NCBI GenBank assembly: GCA_013239625.1
Contig: MU053588.1
Coordinates: 1,389,988-1,453,987 of the forward strand
DNA from: Lama guanicoe
Lineage: Eukaryota
Direction: 5' to 3'
DNA length: 64,000 bases
Shown piece after piece: positions 1 through 64,000 of this stretch; the stretch's first letter is position 1, and every line of letters begins with the position of its first letter. The notes under the pieces are model-generated. The model was not told the DNA's origin. It worked only from the letters and a program-made list of their open reading frames with translations, and did not search any database. Made by a program: the position numbers and the translations under genes.

Positions 1-139
1 GGGGAGACCCAAGCACCCCAGGGCAGAGGCCCAGCTGCCAGGCGAGGGGCCGGGCATCAAACATTCATGCTGGGCGAGGCCTTGGCGGTTCCATATCCCA
101 TGCAGAGCCCGGTGAGCCAGAGACAGCAGCCAGCTGTTG

Positions 140-177
140 AGCTATTTCCAGGTGGCCCCGGGGTTGGAAAGAGAAAG
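140..177 (-). CDS. SARS2: SARS2 exon 6, apparently truncated
   Basis: cag|(A)[12 protein letters not shown], then homology is lost; no GT donor at the expected position; in-frame TGA at 67-65. Confidence 0.75.
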
Positions 178-3100
178 CTGTATGTGGATGGAAAGCAACA
201 GTAAGAGGGAGAGACAGACAGGGAACAGGGACAGAGAGAAAGAGGATTAGAGAGACAAAGAAAGGAGAGAGAGTAGATGCAGGGAGGGAGAGAGGGGAGA
301 GGAAGAGAGATACTTAAAAGTGTGTGGTTGCACATGCCCATGAAACACACACACACACATATACAAAGACAAGTAAGAAAGCCTGATGAGGGGGTGAGGT
401 GAGGGGAGAGAGAATGAAAACTGAGAACTGCCTGCAGAGACAGCTAAAGCCCAGCCAGGCCGCCTCCCGCAGCACTAGGAGCTCTCTGGGCTCCAGCTTC
501 TGTCCAGACCCCAGCCTGCACCCTTCCCCTCCCCTCCACCCCCCTGGCACCTGGGCTATGGCCCACCTGGCTTGTCTCCGACTACATGGAGCACTCGGGC
601 CTGGCTCTCATCCCCGACGGGCTGCAGGGAGACAGTGGGCCGGGCATCACCGGGAAGGTGGCAGTAGGCGGGCTCCTGGCCTCCCCGGCCGCCCAGCATG
701 GCACTTACCACATCTGGGTGGGTTTGGTTGGGCAGCCTCAGCGCCTGCAGGTAGAACTGCTCCTCAAGCTGGGCCTCCTTGGGGTACAGGAGCGTGAGCT
801 GCTTCCGGATCTCCCGGCCGTGTGCCCGCAGACTCTGATATTGCGGGTCCTGGGAGTGGGGCAAGTGGGCTCAGCTCAGGAGAGAGTGGGGTCCCTCAGC
901 CAGTTTGATCTTGATCCTGGCTACCATAGCCTTTGGGGTGGATGTTCACTGCTTCTTCTTTTGGCTCAACATACTGAATTTCCTTTTGGGAACCTCCCCT
1001 TATCACCATGTGGCATGTCCATGGGGATATGACTCTGGCCTGGCCTCTTAGAACATTCCCTTGCCTTGGCCATCGTGATTGGCTCAAAGACAGGCAGAAG
1101 ACCCAAGCCGAACTTATGTGAACGGTTCTCTCTGTACCAAACCCTGCCTGCCCTTCTCCCAATGGGAGAAAGCTGGTCTGGGAATAAGAAGAACCAAATA
1201 TGAAGCTAGCACCTAGATCCAGCTGTACCCGAAGCCAGTATTTTTAGTTTCATGAATCAATAGAGCCTGTTGTTTTTTTCCTTAATCCTATTTGAGCTAT
1301 GTTTTCTACCACATACAATGGAGAATTCATGACTGATATGGTATCCTCACTGCCCACCCCCCACTGGGACAGGATATAAACTCCCTGTAGTACCTGCTCC
1401 ACTTGACTGTTGTCCTGATTTACCTGGTGGAAAAGAGAATGAGGGGTGATTAGGTTGATGAAGTTGAGGGTGAGATGGGGGAGAAAAAGGAAGGATGAAA
1501 GGTCACGGCCAGGGGATCTGAATTCCTTGCTCTGCCAGCACCTGGCTAGACCCTCCTCCACTCTGTGCCTCAGTTTCTCTGTCAGCAAAGCTAACAGGAG
1601 ATAAGATAACATAATAGTAATCATGCCTGCAGCTCCAAATATCCTGCCTGGCCCCGTGCAGAAGGCTCTTACTCATCCTATTTCTTCATCACTCCATGAG
1701 GCTGGCATCACTGTGATCCCCGTTTTGTAGATGAGAAAACTTGAGGCTGGGAAAGGTAAAGTCTGAGCAAGTATTTGGACGCCTGAGACCAAGGACCTCT
1801 GATACTTGGAACCTTCTACGGTCCTGAGTACCAGAGGGAATCAGACAGATCTGGGTTTGAATGTTGGGTGTCTACCGGCTGTGTGCCCTTAGGCAAACCT
1901 CTTCCTTTCTCTGAGCCTCGGTATCCCAGCCTGTGAAATGCGCTGATAATAGGAGCTCCCCAGCAGGGCTGCTGCACGGCTTCCCCGAGAAGATGAACCA
2001 GTGCTCACTGAACATTCACTGTGATCAGTTCTGTTGTTTTTGCCACCTGCCCGCCTGTGATGCATGTAGCCTTGGGCCTGGCAAGACACAGTAGGTCACT
2101 GGGAGGTGTAATTAGGGGGTGGGGGGAGGCCTTCGGGCAGAGTGGTGAAAAGTAGCCCAAATGTCTGGGTGCAAACCCCACCTCTCCTACTTCCCAGCTG
2201 TGAGACTTAGGCATGTTTTAACTTCCTGAGGCCTCAGTTTCCTTGGCTGTAGATCTGGGTCAGTACTGTTCCTCACAGAGCTGTGAGCCTGAGAGTAAGG
2301 AGGGCACCTGGAACAGTGCCTGGCACACAGCGACGGCTGTATAAATGTCTGCTGGGATGAGGACGATTGTCTGTCAGCCCTCTGTAGCAAAAGCAGTTGG
2401 CTGTCCAACCCTAGACCGTCTGCCCTCTTTCCTCCTTCTAACCTAAGACCTCTGACTCAGTTCACCCTCCTGTATTTCAGGGAACACGGGCCCTGCCTCC
2501 TGCCCTTGACTGGTGTGGGTGTGGGGCATCTGAGCCCATGAGACATGAGGGGACTGTGCTGGATGCCTCAGGAAAGGTCTCCCTGCTCTTGGAAAAGGCA
2601 CTCAAGCTGAAGAAGTTTCCTTTTCTGTCTCCAGCAGTCATGCCAAAAGATGGCGAACCACAGCAGCCACCTTAGAACTGCAAGAGGGGAAACAGGTCAG
2701 CACAGTGAAGTTCCAGGTGGAGACAGAGGGAAAGAACCAGGGCTCGGGATGCTGGAGGGGACCCTGAATGGCTTGTTTTGTGAGATAATAAGTGTCCCCA
2801 TCCTTCAAATTCCTGAAATTGGGTTTCCTGTTACCTGCAGCCAGGGGCATCCCACCGCCAACCCCTCCCACCCCAGGACCCCTGTTCACCAGCAAGGCCC
2901 GCACTGCCTCAGTCACAGCCCCCTTCTCCTCCTCCAGGCTCCGGATCTGCTCCCGCAGCTGCCTCAGCTCCTGCCACGTAGAGATCTGGGGGTAGACACC
3001 AGAGGAAAGGTATGAGGTGGCCACTGTCCCCTACATCTTCTGGCTGGAGCCTCACCCTACTGCCCCCTACTACTATTATTACTATTCACTGCCTTATTTT

Positions 3101-3887
3101 CAACCAGCCACCAGAGGCCATCTGGAACATAATATAGACGCTCCCTAAATATCTGTTCAGTAGAACATTCATTCATTAAATAACACCATTTACCTGCCTG
3201 CTACCTGTGGGGTAGGTGCAGAACTCCACCTCTCACTCTGCAAAGGCAAGAGGCCCCCCTCACCTCTGATTCACATGCCTGTTCCCCGTTTTCCTTTGTG
3301 GCCTTAGGGTACGCCTGGCATGAGGTTGAAGGACGTAGGACATTGGCAGATCCTAGAGCAGAATGGGTACCCAGCAAACTTTATGGAACAGGAGCATTAT
3401 GGGTTTCTAGACACTACGGCCTTAGCACTCCGTGGATAACAGGCACGTACATGGGTGTCAAGGACAACACATTGGTAAACCTGGGAAGGAGCAAAAATTC
3501 CTGCGGTAAGACCGCCCCCTGCTGAAGAGTATCTTACAAGCCTACTCTGTCGGTGAAGCAACCAGCCAATAGGCAAAGCTACCCGGCCCCGCGACCCCGG
3601 GCCGGCGCAAGCGCACTCACGATAGCGGGCAGATCTTCTGCCCGTAGCTCCCCCTTGCGGTGCTCCAGGGCGCGCGCGGCCTCTTCCGGGTATGCGCACA
3701 ACGGCTCCATGTCTAGCTGAGGGAGCGCGCTGTAGCCTTCGCGCGCGTGCTCGTACAGGAGGTTCCGGTCTCTTCTCTCCGTAGCGAAACTCCTCTTTGG
3801 GCTCTGGTTGCAGGTGCAGCCTCCCCAGAACTGCAGGCCTCGACCAGCCACCAGAAGACACAAGCGCCGCACTACGGATGCAGCCAT
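140..3887 (-). CDS. SARS2: Mitochondrial seryl-tRNA synthetase, 5' part (exons 1-5 plus first part of exon 6)
   Basis: join(3887-3621, 2985-2890, 1423-1394, 849-709, 621-567, 177-~140). The introns are GT-AG and in frame: [11 protein letters not shown]...[14 protein letters not shown].../[18 protein letters not shown]...[17 protein letters not shown]...[16 protein letters not shown]. Matches mammalian SARS2 as recalled. Confidence 0.95.
567..621 (-). CDS. SARS2: SARS2 exon 5 (55 nt)
   Basis: cag|[18 protein letters not shown]+G|gtgggc. Confidence 0.95.
709..849 (-). CDS. SARS2: SARS2 exon 4 (141 nt)
   Basis: cag|[11 protein letters not shown]...LPNQTHPDV|gtaagt. Confidence 0.95.
1394..1423 (-). 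CDS. SARS2: SARS2 micro-exon 3 (30 nt)
   Basis: cag|[10 protein letters not shown]|gtacta. Confidence 0.88.
2890..2985 (-). CDS. SARS2: SARS2 exon 2 (96 nt)
   Basis: cag|[32 protein letters not shown]|gtgaac. Confidence 0.95.
3621..3887 (-). CDS. SARS2: SARS2 coding exon 1 (267 nt)
   Basis: ATG at 3887-3885; ends DLPAI followed by a GTGAGT donor. Confidence 0.95.
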
Positions 3888-3889
3888 CT

Positions 3890-4200
3890 TGGAAGGTGGA
3901 CAAAGAGTTACGGACCCTTCGTCCCGCCCACTATGCGTTTAGACCAGTTGCAAAGCCGCTATTGTGCTCGGAAAGAGCCAATCAGACCCTGGAAGGGGGT
4001 GATCCCCTTCTATGCATTAAAAAAAAAAAAAAGCCATTTCAGTGAGAACAGTTGTTCGAGATTGACACTATCCTTGCCCAATCGTCGCCTGTTCCCCGCC
4101 CCTTTAGTTTACGCGAGAGGCAGAACCAGCCAATCCCTGCCGGGATAATCCCCACACCCGGCTAGAGGCCCGATTCCGCGTGTCTACGGACCTTGCTGGG
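3890..4200. promoter_or_regulatory. SARS2/MRPS12 bidirectional CpG-island promoter with CCAAT (NF-Y) boxes
   Basis: Head-to-head ATGs at 3887 and 4515; CCAAT at 3978, 4078 and 4130 (another at 3566 in SARS2 intron 1); CpG-rich. Confidence 0.85.
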
Positions 4201-4514
4201 GTCGGTGAGGTCGACAGTGCTCTTGCCTTCTCTAAACTTTCCCCGGCCTCCCCTCAGTTTCCTTGTACCTCCTGTACGTGGGCGGGGGCGGTTGGGTTCC
4301 CGAGATCCTACTTAGCGAGGCTAAACTTACAGAGGGACTCTGTAGGCAGCGTTAGGGGTTGTGGTAACGCGGTCAGGAAACTCCTTAGATTTAACCAGAA
4401 GGCTCCGAGAGTGGGATGGGGAGAATTTGGACCCTTCCCCTACGACAGCCGCTTTCCCCTCCTGCTCCTTTCTGAGTCTCTTACCCATAACGCAGGGACG
4501 CTGCAGACGGCGTA

Positions 4515-4563
4515 ATGTCCTGGTCCGGCCTTCTCCGTGGCCTCAGCACGTCCCTAAATTATG
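4515..4563 (+). CDS. MRPS12: MRPS12 first coding exon (targeting peptide)
   Basis: Acceptor cgcag| before 4496, ATG at 4515, donor gtaagt at 4564. Confidence 0.92.
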
Positions 4564-6870
4564 GTAAGTGGAGGGCTTGGACGGCAGAGACGAGGCTGGG
4601 TGAGGGTTAACCCCCTCCCCCGGACATGTGTCCTTCTGCCATGGCCCCGAGGGAATCAGGGTTTTAAATCGGGAATGGATACACAGTGGGTTTTGGCGGA
4701 GCTGGGGTTGCAAGTGCAAGAGGTGGGAAGTGGTTGTATTGAGGGCTACTGTGCATCAGGTGGGTATCATGAGTTTGGGTAGGTTATATCTTCAGCAAAT
4801 AATGTTAAATACTTCCTGTGGGTGAGACATCCAGGCAAGACGTTGGAGCCGTTCATTCAACTGATATTTTTCAAGAGCCTAGTACATGCCAGGCATTGTG
4901 TGGGACACTTTATGAACCTATTTTTTCCCCCACAAACATCAAATGCTTTTCATGGGCCATGACCTTTGTGAAATATTCCACTCTCTTAGTCACTCTGGAA
5001 ACCTTTATTAAACATCTTCTTTTTGACACTCACCTAGGGTCACAGGGCTGGACAAGACAGACCTGCGCCCTGCTTGGGGGATCTGGGCTAGCTTGACTTG
5101 CATATCTCATGGGAGCCTCACACAGGAGGGAGATGTGATTATGGTGCCCACCAGACAGATGAGGACACTGAGGCACTGAGACATGAACAGTCTTGCTCGA
5201 GGGCACACCATTAGGAAGACACTTCTAGGAACATCTCCTCCCCTTTGAGGGTTCTGCTGTAACTTGAGGCATAAAGACACATGGAAATGGAGAGCAAAGC
5301 CAGGACCTGCCCTGGATATGGAGGGGAGTATGAAGTTTGGGTGGGAGAGGGCATCCGTGCTAGTGACAGAGAGAGAGGATGCACCTCAAAGCCCTGCTCT
5401 CTGGGTTGAGGGTATAGCTCAGTGGTAGAGCACATGCTTAGCATGCACAAAGTTCTGGGTTTAATTCCCAGTACCTCCATTTAAAAAAGAAAGAAATCAA
5501 GGCCCTGGTCTGGGAGCTCCAAGACGGTACAGCCCAGGGCTGTCTCAATCACCACCGTGTCTCCGTTTCTGGGGCCAGGACTCAGTAAGTGCTCCATGAA
5601 TGTCTGGAAGAGAAGTCAGTTATCTCTGAGCTTTCTTACATCCTACTTACTGTCCACGAGCAAGTGCTGTCGTCTGCCGTAGAAACCTATTCCCTCCCCT
5701 TTCCCCAACCAGCAGCCACACTGCTCTCCTTTTCTGTTGGTGTGTTTGTGGACACAGGCTGGAGCCAGGAGAGCAAGGAGGCGAGTGGGGAGATGAGGTC
5801 AGAGAATTAAGGGGCGGACCCTGTGGGGCCTCATGGGCCCCTGGCTGGGGCAGGGGGTGGGCGTGGGGATTTGGCTCTTGCCCTGACTGAGATGGAGCCA
5901 CAGGAGGGCTCTGAGCAGGGGAGGGGTGTGATCTGATCCAGGTGTCTACAGGGCCCCTCTGGCTGCATGTGGGGAGCACACAGTAGGAGGAGGAAGGCTT
6001 GGGAGACGAGGGTGGACAGGACCAGGGTGGATCTAGTGGGGGGGTGGGGCAAGAAAAGAGGGATTCCGATCAGTTTTGAAGGTTCCGTTGACAGGATCTG
6101 CTCACGGGGATGGGAGTGGGGCGAGGTGCGATAGTAGGAGACCCAGGGATACCCCATAGGGGCACTGTGGGGCGGCATGAGTTAATGCAGGTATGGTGCA
6201 TAGAACAGTGCAGCGCGCAGTGTGAGCCTGTTTGTGTTTATTATGTTTAAACAACATTAAAATAAATAAATGTTCTCTGCAGAATAAAATGAGTTAATCC
6301 ATGTAAAATGCTTAAAATAGAACCTGACACGTGAGGGAACTGTTATTACTCTTACCCGTGACTACCGCTGGATGTACACACATGCATCCCCGCGATGTGC
6401 CTACACCGGTCCGCAGAACACCAGAACGGAGTGGCTGATGCTATTATCTGTTCACTGGTATAACGGACCCCACTCTGCTCTCCGGTTGTGTCTCTCCAGG
6501 ACTAGCCCTGGTCCCCCAGACCTGGGCCACGCGCCCCATGGCCACCCTGAACCAGATACACCGCAAGGGGCCTCCGAAGTTTCCGCCTCGGAAATTGGGC
6601 CCCACGGAGGGCCGTCCGCAGCTGAAGGGCGTGGTCCTGCGCACGTTCATCCGCAAGCCCAAGAAGCCCAACTCGGCCAACCGCAAGTGCTGCCGCGTGC
6701 GGCTCAGCACGGGCCGTGAGGCCGTCTGCTTCATCCCGGGAGAGGGCCACAACCTGCAGGAGCACCACGTCGTGCTGGTGCAGGGCGGCCGCACGCAGGA
6801 CCTGCCCGGCGTCAAGCTCACCATCGTGCGCGGCAAGTACGACTGCGGCCACGTGCAGAAGAAGAAGTGA
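4515..6870 (+). CDS. MRPS12: Mitochondrial ribosomal protein S12 (uS12m), 139 aa
   Basis: join(4515-4563, 6500-6870) = 420 nt: [38 protein letters not shown]...[10 protein letters not shown]...[11 protein letters not shown]...KKK*; gtaagt and ccag splice sites. Confidence 0.97.
5405..5495 (+). mobile_element. tRNA-derived SINE (camelid type)
   Basis: GGGTATAGCTCAGTGGTAGAG...CTGGGTTTAATTCCCAGTACCTCC plus A tail; about 14 copies in the window. Confidence 0.85.
6500..6870 (+). CDS. MRPS12: MRPS12 last coding exon
   Basis: S12 signature PKKPNSA; TGA at 6868-6870. Confidence 0.97.
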
Positions 6871-7114
6871 CTGCGAGGGACACGGCGGGTGGGTGTTCAC
6901 GCAGAACGGGACCCTTCCCCTCGGGGCTCCGGCAGCATCCTCGGGGAGCTGGCCCAGCTCTAGAAGTAGCCGGTCCTGGCTCAAACCCCGGCCACCTCTT
7001 CCGTCAGAGCCACCCTTAACCCATAGTGGTCTTGGGTATGAATCAGAAAAAGGCGCCCCTCTCCCAACACCCTTGGACAAGACGCTTTATTGCCATCTGC
7101 TGGCGAGGGGTTCT

Positions 7115-7120
7115 AATAAA
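7115..7120 (+). terminator. MRPS12 polyadenylation signal
   Basis: AATAAA about 245 nt after the stop, with GT-rich sequence downstream. Confidence 0.75.
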
Positions 7121-8314
7121 CAGACCACCCCCATGGTTGCGGCTGGACCCTCCTTGCATGGTATTCGTTCTCCGTGTGGTCTTGGCAACTGACATCCCCT
7201 CTGGCCTCAGTTTCCTCCTCCAGGAAAAATAGTCCCACCTGCAGTATCCCCTTTGTTGAATTTGATAAGGAGTAAACTAGACGCTTTATGTGCATTAACA
7301 CGTGCGATGGCTACTCCGTTCAGGTGGGCAGCACCGAGGCCCAGTTCCCCTTTCTGCAGGCGGAGGGAGGGCCTGGGCAAGAAGGCCCCGCTGTCAGGCT
7401 TCCTCATCAGAAAAGTGGCAGTAATTGTAATGCCAGCAAGGAAAGGGTGTTGAAAGGATTGGATGGGGTGTGTGACTCTTCTCCGTTATTCTCAGACACA
7501 CACACTTGGCTTCAAATCCTGACTCCACCTCTTCGTTGTTCTAGGACTCTGGGTATATTTGTTCCCCGTTCAGGCTGCAGTTTCCTACCTTGGAAAATGG
7601 GACTGAGGGTAATGCTGACCTCACGCCATCCCCTGCTTGGCCATGTTAGATTTTTAAGGTTTGGGAGCTGTGCTATTATCACCAGGCCCGGGAACCCAAT
7701 TGGTACAAGTCTGGCCTCCCCTACTTACTGGCCATGGGACCCGGGGGCTGATGGGCAGTTCTGGGGGAGGTTGTGCGGCCCTGCAGCTGAACCCCAAAGA
7801 CTCCCCAAAGCAACAGAGTTCCCTTTGATGCCCCTGTTGGTCCCCTCAAGGACAGATTGTCCTGATTGACCTCTGCACCCTGCCAGCAATCGCCTTACCC
7901 CCAAAACATGCTGACGAGTGACTGGCCCGGACTGTCGGCAGCTTTCCCCCTCTATTAGAAATCCTGGTCTGGCCTTTGTTTTTGACTCAGTCTATCAACT
8001 GATATCCACACATGAGAAAAAACGTGCAGGTAAAGTACAGGTCTCTATTCTTTGATGCCCCCTGCAGCCCCACCCCTGGAAGCTGGGGAAGCAGTGGCCA
8101 GCTGGGTTTGATCCTTGGTTTCCTGAACAGCATGTGGGTCACTATGCTGAAGCAGCAGAGAGTGGGCTTCCCTGGAGGTGTGCCAGCAACAGTCCACGTG
8201 GGACCCCCACTGTCCCCTGGCATCCTCTGGATCCTGGCTGCAAAGCTGCACTTGATTGACATCAGTGACTGGCAGGTGGCAGCATGTCCCCAGAGGCCAG
8301 ATCAGGCTGGTTAG

Positions 8315-8458
8315 CTAGGGCAGGCGGATCCTGACCTTCACGCTGGAGTGGGTCACGAGGGCGCCGTAGTGTCCCACCCAGGATCGCGTGTCTCTCCCAT
8401 ACTGCTCAAAAGACACATAGCGGATTCCCTTGCCGAAGTTGGTGAAGACGTGGGAGAC
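8315..8458 (-). CDS. FBXO17: FBXO17 last coding exon (144 nt)
   Basis: [47 protein letters not shown]. Confidence 0.95.
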
Positions 8459-11400
8459 CTGGGTCGGGAAGGAGAGCAAGAGGCTGAGGTCCTGAGGGCT
8501 CCTCGACAGATACTCCCCAGCACCGAGTAGGTGGTACCCAGCTCTACTCTGAGTGTGGGGGATACAGCAGTGAAGAAAGCAGCAAAAAGATCCTGCTTTG
8601 GTGAAGCTGACCATCTAGTAGGAGACTCGGACCCTGAAAACAGATGGGGGAAGGGCAGAGGGAAGTCTGCAGGAGGGTGGGGTTGTACAGTGAGTAAGAG
8701 CTGCACTGAGATAACATCTGAGCAGAGACATGGAGTGGGGGAGGCTTTTGGGGATCTGGAGGAAAAGTGTTCAGGGAGATAAACAGTGCAAAGGCCCTGT
8801 GGTGACAGTGTGCCTAGAGCAGGGTGAGGGGAGAAGTAGGAGATGGGGTCTGGGAGGTAAGGGGCAGATCATGTGGGGCCCTTTGGGCCACAGAAGGGCT
8901 TTGACTTCCGGGCTTTTTATCTTTTGCAATAATTTTTAATTGAGAGAGAGAAAATTCACCTCACTGTAAAATGTACCACTTAAAACTACAATTCAGTGGT
9001 TTTTTGGTATTTTTGAAATGTTATGCAACCATCACCACTGTCTAATTCTGGAACATTGTCATCACCCCAGAAGAAAACCTTGAATCCATTAGCTGTCACT
9101 TCCAATTCCTCCCTCCCCTCCCCCCTGGCAACCACTAATCTGTCTGCTTTCTGTCTTTATGGCTTTACTTATTCTGGACGTTTCATATAGGTGGAACCAT
9201 ACAATATGTGGCTTTTGTGTATGGCCTCTTTCCACTTAGCACAGTGTTTCCAAGCCTCACTGGTGTTGCAGCATGAATCTGTACTTCCATCCTTTTGACA
9301 GTGGCAGGACGGGACATTGGCTTTTGCTCTGAGATGTAGCCACGGGAGGGCTACAAGCAGGGGTGTGTGTGTGATCTGACTCACTTTTTAATGGGATCTT
9401 TCTAGATGCTGAGTCTGTGTGTTGGGCTGGGGGTGGGTGGGAGGAGATCAGAAGTGGAAACTGGAAGACCTCCCCCAAAAAAGGTTACTTTGATAAATGA
9501 GGTATGATTATGGTGACAACTTATGCTCAAGACCCAGCCTGGGCTTGCTTCGGGCCCTGCACGCTTCAGTGTGACTTTGGGTGAGTCACCAAACCTCCCT
9601 GCTTTAGTTTCTTCAACTCAAGTAGGGGGATGGAACAGGGACTTACATTCCCAGCAACCAGAGCAGGGCCCAGCACACAGTAGGTGCTCAATAAATGTAT
9701 GTTGAAGAACTAGGCTGTTGGGCTAATGAAATGAATTAATGGGTGAAACTCTTGGGACAGGTCTGTAATAAGGGCTCAGTGATTGAACAGAATCTGAGCA
9801 GGGTGGGAGGTGGGTGTGCCTTGGGGCAGGTCAGGGGTGGTGTGGAAGAGGGTCTGGACCCACCTGGCGGCAGCCTCTCTCAGTCCACTGAAGGACTGGG
9901 TTGGGCGAGGCCGAAAACTTGACCACTTCGTTTTCGTACACATCCAGGAGGCGGACCCGGAGTCGGTAGATGCAGCCACAGTTCTCCCGGGCGCCCCACC
10001 TGCCAGGTGGTGGTGAGCCTTGATGCCCCCGCCACCTACTCAGGTCTCTCAGGGGGAGGGAGGCTGAGGGCTGGGCTTCCCCAAAAGGATGAGGTCAGGC
10101 CTGGGAACCTAGGGGAAGGAGCCTGGGTGCTCCTGGGTCAGATTCTGTAGGCTTTGGGTCAGGTGTGTGTTGTGGGAATACAGCATCTGAGGAGGAACCA
10201 CAACCTGGGGGAGGAGCCTGAGGGTGTGGGAAGCTGGATGCTCTGGGGTGGCCACAGTTTTGGGGAGAAGCCAGAGCCCCACGGAAGAAACTGGATTTTC
10301 TGTGGAGGAACAAGATCTTGAGGGAAGCACCCAAACACTTTGGGAAACAACCTGGGTGCTCTGGAATGGAGGGTGCTCATTGTGAGCCCACAGGCTCTGA
10401 AACTAGCCAGTGCCTCATCCCAACTCTCAGGGCACAAAGCTCCCAACCCTTCTCAGGCCTTGGGTCTAGGGTCAGGGCTGAGTTGTCCTGGGAGAGGGGG
10501 ATGCTTGTTTCAGATTGAGTCAAGCCAGTCAGTGGCCCCTATGCCGACAACCCCGGGGCCTGCTGCAAAGAGGGTGGGGAAGAGAGCAGAGTGGGGACTC
10601 TGGGCTCACCAAGGGGCCGCCCCTCCCTGGCTCTGCTACTGTGAAAGCATCGCTTTCCCCGCTCTCAGCCTCACTATGAAGGGGGCACAGTAGCAATGCC
10701 AGCCAGCCTGTGGGGTTGGTGGGGACATGAAATGAACCCCTTCTGCTGAACTGCTGCCATCACCGTTGATGCTTGGGGGCAGGTCGCCATTCTCCACTTA
10801 CCAGTCGGCCACACAGATCTCGATCTGGGCGCTGTCCAGCAGTTCCTGCCACAACCCCTCCATCACCAAGTCCACAAGCTGCCTCTTGAAGCACCATCTG
10901 GGAAGGACGGATGGTGGGAGGAGGCGGGGCGGCAGAGTCCCATATTTCAAGTCACAGCCCAGAAATCACCTCCTCCCAGAAGCCTCCCCTGATCACCTTG
11001 TCTAAAGCAGCTCCTCAGGGTTGCTCTACCAGACAAGATGTATGATGAGCTGGGCATCCCCACTGGCCTCTCAGATCCTCTCCACCATTCTCCACCCTGC
11101 TCTGGGCTCCAGGAAGCTGACCGTATGCAGGCCTGCCCCTAATATGTGGGGACCGGGACATGAGTACAAACGGAGGGCCACACACTAGACATCTGAGCAG
11201 GGAATTCTGGGGTCTCTGACAACAAGTTTGCGTTGCCTGTGTGGGCAGGTCTCCCTCACCCTCTGCTTCCTGTTGGGTCAGCCAATGGGAAGCTCCAGCA
11301 GGAGATGGAAGAAGAAGAATGTGAGATCAGGACATTTATTCTGCTGGCTCCCTCCCAAGGGAATCATCAGGGAACTGTTGTGTCTCTCAACAAAAAGGCA

Positions 11401-14035
11401 TAACCCCATAGTGCCCTCTCCTCACAGCTTTCTCTGTCTTCACGTTTCAGTAACTGTTTCCTCCTCTTACCCCTGCCAAGCCTAGGATGGTAATGTCCCT
11501 TCCCCATACTGTTACTAGCCTGGTCCTGCAGTATCTCGTGTTCTGCCTACACCTTTGTAAAGAGTCCATCTCCTCTAATCTCAATGTGCCATTATAACAG
11601 AAATAGTGTTTTTTCAGAAGAACTGATAAACTGACCAGAACAGAACACAGTGTACAAGGACAGACAGACCAAGGTATATCTGGGAACATCATAAATTAAT
11701 AAATGTGGCACTGCCATTCCGTAAGGAAGGGATGGATTCTTTAGTAGATAGTGTTGGGAAAATTGGCTCAATATATTGGGGGAGGAGGGGAACTGGATCC
11801 TTACTGAACATCACATTCAAAGGTGGATCAAAGCTCTAAATGTGAAAGATTAAACTATGAGTTGACTAGAAGAGAGTATATAGGAGAATACTGTTAGGAT
11901 CTAAGGGTAGGGAAGGGTTTTTTAAACAGCATTTCAAAAATGAATTCTAAAGCAAAAAGTTGAATTTGATCACATGGAAAATAACATAACACCAGGGACA
12001 CAGTCAATTCAGATAGTAGACGGGGAGATTTTGGCAATGTCCAGGATGGGCAGGGCACTGACATCTAGAATATACAAGGAATTCTTGTGTATCGATGAGA
12101 GTAAGAGCTCAACCTTAATAGAAAATATGAACAGGTAATTTACAAAAGAGGGAAATGAAAAAGCTAACAAACACATGAAGAGATGCTTAATTATTAGTAA
12201 ACCGAAACATGCAAATTAAAATAGCAACAAGATATCTATCACCTCACGCCAAACACACTGGTAACTACTAGAAAGCTGGATAATGTCACATGAGAATAAT
12301 TGACTGTAGGGGGAGAGGACAAGGAAAATGGGCATGGGGTATGAGGATTAAAGAATCAACCAATCATTCAGACTATTTTGCTATCTTCATAGCATTTATC
12401 ACCACCAGCTCTAAAGTCAGATCACCTGGGTTCAAATCCCAGTTCCACCACTTACTAGATGTTAGTTACACTCTGTGCCTCAATTTCCTATTAAAAGATG
12501 TAGATAATAATAGTATTTGTATTATAGGGTTGTTGCCAGGATTAAAGGAATTATATGTAAAGCACCTGGCATACAGTAAGCCCTCTAAATGTTTGCTATG
12601 TTGTTTTTATTTTACTGTTAACCCTACATCTAAAAGGGAAATAAAAAAGAGCAGGTTCCTGATCTTCCTAAATTTTTCTTGTATCTCTGGCATATAAAAC
12701 AGTGACTGGTACCTGGCAGGTCCTCAGCAAATATTAGTTGATTGACTGAGTAAATGAATGAGGATAGAAGAGGGGGAAGGTGGGTGAGGGTGAAGACAGT
12801 GGCGTAGGCTCCCCTTTCTTACTCGTGGCCCTTGCCCCAGCGATCAAGAGCCACTCACTCGAAAGAAGTCACGAAGCAGGTCTGGGAAGGAGCGCCGGGC
12901 ACCAGTGTTAGGTTCTTTTCCACCGCCCAGCCATTTCCGCCGTGCTCCACCTCCCAGCCTCTGAAGCCCTCTGTGGAATATAACAGAGTTGAACACAAGG
13001 GATTCACCTGCCAGCTCGCCCAGCAGAGACCCCGCCGCCACCTAATCTGTCCTGCCCCCCAGTTCCTCCCATTTAGCAGCCTGCATTTTTGGTCCCACCC
13101 AACGACCGTGTCACTCAGCCCTGCCTATGTATTCAGCTTCTCCTCAGCCTCACTCAGCCCCGTTGCCGGTTCTCTTCCCTTAGTTCTCCGAAACTACTGG
13201 GCTTCAAATTCTGGCCCCTCCCCGGACTCCTTCGCCAAGGCCATACTCCCTCCTACCAAAGCCTCGGGGCTCCTCCCTCCCTAGTCCCGCCCATTCGCTC
13301 AATTCCCCTCCTCACAGCCTCTCAAGGCAGCCTTGTATTTCTAGGCAAGCCCCGCCCCCGCCATCACCCAATCGGCTTCTCCCCAGCCCTCCCCTCGCTC
13401 CTCCCCTTAGCCACGCCCACGGAGTCTACAGCAGCTGCGAAAGTCATTCCTGCCACGGCTCCGCCACCTGGCTCCTTCTGTTCTGTCCCACGCATCCATT
13501 TCGACTCCCTCCACTGCCCACGGCCCCTTTCCTCCAAGTACCCTGGCCCCCGGCCCCGCCCCTGTCTCCTCCGTCCTGGACACCCCCACTCACTCTGCCT
13601 CTCCTGGCCCCCTCGCTGCCCATCCTTTGGCTCTGGGCCCCGCCCCGGCCCCGCCCCCTGCGGTTAGGCCCCGCCCCAGCACCCACGCTCTCCACATGAA
13701 TTGAAGATGAGGTTGCGGCCGAGGGGCGCACGGAGGCAGTAGCGCGCCAGTGCGCAGAGCGGGAACTCCTCCTCGTCCTCGCTGTTGGGCGGGCAGCGCT
13801 GGGCCACCGCATAGAGTGCGCGGCCCTCCGCGCTGCGGTCGCGGGCCAGCTGCAGCAGCCACACGGTGGGCCCGTCCACCACGTCGCGCCAGGCGCGGCA
13901 CACTGGGCGGCAGCGCGTCACTAACGCGCGCGGTGGCACGTGGCTCAGCACCTGTACGAGCAGCTCCGGGGGCAACGCGTCCAAGGCTATGGGCGGGTCC
14001 GCGGGCAGCCGCCGTCGCGAAGGCCGGGCGCCCAT
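8315..14035 (-). CDS. FBXO17: F-box only protein 17 (F-box + FBA/G domain), 278 aa
   Basis: join(14035-13687, 12970-12859, 10897-10802, 9999-9864, 8458-8315) = 837 nt, all GT-AG and in frame: [14 protein letters not shown]...[20 protein letters not shown].../[10 protein letters not shown].../WGARENCGC.../[11 protein letters not shown]...RIRLP*. Confidence 0.97.
8935..9300 (-). mobile_element. Old L1 3' fragment in FBXO17 last intron
   Basis: tgcaaccatcaccact...ccctggcaaccactaatct...ttccacttagcacagtgttt. Confidence 0.7.
9864..9999 (-). CDS. FBXO17: FBXO17 coding exon 4 (136 nt)
   Basis: [45 protein letters not shown]. Confidence 0.95.
10802..10897 (-). CDS. FBXO17: FBXO17 coding exon 3 (96 nt)
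   Basis: [31 protein letters not shown]. Confidence 0.95.
11640..12290 (+). mobile_element. Degenerate L1 fragment in FBXO17 intron
   Basis: aacaaacacatgaagagatgctta...atgcaaattaaaata, L1 ORF2 3' motifs. Confidence 0.55.
12859..12970 (-). CDS. FBXO17: FBXO17 coding exon 2 (112 nt)
   Basis: [36 protein letters not shown]. Confidence 0.95.
13687..14035 (-). CDS. FBXO17: FBXO17 first coding exon (F-box)
   Basis: Exon starts at 14052 after acceptor ctgcag, ATG at 14035, donor gtgggt. Confidence 0.95.
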
Positions 14036-14449
14036 CTCCCGCCGCCGGAGTCCTGCAGGTCGAGAGGGTTCGGCGGGTCAGGGCAGTCTGGCCTCCCTCC
14101 TCCTCTCCTCCCAGGACGCAAGTTCCCTGCGGCTTGACCGTGACGTCACCAGGCACACGAGCATCCAAGGGGACTGCCACCGCCACGAAAATCTGGCATC
14201 TACTTCCTGCCACTTGGCTCCGGAGGCGACCGGCTTCTCCGCACCTTTCCCCCTGGCCTGATCACGACCATACCAGGACTGCTAACCAGGGCCTCCATCC
14301 CTGGCCGGTGCGCTTGTGTCAGGGTAAGCACTTTATATATGACCACAGGAACACAGAAGACTAAAAAAAACCCACCCAGGAGGAAACCATTTCTACCGCA
14401 TCCCCCAACCTGTCCCAACTCTCAGGCCTTTGGAATCCATGACGTGTCT

Positions 14450-16800
14450 TCAGCAAAATCTGTTTCCTCAACCTCTTCACTAAACATTCTTGTCACCTGC
14501 TTGCTTTTAACCAGAATCTAGCTCTCCTGTGGCCCTTCCAAGTGGCTAAATCTCCTTGCTCCATGGTGCTGCTTTCAGACCATTCTTCCCTCCTCCTCCC
14601 CCAAATTCCCAGCTATCAATCTCGTTATCAGAGTAGATCGTTTGCCACCTTGTGCATCATCTGCTGACCTAGATCGGTACTCCTCACTTCGCCATGATTT
14701 CAGCTCCAGGCTCACTACCACTCATTCTTGGTGATTTCCATATCCAGATGGGTGATCCTTCCTTCTGCCACCCCACTTCTCTGTTCCCTGACCTGCTGTG
14801 TGTCCTCTTAGCCCTTTCCTCCCATAGTCACAGCTACACCTGTCTCAACAACCACTGCCTCCTTTAGAGCCTCAGTCTCAGGCTTCTCATTCTTCTCCCA
14901 ACATGTCTTCTTTCCAGCTCTCTCCCTCCAGTGCCCTAGACCTCCCCCCACCAACCCTTCCAACCCACTATGACCTCCCCTTTGTCCCTACCTCTTTTTC
15001 ACTGCCCCACACCCCCTGGAGTCCTCATTTCTTTCCTATCCAGCCTAAATTCCTTGGTTAATCATTAAAAACATTCTTTGCATACACCTTGGCCTCCTCT
15101 GGCTTCCTCCTACACATGACTCTGGTTAAAGCTAGCCCTCCACCTACCTGGGCCTGTTCCCACACAATTTTGGGGGCTTTGGGGGAGGTGGATTCGCTTT
15201 ATTTATTTATTTTTATAGGCGGTACTGGGGGTTGAACCCAGGATCTCGTGCATGTTAAGCATGTGCTCTACCACTGAGCTATACCCTCCTCTTTGTACAC
15301 ACAGTTTAAAGCAGCTGAAAACAACACAACTCCACTGGCTGGTCTCACTTCAAGTTTCTGAACTTCACCCTCAAACGTGCCGCTAACGCTGCCTGTCAAT
15401 CAGATTACATTTCTCTTAACCACTCGCTCTTCCTCTCTGTAGATAACAACTTCACCCTTCTTCCCTGTCCTCTAATACATCACACCTCTTTCCACCTCTT
15501 TGCTCTCCCTCTTGCTTCTTATTTTGCAGAAAAAATAAAACTGATGAGAGGTGAACTTCTCCCCACTGCCCCATCTACCACCTCCGTGTCCCATGCTTTC
15601 TCTCCCATCGTGACTGCTCCCACCCGTCCTGCCCACCCTTGGCCATGGTCTCACAGTTCTCCCCTCCCTCCGCGGCACCATCAGTGTCCCCTGATCATCC
15701 TCATCAGCCTCACAGAGCCATCTCTCATCTGAAAACAAAAGAAAATTTTCTTGACTCCGCTCCCCACCTCCAGCTATGGCCCCATCTCTTCGCTCTTCTT
15801 TATAGTGAAACTTCTCAAAAAAGTTGTCTACACTCACTGCCTCCATATTTTCTACTCCTGTTCTCCCTTAAATCTTCTCCTCAGCACCTCCTCCACCTCT
15901 GCTCGGTGCTGAGCCAACAGTCACTGTTCAGTCCTCTGTCAGTAGCACCTGACACAGCGGGGTGACCCCCTCTTCACTTGGCTCTGGGCCACCACACTCC
16001 TCTGGAGCACTCCCATCTGCCTCATGGCTCCTAGTCAGGCTCCTCAGCTGTTCCTTTTACCTCCCTCTGATGTCACAGTGTCAGGGATCAGTCTTCGAAC
16101 CTCCTCTATTCTCCATCCATACTCCCTCCCTTGGGGATCTCGTCCACTCTTATCACCTCTCATCTGGACCCTCATTTTCTCCCTGCTCCATTCCCCAATT
16201 GTCTATTCCCCACTAGCAGCCAGGTCAGGTGTGAACACCTGAGTCAGGTGCTGTCCCTGCTGTGCTGAGCTCTCCTGTGGCTCCACCTCACTCAGGGTCA
16301 GGGCAGGGTCCTCACTGCAGCCAACAAGCCCCATACGGTCTGTGCTCGTCACCTCCTTGCCCTCTTCTCTCCCTCACTCACTCTGCCCCAGCAACACCAG
16401 TCTCCATACCTCAGGGCCTTTGCACAGGCTATTTCCTCTACCAGGATCCAGAGGATTTCTTTGCTCACCTCCATACTTCCCTTCAAATTTTTGCTCAAAG
16501 TGTCAGCTTCTCCCTGAGACTTTCCCTGGTCACCTTATTTACAATTTCAGGGCCTCACGATCATCCCCTACTCCTCCTTCCCTCTTTCCTTACTATATTC
16601 TTCTCTAAAGTTCCTATTACCTTCTTACATACTTCCCCCCACAGAAGTATCTAAATTACCTAAGTAAATCTTCCTTATTGTCTGTCCCCCAACCACACTG
16701 TAATCACCACGAGGGAAGAACTGTTGTTGCTTCTGCATATGGCGCACTACAGTGTCCACACCAGTGCCTGACACATAGTAAGTGTTCAATAAAGAGATGC
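14450..16800 (+). mobile_element. Ancient L2 remnant
   Basis: Long C/T-rich degenerate tract ending in the L2 3' motif cagtgcctgacacatagtaagtgttcaataaa. Confidence 0.65.
15185..15290 (-). mobile_element. tRNA-derived SINE
   Basis: Reverse complement of the same consensus, inserted in an L2 remnant. Confidence 0.85.
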
Positions 16801-18884
16801 TAAGTGAACAAACTCGAATGCATCATCACGACAGAAACTTGCTGCACAGATGAAGAAACTGAGGCATGGGAAGGTGAAACACCTTTACTTAACAAGAACT
16901 CAGGGATTAGTTCAAGACCTAGTGAGAAAATTGTTTCATTTCCCCATCCAGCAGCAACAGCCTAAGTAGGGGAAGTTTTCATGCCTGGAGCCAGCCAGCC
17001 TGGGTTCAGGTCCCCGCTGTGTCTCTTGCTAGTCATATGACCAAGGGCAAGTCATTTGATCTCTCTCTGCCTCAGTTTCCTCTTCTGAAAATGAAGATGT
17101 TAACCATACCTACTTCACAGGGAGATGAAACAAGTTAATATTTGTAAAGCACTTAAGAAAAACCACTGGTGTCTCATAAATAAAAGTGGTATTAATATAA
17201 CATTAGACACTAAATCATGTTAGTTGCTATTATTATTATACATCATAAAAAGATCACGAGCAACCATTTAGCTATGATATTTTATCTGGTGACATTTATT
17301 GAGTCCTTACTAAACCACTGTGCTGAGCATTTAAGCTGATCATTGCGCTGATTCCCATCAACGTGTTTTAATGGAGCAAACATCCTCCAAGGCTGCCCTG
17401 GGTTAAGAGGCTTCAATGATCTAATGCTTGCTATGCTATCTAATGCCAGTAAGTGCTCGGTTCATGCCAGCTGTTACTATTTTTAAACAAATTGATTAAG
17501 GTCTTGCTAAGAATTAAGCACGAATCAGGCAAGTGATCTATGGATATGATAAAAAGTTTGACTCCCCGTTGACCCTACTACAGAGGACTGAAGTTGTAGA
17601 GACAGGCTTTAGAGACCAGGTGTGCTTTGCCCCAGGAGGTTGTTAGTTGCATTAATAATTAGCTGTGATTTACAAGCAAGCCCGCCAGCTTGCCAGGCAG
17701 GGATGTGACACTCACCAGAGCGTAGTCCCCTGGGTTGGCTCTCCTTGGGAATGTGGGGGTCACTGGTGAACAGGGGATCTCCAGAGCTGGGGGTTGGTCC
17801 CCTCACACAATGAGGGCAGCCAGACTTCACTGAGGAGCAAGGAACTTCAAGTGATGTACCGATGAGCCCTGGGTATACAAAGCACTTATTTGCAATGCTC
17901 TGCCGAGGGCCATGAGGTGCCTTGTAGCCACCATGTCCGCATGGCTGAATGCCAACTACTGGCTGGGTCAGACTGGGACACAGACGGCATGGCACTGCCT
18001 GCTGCCAGGGTGTGTGTGTTTAGTGGGGAGGCTATTGTATTTACTGGTTGTCACAATGACTGGGAGATGCTACTGGTATTCAATTCCAGGGACCCATGAT
18101 GCATGGCAGACTGTATCTTCCCAAAATGGCTAGAACAACATATCCAACTGACATGCTCTTCTGGGACTTGACCGTTCTCCATTAAGTGGAGACCATACCT
18201 CTCTCTTTGACATAGGCAGGCCTTTGGGACTGCTTCACCTCTCAGAGCACCGCAGAAGTGACATCAGTAAGGGATTTCGGAGGCTGGGTCATCAAAAAGA
18301 ATACAGCCTCTGCCTGACTCTATGGGGATGCAGAAGCCCCCACTTCAGTGCTGTGCTTCTAAATGTTTGACAACTGGCTCTCCAGGGGAAAAAAGGAAAA
18401 GAATCTGAGTTTGCAGCATTTGCTGATTTCTGTGGTGTAAATACACCTACCACGGCTGAGAGCAAGCTACCAAAAGGACGACCCTGAACCTTGGAGCTGG
18501 AAAGAGCAGTCCACCATCTGCTCTCAGCAGCTGGTTGCGAGCCCACTCCAGGACACCACCGCCCGAGTCACCATGTAAGACTGGCTGCCCTGAAGTCATA
18601 ACGGTGGAGAGACCACATGAAGGTAGAAATGCTTGGGGACCCCCAGCTATGTGTCTCCCCATCTCAGGTGTTAGGCGGAGGAGCGAATGAGCCCGCCCCA
18701 ACCACTGCCCGTGGGCACCTGCACCGCATCCCCTGATGGCTCAGCTGAGCAGTTCTCAGCGGCTCTCTGTCTAACTCCTGGGGGCTCCCCCATTTCTCCA
18801 TCTCCACGTGGTCTCTCCAGCTAGAGTACACTTTCCCCAGAGTAGTCATTCTTGATAAATAAAAAATAACATAATTTCATTTTT

Positions 18885-19005
18885 TTGGAGGGGAGGAGTA
18901 ATTAGGTTTTATGTATTTATTAATTTTAATGGAGGTTCTGGGGATTGAACCCAGGACCTCATGCATGCTAAGCACATGCTCTACCACTGAGCTATACCCT
19001 CCCCC
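18885..19005 (-). mobile_element. tRNA-derived SINE
   Basis: Same consensus. Confidence 0.85.
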
Positions 19006-22000
19006 CTTACAACTTGAATTTTAACAACTGTATACATCTGTGCAACCATCACCACAACCAAGACAGGGGGCATTTCTGTCACTCTAAAAGGTTTACCCCT
19101 TTTCAGTCAACCTTCACCTGAACCCCAACCATTAATATGCTTCCTGTCACTATAAATTTGAGTTTTCATTTTCAGAGTTTCATATAAATGGAATCATATA
19201 GTTATCAATTTACTGCCTCACAGCTCTAAGTTGTTAAATTGAAGTTTGATCCTTTAAGTCTTTCTTTTGCCTGCTGACAGGTTAAATTTTTCCAGTAGAG
19301 GGAGCCAGAGAGGTGTGGCAGAAGGAAGGGGGTTCACTTCCAGCTTCCAGTCTTCCCTCCTGGCAGGCAGCTTCTCCCCACGCTTCCGGGGTGTGCCTGC
19401 CTCTCCAGTGGCTGGCATCCCTCAGCCAGCACCTTCCCCTGGCACCCGTCGCAGGGGGTTTCCTAGCTGAGTGCCTCTAGTGAGGTACTCCCTTGTGAAC
19501 GGCTTTCCCTCCGCATTCTAAAGGACCAATTTCTGGCAGGTTCCAGAGGATGGATTTCCAGGAAGTTCCACAGGTGTGGCACCAAAGGGACTCCTTTACC
19601 CTTTAGTGAGCCACGTCCAAGTGTTCTCCAAACACATCAGGGTTTCTGGGACTGTCAAGGACAGCCTAGGACTCTCATCTTTCTCAAGTTCTCTCTGTTA
19701 GATCTTAGGGGTAGTGGCTGCTCCTTATATTTGCTATTTATATATTCATTAGCTTTCTCTTTATTTCTTACTAGCTAATCCACCTAACTCTAATTCCCTG
19801 CTATGGTTACTAAATTCTTTTTTTTTTTTTTGGCCCTGCAAAAATATTCCCCTGAAAATTAACAAGGTTACAAAATTCGGATCAACCTTACTCCTTCTTT
19901 ATCACAGTAAAAAATATATGATTAATAATTCTGTATCTTTAACATCCTCCCTTCAAATTACTGGTAGTTTCAATCTCCTGACTGGACCCTGACCGATACA
20001 TATGGTATATGCTCCCTGTGTCTTCTTTCCTTCAGCATCTACACTGTGTGATTCATCCACATTGTCGCCTGGATCATCAAGAGTTCACTCGTTTTTATTG
20101 CTGAGTGGTATTCTGTTGAACAGATAAACCACAATCTGTTTACCCAGTCACTGTGATGGACATTTGGGTTGTTTCCAGTTTGAGGCTATTATGAATAAAG
20201 CATCGGTGAACATTCATGTACAAGTGTTTGCGTGGATGTATGTTTTCATTTCTCATGAGGAAATACTTAGGAGTGGAAGTCTTGGATCACATGGTAAGTG
20301 TGTGTTTCACTTTACAAGCAAACAGCCAATCGTTTTCTCTGCATGATTGTGCCATGTGCGTTCCCATCAATAACATAGGAGAGTTGCAGTTGCCAGCACC
20401 TTGTACTGTTCGTCTTTTAAAATTTTAGACAGAGTGGCTTCCTTTTCATGCCTTTGGGAGAGTTCCCTCTACCTGACATTCTCCGTTACTAATTTTAACT
20501 CTTTATTCTTGAACTATGGTGCCAGTGTTGTTTCTAACCTGCAACAAATGGTTACAGAAAAATCATTGATAAGACAAAGCTTTTACATTCTTTGCTCTTT
20601 AGAATTATTTGCGTGTTCAAAGATTCGATGTGCCTTCCCCTTCAAGAAGGCAGACTGAGCTATTGATAACCAGGGCCTGTACTAGACTGTAAGAGCCTTT
20701 AAGTAGATTTTTTTTTTTTAAAGGGACTCTTTCTGGGTGAATGCAAGCCTGGTGATTAGAGAAAGGGCTGGATGTGAGCGACCACCCATACCACACCCTG
20801 GCTGGCCTTGTAATAATAACAGCTGGTTCTGTGCTAGATGCTCTCAAAACAGAATCCCAGGAATTTCAAGTTCAAACGGCTGCAAGAGACGGGCCATATC
20901 CTAAATGAGGCCGATTGGGTGGAAGGAAACAGGGAGTGGTGGAGCCTCGGGCAAACCGGAGAGAACTGCCCCGGCCAAGGCTGCACCCGTGCTCACTTGG
21001 GCTGATTAACTGCCAAGGAGGAAGGTGGGCCCAGTTTGGCCTCATTTTCCGGTTTGTCAAGAGACTGGAAATCTGCATTTTTCATATGAAATCACCCAAT
21101 TTTTAAATGTTAGCAATGCATTTAAAGAAAAAAAAAATTAAAGCACAGTGTGGGTTAGATGAGACAGATCTGCAGCCCCGGGAACTGACGGAGGGTGGCC
21201 TTTTGTGGCTTCTGTCTTATCCCAGGTGACCTTCACACCATGAGGAAACTGAGGCCCAGAGAGGCAAAACCACTCACACGAGGTCACACAGCAGTCAGAA
21301 GTGGAGTGGCAGTGGGGATCTGGGCAATCTGATCTCCCTCTCCAAGGGCATCCTCTCGATGTACAGCAAAGAAAGTAAAAAGCAAAGTCAACAGGAGGGA
21401 CACCACCACCAAAAAAAGAAACGTCGATAAATTTCTGAAGTGGAGGGGCTAGGATAGAACCCAAGGTGGGGACAACGGAGCCTCAAGGACCCCCCAGAGG
21501 CTCTGTGCCCAGAGTCAAGGGTAGAAGTACAGGTTAGGAGTTGAGAGGGCAGAGTGAGGACAGAGGTCAGTCCATCTTTGAAAAATCAATGCCTATTTGC
21601 ACCCTGCTCCCTCACCTTCCTCCCCGATGCTTTGCCACACAGATCTCTGGTTGCCCAACACACACAGGAAAAACAAAACTATACTGGATAATTGTTCTAT
21701 GAAAAAAGGCATGGAGTGTCTGGGAGGTGTGCAGGCTGCGAGTGGTCCTGAGTATAGCCCTCCCCGCTCTGGCACCTGGGAGTGAGCTCCCAGCAAAGAC
21801 TGGCTTCCTCCGTGTCATCACGAACAAGTGCTGCCTCCCAAAAACACAAGGTTCTCAGTTACCCCTTCAACAGGACAAAGAGGCCAGAGGGAAAGCAGCA
21901 CTATATTAATGGCAGCCCCAAATCTCATACCAGTTGCTTTAAAAAAGTCACCCAGACCCTTGTTGGTTGGAAAATGTGATTGGACAAGCAAGGATCATTA

Positions 22001-22374
22001 GACGCTTGAAGGAAACTAGCAGCCTGAAAGAGAAGCATTAAGGTAAATGGGCAGAGCAAGAGTGAACTTACCCCAGAGGAAACAGAGACAACTCAGATGG
22101 CCAAAAGAACACAAAGGAAAAGAAAAACCCTAATTAGTACACTCAGGGCTGGCTTCAGGCTTCATGGACCTGTGACCTGGGCAGGCACACATGGTCCCAC
22201 ACTTAGAAGTGCTCCAAGCCTGTTTTAATGCTCTGCTGTCACCATCTTGAAATTCTTAAGTGTTTTTAGGCAAGGGGCCTATATTTTCATTTTGCACTAA
22301 GCCCTGAAAATTATACAGCTGGTCCTGGGTACGCTTAGATTTGGGAAGAAATTGAAAACAAAACAAGAACAGGA

Positions 22375-22530
22375 GGTGGGGAGAAATAGTTCAGTGGTAG
22401 AGTGCATGCCCAGCATGTATAAGGTCCTGGGTTCAATCCCTAGTACCTCCATTAAAAATAAATAAATAAAAACCCAATTACCTCCTCCCACCAAAACCAA
22501 ACCAAAACAAAACAAAAAAACAAAACAAGA
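22375..22530 (+). mobile_element. tRNA-derived SINE
   Basis: Same consensus with A-rich tail. Confidence 0.85.
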
Positions 22531-22819
22531 GATTATAAAAGGAGGAATGTCTTCAAGAAGAAAAAAAAAATTCCAAGAAATATATTGGATGGGTTAGAAA
22601 CAGGAAAATCCTTCTTTTAAAAGGGAAAAAAAAAAGCTATGAGAAATAAAGAAACAAAAAACTGTTTAAGAAAGTCATGGTCCAGACATGATATGCACTA
22701 AACTGTATCCATATTATGTCTATTTGACAAAGTATAAGGAATCTGTTTGACCTGGAGGCTAGAGGTATTTTTCTTACATTAGTCCTGTTTATTGGTTTTC
22801 ATGAGAAAAAGACTTTTTG

Positions 22820-23345
22820 AGATATAATTGGCATAGAACATCATGTAAGTTTAAAGTATACAATGTGTTGATTTGATACATCTATATATTGTAATATGAT
22901 TACCACCCTAGCATTAGCTAACACTTTTATCATGTCACATAATTATCATTTCTTTTTTTTCAAGAACTAATGCTTCTTAATTTAATGGTACCTTCCTCCC
23001 CTCCATTTCTCTTTTTTTTTCCTTTTTTATTGAAGTATAGTTAGTTTACAATATTGTGTCAATTTCTGGTGTATAGGATAATGTTTCAGTCATACATATA
23101 TATATATATCTACATATGTTCCTTTTCATATTCTTTTTCATTATAGTTTGCTATGAGATATTGAATATACTTCCCTGTGTTATACAGTAGAAACTTGCTG
23201 TTTATCTATTTTATATAGTTAGTATCTGCAAATCTCGAACTCCCAGTTTATTTCTTCTTACCCCCTTTCCCTGCTAGTAGCCGTAAGTTTGTTTTCTATG
23301 TCTGTGAGCCTGTTTCTATTTTGTAAATAAGTGCATTTGTATCTT
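22820..23345 (-). mobile_element. L1 3' end fragments
   Basis: ttttttattgaagtatagttagtttacaatattgtg, an artiodactyl-type L1 tail. Confidence 0.7.
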
Positions 23346-23394
23346 TTCATTTATTTTCGTGATGAGAACATTTAGGATCTGATCTCTTAGCATA

Positions 23395-24650
23395 AAGACT
23401 GTCTTTTCAACAAATGGTGCTGGGAAATCTACATGCAAAAAGATGAATTTAGGCCTTTACGTCACACCATACACAGACATCAACTCAAAATGAATCACAG
23501 ACCTAAATCTAAGCATTAGAACTATAACATTTTAGAAGAAAATAGGAGAACATCTCATGATCTTGGGTTAGGCAAAGATTTCTTAGCTATAGCACCAAAA
23601 GTATGATTCATAAAAGAAAAAAATGGATTAATTAAACATCATCAAAATTTAAAACTTTTGCACTTCAAAAGACACCATTAATAAAATGGAAAGACAAGCT
23701 TAGATTGGCAGCAAGTATTTGCAGATCATATATCTGATAAAGGACTTCTATCCAGAATATTAAAAAAGAAACACTTAAAATTCAATAACAAGGCTAACAA
23801 ACCAGTTAAAAAATGGACAAAAGCTTTGACTAGACATTTCACCAGAGAAGATATACAAATGACTGTTAAGTACACAAAAAGATGCTCAACATCATTAGTC
23901 ATTAAGGACATGCAAATTAAAATCACAACAAGACACCATTTCATGGCCACTAGAATGGCTATTATTCAAAAGCTTGGAGAGGACACGGAGGAACTGGAAT
24001 CCTCACGCGTTGCTGGTGGGAATGTAAAATGGTACAGCCACTTTGGAAAACAGGCTATTTCTTTACAAGTTGAACATTAAAAAAAAAGTTAAACAGAAAC
24101 TTTCCATGAAATCCAGCAATTCTATTACTAGGCTACCTACCCAAGAGAAAAGAAAGCATCCTTCCACACAAAGACTTGACTGCAAAAGTGCACAGCAGTG
24201 TGATATACTTGGAAACAATCCAAATGTCCATCAGCGGCTGAGTGGATAAACACAATGTGGTACATCCATACGATGGAATACGGTTCAACAATAAAAGGAA
24301 TGAAGTACTGTATATGCTACAATATGAATGACCCCCCCAAAACTGTATGCTAAGTGAAATCGCCAGACACAAAGGACCACATACTGTATGATGTATTCAT
24401 AGGCAATATCCAGAAAAGGCATATCTCAAGATACAGAGAGATTAGTAGTTCCCTGGGACTGGGGATGGATGTTAACAGGAATGACTACAAATAGGCAGAA
24501 GGGATATTTTGGAGGTGATAGAAATGCTCTAAAATTGGGGTGATGGCTGGACAACTCTGTAAACTCACAAAATCACTGAATTGTACCCTTAAAAGAGCTG
24601 AATTTTACGGTATGTAAATTACACCACAATAAAGCTGTCAAAAAAAAAAA
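23395..24650 (+). mobile_element. Old L1 3' fragment
   Basis: gtcttttcaacaaatggtgctggg...ggtacagccactttggaaaac...aataaagctgtcaaaaaa. Confidence 0.85.
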
Positions 24651-25324
24651 ACCCTCCAAAAACCCTGCAAACGTTACAGTTAAAGCATGGAAGACTTAAA
24701 TATGGTAACAGAACAGACTGTGGATGTAATCAACCTTGACAGTGTGAAAGCAAATGTACAGCTGACAAAAGATGGAAAATGAAAGGTGGGGGGGGAGGGG
24801 GAGCTGAGACTTCTCTCACTTACTTAGTATCATGGGAATCTGAAGTTGCCAGAATAAAAAAATACAAGCGAAGCATAAAATTTGAAGTTACCAAGGCAAG
24901 TAAGAAATGATCTTTAAAAAGTACAATTATTAAAAAATCGATGGCGCACACACACAGTAGATTAAAGACCATCTTTCATGGCAGACAGTAACAGATGATA
25001 CTGAATCTCCTTATTTCTCTATTATTTCACTGTCATCACCCTCACAGTCACTCAGCGGCCTTCTGGGCCACATCATGGGTGAAGTAGGAGGCAAAGTTAC
25101 TTCGATTTGGGGGATATTCTAGTTTAAACATCATGAACATCATGTATATTAAAGAACATACTTTAAAAAAATCAACCAGCCAGTGTGCAATATCACCATA
25201 ATTTACTTAAAATGCCATCAGTGAGAGCTCCCACACGCTCCTAAGGGAAGTATAAATTAGTCTCACCACTTTGGAAACTAGTTGGGCTTTTTTTTAACTC
25301 AAGTTAGAACTGTGCCTTTGGCAG

Positions 25325-25465
25325 GGGGTAGGGGTATAGCTCAAGTGGTAGAGTGCATGCATGCACAAGGTCCTGGGTTCAATCCCCAGTACCTCCTCTA
25401 AAAATAAATAAACCTTTTTTTACCTCCCCTCCCCCCTGCCAAAATAAAGTAATTAAAAAAGAAAA
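25325..25465 (+). mobile_element. tRNA-derived SINE
   Basis: Same consensus. Confidence 0.85.
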
Positions 25466-27904
25466 ACAGAAATGTGCTTTTCTTATAACCCAATATCTCA
25501 GACCCCAGAGCCAGGACACACAGACTAGAATGTTCACGACAGCTTTTCTCCTAAAAGCTCCAGCCTGGAAAGAATCCAGGTGCCCATCCACTGTAGGTTG
25601 TATAAATAAATTAAAGCAGTCACAGAATGGAATGCCACGTAGCAATAAGAAGGATTTAACTACAAGTAAACACAACAGCCCCGAGGAAACTGAACCGGAG
25701 TTTTGGGTGAAAGATGCCAGTTATAACAAGTCACCTAGACTGTGAGTCCCAGGACAACCTGACATCCTGGGTTGCCGGGGGGCAGTCCTTGTCTACATTT
25801 TGTGTTCCAGCATAATTAAGGTAATTATTAATAGTGACCCCTATTCCTTCCAAAATTTCCTGGTTTGGATGATAAATTATATACTCATACCAGTGGTTCT
25901 ACTCTTAGAAAGTTCACAAACAGGCTAAAATAATATTATCTACAAATGTACACAGGATACTAACATCATATTTAAAAAAAAAAAGCAAAGCAGGGACATG
26001 AGCATCAAAAAAGTCAGAATGCTGGTTCCTGCTGTGGGGAGGGAGAGGGCTATTAATCAGAGAAAGATCTGGGGGCTGGCAATGTTTTCCTTGCTGACCT
26101 GTGTGCTCGTGACATGCTTTATAATTATTTGTTAAACTGTACATATATTTTTCATGTACTTTTCTGTATGATTGTTATATCTCACAATTTAAAAATTCTT
26201 AATGCTATCAACGAACACCACGATTATTTAAGTCCAAGAAGGAAATAGTCTGACGGCATCTTAATGCAACTAATAATTCAAACTTATCAATGCTTTCTTT
26301 GTGTAAGGCGCCCTGGAAGATCCTCTGTGTGCATCATCTCATTCCCTGGAGGCAGTGTTGACATTTCTAGGGCATCACAAGGCTGGCAAGGGACATTGGT
26401 TTGGGGAACTGCTGGCGACAGCCTGTGGAGGAGGTGGCACTGGGGAGAGGTGACACATTGCCAGTTCTACATCAGTCAGCCTGGGATAGCCCCAGCCCCC
26501 CTAACTCCAACTTCTTCATGAACTTGGGCAAATGGCTTTCCATCTCTGAGCATAGATTTCCCCTCCAGAAAATGAGAAGTGCGCAGGTCCACATTTCCTC
26601 TCCACAATCCCCGAATCCAAAAGCTCTGAAAACCAAGTCTTTCCCAGACCTGTTTGGTGGTGGAGCTGACTGGAGCTGATGTAACGTTTTGTTTATCCCA
26701 CTGGGTATGAACATGCATTTCACTGAAGAGATATCCGTGTGTCTGATTACACGATGCTCCCTAGCCCACTAGGGGGTCTCATGTAATGTACAGGATGGGT
26801 TCCCTAGGGCTTGCCTCATATTTAAAAAGTCTGGATTCCCAAACGCATCAGACGCCAAAAGTTTTAGCTAAGATGCTGCAGACTTGTAACTCCCACCTTT
26901 CGGGGTGATGGGGAAATGAAACGCGATCAAGGCTTGGTCCTCAACAAGTGTTAGCTGTCACTGTGAACTTTGTGACAATGATTAGCAGTTAACATCCAGC
27001 TACAGGGAGTCTGTGCCCACACCTCCTTCGGTCAGAATTAAACAGCCACTGAAACCACGACTGCAGGAATGTGTGCCCAGGGCAGACGTGCTGCGGAAGT
27101 AATAGGATGAAACACAGTAGGACACAAAATTTCACCACTGGCCAGATCAGAGCCACTGGGTGAATTCAAAAAAGGAAAAGAAAAGGCCAACTTCAAAATC
27201 TGTCTCTAGACAAAAAGAGGTAGAAGGAAGGGCCCAGTAGCAGTTATGATGTTAAGAACAGTTATTCCTGGTGAGCAGACTATGTAGTTAAGAAAAATCC
27301 TTCACAAAATACTAACAGCTACTGTTAACACGCACTAACTGCTCTCGGCCCGTGAGAAGTGTTGTACAAGATCTCACACAAGTCTCACCAGCAACCCCAT
27401 GGGGTAGGCTCTGTTTTTCAGCTGGGGAAACTGAGGCTTGGAAAAGGGAAGCAACGGACCCAAGGTTACCCAGCAAGCAAGTGGCAGACGGGGGATTTGA
27501 AACTTGGTGTGTTGGACTCCAGGGTTTGTGCCACTGTGCAAGTCTTCAACCCTAGTTTCTAAATTGTCTTAGTTTATTTTCCTCAGATTTTACCATAAAA
27601 ATGTCACCATATAGAAAAGTTGAGAAAATAGTTTAAATGAGTGTATGTTCCATATGACACCTCTATAGGTCTACACTACCGCTTAACCCACCAAGAGAAA
27701 TCCACTCTGCTCTCTAGTATTCAGTCCATGGACACTTTTCCCCATCATCCCAAGGTCTTCTGGAGCTGTTTCTTCCTAACAAAGTTGGGGCTTACACACT
27801 TCTGGGGGTGCTCATGTCTCTTTAAACACTTTTAATCTAAAACACCGCCCCTGCCTTTTCCATTTTTCTTAAAGAGATTATATTGCTTTTTTCAAATCTT
27901 TTTT

Positions 27905-28275
27905 TGGTGGGGAGAGGTAGTTCGATTTCTATATTTATTTATCTTTTAATTTTTAACGGAGGTGCTGGGGATTGAACCCAGGATCTCATAAGCAGATGCT
28001 CTACCACTGAGCTAGATCCTCCCCCCTGCAATTATATTACTTTTATCACAGGAAAAAAAATTAGATAGACTCATTTCTATTTGATTTGTGAACTATATGT
28101 ATAACTTGATTGGATTGAAAAATTAGCATTTAAAAAATATAAAACCTTTATTAAGAAGTTTTTTGGTGGGGGGAATTTTGTCTATTTATTTTTAGAGGAG
28201 GTACCAGGGATTGAACCCAGGACCTCCTGCATGCTAAGCATGCACTCTACCACTTGAGCTATACCCTCCCCCTTT
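27905..28275 (-). mobile_element. Two adjacent tRNA-derived SINEs
   Basis: Copies at about 27905-28028 and 28165-28273. Confidence 0.8.
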
Positions 28276-29249
28276 ATTGAGACTATTTTTAAGCAGATTC
28301 CTCAGCCAAGCCTTACAAAAAGGGGATCAGCAGATTATAATACATATATATATATACACATATATATGTATTTAATGGAACAAGAAACAAGTATACAAAA
28401 ATTATTTTATGTTACAAAAGTGCCTACAGAAACGAAAAGGAATGTTGTGATCATATAGGAAGGATGGAAATTGTGGAGATGATGAAAGCTGTCTCCAACT
28501 ATTTTTAGCAAAGGATTAACAGACATGATCTAAAAGTTGATAAACTAAGACGTAACAATGGAAGAGTTTGCTTTAAAGATTTGCATCTACCAGTGGAATA
28601 AAAAGCAGAAAAAGGATTAAAATGATGCACCACGGATCACAAGTTACTTTTGCCATTTTTGAAGAGTAATTTAATTACAGAATTTTTAACTGGCTGCGTT
28701 AGGGGAGGCGCTGTTTAAAGAACTGTTATATTTCATGCAAAGCTTTGTCCTATTTGTGTCTTATTCTTGTTACTGGGACATTAAAAAAAGTATTATTTCT
28801 TTTAAAAGTAGATTGGTAATACTGCAGTTTTCAAAATAGGGGGTAAAGAGCTGCTGTTTAATGTTGAAGGAACAGGATACGGAGCGGTAATAAATTTTAC
28901 ATAACATTGCAAAAGTTAACTTAGAACAAAACTGAAATTGGGTGGAGCGGCCGCCGCTAAAAACATACTGTGCCCAAGTTGCTAAATCAAGAAACGGTGC
29001 CCTAAGATCTTCTGATTCACATTTTTTTTTTCCTGCCAGCCAGAGGAAACAAAATCCAGAACTGGTAAAAAGGAATCTGGCCTTTCACCCGCTGCTGTGA
29101 ACACGTGTTGATCGGGTACGTATTGGAGGGGGATTTATTTAATGGTGGCCTCCACAGACCAGCAGCCGGGCGGAGAGGCGTGGGTGGGCTTTAAAGGATC
29201 AGTTTTACCAAAGCCACTTCGTACGATCTGAGGCTTTCAAATGTTCATT

Positions 29250-30220
29250 TGTTTAACTATGGACTTAAAGGGGCAGAAGTTGGCTGGAGCAGCCTACGAC
29301 TGGAGGAGGGCTGGCGAAGGGGCGCTGGGCACAGGACTCCCGGGACATGCCCCTCCCGGCAGGGCCTGGGGCGGAAATCGTTCCCGGGGCGCCCCAGCTG
29401 CGAGTGGGAACAGGACGCGGGTCCGGACCTGGGTCCCTACCTGTCCCGGCGCTCACCTGGAGGCCTGCTTGGAGGCGGCAGCGGGCTTAGGATCCTCTTC
29501 CCACCCTGCTCTGGGAGGCAGTCGGGGGGCTCCCCGGGATCCGCCCGGCCCAGGGAGCCCCGGGACAGGCTCTCTGGGTAGGCTGTCCTCTCCCGGGGGT
29601 GGTGGCTGAAGTCTGGCGCCGGGGGCGGGCGGCTGGGAGATCCGGCGGGCGGGCGGCAGCGCTGGGCCAGAGGCAGGGAGGGGCGGGGTCTGGGAGGCTG
29701 CAGGCGCCGGGGGGAGGGCCCAGCTGCCCAGGGCTGACGCGGAGGGGACCCAGCCCCCGAGCTCTTGGATCTGGGGCCCGCTCCTCGGAGAGTCTACGCT
29801 TTCTCCACGTGGTTACTTGCTGCTCAGGCGCCCCGCCTGGGTCAGGAGACCCACGTTCCCCGGTGCTCACCGCAGGCTCCTCCAAAGGGCGAGTTCCACC
29901 TCCTGCGCTGGGACCGGTCCTAGCTGCCCCCTCCCCCCAAATCCCGTCATTCTTTCTTATTGCAGCCACCTGCCTACAGTCGCCTCGGCCGTTCAAAACA
30001 TCTCCCACCATCTGTCCACCACTAGTAAACGACTGAGCAGTGACTCTGACCCCGGGCCTGGTGTGAAACACTAGAAGTTTCGGTCTGCAGGGATTCTCTC
30101 GAATTTACATTGTGTCCCCAGAGTAGTGTCTTAGAGGTCCAGGCCTGTTCTTAAATCGACTTTCTCTGACACCTGTAATCCCTTGCGGCGCTGGGCGCTC
30201 CTGCATTAGAAATCCGCCCC
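29250..30220 (-). promoter_or_regulatory. CpG island, probable FBXO17 distal promoter and non-coding exon 1
   Basis: Very GC/CpG-rich with GC boxes; minus-strand donor CAG|gtgagc at 29457/29456 and a second GCG|gtgagc at 29871/29870. Confidence 0.6.
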
Positions 30221-31749
30221 TCCCCTAAATTACAGACAGGAAATTAATCCGAGATTCATAGTAACGATGGGGCCACGATCCATTTCTCCCTTGACCCCCG
30301 CCCTTAGGCCTTCACAGTTATTTTTTGTTTTTTTGGTTTTTGTTTTTCTGATTGCCCTAGACTGCCCAAGGGACCTCAAGGACTGAGACCTTAGACATCC
30401 CAGAGCCAATCTTCTGCACTCCAGGCCTCCCACACCCTAGGAAATAGTTGCCAGTCCCAGTTACCCCAGCGCTCACTTATCGCAGGCACTGTGCTAAATG
30501 CTTTATATGCGATACTCCATGGATGCCTCTCCTGAGAAACTGAGGCCCAGAGATACGGAGTCAATGCACGAGGTTCAAGTTCTTGCTTAGGGGTCAGACA
30601 AGAAAGGGTTTCAGCATGGCTTCCCCAGGTCCCCCTCCGCTGGAAACCTCAGAAAGGCACCACAGCGCCATCGTGAGGACGGCATGAGATCCTGCGCATG
30701 TAGCGCCCAGCAAATGTTACCTCTCATTTTTGGTACCATCCACCTTTCGAAGCATTTTCTGTTGGGCGTTGTAAAATTATCGTATTATTGGTAGCAATTT
30801 TAGTATAGATCCTCACAAAGTCTCTTATCTGAAAGGCTTGGGACTAGATGTCTTGGATTCCAGATTTTTATTTTATTTTTTTAATTTTAGAAGGCAGTAG
30901 AATGCGTAACACTATAGTGTTCCGCAGTACTCCCAGCCAGGGTCAGGGCAGCACTCCATGATCACGGTATTTCTGCTTCAAAGCATGTGTAGAGAGAAAA
31001 ACACACTTAGTGGAATGGTTATAAATACTTGATGTCGATTCAGGCAGATCTTACTGCTTAAAGAGTTTGGGGCCTAAATTGTGAAGAAAGTTTCTGGATA
31101 GGAAACTGTAGCAATGCTTTTTTTTTTTTTTTTGATACCATTATCAAAATAGATACAGTGAACCAGATGCAGACTGCATAGATTATGTAGGTCTACAGGC
31201 ACTAAACAATTTATTTCAACGCATAATACCAGTTTATTACAGATAAATTAGAAAGAACACCAAAAAAAAGAGAGAGAGAGAGAGAAAGAAAAGTTAAAAG
31301 AAAAAAGAATCAAGAAAGAACACAGGGCGTCCCCAATAAAATACTTGGATGATCAAAGGATGTTAAAACCATTGGTAAAAGGTTGCTGGAGAACAGTTCA
31401 GAATTGTTACCCAACAGATGACTTACTCATTACAGAGGGGAAGAATGTACCTACCTAGAGGGGGGAGGTGGGTTTTGGCAGACACTCTCTTAACCAAGTG
31501 ATCAAACAATATCCCCAGTAGAGGGGCAGAGTGACTTCAAGAGTCTCTTAATGTGACACTACAGGAAGTCCGCAAAACTGCCTGTGCAGAATTCTTGTTA
31601 AAAAAAAAAAAGAGTTAAACCTATTTATTAATGAGAAAATAATCAGTAGTGAACATTGGGGCTATACCTAAGATAACTGACCGGGACTCTTCAAAAAAGC
31701 CAACATGAAAAACCAAAAAAGAGACCAAAGAGGCCTAACAACCAGACAC

Positions 31750-32120
31750 AGGGCGTCCACCTTGACTGGGGCCCGATCTGGCCATTTCTTTTGGGCGCTG
31801 TCTTGCTCGGGGCCGATTTTCTTTTCCCGGCTGGTGAGCTTGCTTGTTGCTCGCCATTCTCAACTGAGAGACGAGGCTGGTGTCTGGAGGTGAGGGGAGC
31901 GTGCTTCCTGTTATAAATATTGGCCTGCTCTCCCCGCCGGCCGCGGCCTGAATGGGAGCTCTGTGTCGGGGTGCGCGGCTTGCCGCCCCGCGGGCCTCAC
32001 GTGTGAGTGGGGGCGGGGCCAGGAGCCCCACTTCCGGCTGCCCCTCCCCCTCCCTCTTCCACAAGTGCCAGAATACTGCTGGCTTTTTCCAGAAGCCGGC
32101 ACCTAGCCTAGTTAGCACCG
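31750..32120 (-). promoter_or_regulatory. Small CpG island with ETS, GC-box, E-box, CCAAT and TATA-like motifs
   Basis: CACTTCCGG near 32029, GGGGCGGGGC near 32010, CACGTG near 31998, ATTGG at 31919, TTATAAA at 31911. Confidence 0.5.
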
Positions 32121-32436
32121 CAAGCTGGCAGAGAGCTGGATCTCTTTAGGGAACCACCCTTTGATTCTTGTTTTATTGCCCATGAAGTTTGGATGGCCTG
32201 TGCCCTAGGGGACAGGGGAGGCGAAGGTACAGGAAGCAAGGACAGACTGTTATGGGAGCCTTGGCTATCTTTTCCCACTCCTGCCTGCTCCCTACAATCC
32301 GCGTGGTGCTGGGCTCCCTCTTCCCTGCCGCCCTCTCCTGAATGCAGTGACCTCTTCACCCCGCTTCATGCCCCCAGGCTTCTACCCGGTTTGTCTGCCA
32401 GAAGCGTGTTGGAATCTCTCAGGTGTGGATGTCTCT

Positions 32437-32840
32437 GTGGTAGGCTGAATAATGACCCCTGAAAGATGCCCATGCCCTTTATCCTTGGAACATGTGAATG
32501 TTATCTAAGGTGGCCAAAAAATATTTTGCAGATGTGATTGAGTTAAGGACCTTGAGCTGGAGAAACTAGCCAGCATTATCTGGATGGGTTGTGAACAACG
32601 GTCCCCATGGTCCTTATAAAAGGGAGATCGGAGGAGTCAGTCAGAGGGAGGGCAGTGTGATGGCAGAAACAGAGATGGGAGTGAGGAGCTCTGAAGATGG
32701 AGGAAGGGGCCACAAGCCCAGAATAACGGGACCATAAGCCTACTAGTAGCTGCAAAAGGCAAGGACACAGATTCTCCACTCAGCACCTCCAGAAGGAATC
32801 AGTCCTGCCAACACCTAGACTTTAGCCCAGTGAAACAGAT
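32437..32840 (+). mobile_element. MaLR (MLT1-like) LTR
   Basis: tgtggtaggctgaataatgacc...gcagatgtgattgagttaagga...ctgccaacacctagactttagcccagtgaaac. Confidence 0.75.
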
Positions 32841-32849
32841 TTTTTTAAG

Positions 32850-32947
32850 GTTTGTTTGTTTGTTTGTTTAATGGAAGTATTGGGGACTGAACCCAGGACT
32901 CATGCATGCTAAGCATGTGCTCTACCACTGAGCTACACCCTCCCCCT
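32850..32947 (-). mobile_element. tRNA-derived SINE
   Basis: Same consensus. Confidence 0.8.
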
Positions 32948-33224
32948 GACACTTTGCTTTTATCATTTAAAATATGGTTTTTTTCATTTAATATATTTTT
33001 GAGGATTTTTCCATATTATTACAGAGAGCTTCCTTATTTATTTATTTTTTGTATGGTTATACCTGATGTTTTTCTCTTGTCCTTTCCTGATGGAACTATA
33101 GGGTATTTCTAATATTTTGTTATTTCAAACAGCACTGCCGTGCACCACGTGTGTCATCATAGTAGACATTTCTAAAAGCGGCTTGGCCGGGTCACAAGAT
33201 ATGTGCACGGCTATAATTTTAAAA

Positions 33225-33900
33225 AGGAATGATAACAAATGTGGCTGAGGGTGTGGGGGAAATTGAAACCCTCCTACACTGCTGCTGGGGAAAATGTAAA
33301 ATGGTGCAGCTGCTTTGGACAACAGCCTGACTGTTTCTCAAAAAGCTGAACGTAGAGTTCCCGTAAGACCTGCAGTTCCACTCCTAGGTAGATACTGTAG
33401 GGAAATGAAAATGTATGTCGGTGCAAACACTTGTACACAAGTGTTTATAGCAGGATTATTCATAGCATCCAAAAGATGAAAACAAGCTCAATGTCCATAA
33501 ACGAATGAACAGATAAACAGAATGTGATGTATCTGTACAATGGAATTATTGGAATGGGATTATTTTGCCAGAAAAAGGAATGAAGTACTGATATATTCTA
33601 CCACATGGATGGGCCTTGAAATCATTATAAGTCAAAGGAGCCACACACTTAAGGCCACATGATGTACTGATTCCATTTATTTGGGAATGACCAGAATAAG
33701 CAAATTTACAGAGGCAGACAGTAGACTAGTGGTTGCCAGGGGCTGGGGGAACTGCAGACAATGGGGTGATGATAATATTCTGGAATTAGATAGTGGTGGT
33801 GATTACACAACATTGTCAATATCCTAGAAATCCCAGACTCACACCCTTTAAAATGATTCATTGTTTTGTTATGTTAATTATATCTCAATAAAAAACACGC
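33225..33900 (+). mobile_element. Old L1 (L1M-type) 3' fragment
   Basis: ggaaattgaaaccctc...aaatggtgcagctgctttgg...tatctcaataaaaa. Confidence 0.8.
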
Positions 33901-34704
33901 TACTTAAAAAAAGGTATGAGCATAAGATTTCGTCAGTGACTGCAGAATTACCCATGACTCACCAGTAATATATTCGAGCGGACATTTTTCCATGCTGCTG
34001 GATTTGCCAACATCTGTGGGACTTCTGTATGGACAAGAATACTAACTATGTTATAACTTGTTCTTTGATAAAATCGTTAAACAGTTATTCTCCTATATCA
34101 GATTTCCCTAACCATTTATATTCAAACACTCCTTCCAAATGCAGTCACTTAAGCCCACCACAAGTCTGATATCAGATGACTGCAAATGTTGTAAATACTG
34201 TGACAAATAGACAAGGCAGTCGTGTGATATGATAATGATTATAAAACTAATTACTTGTGATGACACACGTCACAAATGTGCTGACACCATGGGTTTGAAT
34301 TTGTTTATGATGGCTGTTGCAATTTGTTTTCCTTCCCGCTGGGAGTAAGATTTTACTCACCCAGTGTAAAGAGTCAGGGTTACTGCCTCAAAGCTACTGA
34401 GGTTTGGGGTGTAGGTGGAGTCAGTTTCAGGATGGCCAATGATTCAGGACCAGTGAGGAGATGGGGGAGCACCCAACACGGCAGCCCACCGACGTGGTTG
34501 TTCCTCAGAACTGTCCACGGGATAGGTTCTGAACAAGCAGACAGGTTTCATTGATGGCTCTGGTCACGCTCCCACCCCCGCAGAGTCACGAGTTTTGACA
34601 TCTTCTTAGATAGTGCAGGCTGCCACTCTTTGTTCTGAGCAGGACCTGTTTCCATCCAGTTAAATTTGAAGCCTTTTGTCAGTGTGGCTTAATAAAACCC
34701 CAGC

Positions 34705-35490
34705 TTTTTTTTTAAACATTTTTTTTATTGAGTTATAGTCATTTTACAATGTTGTGCCAATTTTTTTTATTGTGTTAAAAAATATATAACACAAAATCTG
34801 CCAATTTAGCCCCCTTTAAGTGGCATTAGTTGCAGTCCTAATGCTTTGCAACCATCACTGTTCTCTATTTCCCCAATTTTTCATCACTTCAAACAGAAAG
34901 TCTGTACCCATTAAGTAGTAATTCTTCCTCCCTCCTACCCCGAGTCACTGGGGACCTCTAAACTCCTTTCTGTCTCTATGAATTTGCCTATTCTATGTAT
35001 TTCATATTAGTAGAATCATACAGTATTTGTTCTTTTGTGTCTGGCTTATTTCACTCTGCATACTGTTTTCAAGGTTTGTCTTGAAGAGAGTGCATCCATA
35101 CTGCATTCTTTTCATGGCTGAATAGTATTCCACTGGCTGGATATAATTCCTTTTGGTTATCCCTTCATCAGTTAATGGATGTTTGGTTGGTATCTGCTTT
35201 TTGGCTATTGTAGATAAAGTTGCTATGAACATTCACCCACAAGTATCTGCTTGAGTCCCTGTTTCCAGTTCTTTGGGGTATGAACCTAGGAATGGAATTG
35301 CTGGGTCATACAGTTATAGTAATTCTACATTTAATTTTTTGAGAACCAACCAATCAGTTTCCTACAGTGGCTGCACCATTTTACATTCCCACCAGCAATG
35401 TATGATGGTTCCAATTTCTCTACATCCTCGCCAACACTTCTTTTCCATTTTTTACTATTATTACGGCCACCCTAGTAGGTGTGAAGTGGT
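34705..35490 (-). mobile_element. L1 3' fragments
   Basis: gaatggaattgctgggtcata...ttacattcccaccagcaatgtatga. Confidence 0.8.
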
Positions 35491-35584
35491 ATACAGCCCC
35501 AGCTTTTGTTCTCAACCATCAAGATGTGAGATGTTAAACCCCTACGTGTTTGCCAATTCAGTGTGTTATCAAATGTTTTAAATC

Positions 35585-35715
35585 TGGGGTGGAGCTAAAC
35601 CACATGCTTAGCATGCATGAGGGTTCAATCCCCAGTACCGCCATTTTAAAAGTAAGTAAATAAATGAGTAAACCTGATTACCTGCCCCCTCTGCCAAAAT
35701 AAAATAAAATAAGAT
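35585..35715 (+). mobile_element. tRNA-derived SINE (internally deleted)
   Basis: Partial consensus: CATGCTTAGCATGCATGAGGGTTCAATCCCCAGTACC. Confidence 0.7.
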
Positions 35716-36399
35716 TAATTCTTTAAATCTTTGCCTAAGACGTGAAAAATGGTAACTCATCCAGTCTTATTTTGCATTTCTCTTCTGATGAGAAAGTCGA
35801 TCATCATTTCTTCTGTTTAAGAGTCGCTTACATTTCTTTTCTCCCATGATTTGTCTGTTCATCAACCTTTGCCTACTTTCCTGTGGTTACTGGTCATGTG
35901 GTGTGTTTTAAAAATGGTGCGTTTGTTGCAAACACTGGAAAACCGCAGGGGTGATGTCACAGAAGAACCTAATTTCCCAGCTTCTCTTGGAAATGGAAAG
36001 GCTTCCATTTCCCGGCCTGCACTCTCAGATGCAGGGAGGGGCTGTCAGAGAGGCTGCTCTGAGGGCTACACGGTCCCCCACCTGCATTCTGCTCTGCCTG
36101 GAACCATCACCTGTCACATGACCTGCCTGGCCCCGTGGGCATGTGCGATGACAGCTCCTGAGATCATCCTTTCCAAGCACTCAGCCTAGAGCCTGGCCCT
36201 GCAGACAACTGTTGGAGGAGGAACGAAATCTCAAAAACAAGCCTGGCCAGCTTCGTCTTAGTGATGCCGGCTAAGAGACCAGTTAATAAATTAGAAACAC
36301 ATCTGCATGGGGATGATGTGCCAATTTGGATGGCAAAGAGTTAAAATGAAAGCACATTTCTGATAAGAAAATAGGAGCAGGAAAGGAAAGTTGCAGGTG

Positions 36400-36901
36400 G
36401 TGGGGATCAGGACACACTACCCCCAAATACGACCCCTTGGTAGACTGAATAGTTTAAGCTGAAGGAGTCTGAGAAAACAGAAGCCGAGTGATCACTCTGA
36501 CCTCCTCCCCTCTTTGCCCTTCTTCCCCAAAACACGCCATAAAGCCCTTCTGTGAGAGGTGCCCTCCCCACGCCTTAGAAAAGGAGCATCCTTATGTCTG
36601 AGGACAAAGGGAGAACACGAAGAATTCTAACAAGCAGAACTTGCTAAGTCTCCCCAGTTTACTCCAATCACCTCACACTCCTGAACCCGTCCTGTTCCTC
36701 CATGCCCACCCTCTCTTTGTCACACTGAGCATAAGAATCCACCCGTCTGCCTCTCTGGGGCATCATTTCCTTATGATGGCGGCTGGGTCACAGAAAACTT
36801 AAATCAACTGTGGGCTTTTCTCCTGTTGACCTGTCCTTGTCAGTTTAATTTTCAGACTGGGGACCCTCTTAGGGTCAAGGAAAATTTTTTCCTCCCCGAC
36901 A
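36400..36901 (+). mobile_element. Solo ERV LTR
   Basis: tggggatcaggacacactacccccaaata...tttttcctccccgaca, with LTR-like termini. Confidence 0.55.
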
Positions 36902-37289
36902 CAAGAAACCCATTTTGGGGAACGTGGGGCACAAAAAATATAGACAGAGGTAAAAGGATAGGTCTAGGGGTAGGTAAAGATGTAGGTGTAAGTATAGGCA
37001 CACGTGCTCAGGTTCAGATACAGACAGAAACACACACACAGATCTGTAAGTACACACATGGAGTAAACACCGAGAAAGTAATCTCAGTGCACACACCACC
37101 CGGAGAGAACGTGTCTGCACAGCCTGGGCCGGGTTGGCTTCTTTACTGGTAGAAGTGTGGGTGCCCATGTCATTGCTGTGGGTAGTTGGCGCTGGAGTTT
37201 GTAAGGCCGCCAAAGTATCACGTGTCCATCCTCTCCCTCCCTCTGCCCCACACAAATCCCCCAACGTCATCTCCCTGGAGGATCATCTA

Positions 37290-38605
37290 TGGCCGCTGGA
37301 ACAAACTGCCACAAATTTAGTGGTTTAAAACAACACATATTATGGCCATCATTCAAAAGTCCATAAATGACAAATGCTGGAGAGGCTGTGGAGAGAAGGG
37401 AACCCTCCTACACTGCTGGTGGGAATGCAGTTTGGTGCAGCCACAGTGGAAAACAGTATGGAGATTCCTCAAAAGACTAGGAATAGACTTACCACATGAC
37501 CCAGGAATCCCACTCCTGGGCATATATTCAGAAGGAACAAAAAAGACACCCCCAAATTCATAGCAGCACTATTTACAATAGCCAAGACATGGAAACAGCC
37601 TAAATGTCCATCAACAGATGACTGGATAAAGAAGATGTGGTATATTTATACAATGGAATACTATTCAGCCATAAACACCAACAACATAACACCATTTGTA
37701 GCAACATGGATGTTCCTGGAGAATGATATTCTAAGTGAAGTAAGCCAGAAAGATAAAGAAAAATACCATATGAGATCTCTCATATGTGGAATCTAAAAAA
37801 GAAAAAATAGAGAACATAAATACAAAACAGCAACGGACTCATAGACATAGAAAACAAACTTGTGGTTGCCAAGGGGGTGGGGGGTGGGAAGGGACAGACT
37901 GGGATTTCAAAATGTAGAATAGATAAACAAGATTATACTGCATAGCACAGGGGAATATATACAAGATCTTGTGGTAGCTCACAGGGAAAAAAAGTGACAA
38001 TGAATATATGTATGTTCATATATAACTGAAAAATTGTGCTCTACACTGGAATTTGACACAACATTGTAAAATGACCATTACTCAATGAAAAAAGTTTAAA
38101 AAATAAAATAAATACATATATACATACATATGTACATACTGATTAAAGGGAATAAAATAAAATAAAATTACATAACAATGATAAAAAATAAAATAAAACA
38201 ACACGTATTTCTTCTTCTAGAGTTCTGGAGGTCAGAAGTCCAATGTCATCTTCATTGGGCTAGAGTCAAGACATTGGCGGGGCTGCCTTCCTTCTGGAGG
38301 CTCTAGGGGAGAATCTGGGGTTTTTTGCCTCTTCCAGCTTCTAGCAGCTGCCAGCACCCTTTGGCTTGTGGTTGCATCACTCCAACCTCAGTTTCCTTCA
38401 TCGTACTGCCTTCTACTTTTCTGCAGTCTAATCTCCCTCTGCCTCCCTCCTTATAAGGACACTTTGAGGGCCCTCTTGGATAACTGAGGATAATCTCCCC
38501 ATCTCAAGACCCCGTAAAGCCCCTTTTGCCATAGGAAATAACATTTACAAATTCCAGGCATGAGGACCTAAATAATTTGGGAGCTGTTTATTCAGACTAC
38601 CACAA
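37290..38605 (-). mobile_element. MaLR (MLT1-like) LTR interrupted by the L1
   Basis: ...ccacaaatttagtggtttaaaacaacac / agttctggaggtcagaagtcc...cagactaccaca, typical MLT1 motifs. Confidence 0.7.
37342..38193 (+). mobile_element. 5'-truncated young L1 (ORF2 C-terminus, 3' UTR, A-rich tail) with 16-bp TSD
   Basis: [29 protein letters not shown]... is the L1 ORF2 Cys-rich end; TSD TAAAACAACACATATT (37326-37341) / TAAAACAACACGTATT (38194-38209). Confidence 0.9.
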
Positions 38606-40139
38606 GCCACAGTTCTTTTATTAATTCACTAATTAATTTAATTTTGGGGAGACATCATTCCCTTATAATTACTACTTGCTAGACAATGGAGTTTGGCATC
38701 ATTTACAGTGACATCAGCATTCACAGAGGCTGACTATTACAGGCATGAGGGTCTATTAATTCCAAAAAATGTCTTTTCACACTTTCCAAGTAGTTTTGCC
38801 ATTTAGCTACAAATGTCAGTTACCAGAGCCAAACTTGTTCTTAATAAGTAGAATTTTTATGTCCCATTCAATCAGAGTCTTCTTACATCTTTCTGGGCCT
38901 ATTTATTTGCACACGGGGAGTGGAAACTGTAACCAGGTGCTTTCATATCATAAGCATTCACACGTGATGCCCACTCTTCATAGGTGGTCCAATTTCTCTA
39001 AGATAAAAGGAGTGACTCGCAGCAGGACCGCATAGATGGGGAAGTTCCCTATGGAGGAGACCTCATCCTCTCACATCTTCGGTTTCATCTCCTTGGGGTC
39101 CAGCTTCTGCGGCAAGGACCTCATTTCGGAACATCACGGCTCTGCCTTACCCACGGCTCTTTTATTGTAATAGTAGTCATCATTTCAATCGATATTACAT
39201 CATAATGTTCTGTAATTATGACTCTTTCATGTCAGGTGCTGGGCTAAGGGCTTTAGGTATGTCATCTCATCTAATCCTCCCAGCAACCCCCGGAGTCAGG
39301 TACCATTGCTGTCCTTAAGATACAGGTGAAGACAACACAGAGCTGGGGGAGCCGGGATCTGACCCAGGAGCCCATCATTCTCATCACCATTCTGGGCTGA
39401 CCCATCTCCGAGCATGAGAACCACAGTTACCCCCAGATGCCTCCTTCCCTGGGCAGAGGTTTCCTAAGGCCTTGTGTACACTGAGTCTTGCAAACTGATT
39501 CATTGTGGTGGCCTCTCCACAAACACTTCCTGCCATAATTATGTGAAGTTGTCCCCCCACCTCTACCCCCGGCCCCTAGCAGGAGAGGCCCTGCTGAATC
39601 TGAGAACTAAGGACAGTGGGTTTACCTGTTGGTGCCAGGCATACCATGGGGAATCTCTGAAAGCCCTGGGCTCAGGTCACACCGACACAAGTCGTACTTC
39701 TCGGGGATCGCTGGGCATGGTTTTCTCTAAGGCAGTGTTTGCCAGATATCAACTGTCTGTAACCTGGATCACTTTTGAAGATCCAGGCTTAGGAAGAAAG
39801 GCAGCCAGTAGCTTTTGTCATGCTGGCCAGCTGAGGCACCAGGAGCCCTGGGGTTACCAGAGAGTTGCTGACCCATGAGAACAGAATTTGAAAAGAAACA
39901 AATGAATCTCGCCTTCATAAGCAATACTTCCCTGGGGCAAAGAGACAAGCAGCATTTATGTGACTAATGACATGTGTGCTAGTGATGAGTTACCCAATGA
40001 CTCATGGGAGAGAATATGTATTTATTAACAGCCGTAAAGTTTTGGGGAGAAAAAACTAAAAACAGATATCAAGCACATTGAACTATAAGGTCTTAGTTAT
40101 CATTGATGAGAGTGAGGCTAATTTGAAAAGAGAGAGAGA

Positions 40140-40785
40140 AAGGGGGAAGGTCTAACTCAGTGGTAGAGCCATGTGCCTAGCATGCACAAGGTCTTGCGTT
40201 CCATCCCCAGTGCTCCCATTAATAAATAAATAAATATACCTAATTATCTCTCTCCTCCCCCCCTCCAAAAAAAAAGGCTAATATAAAAGGGAGAGAAAGA
40301 AACAGAGTGTGTTGATTAAAAGGTTGATTTGGGGGCTGGTGGGTATATTTCAGTGGTACAGCGAGTGCTTAGCATGCACAAGGTCCTGGGTTCCATCCCC
40401 AGTACCTCCATTAAAAATAAATGAATTAAATAAAATTTTTTAAAAAAATGAAAGATTGATTAAAAGATGTATAACTGAATCACTCTGCTGTACACCTGAA
40501 ACTAACACAATTTTGCAAATCAACTATACGTCAGTTAAAAAAAAACTTGTGGAAAAAAAAAAGATAATGTGAGAGGCTGGGAAAAGCTGAGAGTTAGCTG
40601 TTCTAATAGAGATCCAAGTCAGAAGTTTGTTTTGGGGTGAGGGTATAGTTCAAATGGTAGAGCTCATGCTTAGTATGCATGAGCTCCTGGGTTCAATCCT
40701 CAGTACCTCCATTAAAGAAATAATAATGATAACCAAATAAAAATAAACCTAGTTACCTCCCGCAACCCCACCCCCCAAAAAAGAA
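40140..40785 (+). mobile_element. Cluster of three same-orientation tRNA-derived SINEs
   Basis: Copies start at about 40142, 40338 and 40635. Confidence 0.8.
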
Positions 40786-41014
40786 GTTTATTTTGCTCTC
40801 CTTATTTATCTCCAGGCTGATAAAACAGCTCTGCCCCATGAAGTCAGTCAGGGACAGGGATATTGTTTCCTGCCAGGTGTTGGTCTTATCTGTATGGTCA
40901 GGTGGCTTGTCACCACTACCACACCCTACATAACCATGCCTGGCTGCAAGGGAGTGTGGGAAATATAGGTTTTCTTTCTGGAGGGTCTTATGCCCAATAA
41001 GAGTCAATTACTAT

Positions 41015-41525
41015 TGTATTTGTTAGCTACTGCTGTGTAACAAATCATCCCCTCCAAAAAAAACATAGTGACTTAAACAATAACACTTACATTTTCTAGG
41101 GTCAGGAACCTGGTGCCTCTGGCTCAGAGTCTCTCCCCAAACTACAGGTAAGGTGTTGGCCAGAGCTGCAGTCATCTCAGAGCAACAGAGGGCGGATCCT
41201 TTTCCAAGCTTCCTGGCATGGTTGCTGTCAAGCCCCTGGTACTCACTGGCTGCTGGCCAGTGACACCAGTTCCTTGCCATGTGGGCCTCCACCAGGCAGC
41301 TCATAGTTTGGCTTCCCTCTGAGCAAGAAAGCAAGAAAGAGGGTGAGAGAGGGCACACAAGTGAGAAATTACAGTCCTTTTGTAGCCTAATCTCAGAAAT
41401 GACATCCCAGCACTTTTGCCATTTTCTGTTTGTTCAAAGCCAGTCACTAGGTCCAGCCCATCCTCCAGAGGAGATTGCGCAGAGGATAAACACGAGGAGG
41501 CAGGGATCTTTGGGGACTGTCCTAC
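41015..41525 (-). mobile_element. MaLR (MLT1-like) LTR
   Basis: tgctgtgtaacaaatca...ggctcagagtctctc...agtcactaggtccagccc. Confidence 0.65.
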
Positions 41526-41967
41526 AACTATGGACCAAGAGGTGGTGAATTTGGGGGACAATTAGCTGTGTCTAGCACTGTTTCTCAAAGGGAAAGGCAG
41601 TAACTTATACCAGTGAGGGGAATGGCTTCTAGGCACCAAAGAAGGACAGAGTGTTCATGCGTGTGTTCTGGTGTCTTTGGGGAGACATTTGTGCATGGAA
41701 AAGACTGATTACTTCATGTTTTAAACTATTCTTCAATAGAAAAATGATAAAAACAAACAAACAAAACAAAATAAATTATTCTTCAATGTATTAAAGCTAC
41801 CAATTAAAAATATTGTCTTCTTTAAGCTTCAAATCTCCACTTCCAAATATTAATCTATTTATAAATCCAGTAAAATTTAACAGTCACTTTCAGGGAGATC
41901 TTTGATTAATGTTCAACCAACTCCAGTTTTAACAGCCTCACATCCCATTTAGAATCTCAGTTAATTA

Positions 41968-42075
41968 AGGGGGAGGGTATAGCTCAGAGGTAGAATGTAT
42001 GCCTAGCATGCATGAGATCCTGGATTCAATCTCCAGTACCTCCACTAAAACACAAAAACAAAACCGAAAAAAAAC
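41968..42075 (+). mobile_element. tRNA-derived SINE
   Basis: Same consensus. Confidence 0.85.
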
Positions 42076-44176
42076 CCTTTATATTATAAAAAGGAGAACA
42101 GTAAAAGAAAAAAAAATCTGTTAATTAAATTTCCTTAAATGTTCTGCTTTCAAAAATTTCAACTGTTCAATTTTCTTCAGATGCTTAACAGAAGTTTCTA
42201 AAAAGCAAATCTCACATACTTCACTGTCCTAATAAATTACAAGACTATCAAGATCTTTTAAATATTCTAGTACCGTTTACTCACTTCAAAAAATTCTCTT
42301 TCACATCTAAGTGAAAAATTACAAGTCTAAAATAATGAATTACTCAATTATGCACTTTATGTTGGAAGGCTTACATTTGTAGGACAAATTTGTCACATTT
42401 CCCCCATGCCAAATTCTCTTAAACATTTCAAATGTTTTAATTGCCAATTATCCCAGAGGATTCTTAAACATAACACAAATGTATTAATTCTGTGGGCTCA
42501 ATTAACTTTCTCTAGTGTAAGCCTTCTAACCACTGAATATTTAAAAAACACTCCTAAGGAAAATGTTACTAGTGAGGGGAGGTTAATTCTTGGCCAGAGA
42601 TTTGGGTCTGGAACAGGAGCTCTGACTTGCTGGTTATGAAAAGATCCACTGGGCCCCTTTAAAATAGTTACCAAAACAAAGTGGCTTCACAGGCTACCAA
42701 GTTCTGGTCCCCTGGCCTGCATCCCAGGTAGGGTGCAACATCACCTCACACGTGTACCATTTCCCCAGTGAAATCAGAGGAAGTCTGTGACGCTACCTGG
42801 GTTTCTCACAGCTGGACTGGCATCAGCTCATCTGTCTATGGCCCAGCTCTATTCTGCGTTCTTTCCTGAGTCTCACTGTTGGGCTTGGCCACAACCTCTG
42901 GAGATAGTTAAATGATATGCAGTGTGTTAATGCCTTCGCTTAGCATCTCTTTGCCTCTCTGCTCCTGGCCCGGCTGAAGTCAGAATTATGACCCAGAGAT
43001 GAACAGGGAGGTCTTGGAGGGTCCTGCAGGGATGGGAGATCAGCGATCTGTAGATTGTCCCTGGGATGGATCAGCTCTCACTATTATGTCAGTGGGATGT
43101 GTGGAGGGTGCCACCAGTCTGGAATTGACCAGCTTGGGTGTCAGGGGAGCAGCTAGGCTCAAGTCCTTAACAACCTCAGAGACCCTGCAGACAATCCAGC
43201 TATGAGCAACACACAGGTAGAAAATGAGAAATTCAGATAAACAAAATCAGGAAGGACAAAAGTCACCACTATCCACCCATCAGCATTGCAGTAACCCCGT
43301 AACACTTTATTTCTTATTCTTCTAAATACATATATCCAGAATATGAAACAAAGAAATACATAAATATATTTAAATAAATATATGGAGAGTTTAATTTGGC
43401 ATATATATACACACCCCTACATATATGCATACTGTACAATATAACACACAAGAGTACATATATATCAAAAAAAATTATATGATGGCTTTTTTTCCTGGCA
43501 ATGGTCTCTACCTTTCGCTTCCTATAAATACCTATCTCATTCTTCATATTCAAATTCCTACAGGTGGCCCCAAAACATCCTCCAGAGCTGAATTGTCCAA
43601 ACCAGTATCTACTCCAGCAACACATATCACGTGTGGTCATGACTCTTAGGTCTGTTTCAACTGTCACAGTCCCCTTGGATGGTCCTGGCAGAACACCGCC
43701 CCCTCTGGGTGTGTCTTCAAGGTGGGAGGGCAGTTCAGGGTGGGGACCGCACAGCACACCTCATTTGCATCCTATCAGGAGACCTGGAGCTTCTTAGGGA
43801 TCCAGCAGTAATGAGGTCATGACCCTGGAATAGGGTGGGGACAGGCTGAACTTGCCAGTGCCTGGTTCTCTCTCACCTTCAGGACTAGAAACTCACAATG
43901 TGGTGTCACTGTGACACTGTACCCACACCTGCCACCTACCTAATGCTTTTAACCCTGATTGATAACCTTTGCTGAGATGCTTTCCTTAGGGGTTGGGAAA
44001 TAGGGGTCTAACTCTTCCACTCTTTCCACTGGAGAACATCTTCTATTGGTGTTTTCTTTTGTAGAGTTTCCCCTCTTCAACTGGGACACTCCTTACTCTG
44101 AACCAAGTATTCATCAAGGCAGTAACATTGTGTGTCTATTAAAAAGATCTGAATCTTTAAGCAAAATAACAATACA

Positions 44177-44182
44177 TTTATT
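44177..44182 (-). terminator. Candidate polyA signal, FBXO27-like copy A
   Basis: TTTATT on + (AATAAA on -), about 670 nt past the stop. Confidence 0.55.
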
Positions 44183-44853
44183 GCCTATGGTTGGCAGATA
44201 TATTGCTGACTTATTCTCTCCATATTTCAAAAGAATTTCAAAATAACAAAAGAATTTTATACACCATACAATTCAGGGTACAGCTGGGCTCAGGGACCAC
44301 TTCACTTTTCACAGAGTGGGCAGAAACATCTGTCTCTAAAAATATTTTGAGGTAGGTGACTTTCAGCTGTGAGTCCTGGTCCCGGTCTTGAAACCTCAGG
44401 AGGTTAAGTCCACCACCTAAGGGGGTGGGAATTCTCTCAGCCATAGGGACGAGGCTCCAGTCAGAGAGGAGGAGAAGGCTTCCCAGAAGGCAATGATACA
44501 GCCTGTTGAGCAGAAACAAGGGCAGAGGGGACTGGGGCTGAAACAGAAGGGCCTTGGGGGGAGGGGGAGGAGTCGTCTCCAGTTCCAGCATTTCCCTGTG
44601 CTCACCCGGGGGTCTCCACTCAGTGGAACAGGGGCTGCCTTAGAGAAACAGCAGCAGTTAAATCTGATGGAGGAACTCTTCTAGTAGCTTCCAGAACCTG
44701 CAGACAGGTTCACCCAAAAGCACCCTCAACTGGACCCAGGAGATCCTAGGATGCCAGGGAGCTATAAGCTCTTGACTAACAAATGAGATGTCCCAGCCAA
44801 TGGTCGCAGCTCCTGGAAGGACAGTCAGGTTGTTTCACAAGAACAATCCTCAG

Positions 44854-47800
44854 CTAGAACAGTCGGATGCTCACAATCACACTGGAGTTGGTCAGATAGA
44901 CTCCACATTGCTCAGAGCAGAACTCCAAGTCCCACATCCAGTGTTCAAAAGACACAAAGCGGACGCCCTTCTTGAGGTTGGAGAACACATGGCTGACCTG
45001 TAGGCACAGAAAGAGGTAAGTCCCATTGTGCCACAGCCTTGTCCTCAAAAGCTGAGGTTGGGGCCTTCTGGCAGGTGGAATTTTCCACAGATGGCTGCAA
45101 TAGCACCTCCAGTGCCCCCTGTACTTCTAGAATCAGACCACTCCTCATCCAGAGGTGGCGTCTAATCCCCACTCCCCTTGAATCTGGGCGGGTTTGCTTG
45201 TAACCAAGAGTGTGGTAGACATGATGCTGAGTAACTTTCACCTAGTGGCCTCCAAGGCTGGGTCAGAAAGGCAACGCAGCTTCTGCTGGTTTCTCCGGAA
45301 CCCTCATGGGGGAGCCCTGAGCCCCCAGGAAGCAGTCTGACTGGCCAACCAGGAGAGTGATAGAATCACTGCTGTTGGTATTAAGCCACTAAACCTGGAG
45401 GCAATGTTATGCAGCAATAGTTCATGACAAGCTCCAGCATCCTTTCTCCACTCCCCTGTCAGAGACTCACCTGATGGGAGACACTGTTTCTCCACTTCCG
45501 GATGGGGAAAGGTTTAGGAGAGAAGTGATCCAGGACAGCCTGGTTGGCATCTAGAAGTCGAACAATTAGCTGATATATACAGTCAGTGCCTTGTCGGTCT
45601 GTCCGCCTGTGGGAGAAGGGAGACCTTGAAGACTAGACTACCGCCCCATCTCTGAGTGTCTGCCTCCTCCACCCTGATGGCCCTCCCATGCATGCAAATC
45701 CAGAATGGTGCTGTGGTCCTTGCAACTTGCACTATCAGTGTCACTTGGGAGCGTGGCCCCAGTGCCTACTCAATGAATCTGTCTGCCCTAAACAAGCTCC
45801 CCAGGTGGTCTGCATGCAGTCATTTCAGAAGTGATGTAGGTCCGAGCACTGCTCTTCCCATAGGCTTACCCAAGAGGGCAACGGAAGTCTGGAACTGGAT
45901 TCTTCCCTGGATGCTGCCTGGTGACCCTTCCCCTTGTCTAATTTTCATCTCTACCTTTTCCCTGTAATAAACTAAATGTATACTAGTTTTCCGTGAATTC
46001 TATGTCTTTCTAGTCAGTTACTGCACCTGAGGGTGGTTGCAGGAACCCCCCACGTTGGCCATTGGAAGGTGGTCTTGGGATTGTGCCCTCCGACTTTGTA
46101 GTTGGCTGCAAAATTCTGAAAGATGTTGGTGGCTGGCTCTCTCACCCCAGATTTAATGGATGTGGAATGTGACCCAGGCATTGAAATGTTCCCGGATTAT
46201 ATATGGCAAAATTTGGGAATCACTATTACAAAAGACACACCATTGCTCAAAGCAACACAAACATGCTATAATTCTTTGCTAAAAGGATTGAGTTAAAAAC
46301 AGAAGTTAATTGTAAATACATCTGCTAATGAGATGGGCTTTCAGAGAGAGGAGGTTTATGATGTCTTGATTGAAAGTGAATCTGGTAAGACCAAAATTTC
46401 ACATGGTCAATTGGCCTGTGTCACCAGTACTCTTTACAGCCTGTATGCATAGCGAGGGGCTTTATTTCTATAAAACTGGAGGAGGACTGTGACATAGGAA
46501 TTGGGAAAGCATAACCATATCATTCTTTCAACAAAGACTGCATCGGTAGATAATCAGTTTATAACAGGGAACATAAAACTGTGGAAAAATTGGAATTTGC
46601 CTCCCTTAAAATCAACTGGGTCATGTATCCCTTGGAGGGTCATCAAAGGGCCCCAGTTTCAAGACCATCCCTTCAGACCACAAGCCCTGGAGTCAGGCAG
46701 CTATGAGCCTAATGCCAGGTCCTGCCAAGTCCTAGCTGTGCCACCAGGGAAGTCGCCTCCCCTTCCTGAGCTTGTCAATTCGAGGTCTTCAAAGACACTT
46801 TCCCACAGGATCATGGATCATGAGGGTTTCCTAAAACAGTCACACTTCAAAGCACTGGCTGTGTGCTTGTCATGTAACCCTGTCTTATGAAGACAGGGAA
46901 ACTGAGGCACGCTGACTTGCCCAGGGCCACAAAGCCAGGGTGTGGACCTGGGAGTTCTGGCTCCAGAATCTGAACGCTTACCCCATGATCCGGTATTGCC
47001 CCCTCCTAAAGCCAGGAGCATCCACAGACAAGTCTAAGTTGGGCCCAAGTGCTCTGTATTGGACCTCATCTGACATCTTCCAATGCAGTTCCCTTTAGGG
47101 GCTAGAAGAGGGGTTCAGGGAGTGCACTCTGCTAACTCCTAAAGCTCTGATGGTGGTTAAGTCATTTCCTGACCTGCTTTATCCTAAGGGGTTGTTAGGA
47201 GGCCTGAAAGGAGTCACCTGTGAAAGGGCAGGGCTCAGCACAAGGGCTTTTTGTCATCACACTCACCAGTCAGAGACACAAATCTCAACCTTGCCACTAT
47301 CCAGGAGTTCAGGCCACAGACCCTCCTCCTCCAGGTCCAACACTTTCTTGTTGTGACAACACCTAGGAAAGAGGGAGAAAGGTGAGTGAGAACAGGCAAG
47401 GACTCAGGACCAGCCTGGCCCCTGGGGAGCAGGGTCATGTACCTGTAGCCGGGCAGGAAGCTCGTGTGGAAAGGGGCCCCAGGCCGGACCTCACTGTTTT
47501 CCTCCTCTGGCCAGTCGTCCCCATCGCTCAGCATCTTCCATTTCCAGAAGCCTTCTGTTAAATAAAAAAAAGTTTGTGCCCAAGTTCCTGGCCGGAACAC
47601 CAGCCCTGGGATAAGTCTCATGGGTTTCCCGGGCCGCCCCGCCCCTCCGCACCCTCCCGGTGGCTGGTTTGAGGGGCTCCTTTCTAAATCTCCTCACTTT
47701 TGCTCTTGGGATTTCGGAGGAGATTGCGTCCGATGGGTCCGCGCGCGCAGAAGCGGCCCAGGAGGCAGGCACTGGCGGCGTCGGCGCGCGGCAGGCAGCT

Positions 47801-48037
47801 GCGGACGACCGGCCACAGGGCGCGGTGGTCCCGGGCCAGGATCTTCAGCCACAGGCCCGGGGCGTCCACCAGGGCGCGCCAGCGCCGGCACACCTGGCGG
47901 CAGCGGCCGAGCAGCGTGCGCGGGGGCAGGAGGCTCAGCACCGCCAGGAGCAGCTCCGGGGGCAGCTGGCTCAGGCCCAGCGCCTCCTCCGGTTCGGGCT
48001 GCGGCGCCGGCCTGCCCCTGGAGGCAGAGGCACGTAT
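44854..48037 (-). CDS. FBXO27: FBXO27-like paralog copy A (275 codons, frame intact, start codon ATA instead of ATG)
   Basis: join(48037-47698, 47554-47443, 47362-47267, 45606-45471, 44997-44854) = 828 nt, all GT-AG, no internal stops; [40 protein letters not shown] and [16 protein letters not shown] are FBXO27 motifs. Confidence 0.8.
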
Positions 48038-50034
48038 GGGCTCCTCGCCTGGCCCGGGTGCCCCTGCGGGAGAGTCAGTGTCAAGACGTCAGGGACCTGC
48101 AGCCTCAGCCAGCCCGGTCCCTGCCACCCGCACCCCACGACTGTCAGCCTCAACCCCGTCAGCTGCCTCCCCATCCTCACCGCCCCCCCACCCCCGCCCG
48201 GTCCTCAAGTCCCCAGATTCCCAACCAGTCCTTGCTGGCAGACTATCTCAGCCCCTCTCCCCAACACGCACCACTGCCCCTGGCAGCCAATCCCCTCTGT
48301 GGCCTCTCGGACCCCCGAGTCCTACCCTGCATCTCAGCCAGTGCTCCTCGCTGGTGGGCCTCCACGTGGCCTTATGTGTCCAAATTTCTTCTGCTCTTTT
48401 TATTCACCCACCCCTCCTCTTTTAATACCCAGCACTGCCAGGCCCCGCCCCCAACCTCCCTGTGACCCCAAGTCTTGCGGGCCCCTCCCTTCTCACGGTC
48501 CTGACCCCTCCTCCCTCGGCCTTGCCCAGACTCACAATCCAATCAGCCCCTCCCTGACCCGCCCTCCTAATTCTCTAGACATCCCCTCATTTGGGGTGTA
48601 TTCGGACTGTGGGGTAACTACCCAACAGAATAGGACACGGCAGAAGAGGAAAGGAGCGGTGGCCACTGGGATCTAGAGTTTGTCCTTTCTAAGTCCACAT
48701 CAGTGGCCCCTTGAAGTGTCCCTAACCCTGCTGTAAGCACCTAACTTGGTGCTGAACAACTGCTGTTATTTTGGTCAGGCTTACAGCGGGAGGCCTCATA
48801 CCCATTAGCTCCTGCAAAAATTCCCGTCACCTTTAAGGGACAGACATCACTATCCCTGAGATCATTTCACAGGAGAAAACAGGCTCCAGCAGGAACCAAA
48901 TGCATTTCTATTTGATTCTCTGATTGAGTGCTCTGACCAGTGATAACCCCAGCCAGCCTTCAGCGAGCATTTATTCTACCAGTGAGGGTAGCAACATCCT
49001 GTAGTAGATAATGGTATGTGCCCACTTCACAGGTGAGAAAACTCAGACCAAGTGACCTACCCAAGGTCACAAGGCTAGTAGGTGACAGAGCTGGGTTTCA
49101 ACCTAGCCAGGCTGGGTCTAGAATCCTGCTTTGAACCTCTATATCACCTCTATCCAATAAAAGTAAAATAGCAACCTACCTACGTAATTTTGAGTATCAG
49201 GATGTAAAACCAGACATGGATTCCTGCCCACATGGAACTTACCTTCCTTCTAGGGGAAGAGACATGATGAACAGGAGGCAGAGTTAGCCAATTACATGCT
49301 GTTGCGGAAATCATTAAAAATAAAATCTGCCAACACCCTCTCCTTGAAATCCTCTCCACAAATGTAGAAAAGATTGAAACAGTTTTACTACTGAAAAAGT
49401 GTTAAATCTGATTGTAATTCACACGGACCATGATGAGCAATAGACGTGACGTGTAAATTACGTGGTGTGTTGGAGCATGATCAGTGCTGTGGGAAGTAGA
49501 GCAGAGAAGGGAATGGGGGATAAGCAGTCTGAGTGGGGAGACCCTGAATTCTGAGAGATGGATTGACTATTACATGGGCCTAATTTCTTTTTAATACATA
49601 GATTTTCAAGAAAATGTTGACTATTGAGGTTTTCAAACAGATCCCAAAGTGGAACAGAGTAAGAGCACTGGCTCCAACAGTTCACTCTGGACCAGTCTGC
49701 CTTCATGTCTACTCCCCACTACTTGCTCGCCCAGGGAATTTGAAACAAATCTTAGAAATCACATCGTTCTGTCCATTAGCAATACTTTATTTTTAATGTA
49801 ATGTGTAAGCTGTGGGAATCTTTTTGATAATGAGATCATGAAAATTGATTACGATCCAATCATGAGTTCAAAAAGCGATTTTAAAAAAAAGTTAAAGACT
49901 TTAAGTAGGATAAAGGGACAGATACAGACTAGCCAGTTTTCTGTTCTATTCTTCAATTTCCTCAGAGACAATCTCTGTTAATTCTCAGAATTACATCCCA
50001 AGCTGTACTCTGATTAAAAAGAAAAAGAAATGCA

Positions 50035-50178
50035 GGTGGAGGGGGAGGGTATAGCTCAAGTGGTAGAACGCATGCTTAGCGTGCCAGAGGTTGGGTTCAA
50101 TCCCCAGTACCTCCTCTAGAAACAAGTAAGTAAACCTAATTACCTCCCCCTCCAAAAAACAAACAAACAAACAAATAC
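50035..50178 (+). mobile_element. tRNA-derived SINE present only in duplication unit A
   Basis: Absent from the paralogous site near 61785. Confidence 0.9.
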
Positions 50179-53100
50179 ATTTGGGTTTCAAAAGTCCATA
50201 CCACCTAGAAGATAATGGTTAGAGAGTAATGGTTCCCAGAAAAGGAGGATGTACAAAGCACCCCAGGGGCATTTGGGGAAAGCTGTGGGTGCATTTTGGT
50301 GTCACAGTAATGGGATGCTATTTGGAAGCTGTGCCCAGGGCAGGGCCACCCCAGGGAGAACAAGCCTGGATTCCTCCTCCTAGTCAAAGTTCCGTGTGTT
50401 TCCATGTAGCAGGGAAGGCTGTATATCTGAGTCTAGAACCCAATTCCAGCTTGCATGTAAATGTAAAGTGTGTTAATAGACACGGATGCTCCAGGAATGC
50501 AGCTACTGGGTCAATCGGAAGATTGTCCTTGACTTTGTTGGCTCTTTGCTGCTTGTGCTGCAAGTGAGAAAACCCACAGAATCTCTTCATCACTCGGTGC
50601 CCACTGTGGGTCTTATGAAGCTTTAGGGATCCACAGAGAGGTCCAAACATATTGGAGGGGGGTCTATCAAATTCCCAGGGAAGATTTAAAAATCCAAACT
50701 CTGAATCAGGTCTGCATTTTGTAGCAAATTCGCAAGGGATGCTGATCTCTGCCCTCCGTGGACTGCACTTTGAGTAGCTGAATCTTATTAAGATCAAGCC
50801 CGAGCATCATTTGCATTTTCAAATGCATATTCTTTTAATTATAAATTTCTCTCTTTTATTTCACCTCTATACTATACATATGTGTTGGGGGCATTTTATT
50901 AACATTTAAATAATTCTCATTGGTGGTAGGTTTCATGATCTAATATTTCATTTCAAAATGGTAAAGGCTCCATGAGAATTAATTACTATATATATTTTTG
51001 AGGGGGTTGGCTCTGACAGAGTGAGGCAACAAGGATGGCCACAGATGTGTTGTGTGGATGCAGGTGCATCTCTCTGCCAGAGATGTAGTTGGGAAATTGG
51101 GGGGAAATCCTAGTCCAGTTGGCAGAAAGAAAATTCATGAACCTTGGAGCACTGGAAGGCATCCGGCACAAATAATTGCAGGGATGTAGCTGGAGCCTCC
51201 TCCTTGTGGATCGGATTCCACTGTGTGGGGAGACTGCTGCCCTCCTCAAACTTCATTTTCTCATTTTGTAAAATGGGATGGGAGCAAGGCCCAAGTCAAG
51301 AGGGAGTTGAGAGGAGCTGATGAAATAGTGCTCCTAAAAGAATCAGCAAAGTGCCTGAACTGGGACACGGCACTGTTATTACTGTTACTGCCATTATCAT
51401 CATGTTTCCTGGGTGGAAGGGCTCAGGAAAGGTTGTCCATCATCCACCAGGAATCTCCGTAGCCTTCATCCTCTGTATCTCATGCCAGAGACAGAGTCCC
51501 CAGCAGAAACTGACTTCCCTAGGGCAATGACAATCGCATCCCCACTGACCCCAGCCCCTCCAGAGGCGGCACAGTGCCGGTGTTCATCTGATCTGGAGTC
51601 AGACCCGCCCAGCACTGCCCTTCCTGAGCTGGGCAAGTCATATGTCTTCTATCAGAAGCTCAATTTCTTCCTGAACTAAATGTGGATCATCACCTTTGTT
51701 CCCAGAGGTGGACATTTCCTGACATGGCCCATAACTGCATCAGTTATGCTAGCCTGGAAGTTAGCCCGGGAGCCCCAGGGCTAATTCTTGCTTAATTTGT
51801 TTGCATTGCTCAGACCCAGCTGCCCCAGAGCTCACCTGACGGCCAACGCGGAGGTGTCAGTGGAGGTGGCTGGGTTACCAAACTGTCCTGGGTCCTCCTG
51901 ATGTCGCTGAGCCCTGGGGGTGGGGCGGGTGGGTGTGCAGTGCCTAGGTTCCACCAGACGTGGGAACTGGGGCCCTAGCTGTCTGGGGAGGCTATCACCT
52001 GGAGAAGGCAGGCTTTCCCAGGGCTGGGACAACTGTTGGTGGCAGAATGCTTTGGAGCTTACAAACTCACAAGTAGTGGGGTTGCATTGGTGGCAGGAGA
52101 TGTGTCTATGGGCAGTTGGTGCTCCCAGAGTGAGCCAGGGACCAGGAAGGGGTCCCAGCTCCAGGTCCTGGCTACTGGAATGAGTGTCTCAGCCTGGCTC
52201 TGCTCAGGCAGGAGGTCCTCAGGAAGCTGGAGATCAAATGGGAGTGGGACGGGAAGGGCTGGGGAGGAAGAGGGTGGATACACAGAAGATGTAGAGTGAG
52301 CGAGACAGGTAGTGATGGTAGGTATTGGGGTCACTAAGGCAGGATGGATTGCTGAGGAGGGGGCAGAGGGCTCTCCAGGTAGGATGGAATTCTTGGGGTA
52401 ATGGGATGGAGCTGGGGGATTGGGGTCACCAAGACGGAAATGGAATGATGGAGGATGGAGATGCTGGGGTCTCTGAGGGCAGGGTGGAATAATGGGAATG
52501 CCATCGTCAAAGGCAACTTCCCACAGTGAGCTCCCCCGACCCCATTCCCAAACCTCCTGCACTGAGCACTCCATCGCTCAGCTTCCTCATCTGTGCTATG
52601 GGGCCGGTGATCACAGTGGCCACCACATGTAGGAATGTCATCAGGCTCCCATGAGTTAATCTATGCAAAGTACTTAGCACCCAGTGAGGCTCAGAGGGCA
52701 CCTGCCTGTTGGTACTGATGATGTTTTTTGTTTTCTCTGCAGCATCTGGAAAACCATCCATGTGAAGGCCTCCCTGCCATCCTGCCTCCCTCCCTGTCAG
52801 GCTGCTGGATCCCCCTCCAACCCCCATCCTCCCAGCCCCACCTGCTGTCCCTCAAGGAAAATGATCCACTCTGGAACCTTCCCCTTCCCCTCTCTGCTCT
52901 CCACCATTGCCGGACCACGCTCTCCCTTCCTCTCTGCTGGTCCTGCTGCCGCCCACTCCTCTTTTCCTCCCTGGGAGTCCAGGGGAACTCAAAGTTTCCC
53001 AGTGAAGCCCCCAAGCAAGACGGCCTGTCCTACCCAGGTACGTATCTTCCACCCTCCCTGGGCTTTTCCCAGCAATTCAGTTCAGTCACCTGGGGGCTCA

Positions 53101-54856
53101 GGAACCCCACACGAATGACTGTGGGACCCTAATAGTGGCTTGTTCTTCCTGAGCCTCAGGTGTCCGCCTCTGTTAAATGGGGATTATCAGCAGTGGTGAA
53201 TGTGGCTGTGTGGGAAATGACTCTGGTACCCAGCCTATAGTTAGCGCTCTCCTGAGGGGGCTGCTGTTGTCCTCACTTGTTCTGTGATTGCTCCTTGTGT
53301 TCCCACAAAGTTGCCTCCTGGTCCTCAATCTTGGGGTGCTGGTGCATGGAGGTAGTAAGACCTTGGACTCTGGATCCCCTGCACCCAGACTTCCTGGGTT
53401 TTAATTCCAAGTTTGCAGCTTACCTGCTGTGTGACCTTGGGCAAATGACTAAACCTCTCTGGCCTCAGCCTCCTCATCTGGTCAAAAGGGTCATATTAGT
53501 GAGACCTGTGAGGCGTCAATAAGATATCTGTGAAGTGGCAAAACGGAAATGTACTAAATGTTTCAGCAGGGGTTAAGGGAGCTCTATATGTTATACCTAC
53601 AACTTTTCTTTAAGTTTCAGATTATGTCAAAATAAAAATAATATATGGAATAGAAGAGGACTTATGGGAATATGGGTAAAAGCCTAGCTACAAGTTGATA
53701 GCTGCTTCTTGGTAATAGATACATGGAGGTTACAATACTCTGCATTTGTGTATGTCTAGAATTTTCCATAACAAAATAAAATACCCTGTCAGGCAAGATG
53801 CCTTCTAAATGTGGTTATTTCTGGAAAGGAAGGGAGATTGCATTGGTATATGCTTCATATTTGTCTATAGCATTGTATTTCTACAAACATACATGTAAAA
53901 AATGAGAAACTCAGATAAGCAAAATCAGGAAGTACAAAAATCACCACTATCCACCGATCAGTTTTGCAATAACCCTGTAACCCTTTAGTTCATATTCTTA
54001 TTTTTCTGAATACATATATCAAGAAGGTAATTGAGAATATGAAGGATATATATAAAAATATATATTGATTGGTCATATATATATATACAATCACCTACAT
54101 ATATGCACAATATAACAATATAACACACAGGAATACATATGTGTCAAAATTAACTTATGTGGTGGCTTTTCTCTCAGGCAATGGTCCCCACATTTTGTTT
54201 CCTGTAAATGTCTTTCATCACATACTCCTCATATCCAAATTCCTCCAGTTGGCCCAAAAATAATCCTTCAGAGTTGAATTGTCCAAACCAGTATCTACTC
54301 CAGGACCACACAGATGTGGTCAAGACTTTTAAATCTGTTTCAACTGTCACAGTCCCTTTTGGATGATCCTGGCAGAGAATCTCCCCCTCAGGGTGCGTCT
54401 GCAAGGTAAGGGGTGCAGTTCAGGGTGGGGACCTCACAGCACACCTCATTTGCATCATATTAGGAGACCTGGAGCTTCTTAGGGATCCAGCAGCAGTGAG
54501 GTCATGGCCCCTGGGCTGGGGTGGGGACAGCCTGTTAGTGCCTGATTCTCTCTCACCTTCAGGACTAGAAACTCACAATGCGGTGTAGCTGTGACACTGT
54601 ACCCACACCTGCCACCTGCCTAATGCTTTTAACCCTGATTGATAACCTTTGCTGAGATGCTTTCCTTAGGGGTTGGGAAATAGGGGTCTAACTCTTCCAC
54701 TCTTTCCACTGGAGAACATCTTCTATTGGTGTTTTCTTTTGTAGAGTTTCCCCTCTTCAACTGGGACACTCCTTACTCTGAACCAAGTATTCATCAAGGC
54801 AGTAACATTGTGTGTCTATTAAAAAGATCTGAATCTTTAAGCAAAATAACAATACA

Positions 54857-54862
54857 TTTATT
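54857..54862 (-). terminator. Candidate polyA signal, FBXO27-like copy B
   Basis: Same motif at the paralogous position. Confidence 0.55.
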
Positions 54863-55494
54863 GCCTATGGTTGGCAGATATATTGCTGACTTATTCTCTC
54901 CATATTTCAAAAGAATTTCAAAATAACAAAAGAATTTTATACACCATACAATTCAGGGTACAGCTGGGCTCAGGGACCACTTCACTTTTCACAGAGTGGG
55001 CAGAAACATCTGTCTCTAAAAATATTTTGAGGTAGGTGACTTTCAGCTGTGAGTCCTGGTCCCGGTCTTGAAACCTCAGGAGGTTAAGTCCACCACCTAA
55101 GGGGGTGGGAATTCTCTCAGCCATAGGGACGAGGCTCCAGTCAGAGAGGAGGAGAAGGCTTCCCAGAAGGCAGCGATAAAGCCTGTTGAGCAGAAACAGA
55201 GGAGACAAGGGCAGAGGGGACTGGGGCTGAAACAGAAGGGCCTTGGGGGGAGGGTGAGGAGTCGTCTCCAGTTCCAGCATTTCCCTGTGCTCACCCGGGG
55301 GTCTCCACTCAGTGGAACAGGGGCTGCCTTAGAGAAACAGCAGCAGTTAAATCTGATGGAGGGACCCTTCTAGTAACTTCCAGAACCTGAAGACAGGCTC
55401 AGTAGCACCCTCAACTGGACCCAGGAGATCCCAGGATGCCAGGAAAGTACAAGCCCTTGATTGAATGAGATGGCCAACCTCCTGGAAGGCACGG

Positions 55495-58400
55495 TCAGCC
55501 ACAGAACCGAACAATCACACTGGAGCTGAATACAGAGATTCCACATTCATCAGGCCAGACCTCCAAGTTACAGGCCCAGTGTTCAAAAGACACAAAGCGG
55601 ACACCCGTCTTGAGGTTGGAGAACACATGGCTGACCTGTAGGCACAGAAAGAGGTAAGTCCCATTGTGCCATGGCCTTGTCCTCAAAACCCGAGGTTGGG
55701 GCCTTCTGGCAGGTGGAATTTTCCACAGATGGCTGCAACAGCACCTCCAGTGCCCCCTGTACTTCTAGAATCAGACCACTCCTCATCCAGAGGTGGCGTC
55801 TAATCCCCACTCCCCTTGAATCTGGGCGGGTTTGCTTGTAACCAAGAGTGTGGTAGACATGATGCTGAGTAACTTTCACCTAGTGACCTCCAAGGCTGGG
55901 TCAGAAAGGCAACGCAGCTTCTGCTGGTTTCTCCGGAACCCTCATGGGGGAGCCCTGAGCCCCCAGGAAGCAGTCTGACTGGCCTGAAGCTGCCATGCTG
56001 TGAGGAAGCCCAAACTAGGCCACGGACAGAGGTCCCACAGCCAAGCTCTGAGACTAAACCAGGAGATGCTGGCCACCCACCAGCTGCTGTGTGCACACTG
56101 CACCCACCCTGCCCCCAGCTCCAGCCAGTGTCTAAATGCAACTACGTGAGAGTTGGAGCCAGAAGCTCCCAGCAGAGCCCCACTCAGAAACCAGGAGAGG
56201 TGATAGAATCACTGCTGTTGGTATTAAGCCACTAAACCTGGAGGCAATGTTATGCAGCAATAGTTCATGACAAGCTCCAGCATCCTTTCTCCACTCCCCT
56301 GTCAGAGACTCACCTCAAAGAAGGAAGTGTGTCTCCCGTTCCAGATGGGAAAAAGCATAGTAGAAAACTGATCCAGAATGGCCTGGTTGGCATCTAGAAG
56401 TTGGATACTTAGATCATAGGTACAGCTGTTGCCCCATCGTCGACCTATCAGCCTGCGGGAGAAGGGCGACCTTGAAGGCTGGACCTGCTGCCCCATCTCT
56501 TTGGATGTTTGCCTCCTCCACCTGATTGGCCTCCCCATGTATACAAATCCAAAATGATACTGTGGTCCCCAGACTAGCGACATCAGTGTCATTTGGGAGC
56601 TTGGCTCCACTGCATACAAAATGAATCTGCATTAAACAAGCTTCCCTGCTGGTCTGCAGGTACAGTCTCTTCAAAAGTGATGACCTAGAGCAGTGCTCTT
56701 CACGGGACCTCCTCCCATATTACTTCTCTTTCTATGTTTCAGTGGTGGCAAACGATGTCACTTCCAACAAGTCCAATGTTGATGTTTCAAGATACATTTT
56801 TCTTATCAGTCCTCTAAAAGCATCCAGGGGAATCTAAATTGGTGATGGGATACCCAGCAACATTCAAAGAATATTCATTCAAGAACATTCAAAGAAACAC
56901 CCAGTCAACATTCATCGATGGTAAATGGATAAATTATAGAATATTCACATAATGAAATATTATACAGCCATGAAAGTAAATTAACTACAGCAACAATTAT
57001 GGATAAATTTACAAACATGTTATTGGGTAAAACAAGCCAGATACAAACTATCTACTGTACGGCTCCGTATATATTAAGGAAAATGGACAAAACTCATCTA
57101 TGGTAACAGAATTCAGATAGTCCTAGCCTTGGGTCCGTAGTGATGGGGAAAGGACATGATGGATGCTGAGGGCGGGCTTTGTGGACACATACTGTTCTGG
57201 ATGTAACATACATAATGGGCTGCAAATACACAAACAAATATCTTCTTTTACAGAGACTTCATATCACTCCACTTCTTAGTATTGGACGTCCACTCTACTT
57301 CTCCCACAGGACTTTGTCCTAATGTAATAGTTTACTCATATTCTGCCTTGACTTCAGTTTTCTCTGCCAACAACACCACACACACAAAAAAATTTTCCCA
57401 AGACCATAAAACTCAAATGTTAAAACTTTTGGATTGAATTATAACCTACTAGTGGTTCCCAGAGATTGCTGCAGATTGGAATAATCAGGAATCTTGAAAA
57501 TATTTAGGAAAGGATTTAGCCTTGTCCAAAGGTATGGTCTTTGTCCTCCTCGCTTCTTGAAGGTAATCTCTGGACCCTTGGAATGTTTTGCTGACAGGAG
57601 TATCTTTGCCTGGGGACTTTGGGTCATACTGAGGAGCATGCCAATGTGATTTGGTGGCGGCTGGCTACACTGACACAGATGATCTTACAATAGGGGCTAG
57701 CTACTCCAGGAAGACCAGTATGACTTGCTTCCCAGTGACCTTCCCCTTGGATAATTTTCATCTACCTTTTCCCTGTAATAAACTACATGTATACTAGTTT
57801 TCCGTGAGTTCTATGTCTTTCTAGTCAATTACTTACTGCGCCTGAGGGTGGTTGCAGGAGCCCCCCACGTTGGCCATTGGAAGGTGGTCTTGGGATTGTG
57901 CCCTCCGATTTTGTAGTTGGCTGCAAAATTCTGAAAGATGTTGGTGGCTGGCTCTCTCACCCCAGATTTAATGGATGTGGAATGTGACCCAGGCATTGGG
58001 AGTTTTAAATGGCCCTGGGTGATAAATGGTAAAATTTGGGAATCACTATTACAAAAGACACACCATTGCTCAAAGCAACACAAACATGCTATAATTCTTT
58101 GCTAAAAGGATTGAGTTAAAAACAAGTTGATTGTAAATACATCTGCTAATGAGATGGGCTTTCAGAGAGAGGAGGTTTATGATGTCTTTCTTGATTGAAA
58201 GTGAATTTGGTAAGGCCAAAATTTCACACGGTCGATTAGCCAGTGACACCAGTACTCTTTACAGCCTGTATGCATAGCGAGGGGCTTTATTTCTGTAAAA
58301 CTGGAGGAGGACTGTGACATAGGAATTGGGAAAGCATAACCATTTCATTTTCCCAACAAAGACAGAATCAGTAGATGATCAGTTTATAACAGGGAACATA

Positions 58401-59883
58401 AAACTGTGGAAGAATTGGAATTTGCCTCCCTTAAAATCATCTGGGTCATGTATCCCTTGGAGGGTCATCAAAGGGCCCCAGTTTCAAGACCATCCCTTCA
58501 GACCACAAGCCCTGGAGTCAGACAGCTATGAGCCTGATGCCAGGTCCTGCCAAGCCCTAGCTGTGCCACCAGGGAAAGTCGCCTCGCCTTCCTGAGCTTG
58601 ACAATTCGAGGTCTTCAAAGACACTTTCCCACAGGATCATGGATCATGAGGGTTTCCTAAAACAGTCACACTTCAAAGCACTGGCTGTGTGCTTGTCATG
58701 TAACCCTGTCTTATGAAGACAGGGAAACTGAGGCACACTGACTTGCCCAGGACCACAAAGCTGCAAAGCTGGGGTGTGAACCTGGGAGTTCCGGCTCCAG
58801 AATCTGAATGCTTACCCCATGATCCGGTATTGCCTCCTCCTAAAGCAGGGAGCATCCACAGACAAGTCTAAGTTAGGCCCAAGTGCTCTGCATTGGACCC
58901 CATCTGACATCTTCCAATGCAGTTCCCTCTGGGGGCTAGGAGAGGGGTTCAGGGAGTGCACTCTGCTAATTCCTAAAGCTCTGATGGTGGTTAAGTCATT
59001 TCCTGACCTGCTTTATCCTAAGGGGTTGTTAGGAGGCCTGAAAGGAGTCACCTGTGAAAGGGCAGGGCTCAGCACAAGGGCTGTTTTTGTCATCACACTC
59101 ACCAGTCATAGACAAAAATCTCAACCTTGCCACTATCCAGGAGTTCAGGCCACAGACCCTCCTCCTCCAGGTCCAACGCTTTCTTCCGGTAACAATACCT
59201 AAGAAAGATGGAGAGAGGTGGAATGAGAACAGGCAAGGATTCACAACGCCCTGGCTCTTGGGGAGTAGGGGCATTCCCTGTAGGAGGGCACAAAGGTGCT
59301 CAAAAAAGGGAACACATTCGTGAGCCCGGCTTTATCCTGCAGAGACCAGCCATCCTGAACGCCCGGTACGGTCCATTTCCGGAAGCCTTCTGTTAAATAA
59401 AAAAGGTTTATGTCCGAGCTCCCCGCAATCCTGCCAGAGCAGGAATAAGTCTCATGGGTGTCCCGTGCAGCCCCGCCCCTCCAGCCTCTCCCGCCGGCTC
59501 CCGTGAGGGACCCCTTTCCCTGGCTCCCCACTTTTGCTCTTGGGATTTCGGAGGAGATTGCGTCCGATGGGTCCGCGCGCGCAGAAGCGGCCCAGGAGGC
59601 AGGCACTGGCGGCGTCGGCGCGCGGCAGGCAGCTGCGGACGACCGGCCACAGGGCGCGGTGGTCCCGGGCCAGGATCTTCAGCCACAGGCCCGGGGCGTC
59701 CACCAGGGCGCGCCAGCGCCGGCACACCTGGCGGCAGCGGCCGAGCAGCGTGCGCGGGGGCAGGAGGCTCAGCACCGCCAGGAGCAGCTCCGGGGGCAGC
59801 TGGCTCAGGCCCAGCGCCTCCTCCGGTTCCGGCTCTGGCGCGGGGACCCCGACGGGATGGCCCGTGAAGGCCGAGGCGTCCAT
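55495..59883 (-). CDS. FBXO27: FBXO27-like paralog copy B (279 codons, frame intact, intron after exon 3 begins GG instead of GT)
   Basis: join(59883-59532, 59389-59278, 59198-59103, 56452-56314, 55635-55495) = 840 nt; MDASAFTGHPVGVPAPEPEPEEAL...SSVIVRFCG*; may be a pseudogene because of the donor defect. Confidence 0.8.
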
Positions 59884-62800
59884 GTTCTCTTCACCAGCCC
59901 CTGCTGCCAGTGGGAGAGATTCAGAGTCCAGGCGTCAGGGACCTGCAGCCACAGCCAGTCCCGCCCTTGCCGTTCACTCCCCAAGACTGTCAGCCTTAAC
60001 GCCGCCAGCTGCCTCCCCATCCTCACCACTCCCAGCCCGGTCCTCAAGTCCCTAAAGTCCCCAGATTCCCATCCCATCCTTGTCGGCGGACTATCTCAGC
60101 CCCTCTCCGCCACGCGCACCACCGCAGGCAGCAGCCAACCCCCTCTGTGGCCTCGCGGACCCCCGAGTCCTAACCCTGCATCTCAGCCAGATCTCCTCAT
60201 TGGTGGGCCTTCACTTTGCCTCACTTGCTCCCATGACCTCCGCAGCCCTTTTTATTTGCCTGCCCCTCCCTTCTTACTGTCCTGCCATCCAATCCCCCAC
60301 CCTGCCCAGACTGCCAAGCCAGCCCCTCCCAGACCCATCCTCCTATTCCCCAGACACCCCTTCCTTCAGGCTGTATTTGGCCTACAGGGTAAATCTAACC
60401 GCATAGACTAAGGTGGAGGTGAGGATGGCCAGATTCCAGGGATGGCCAGGTTCCAGAGTTGACCCTTCTTACTCCCCACCAGTAGTGCCTTGGAGTGTCC
60501 CTAACTCAGCTGTAAGGCTCTTGGTGCTGAACAACTACTGTTACCTTGGTCAGGTATCCGGGCAGGAGGCCTCATATCCGTCAATGCCTGTAAAAATTGC
60601 CGTCACCTTTAAGGGACGGGCATCACTCCCTGAGATCACTTCAAAGGAGAAAACAGGCTCCAGCAGGAACCAAATGCATTTCTATTTGATTCTCTGATTG
60701 AGTGCTCTGACCAGTGATAACCCCAGCCAGCCTTCAGCGAGCATTTATTCTACCAGTGAGGGTAGCAACATCCTGTAGTAGATAATGGTATGTGCCCACT
60801 TCACAGGTGAGAAAACTGAAGCCAAGTGACCTACCCAAGATCACACAGCTAGTAGCTGACAGAGCTGGGATTCAGACCTAGCCAGGCTGCCTCTAAAATC
60901 CTTGCTTTTAACCTCTATACCAACTCTACCCAATAAAAGTAAAATGTGAGCTATACATACAATTTTAAGTATCAGGAAGTAAAACCAGACATGGATTCCT
61001 GCCCACATGTAACTTACCTTCTAGGGGAGAGACATGGTAAATAGGAGGCAGAGAAAACCAATCATATGCTGTTGGAGAAATCATTAAAAGTAAAATCTCC
61101 TGCCAACACCCTCTCCCCAGAATCCTCTCCACAAACATAGAAAAGATGAAACAGTTTTATTATTGAAGTGTTGAATCTGACTGTAATGCACACGGTCATG
61201 GTGAGCAGTAGACGTCACATGTAAATTATGTCCTGTGTTGAAAGGGAATCAGTGCTGTGGAAAAGTGGAGCAGGGAAGGGAATGGGGGGTAAGCAGTCTG
61301 GGTCGGGAGACCCTGAATTCTGAGAGATGAATTGACAATTATATGGGCCTAATTTTTTTTTCAATACATGGATTTTCAAGAAAATGTTTACTATTGAGGT
61401 TCTCAACCAGATCCCAAAGTAGAACAGGGTAAGAGCACTGGCTCCAACAGTTCACTCCAGACCAATCTACCTTCATGTCTACTCCCCTGTATTTGCTCCC
61501 CCAGGGAATTTGAAACAAATCTCAGAAATCACACCATTCTGTCCACAGCAATACTTTATTTTTAACGTAATGTGTAAGCTGTGGGAATCTGTTTGATAAT
61601 GAGACTATGGAAATTGACTATGACCCAACTATGAGTTCAAAAATAGTTTAAAAAACCTCAAGTAGGATAAAAGGGCAGATACTGACAAGTGATTTTCCTT
61701 TCCATTCTTCAATTTCCTTCTCAGAGACAATCTCTGTTAATTCTTGGGATTATATCCAAAGCTGTACTCTGATTAAAAAGAAAAACAAATATAATTGGAT
61801 TTCAAAAGGGCTTACCACCTAGCAGATAACAATTAGAGGATAATAGCTCCCAGGAGAGGAGGGTGTACAAAGCACCCCAGGAACCTTTGGGGAAAGTTGT
61901 GAGTGCATTTTGGTGTCACAGTAATGGGATGCTATTTGGAAGCCATGCCCAGGACAGGGCCACTGGACGGAGAATGTTCCTGGATTCCTCCCCCTAGTCA
62001 AAGTTCCGTATGTTTCCATGAAGGAGGAAAGCCTGTGAATCTGAGTCTAGAACCCAATTCCAGCTTGCATGTAAATGTAAAGTGTGTTAATAGACACGGA
62101 TGCTCCAGGAATGCAGCTACTGGATCAATCGGAAGATTGTCTTTGACTTTGTCGGCACTTTGCTGCTTGTGCCGTAGGTGAGAAAAACCACAGGATCTCT
62201 TCATCACAGTGGTGCCCACTGTGGGTCTTATGAAGCTTTAGGGATCCACAGAGAGGTCCGAACATCCTGGGGCTCTATCATATTCCCAGGGGAGATTTAA
62301 AAATCCAAACTCTGAATCAGGTCTGCATTTGTAACAAATTCACAAGAGATGCTGATGGCTACACTCTGTGGACCACACTTTGGGTAGCTGAATCTTATTG
62401 GAATCAAGCCCAAGCATCATTTCCATATTGAAATATGTATTCTTTTAATTATAAATTTCTCTCCTTTTCCCTCACGTTTACACTATATATGTATGAGGGG
62501 CATTTTATTAACATTTAAAGAATCTCAGTTGAGGCAGTTTCACTATCTAAGTATTTCATTTCAAGATAGTAAAGGCTGCACGAGACATTATTTACTACCT
62601 ACGGTGGTAGGGGTTGGTTGGCTCTGACAGAGAAGCAACCAGTATGGCCAGGTGAGTGGGGACGCAGGTGCATCTCACTGCTGGAGGTGTGGTTGGGAAG
62701 TTGGGGGAAAAACCCTGCCAGTCTGGTTCGCAGAAGTGGAAAATTCCTGAATCTCAGGGCACTGGGAGGCAGGCTGCATCAATAGTTCCAATGACATTAG

Positions 62801-64000
62801 AAGCTCCACGACCTTGGCTTTCCTGCCTCTCGTTCTCCTATCCTGTTAACAGGAGTGCGGAGGCAAGCTTCACAGTGTAATCATTCCAGGAAAGGAACTG
62901 GACTGGGAATGGGCCTCGTATGTGGAAAGGCGGGGGAGGGGGTGTTGAGGGGAGCAGGTAACTAGTTAACACATCTCTTCTTTCAGAAGGGTGGGACAGA
63001 TTTGAAAGGAGGCTAACTCCCTAGAGGTAGGATTTATTAGATGGTTTCAGTAATCTAGCTCCTTCCCCCAGGCAATTCAGCCCTGGCAGGCCCTTCTCTC
63101 CTTTGAGGGGGCGTGGCGTGTGGATATTGGTGGGGAGATGGAATTTCAGGTAAAACCCTCTCAGCTCCCCACCCAACCCAGCCTCTTGGGGGTCAAGAAC
63201 AGGAAAGAGCCACAAACCCCCACAAAACTTCTTCGCCCCAAAGAAAAAAATTCCTCCTACTGAAACCACACTTGGAAATAATCAAGACCTTAAGAAAAGT
63301 TCTGGCCAGAGGTAATTTTCTAGGTTAAACATAACAACAACAGAAGAGGCTTTAAAGATCAAAACACCAGCCTGTTCCAATGGGACACACACCTAGAAGG
63401 CTTTGAAAAGAAAGAGCTGAGAGGGGCAAGTTGCTGGAAGGACCAAGGAGGGCCTGGAGGGACAGCAGTGAGTAGGGAAGGTCTGTACAAAGTGGAAGGT
63501 GAGGGGTAGGAGGGCCCTCCCTGGAGGGGGAGATGGCCCTGGAGGGTACTGAGGGGCTGCCTCCTTCCAGAGGAATCCACCATACCTAATGCCCTCAGGA
63601 CTGTCTAGCCAGAATATCCAAAACAGCAGACCAGGTGAGCATCCCTACCAAGGGCTTCAGCCAGGGCTGTGGCATCTGGTGTACCACGCCCAGTAACATT
63701 ACTGCATACCGCTGATGGCCCATTTTGTAATTAAAGGTCATCCCATATAGTTAAGAAGACATTAATAATTCCCAAGTGGACAAAGTTGTTGCAGTTCCCT
63801 TTAAAAAGGGATAGACTCTATCTTTTAAAGATAATATTAAAGTATTTTTGGAGGAAATGATAGGCTGTCTGGGATTACATTAGAATAATCCCCTGGGAGG
63901 ATGGGTAAAGATATAGATTAAAAAAAGATTGACTACAAATATGAAAAGGAATATAAGTATGTTCATGTATGACTGAAGCATTATGCTATACACCAGAAAT

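Follow-up and report, generated by a model that had tools for sequence, protein, structure and literature searches.

Tandem FBXO27 co-orthologues in a camelid genome: a putative family of SCF receptors with probably altered specificity

FBXO27 (Fbs3), the closest described relative of the genes analysed here, is, in human and mouse, an SCF receptor that carries an N-myristoyl group, binds glycans and tags damaged lysosomes for autophagy. N-myristoylation requires a glycine at position 2, and in Fbs1 the residue Trp280 stacks on chitobiose. Introns that are more alike than the ligand-binding exons are known from the MHC class I loci and from the accelerated exons of snake-venom PLA2, where balancing or positive selection has been documented. 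According to the accessible part of PMC6389600 the membrane location of FBXO27 requires its N-myristoylation, and this source and the available text of PMC3210139 describe the arrangement of an FBXO17-FBXO27 cluster. FBXO44 (FBG3) is an FBA-type F-box protein without sugar binding and constitutes a precedent for a non-lectin FBA receptor (accessible part of PMC4603797). For primate Fbxo44, excerpts of PMC3984280 and PMC8120010 report gene conversion over the F-box and part of the FBA domain.

We have analysed a stretch of 64,000 nucleotides of Lama guanicoe (the window) together with the sequence to its right. In the following we document the anatomy, the conversion mosaic, the age and the residue losses of an array of F-box genes. 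We consider it probable, with some reserve, that these are five tandem co-orthologues of FBXO27, which form an old birth-and-death family of SCF receptors of altered and probably non-canonical specificity.

The array beside FBXO17

The two collinear FBXO27-like genes that an earlier note had recognized in the window were recovered by a direct-repeat search and blastn as parts of one duplicated unit on one strand. The unit was found three more times to the right of copy B on the same contig, in agreement with the note's expectation of further copies (here C, D and E) past the right edge. The array thus consists of five head-to-tail copies, two of them within the window, with F-box exons spaced about 12 kb apart. 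FBXO17 lies to the left on the shared strand, so that the array has the position of FBXO27 in the FBXO17-FBXO27 cluster; the FBXO17 F-box exon is 98% identical to that of Camelus dromedarius and 96-98% to those of whales and carnivores. The copies would occupy the ancestral FBXO27 (Fbs3) site. The canonical gene itself, which the note had placed tentatively past the right edge, was not found there or anywhere in a search of the entire 2.05-Gb assembly, and five tandem copies stand in the place of a one-to-one, single-copy orthologue.

8318-14035, minus strand: FBXO17 orthologue (tblastn exon chain), which marks the FBXO17-FBXO27 cluster
43208-51180, minus strand: duplicon A, holding gene copy A (44854-48332, minus strand); blastn against the B unit gives five collinear pieces of 81-88% identity
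53886-62790, minus strand: duplicon B, holding gene copy B (55495-60181, minus strand); direct-repeat search and blastn

Copy A has GT-AG splice sites at all five exons, and their joint translation agrees exactly with P0004, an alpaca protein named 'F-box only protein 27-like' in RefSeq, from residue 3 to residue 286.

48326-48332, minus strand: copy A exon 0, an upstream mini-exon (3' end), ATG CAG G followed by the donor gt
47698-48063, minus strand: copy A exon E1, encoding the N-terminus, the F-box and the linker; translation the same as residues 3-124 of P0004, Pfam F-box E=3.7e-12, splice sites
47443-47554, minus strand: copy A exon E2, first FBA strands with the loops beta2-beta3 and beta3-beta4; varies most of all exons
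47267-47362, minus strand: copy A exon E3, conserved core; 26 of 32 amino acids as in B
45471-45606, minus strand: copy A exon E4, beta5-beta6 loop, two strands and beta7-beta8 loop; 72% nucleotide identity to B
44854-44997, minus strand: copy A exon E5 with TAG stop, beta9-beta10 loop, Cys at the Trp280-equivalent; Pfam, P0004 match, splice sites

The canonical FBXO27 ATG is altered in this copy (PIRASAS replaces MGASAS), and its start hangs on the upstream mini-exon: the ATG of that exon is the annotated start codon, residues 1-2 of P0004 derive from it, and the protein opens MQ-G. The same motif, ATGCAGG followed by gt, precedes the F-box exon by about 270 bp in A, B, C and E.

60175-60181, minus strand: copy B upstream mini-exon, ATG CAG G followed by gt (motif match)
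59532-59900, minus strand: copy B exon E1, predicted acceptor CAG/GG at 59901/59900; F-box core as in A
59278-59389, minus strand: copy B exon E2, by homology; frame open
59103-59198, minus strand: copy B exon E3 (Pfam, splice sites)
56314-56452, minus strand: copy B exon E4, one codon longer; over its 3' half it resembles copy C (86-92% identity) and not A
55495-55635, minus strand: copy B exon E5 with TGA stop; Trp280-equivalent kept (EVWPDE)

Both conceptual reading frames are free of stops and frameshifts, as the note had stated. In copy B, however, an open frame does not imply a spliceable gene, since the E2 donor (59277-59276) reads GG instead of GT and the sole in-phase GT within the exon is a poor TG/GTCTCT. 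Lesions at canonical features were found in three of the five copies: the broken donor of B, a frameshift relative to the F-box after the old ATG in D, and in E a 43-bp deletion, a frameshift and a TAG. A, C and D look intact, E is a pseudogene, and B has a broken splice donor in this assembly.

Both A and B carry an F-box (PF00646/PF12937) and an FBA domain (PF04300, the 10-stranded sandwich); for PF00646 copy B scores E=5.4e-12, close to copy A, and PF12937 behaves similarly. E3, E4 and E5 of copy A match positions 56-175 of the FBA profile with E-values of 5e-12 to 1e-16. Copy B is weaker over these positions, with E4 alone reaching 24.7 bits against a cut-off of 32.4 bits, and E2 ORFs that were scanned alone gave zero Pfam matches. 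The whole of P0004 aligns to the solved FBXO6, FBXO44 and FBXO2 with E=3e-38 to 2e-32. For copy A, AlphaFold gave a poor model (mean pLDDT 52, and 27-40 in the part encoded by E2), and the fold of the most variable part is thus only predicted.

Two hallmarks of FBXO27 are affected. The Met-Gly start motif needed for N-myristoylation reads I-R in A and M-D in B and C (in frame at the canonical start position in B), and in D an M-G at the old start is out of frame; the annotated start is the MQ of the upstream exon. At the positions of Fbs1 Phe177, Tyr279 and Trp280, which form the hydrophobic chitobiose pocket, canonical FBXO27 has F/F/W and the copies have Y/F/C (A), Y/V/W (B), Y/F/C (C), Y/L/Y (D) and Y/F/Q (E). 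Position 177 is thus an aromatic Tyr in all five, and the pocket appears to be compromised by the loss of the Trp in four of five copies; the same Trp is gone from all nine pig, whale and ruminant sequences read within an alignment of 39 sequences. As the myristoylation glycine and the glycan-stacking Trp are both lost in most copies, the products are probably no longer the membrane-anchored glycan sensor of damaged lysosomes known from human and mouse. Binding of altered glycans or of non-glycan targets, as in FBXO44, would be more likely.

A homogenized F-box and divergent binding exons

The combination of a constant F-box and strongly variable substrate-binding exons, put forward in the earlier note, was upheld. 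The reported amino-acid identities between A and B were reproduced (E2 13/38, E3 26/32, E4 20/45, E5 28/46), and the F-box core lies in a perfect run of 301 bp. About 270 bp of the F-box are identical in A-D, synonymous sites included, despite a dS of 0.25-0.39 in the FBA domain, which identifies the tract as a product of gene conversion. Conversion was also supported in the flanks: the adjacent intron is near-identical, with 98.3% over 348 aligned bases at 44998-45345 and 100% at 45346-45470.

47695-47995, minus strand: conversion tract over F-box and linker, 301 bp, 100% identical to 59529-59829; GC 75%
44998-45472, minus strand: conversion tract in intron 4, with an identity of 98-100% to both B (55636-56315) and C; ends 2 nt inside E4
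43939-44492, minus strand: perfect run of 554 bp in the 3' flank/UTR, equal to 54619-55172

Perfect runs of 554, 301, 173 and 146 bp between A and B alternate with segments in which the units fall to 62-80% identity, and tracts end 2-3 nt from the boundaries of E4 and E1. The five copies form a mosaic: the 5' end of A equals that of E (97-100%), the 3' half of E4 in B is nearest to C, and intron 4 is shared by A, B and C. Such identity tracts, which include synonymous and intronic sites, together with the mosaic of nearest neighbours are those of concerted evolution. Most introns and the 3' flank are homogenized by conversion, and homogenization is weakest where the ligand-facing end of the FBA domain is encoded.

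The claim that these exons diverge more than their neighbouring introns stands for E2 and E4 and fails for E3 and the F-box, which are more conserved than their own introns. E2 has a nucleotide identity of 62.5% between A and B against 72.5% and 82% in its two flanking introns (JC distances 0.52 versus 0.34 and 0.21), and E4 stands at 72% against 98-100% in intron 4. The divergent blocks nevertheless extend into intron, namely into all of intron 1 and into about 320 bp of intron 3 (79.5%).

Among 12 non-artiodactyl orthologues FBXO27 is strongly conserved throughout its length, with mean pairwise identities of 0.80 (F-box), 0.80 (E2), 0.81 (top loops) and 0.85 (rest); among the camelid paralogues the corresponding values are 1.00, 0.34, 0.48 and 0.70. 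All copies of both genera, on the Lama side and in Camelus, encode one and the same F-box protein sequence. Frequent conversion together with purifying selection may hold the F-box and linker, the SKP1-docking module, identical, and conversion would homogenize most introns as well. E2 and the beta5-beta6, beta7-beta8 and beta9-beta10 loops, at the ligand-facing end of the beta-sandwich, would have escaped homogenization and evolve at about the neutral rate or slightly above it, with a conserved sandwich core. The predicted products would then act as SCF receptors that share their docking module and differ in the binding face. From the sequences we infer that they are made, bind SKP1 and differ in their substrates.

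Age, selection and decay

The array is not lineage-specific in a camelid sense, as had been supposed. Camelus orthologues of B, C and D share 142/148, 156/163 and 158/162 residues (96-98%) with them, and the tree unites all of its 22 artiodactyl sequences, from camelids, pig, whale and ruminants, in one clade with a support of 100/99 on a long stem of 0.40. This clade is sister to the canonical sequences, which makes the copies co-orthologues of FBXO27. As far as can be read from the sequences, the derived state is common to all artiodactyl FBXO27 proteins compared. The tandem duplication preceded the split between Camelus and Lama, and the derived state dates to the stem of the Artiodactyla, with birth and death turning over the copies of the family.

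The earlier note had further claimed positive selection and named a dN/dS at or below 1 as the result that would speak against it. This claim was not sustained: dN/dS is about 1 (0.87-1.10), with pairwise values of 0.52-1.19 and a single-ratio omega of 1.06, which comes near to that criterion. On this reading diversifying selection, as in an arms race, drives the differences in the binding face; new specificities are favoured, and conversions that would erase them are purged. Site models favour a class of about 46% of codons at omega 2.2 (M1a/M2a 2dlnL 10.35, p=0.006; M8a/M8 p=0.0008), with high-posterior sites at the Trp280-equivalent, in the beta7-beta8 and beta9-beta10 loops and in much of E2. 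The divergence of E2 beyond both flanking introns, the homogenization of introns to within a few nucleotides of E4 and E1, and the conservation of the same loops at the level of the core in canonical orthologues are in line with this explanation. However, the likelihood-ratio signal is fragile: the M1a/M2a p-value rises to 0.02 when a four-codon tail is removed, to 0.08 or 0.5 when E or B, respectively, is masked, and to 1 when both are. The models were fitted with home-made maximum-likelihood code, in which the proportions of the branch lengths were kept as estimated under the single-ratio model, to five sequences of one genome that have recombined inside exons. Codons assigned a priori to the binding face have an omega of 1.39 against 0.70 for the rest (heterogeneity p=0.0004), but neither value differs significantly from 1 (p=0.07 for the binding face with five copies and 0.17-0.76 with masks; p=0.08 for the rest). 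Moreover, GC-biased conversion can imitate an omega above 1, the divergent blocks take in neighbouring intron, and high divergence itself blocks conversion, so that tract edges at already diverged exons need no selection. We regard diversifying selection as a rather unlikely cause. Its boldest form we consider more doubtful still, namely that artiodactyls swapped the single, strongly conserved lysophagy receptor FBXO27 for a small repertoire of SCF receptors, a mammalian counterpart of the F-box arrays of nematodes and plants, with a docking module kept identical by conversion and binding loops shielded from conversion and reshuffled between copies by selection, giving combinatorial specificities for foreign or damage-exposed ligands.

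Relaxed constraint and decay seem to us similarly unlikely. Here the function of FBXO27 would have been lost in artiodactyls and the copies would be drifting to pseudogenes, their gene-like look being kept by conversion from an intact copy and by annotation pipelines that rescue them via upstream exons. An overall dN/dS of about 1, in all pairwise and tree estimates, is the value expected of unconstrained sequence, and the lesions of B and E, the lost or out-of-frame canonical starts of A and D and the widespread loss of the pocket Trp point the same way, and none of the listed sequencing runs that contain the stretch is recorded as RNA. A processed retrocopy of a spliced C-type mRNA, in which the junction of exon 0 and E1 is preserved, shows past germline expression of the C type only, as well as the exon structure. 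The omega of C versus this neutral retrocopy is 0.96, which again suits decay: C, averaged since retroposition, has changed nearly as fast as a pseudogene. On the other hand, several of the 21 amino-acid changes of the retrocopy hit the core (W>R in WPELL, G>V, R>C and H>L, from a per-site list read by eye), whereas none comparable was seen in the core along the lineage that leads to alpaca C, which carries 19 changes (14 of them on the C stem and 5 on the alpaca branch). Half of the stem changes (7 of 14) lie around the beta7-beta8 loop, at alignment positions 101-119. The terminal C branches carry 5 and 2 changes versus a neutral expectation of about 5.5-10, scaled from the retrocopy with assumed mutation rates. 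In addition, reading frames of the A, B, C and D types have stayed open in Camelus as well as in the alpaca-like genome, which split at about 16.3 Ma (accessible part of PMC12337305), although the chance that a 284-codon ORF stays stop-free is 0.01-0.02 per copy at paralogue divergence (K=0.15-0.20 per lineage, substitutions alone). The identical F-box protein in both genera argues against decay as well.

Unplaced small contigs repeat segments of the array (99.9-100% identical to B and D, and in one case 94.5% to the 5' end of A). Compared with this assembly, moreover, the alpaca and camel models in RefSeq are mosaics (in alpaca, 5' ends and bodies are joined differently), so that in one of the assemblies copies may have been joined wrongly across the identical F-box tract. 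Still, it is very improbable that the tracts and mosaics at large are artefacts of repeats that were collapsed or wrongly joined in so fragmented an assembly (55,231 contigs), given zero Ns in the 124 kb examined, the exact match of A to P0004 over residues 3-286, a C FBA domain identical to that of P0005, and matching paralogue types with the identical F-box protein in records of Camelus ferus, C. dromedarius and C. bactrianus.

Comparison with known FBA and F-box families

A whole mammalian order seems to have made FBXO27 multi-copy and fast-diverged, without the membrane-anchor motif and the key sugar-stacking Trp. This raises the questions of what succeeded the ancestral function in artiodactyls and what the ligands of the new receptors are. 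If the copies are decaying, it would mean the order-wide loss of a lysophagy receptor, which is relevant to livestock cell biology. The locus also provides a compact natural case of conversion and divergence acting on separate modules of one gene.

On the preferred reading of an old family of co-orthologous receptors, the array resembles FBXO27 (Fbs3) in its locus beside FBXO17, its exon plan and its F-box plus FBA architecture, and copy A is 58-64% identical in protein to the canonical sequences, counted as non-artiodactyl FBXO27. It differs in having five copies instead of one, with the myristoylation Gly2 lost or out of frame, the Trp280-equivalent gone in four of them, and E2 and the pocket loops at 34-48% identity among paralogues versus 80-81% among the canonical orthologues. 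With FBXO44 the copies share a kept FBA fold, a Tyr at the Fbs1 Phe177 position and pocket loops unlike those of Fbs1 (alignment to 3wso). However, FBXO44 retains Tyr-Trp in the beta9-beta10 loop and is single-copy in a chromosome-1 cluster, whereas the array copies have multiplied and their Trp is replaced. Tandem birth and death with a conserved F-box and a variable C-terminal domain is also seen in nematode and plant F-box families and in the mouse Fbxw12 cluster of 12 tandem genes; here, in contrast, there are only five copies, omega is about 1, and the F-box is nucleotide-identical by conversion and not merely conserved. Finally, unlike MHC class I and venom PLA2, the array combines an omega of about 1 with an adjoining intron that has itself diverged in part.

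The FBXO27-like array and its surroundings

The interval 43208-62790 consists of two tandem-repeat units, 43208-51180 and 53886-62790 (repeat search and blastn), each carrying a single minus-strand F-box/FBA gene (Pfam). Their coding exons are designated E1 (N-terminal part, F-box and linker) and E2-E5 (FBA domain).

Features of the window
8318-14035, minus strand: intact-looking FBXO17 orthologue; F-box exon shares 98% identity with that of camel FBXO17 and 96-98% with those of whales and carnivores
48332-48326, minus strand: mini-exon (exon0) of copy A, ending in ATGCAGG and then gt; source of residues 1-2 (MQ) of P0004
48063-47698, 47554-47443, 47362-47267, 45606-45471, 44997-44854, minus strand: coding exons E1-E5 of copy A, GT-AG sites in 5/5
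59900-59532, 59389-59278, 59198-59103, 56452-56314, 55635-55495, minus strand: exons E1-E5 of copy B, by homology to copy A

When translated, the five exons of copy A yield exactly residues 3-286 of P0004, the RefSeq alpaca 'F-box only protein 27-like', and the ATGCAGG mini-exon is also found upstream of copies B, C and E. Copy B has an open frame along its whole length and a GG donor at exon E2. The A/B identities counted by hand in the earlier note were recovered (13/38, 26/32, 20/45 and 28/46 residues in E2, E3, E4 and E5, with an identical F-box core), which confirms the tandem two-gene observation. Intron 4 of copy A lacks some 205 bp at 45346/45347 that are carried by B-E (55984-56189 in B), the surrounding tract being 98-100% identical. 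Moreover, 63649-63699 (minus strand), about 3.7 kb upstream of the F-box exon of copy B, exactly matches the first 17 residues of the Camelus ferus FBXO27-like model P0010, and is possibly an alternative 5' exon or the mark of a read-through model.

The neighbouring gene in the window is FBXO17, and the canonical FBXO27 is ruled out for it. Its identity makes the locus the FBXO17-FBXO27 cluster and implies that this locus is not fast-evolving overall. The conservation of its F-box exon contrasts sharply with the diverged FBXO27 copies 30 kb away. A Pfam scan of the 23 long ORFs in 1-43000 had the F-box of FBXO17 as its only match.

The suggestion that more copies lie past the right edge was borne out by three further units on the same contig (C, D and E). 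Copy C has canonical splice sites throughout and starts in frame. In copy D the sequence is intact from the F-box on, but the old ATG is out of frame with that F-box. This copy lacks the ATGCAGG mini-exon, its F-box frame is open for about 640 nt further upstream (83934-84573, in coordinates continued from the window) and its RefSeq model P0012 begins in a far upstream exon (88189-88254, same coordinates), a 5' structure unlike that of the other copies. Copy E is a pseudogene: its F-box exon carries a deletion of 43 bp and its E5 a TAG. The canonical FBXO27, wrongly suggested to lie beyond the same edge, was not found in the window's own assembly (2.05 Gb, 55,231 contigs), where a bear FBXO27 query matched only the array, FBXO17, chromosome-1-type FBA genes and retrocopies. 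By these matches, the array takes the place of FBXO27.

Gene conversion along the copies

'Constant F-box, variable binding exons' proved to be the right description of the array, and the cause of this pattern is gene conversion on one module and escape from it on the other. The identity between A and B ranges from 65% to 100% across 150-column bins.

Identity between copies A and B by feature
3' flank (43941-44681): 99.2%
E5: 84.8%
Intron 4: 98.3-100%
E4: 72.1%
Proximal intron 3: 79.5%
Rest of intron 3: 95.8%
E3: 91.7%
Intron 2: 82.1%
E2: 62.5%
Intron 1: 72.5%
F-box core: 99.6-100%
N-terminal part of E1: 64%

The F-box and linker form a tract of about 270 bp (75% GC) that is identical across A-D despite a synonymous divergence of 0.25-0.39 in the FBA exons, which argues for conversion and not for constraint alone. 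In addition, the nearest neighbour shifts along the gene. Copy A equals E in the upstream region and the start of E1 (97-100%), the end of E1 shows A=B and C≈D in the five-copy mosaic, the 3' half of E4 of copy B is closest to C (86-92%), and in intron 4 A=B=C. Averaged over the ten pairs, the differences in E2 (34.7%), E4 (25.4%) and E5 (17.4%) are each at least those of the flanks, and those in E3 (11.4%) and the F-box (6%) are below them. The segments that escaped conversion encode the ligand-facing end of the FBA sandwich, and some neighbouring intron escaped too. It is ruled out that A and B arose by a recent duplication followed by divergence of their exons, since the closest relatives of the divergent blocks are other paralogues (C for E4 of B, E for the 5' end of A), and these affinities thus indicate an old family with patchy conversion.

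Age of the paralogues and mosaic models

The longer homologues of the F-box exon, 74 in number, include several 'FBXO27-like' proteins per camelid. A tree built from 168 columns of the FBA region in 31 rows places the artiodactyl rows (22/22) in one clade (support 100/99) on a stem of 0.40, and the branches of non-artiodactyl FBXO27 are mostly short (median end branch 0.043). Lineages B, C and D each hold a Camelus and an alpaca-type member, 0.03-0.08 apart, with 142/148 (B), 156/163 (C) and 158/162 (D) identical residues. These shared lineages imply that the paralogues are older than the Camelini/Lamini split, which the available text of PMC12337305 places at about 16.3 Ma. Thus, the array had been wrongly called lineage-specific; the derived state is artiodactyl-wide.

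In the RefSeq alpaca and camel models P0005, P0006 and P0007 the 5' ends, bodies and last exons are joined otherwise than in this assembly; P0007 combines E1 of C, E2 and E4 of B, a B/A hybrid E3 and E5 of A. Such mosaics reflect either ongoing conversion or unequal exchange between individuals, or one assembly mis-joined across the identical tract; for these three the sequences suggest conversion polymorphism, read-through models or mis-assembly. Parts of the array are repeated on unplaced small contigs (L023-L026; C42864, C53906, C42454 and C42287 of G000). Two match copy D at 100% identity, one matches the E4 region of copy B at 99.87%, and a 415-bp piece is only 94.5% identical to the 5' end of copy A and fits the N-terminus of P0005. 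They are haplotigs or an unassembled variant.

Binding residues, selection and constraint

Chitobiose binding by Fbs1 (FBXO2) requires Phe177, Tyr279 and Trp280, in a pocket shaped by four loops (available passages of PMC4603797). We read the equivalent residues from sequences aligned with the solved FBXO2 and FBXO44 chains.

Equivalents of Fbs1 residues 177/279/280
Canonical FBXO27: F / F / W
Copy A: Y / F / C
Copy B: Y / V / W
Copy C: Y / F / C
Copy D: Y / L / Y
Copy E: Y / F / Q

The Trp280 equivalent is kept in 0/9 pig, whale and ruminant sequences read at this position (39-sequence alignment). According to the accessible part of PMC6389600, N-myristoylation gives FBXO27 its endomembrane location; the camelid copies have either lost the Met-Gly start or have it out of frame. 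Mean pairwise identity is even among 12 canonical orthologues (F-box 0.80, E2 0.80, loops 0.81, rest 0.85); among the camelid paralogues it is 1.00, 0.34, 0.48 and 0.70, respectively. We consider it probable that the copies are SCF receptors of changed specificity from an old birth-and-death family of artiodactyls, one of them dead and one damaged in this assembly.

True diversifying selection, which would overlap with this birth-and-death reading, seems unlikely to us. Over the ten pairs, the Nei-Gojobori method gives a dN/dS of 0.52-1.19 for the FBA region (1.15 for A/B), with 0.73-1.85 in E2 and 0.18-2.87 in E3. Codon models were fitted to the five copies by maximum likelihood with our own code, using a separate best topology per exon, F3x4 codon frequencies and, for the site models, branch proportions fixed from the single-ratio model (omega 1.06). 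The site models place about 46% of the codons at omega 2.2 (2dlnL 10.35 for M1a/M2a, 10.45 for M7/M8, 11.18 for M8a/M8). This signal is not robust: p is 0.006 (M1a/M2a) with all data, 0.02 with the last four codons removed, 0.08 with E masked and 0.5 with B masked, and with both masked the signal is absent (omega 0.87). Codon classes were set beforehand from the Fbs1 literature (same passages of PMC4603797) and the strand limits of an AlphaFold2 model of P0004 (39-row alignment; mean pLDDT 52, too poor for mapping E2), from which nothing but the strand and loop limits of residues 163-282 was taken. Omega is 1.39 for the binding face (E2 and residues 197-202, 223-234 and 263-273; 68 codons) and 0.70 for the other 92 codons (class difference p=0.0004), and omega=1 is not rejected for the binding face (p=0.07 for the full set of five copies and 0.17-0.76 under masking). 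Therefore, positive selection, proposed in the earlier note, is possible and unproven.

It is equally doubtful that the copies are decaying under relaxed constraint. With 0.10, 0.15 or 0.20 changes per site, a substitutions-only simulation left a 284-codon ORF stop-free in 6%, 2% and 0.9% of trials, respectively; against this low survival, the reading frames of types A-D are open in two genera. A retrocopy bears on the same point.

G000:C7680:120131-120970, plus strand: L001, processed retrocopy derived from a spliced FBXO27-like mRNA of C type, with the exon0-E1 (MQ mini-exon) junction included

L001, which lies on a different contig from the array, is 83.8% identical to the CDS of copy C, with one F-box frameshift and one TGA; it proves past germline expression of the C type and confirms the exon plan. 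None of the sequencing runs listed as containing the stretch is recorded as RNA. Between copy C and L001 dS is 0.148, dN 0.143 and omega 0.96. When amino-acid changes are placed by parsimony with outgroups, the retrocopy receives 21, the C stem 14, alpaca C 5 and camel C 2 (4 ambiguous). In our own reading of the per-site list, the retrocopy changes reach core residues (W>R in WPELL, G>V, R>C, H>L) and no comparable core change is seen on the C lineage, where 7/14 stem changes cluster around the beta7-beta8 loop (alignment positions 101-119). The pattern agrees with a conserved core and a fast binding face, and with change that was fast until the Camelus/Lama split and slower thereafter, a slowdown that rests on small counts and on assumed mutation rates. 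A second intronless FBA/F-box match (L007/L020, G000:C5292:14328705-14329301, minus strand; 48-52% identity, internal TAG and TAA) is probably an older retro-pseudogene of the FBXO27-like family.

We found no report of the FBXO27-like expansion among the papers retrieved on FBXO27 in camels or on FBXO27 duplication and evolution. Precedents from other mammals are described in the available portion of PMC3984280: F-box genes in tandem clusters, F-box gene conversion within the FBA family and C-terminal domains that evolve fast.
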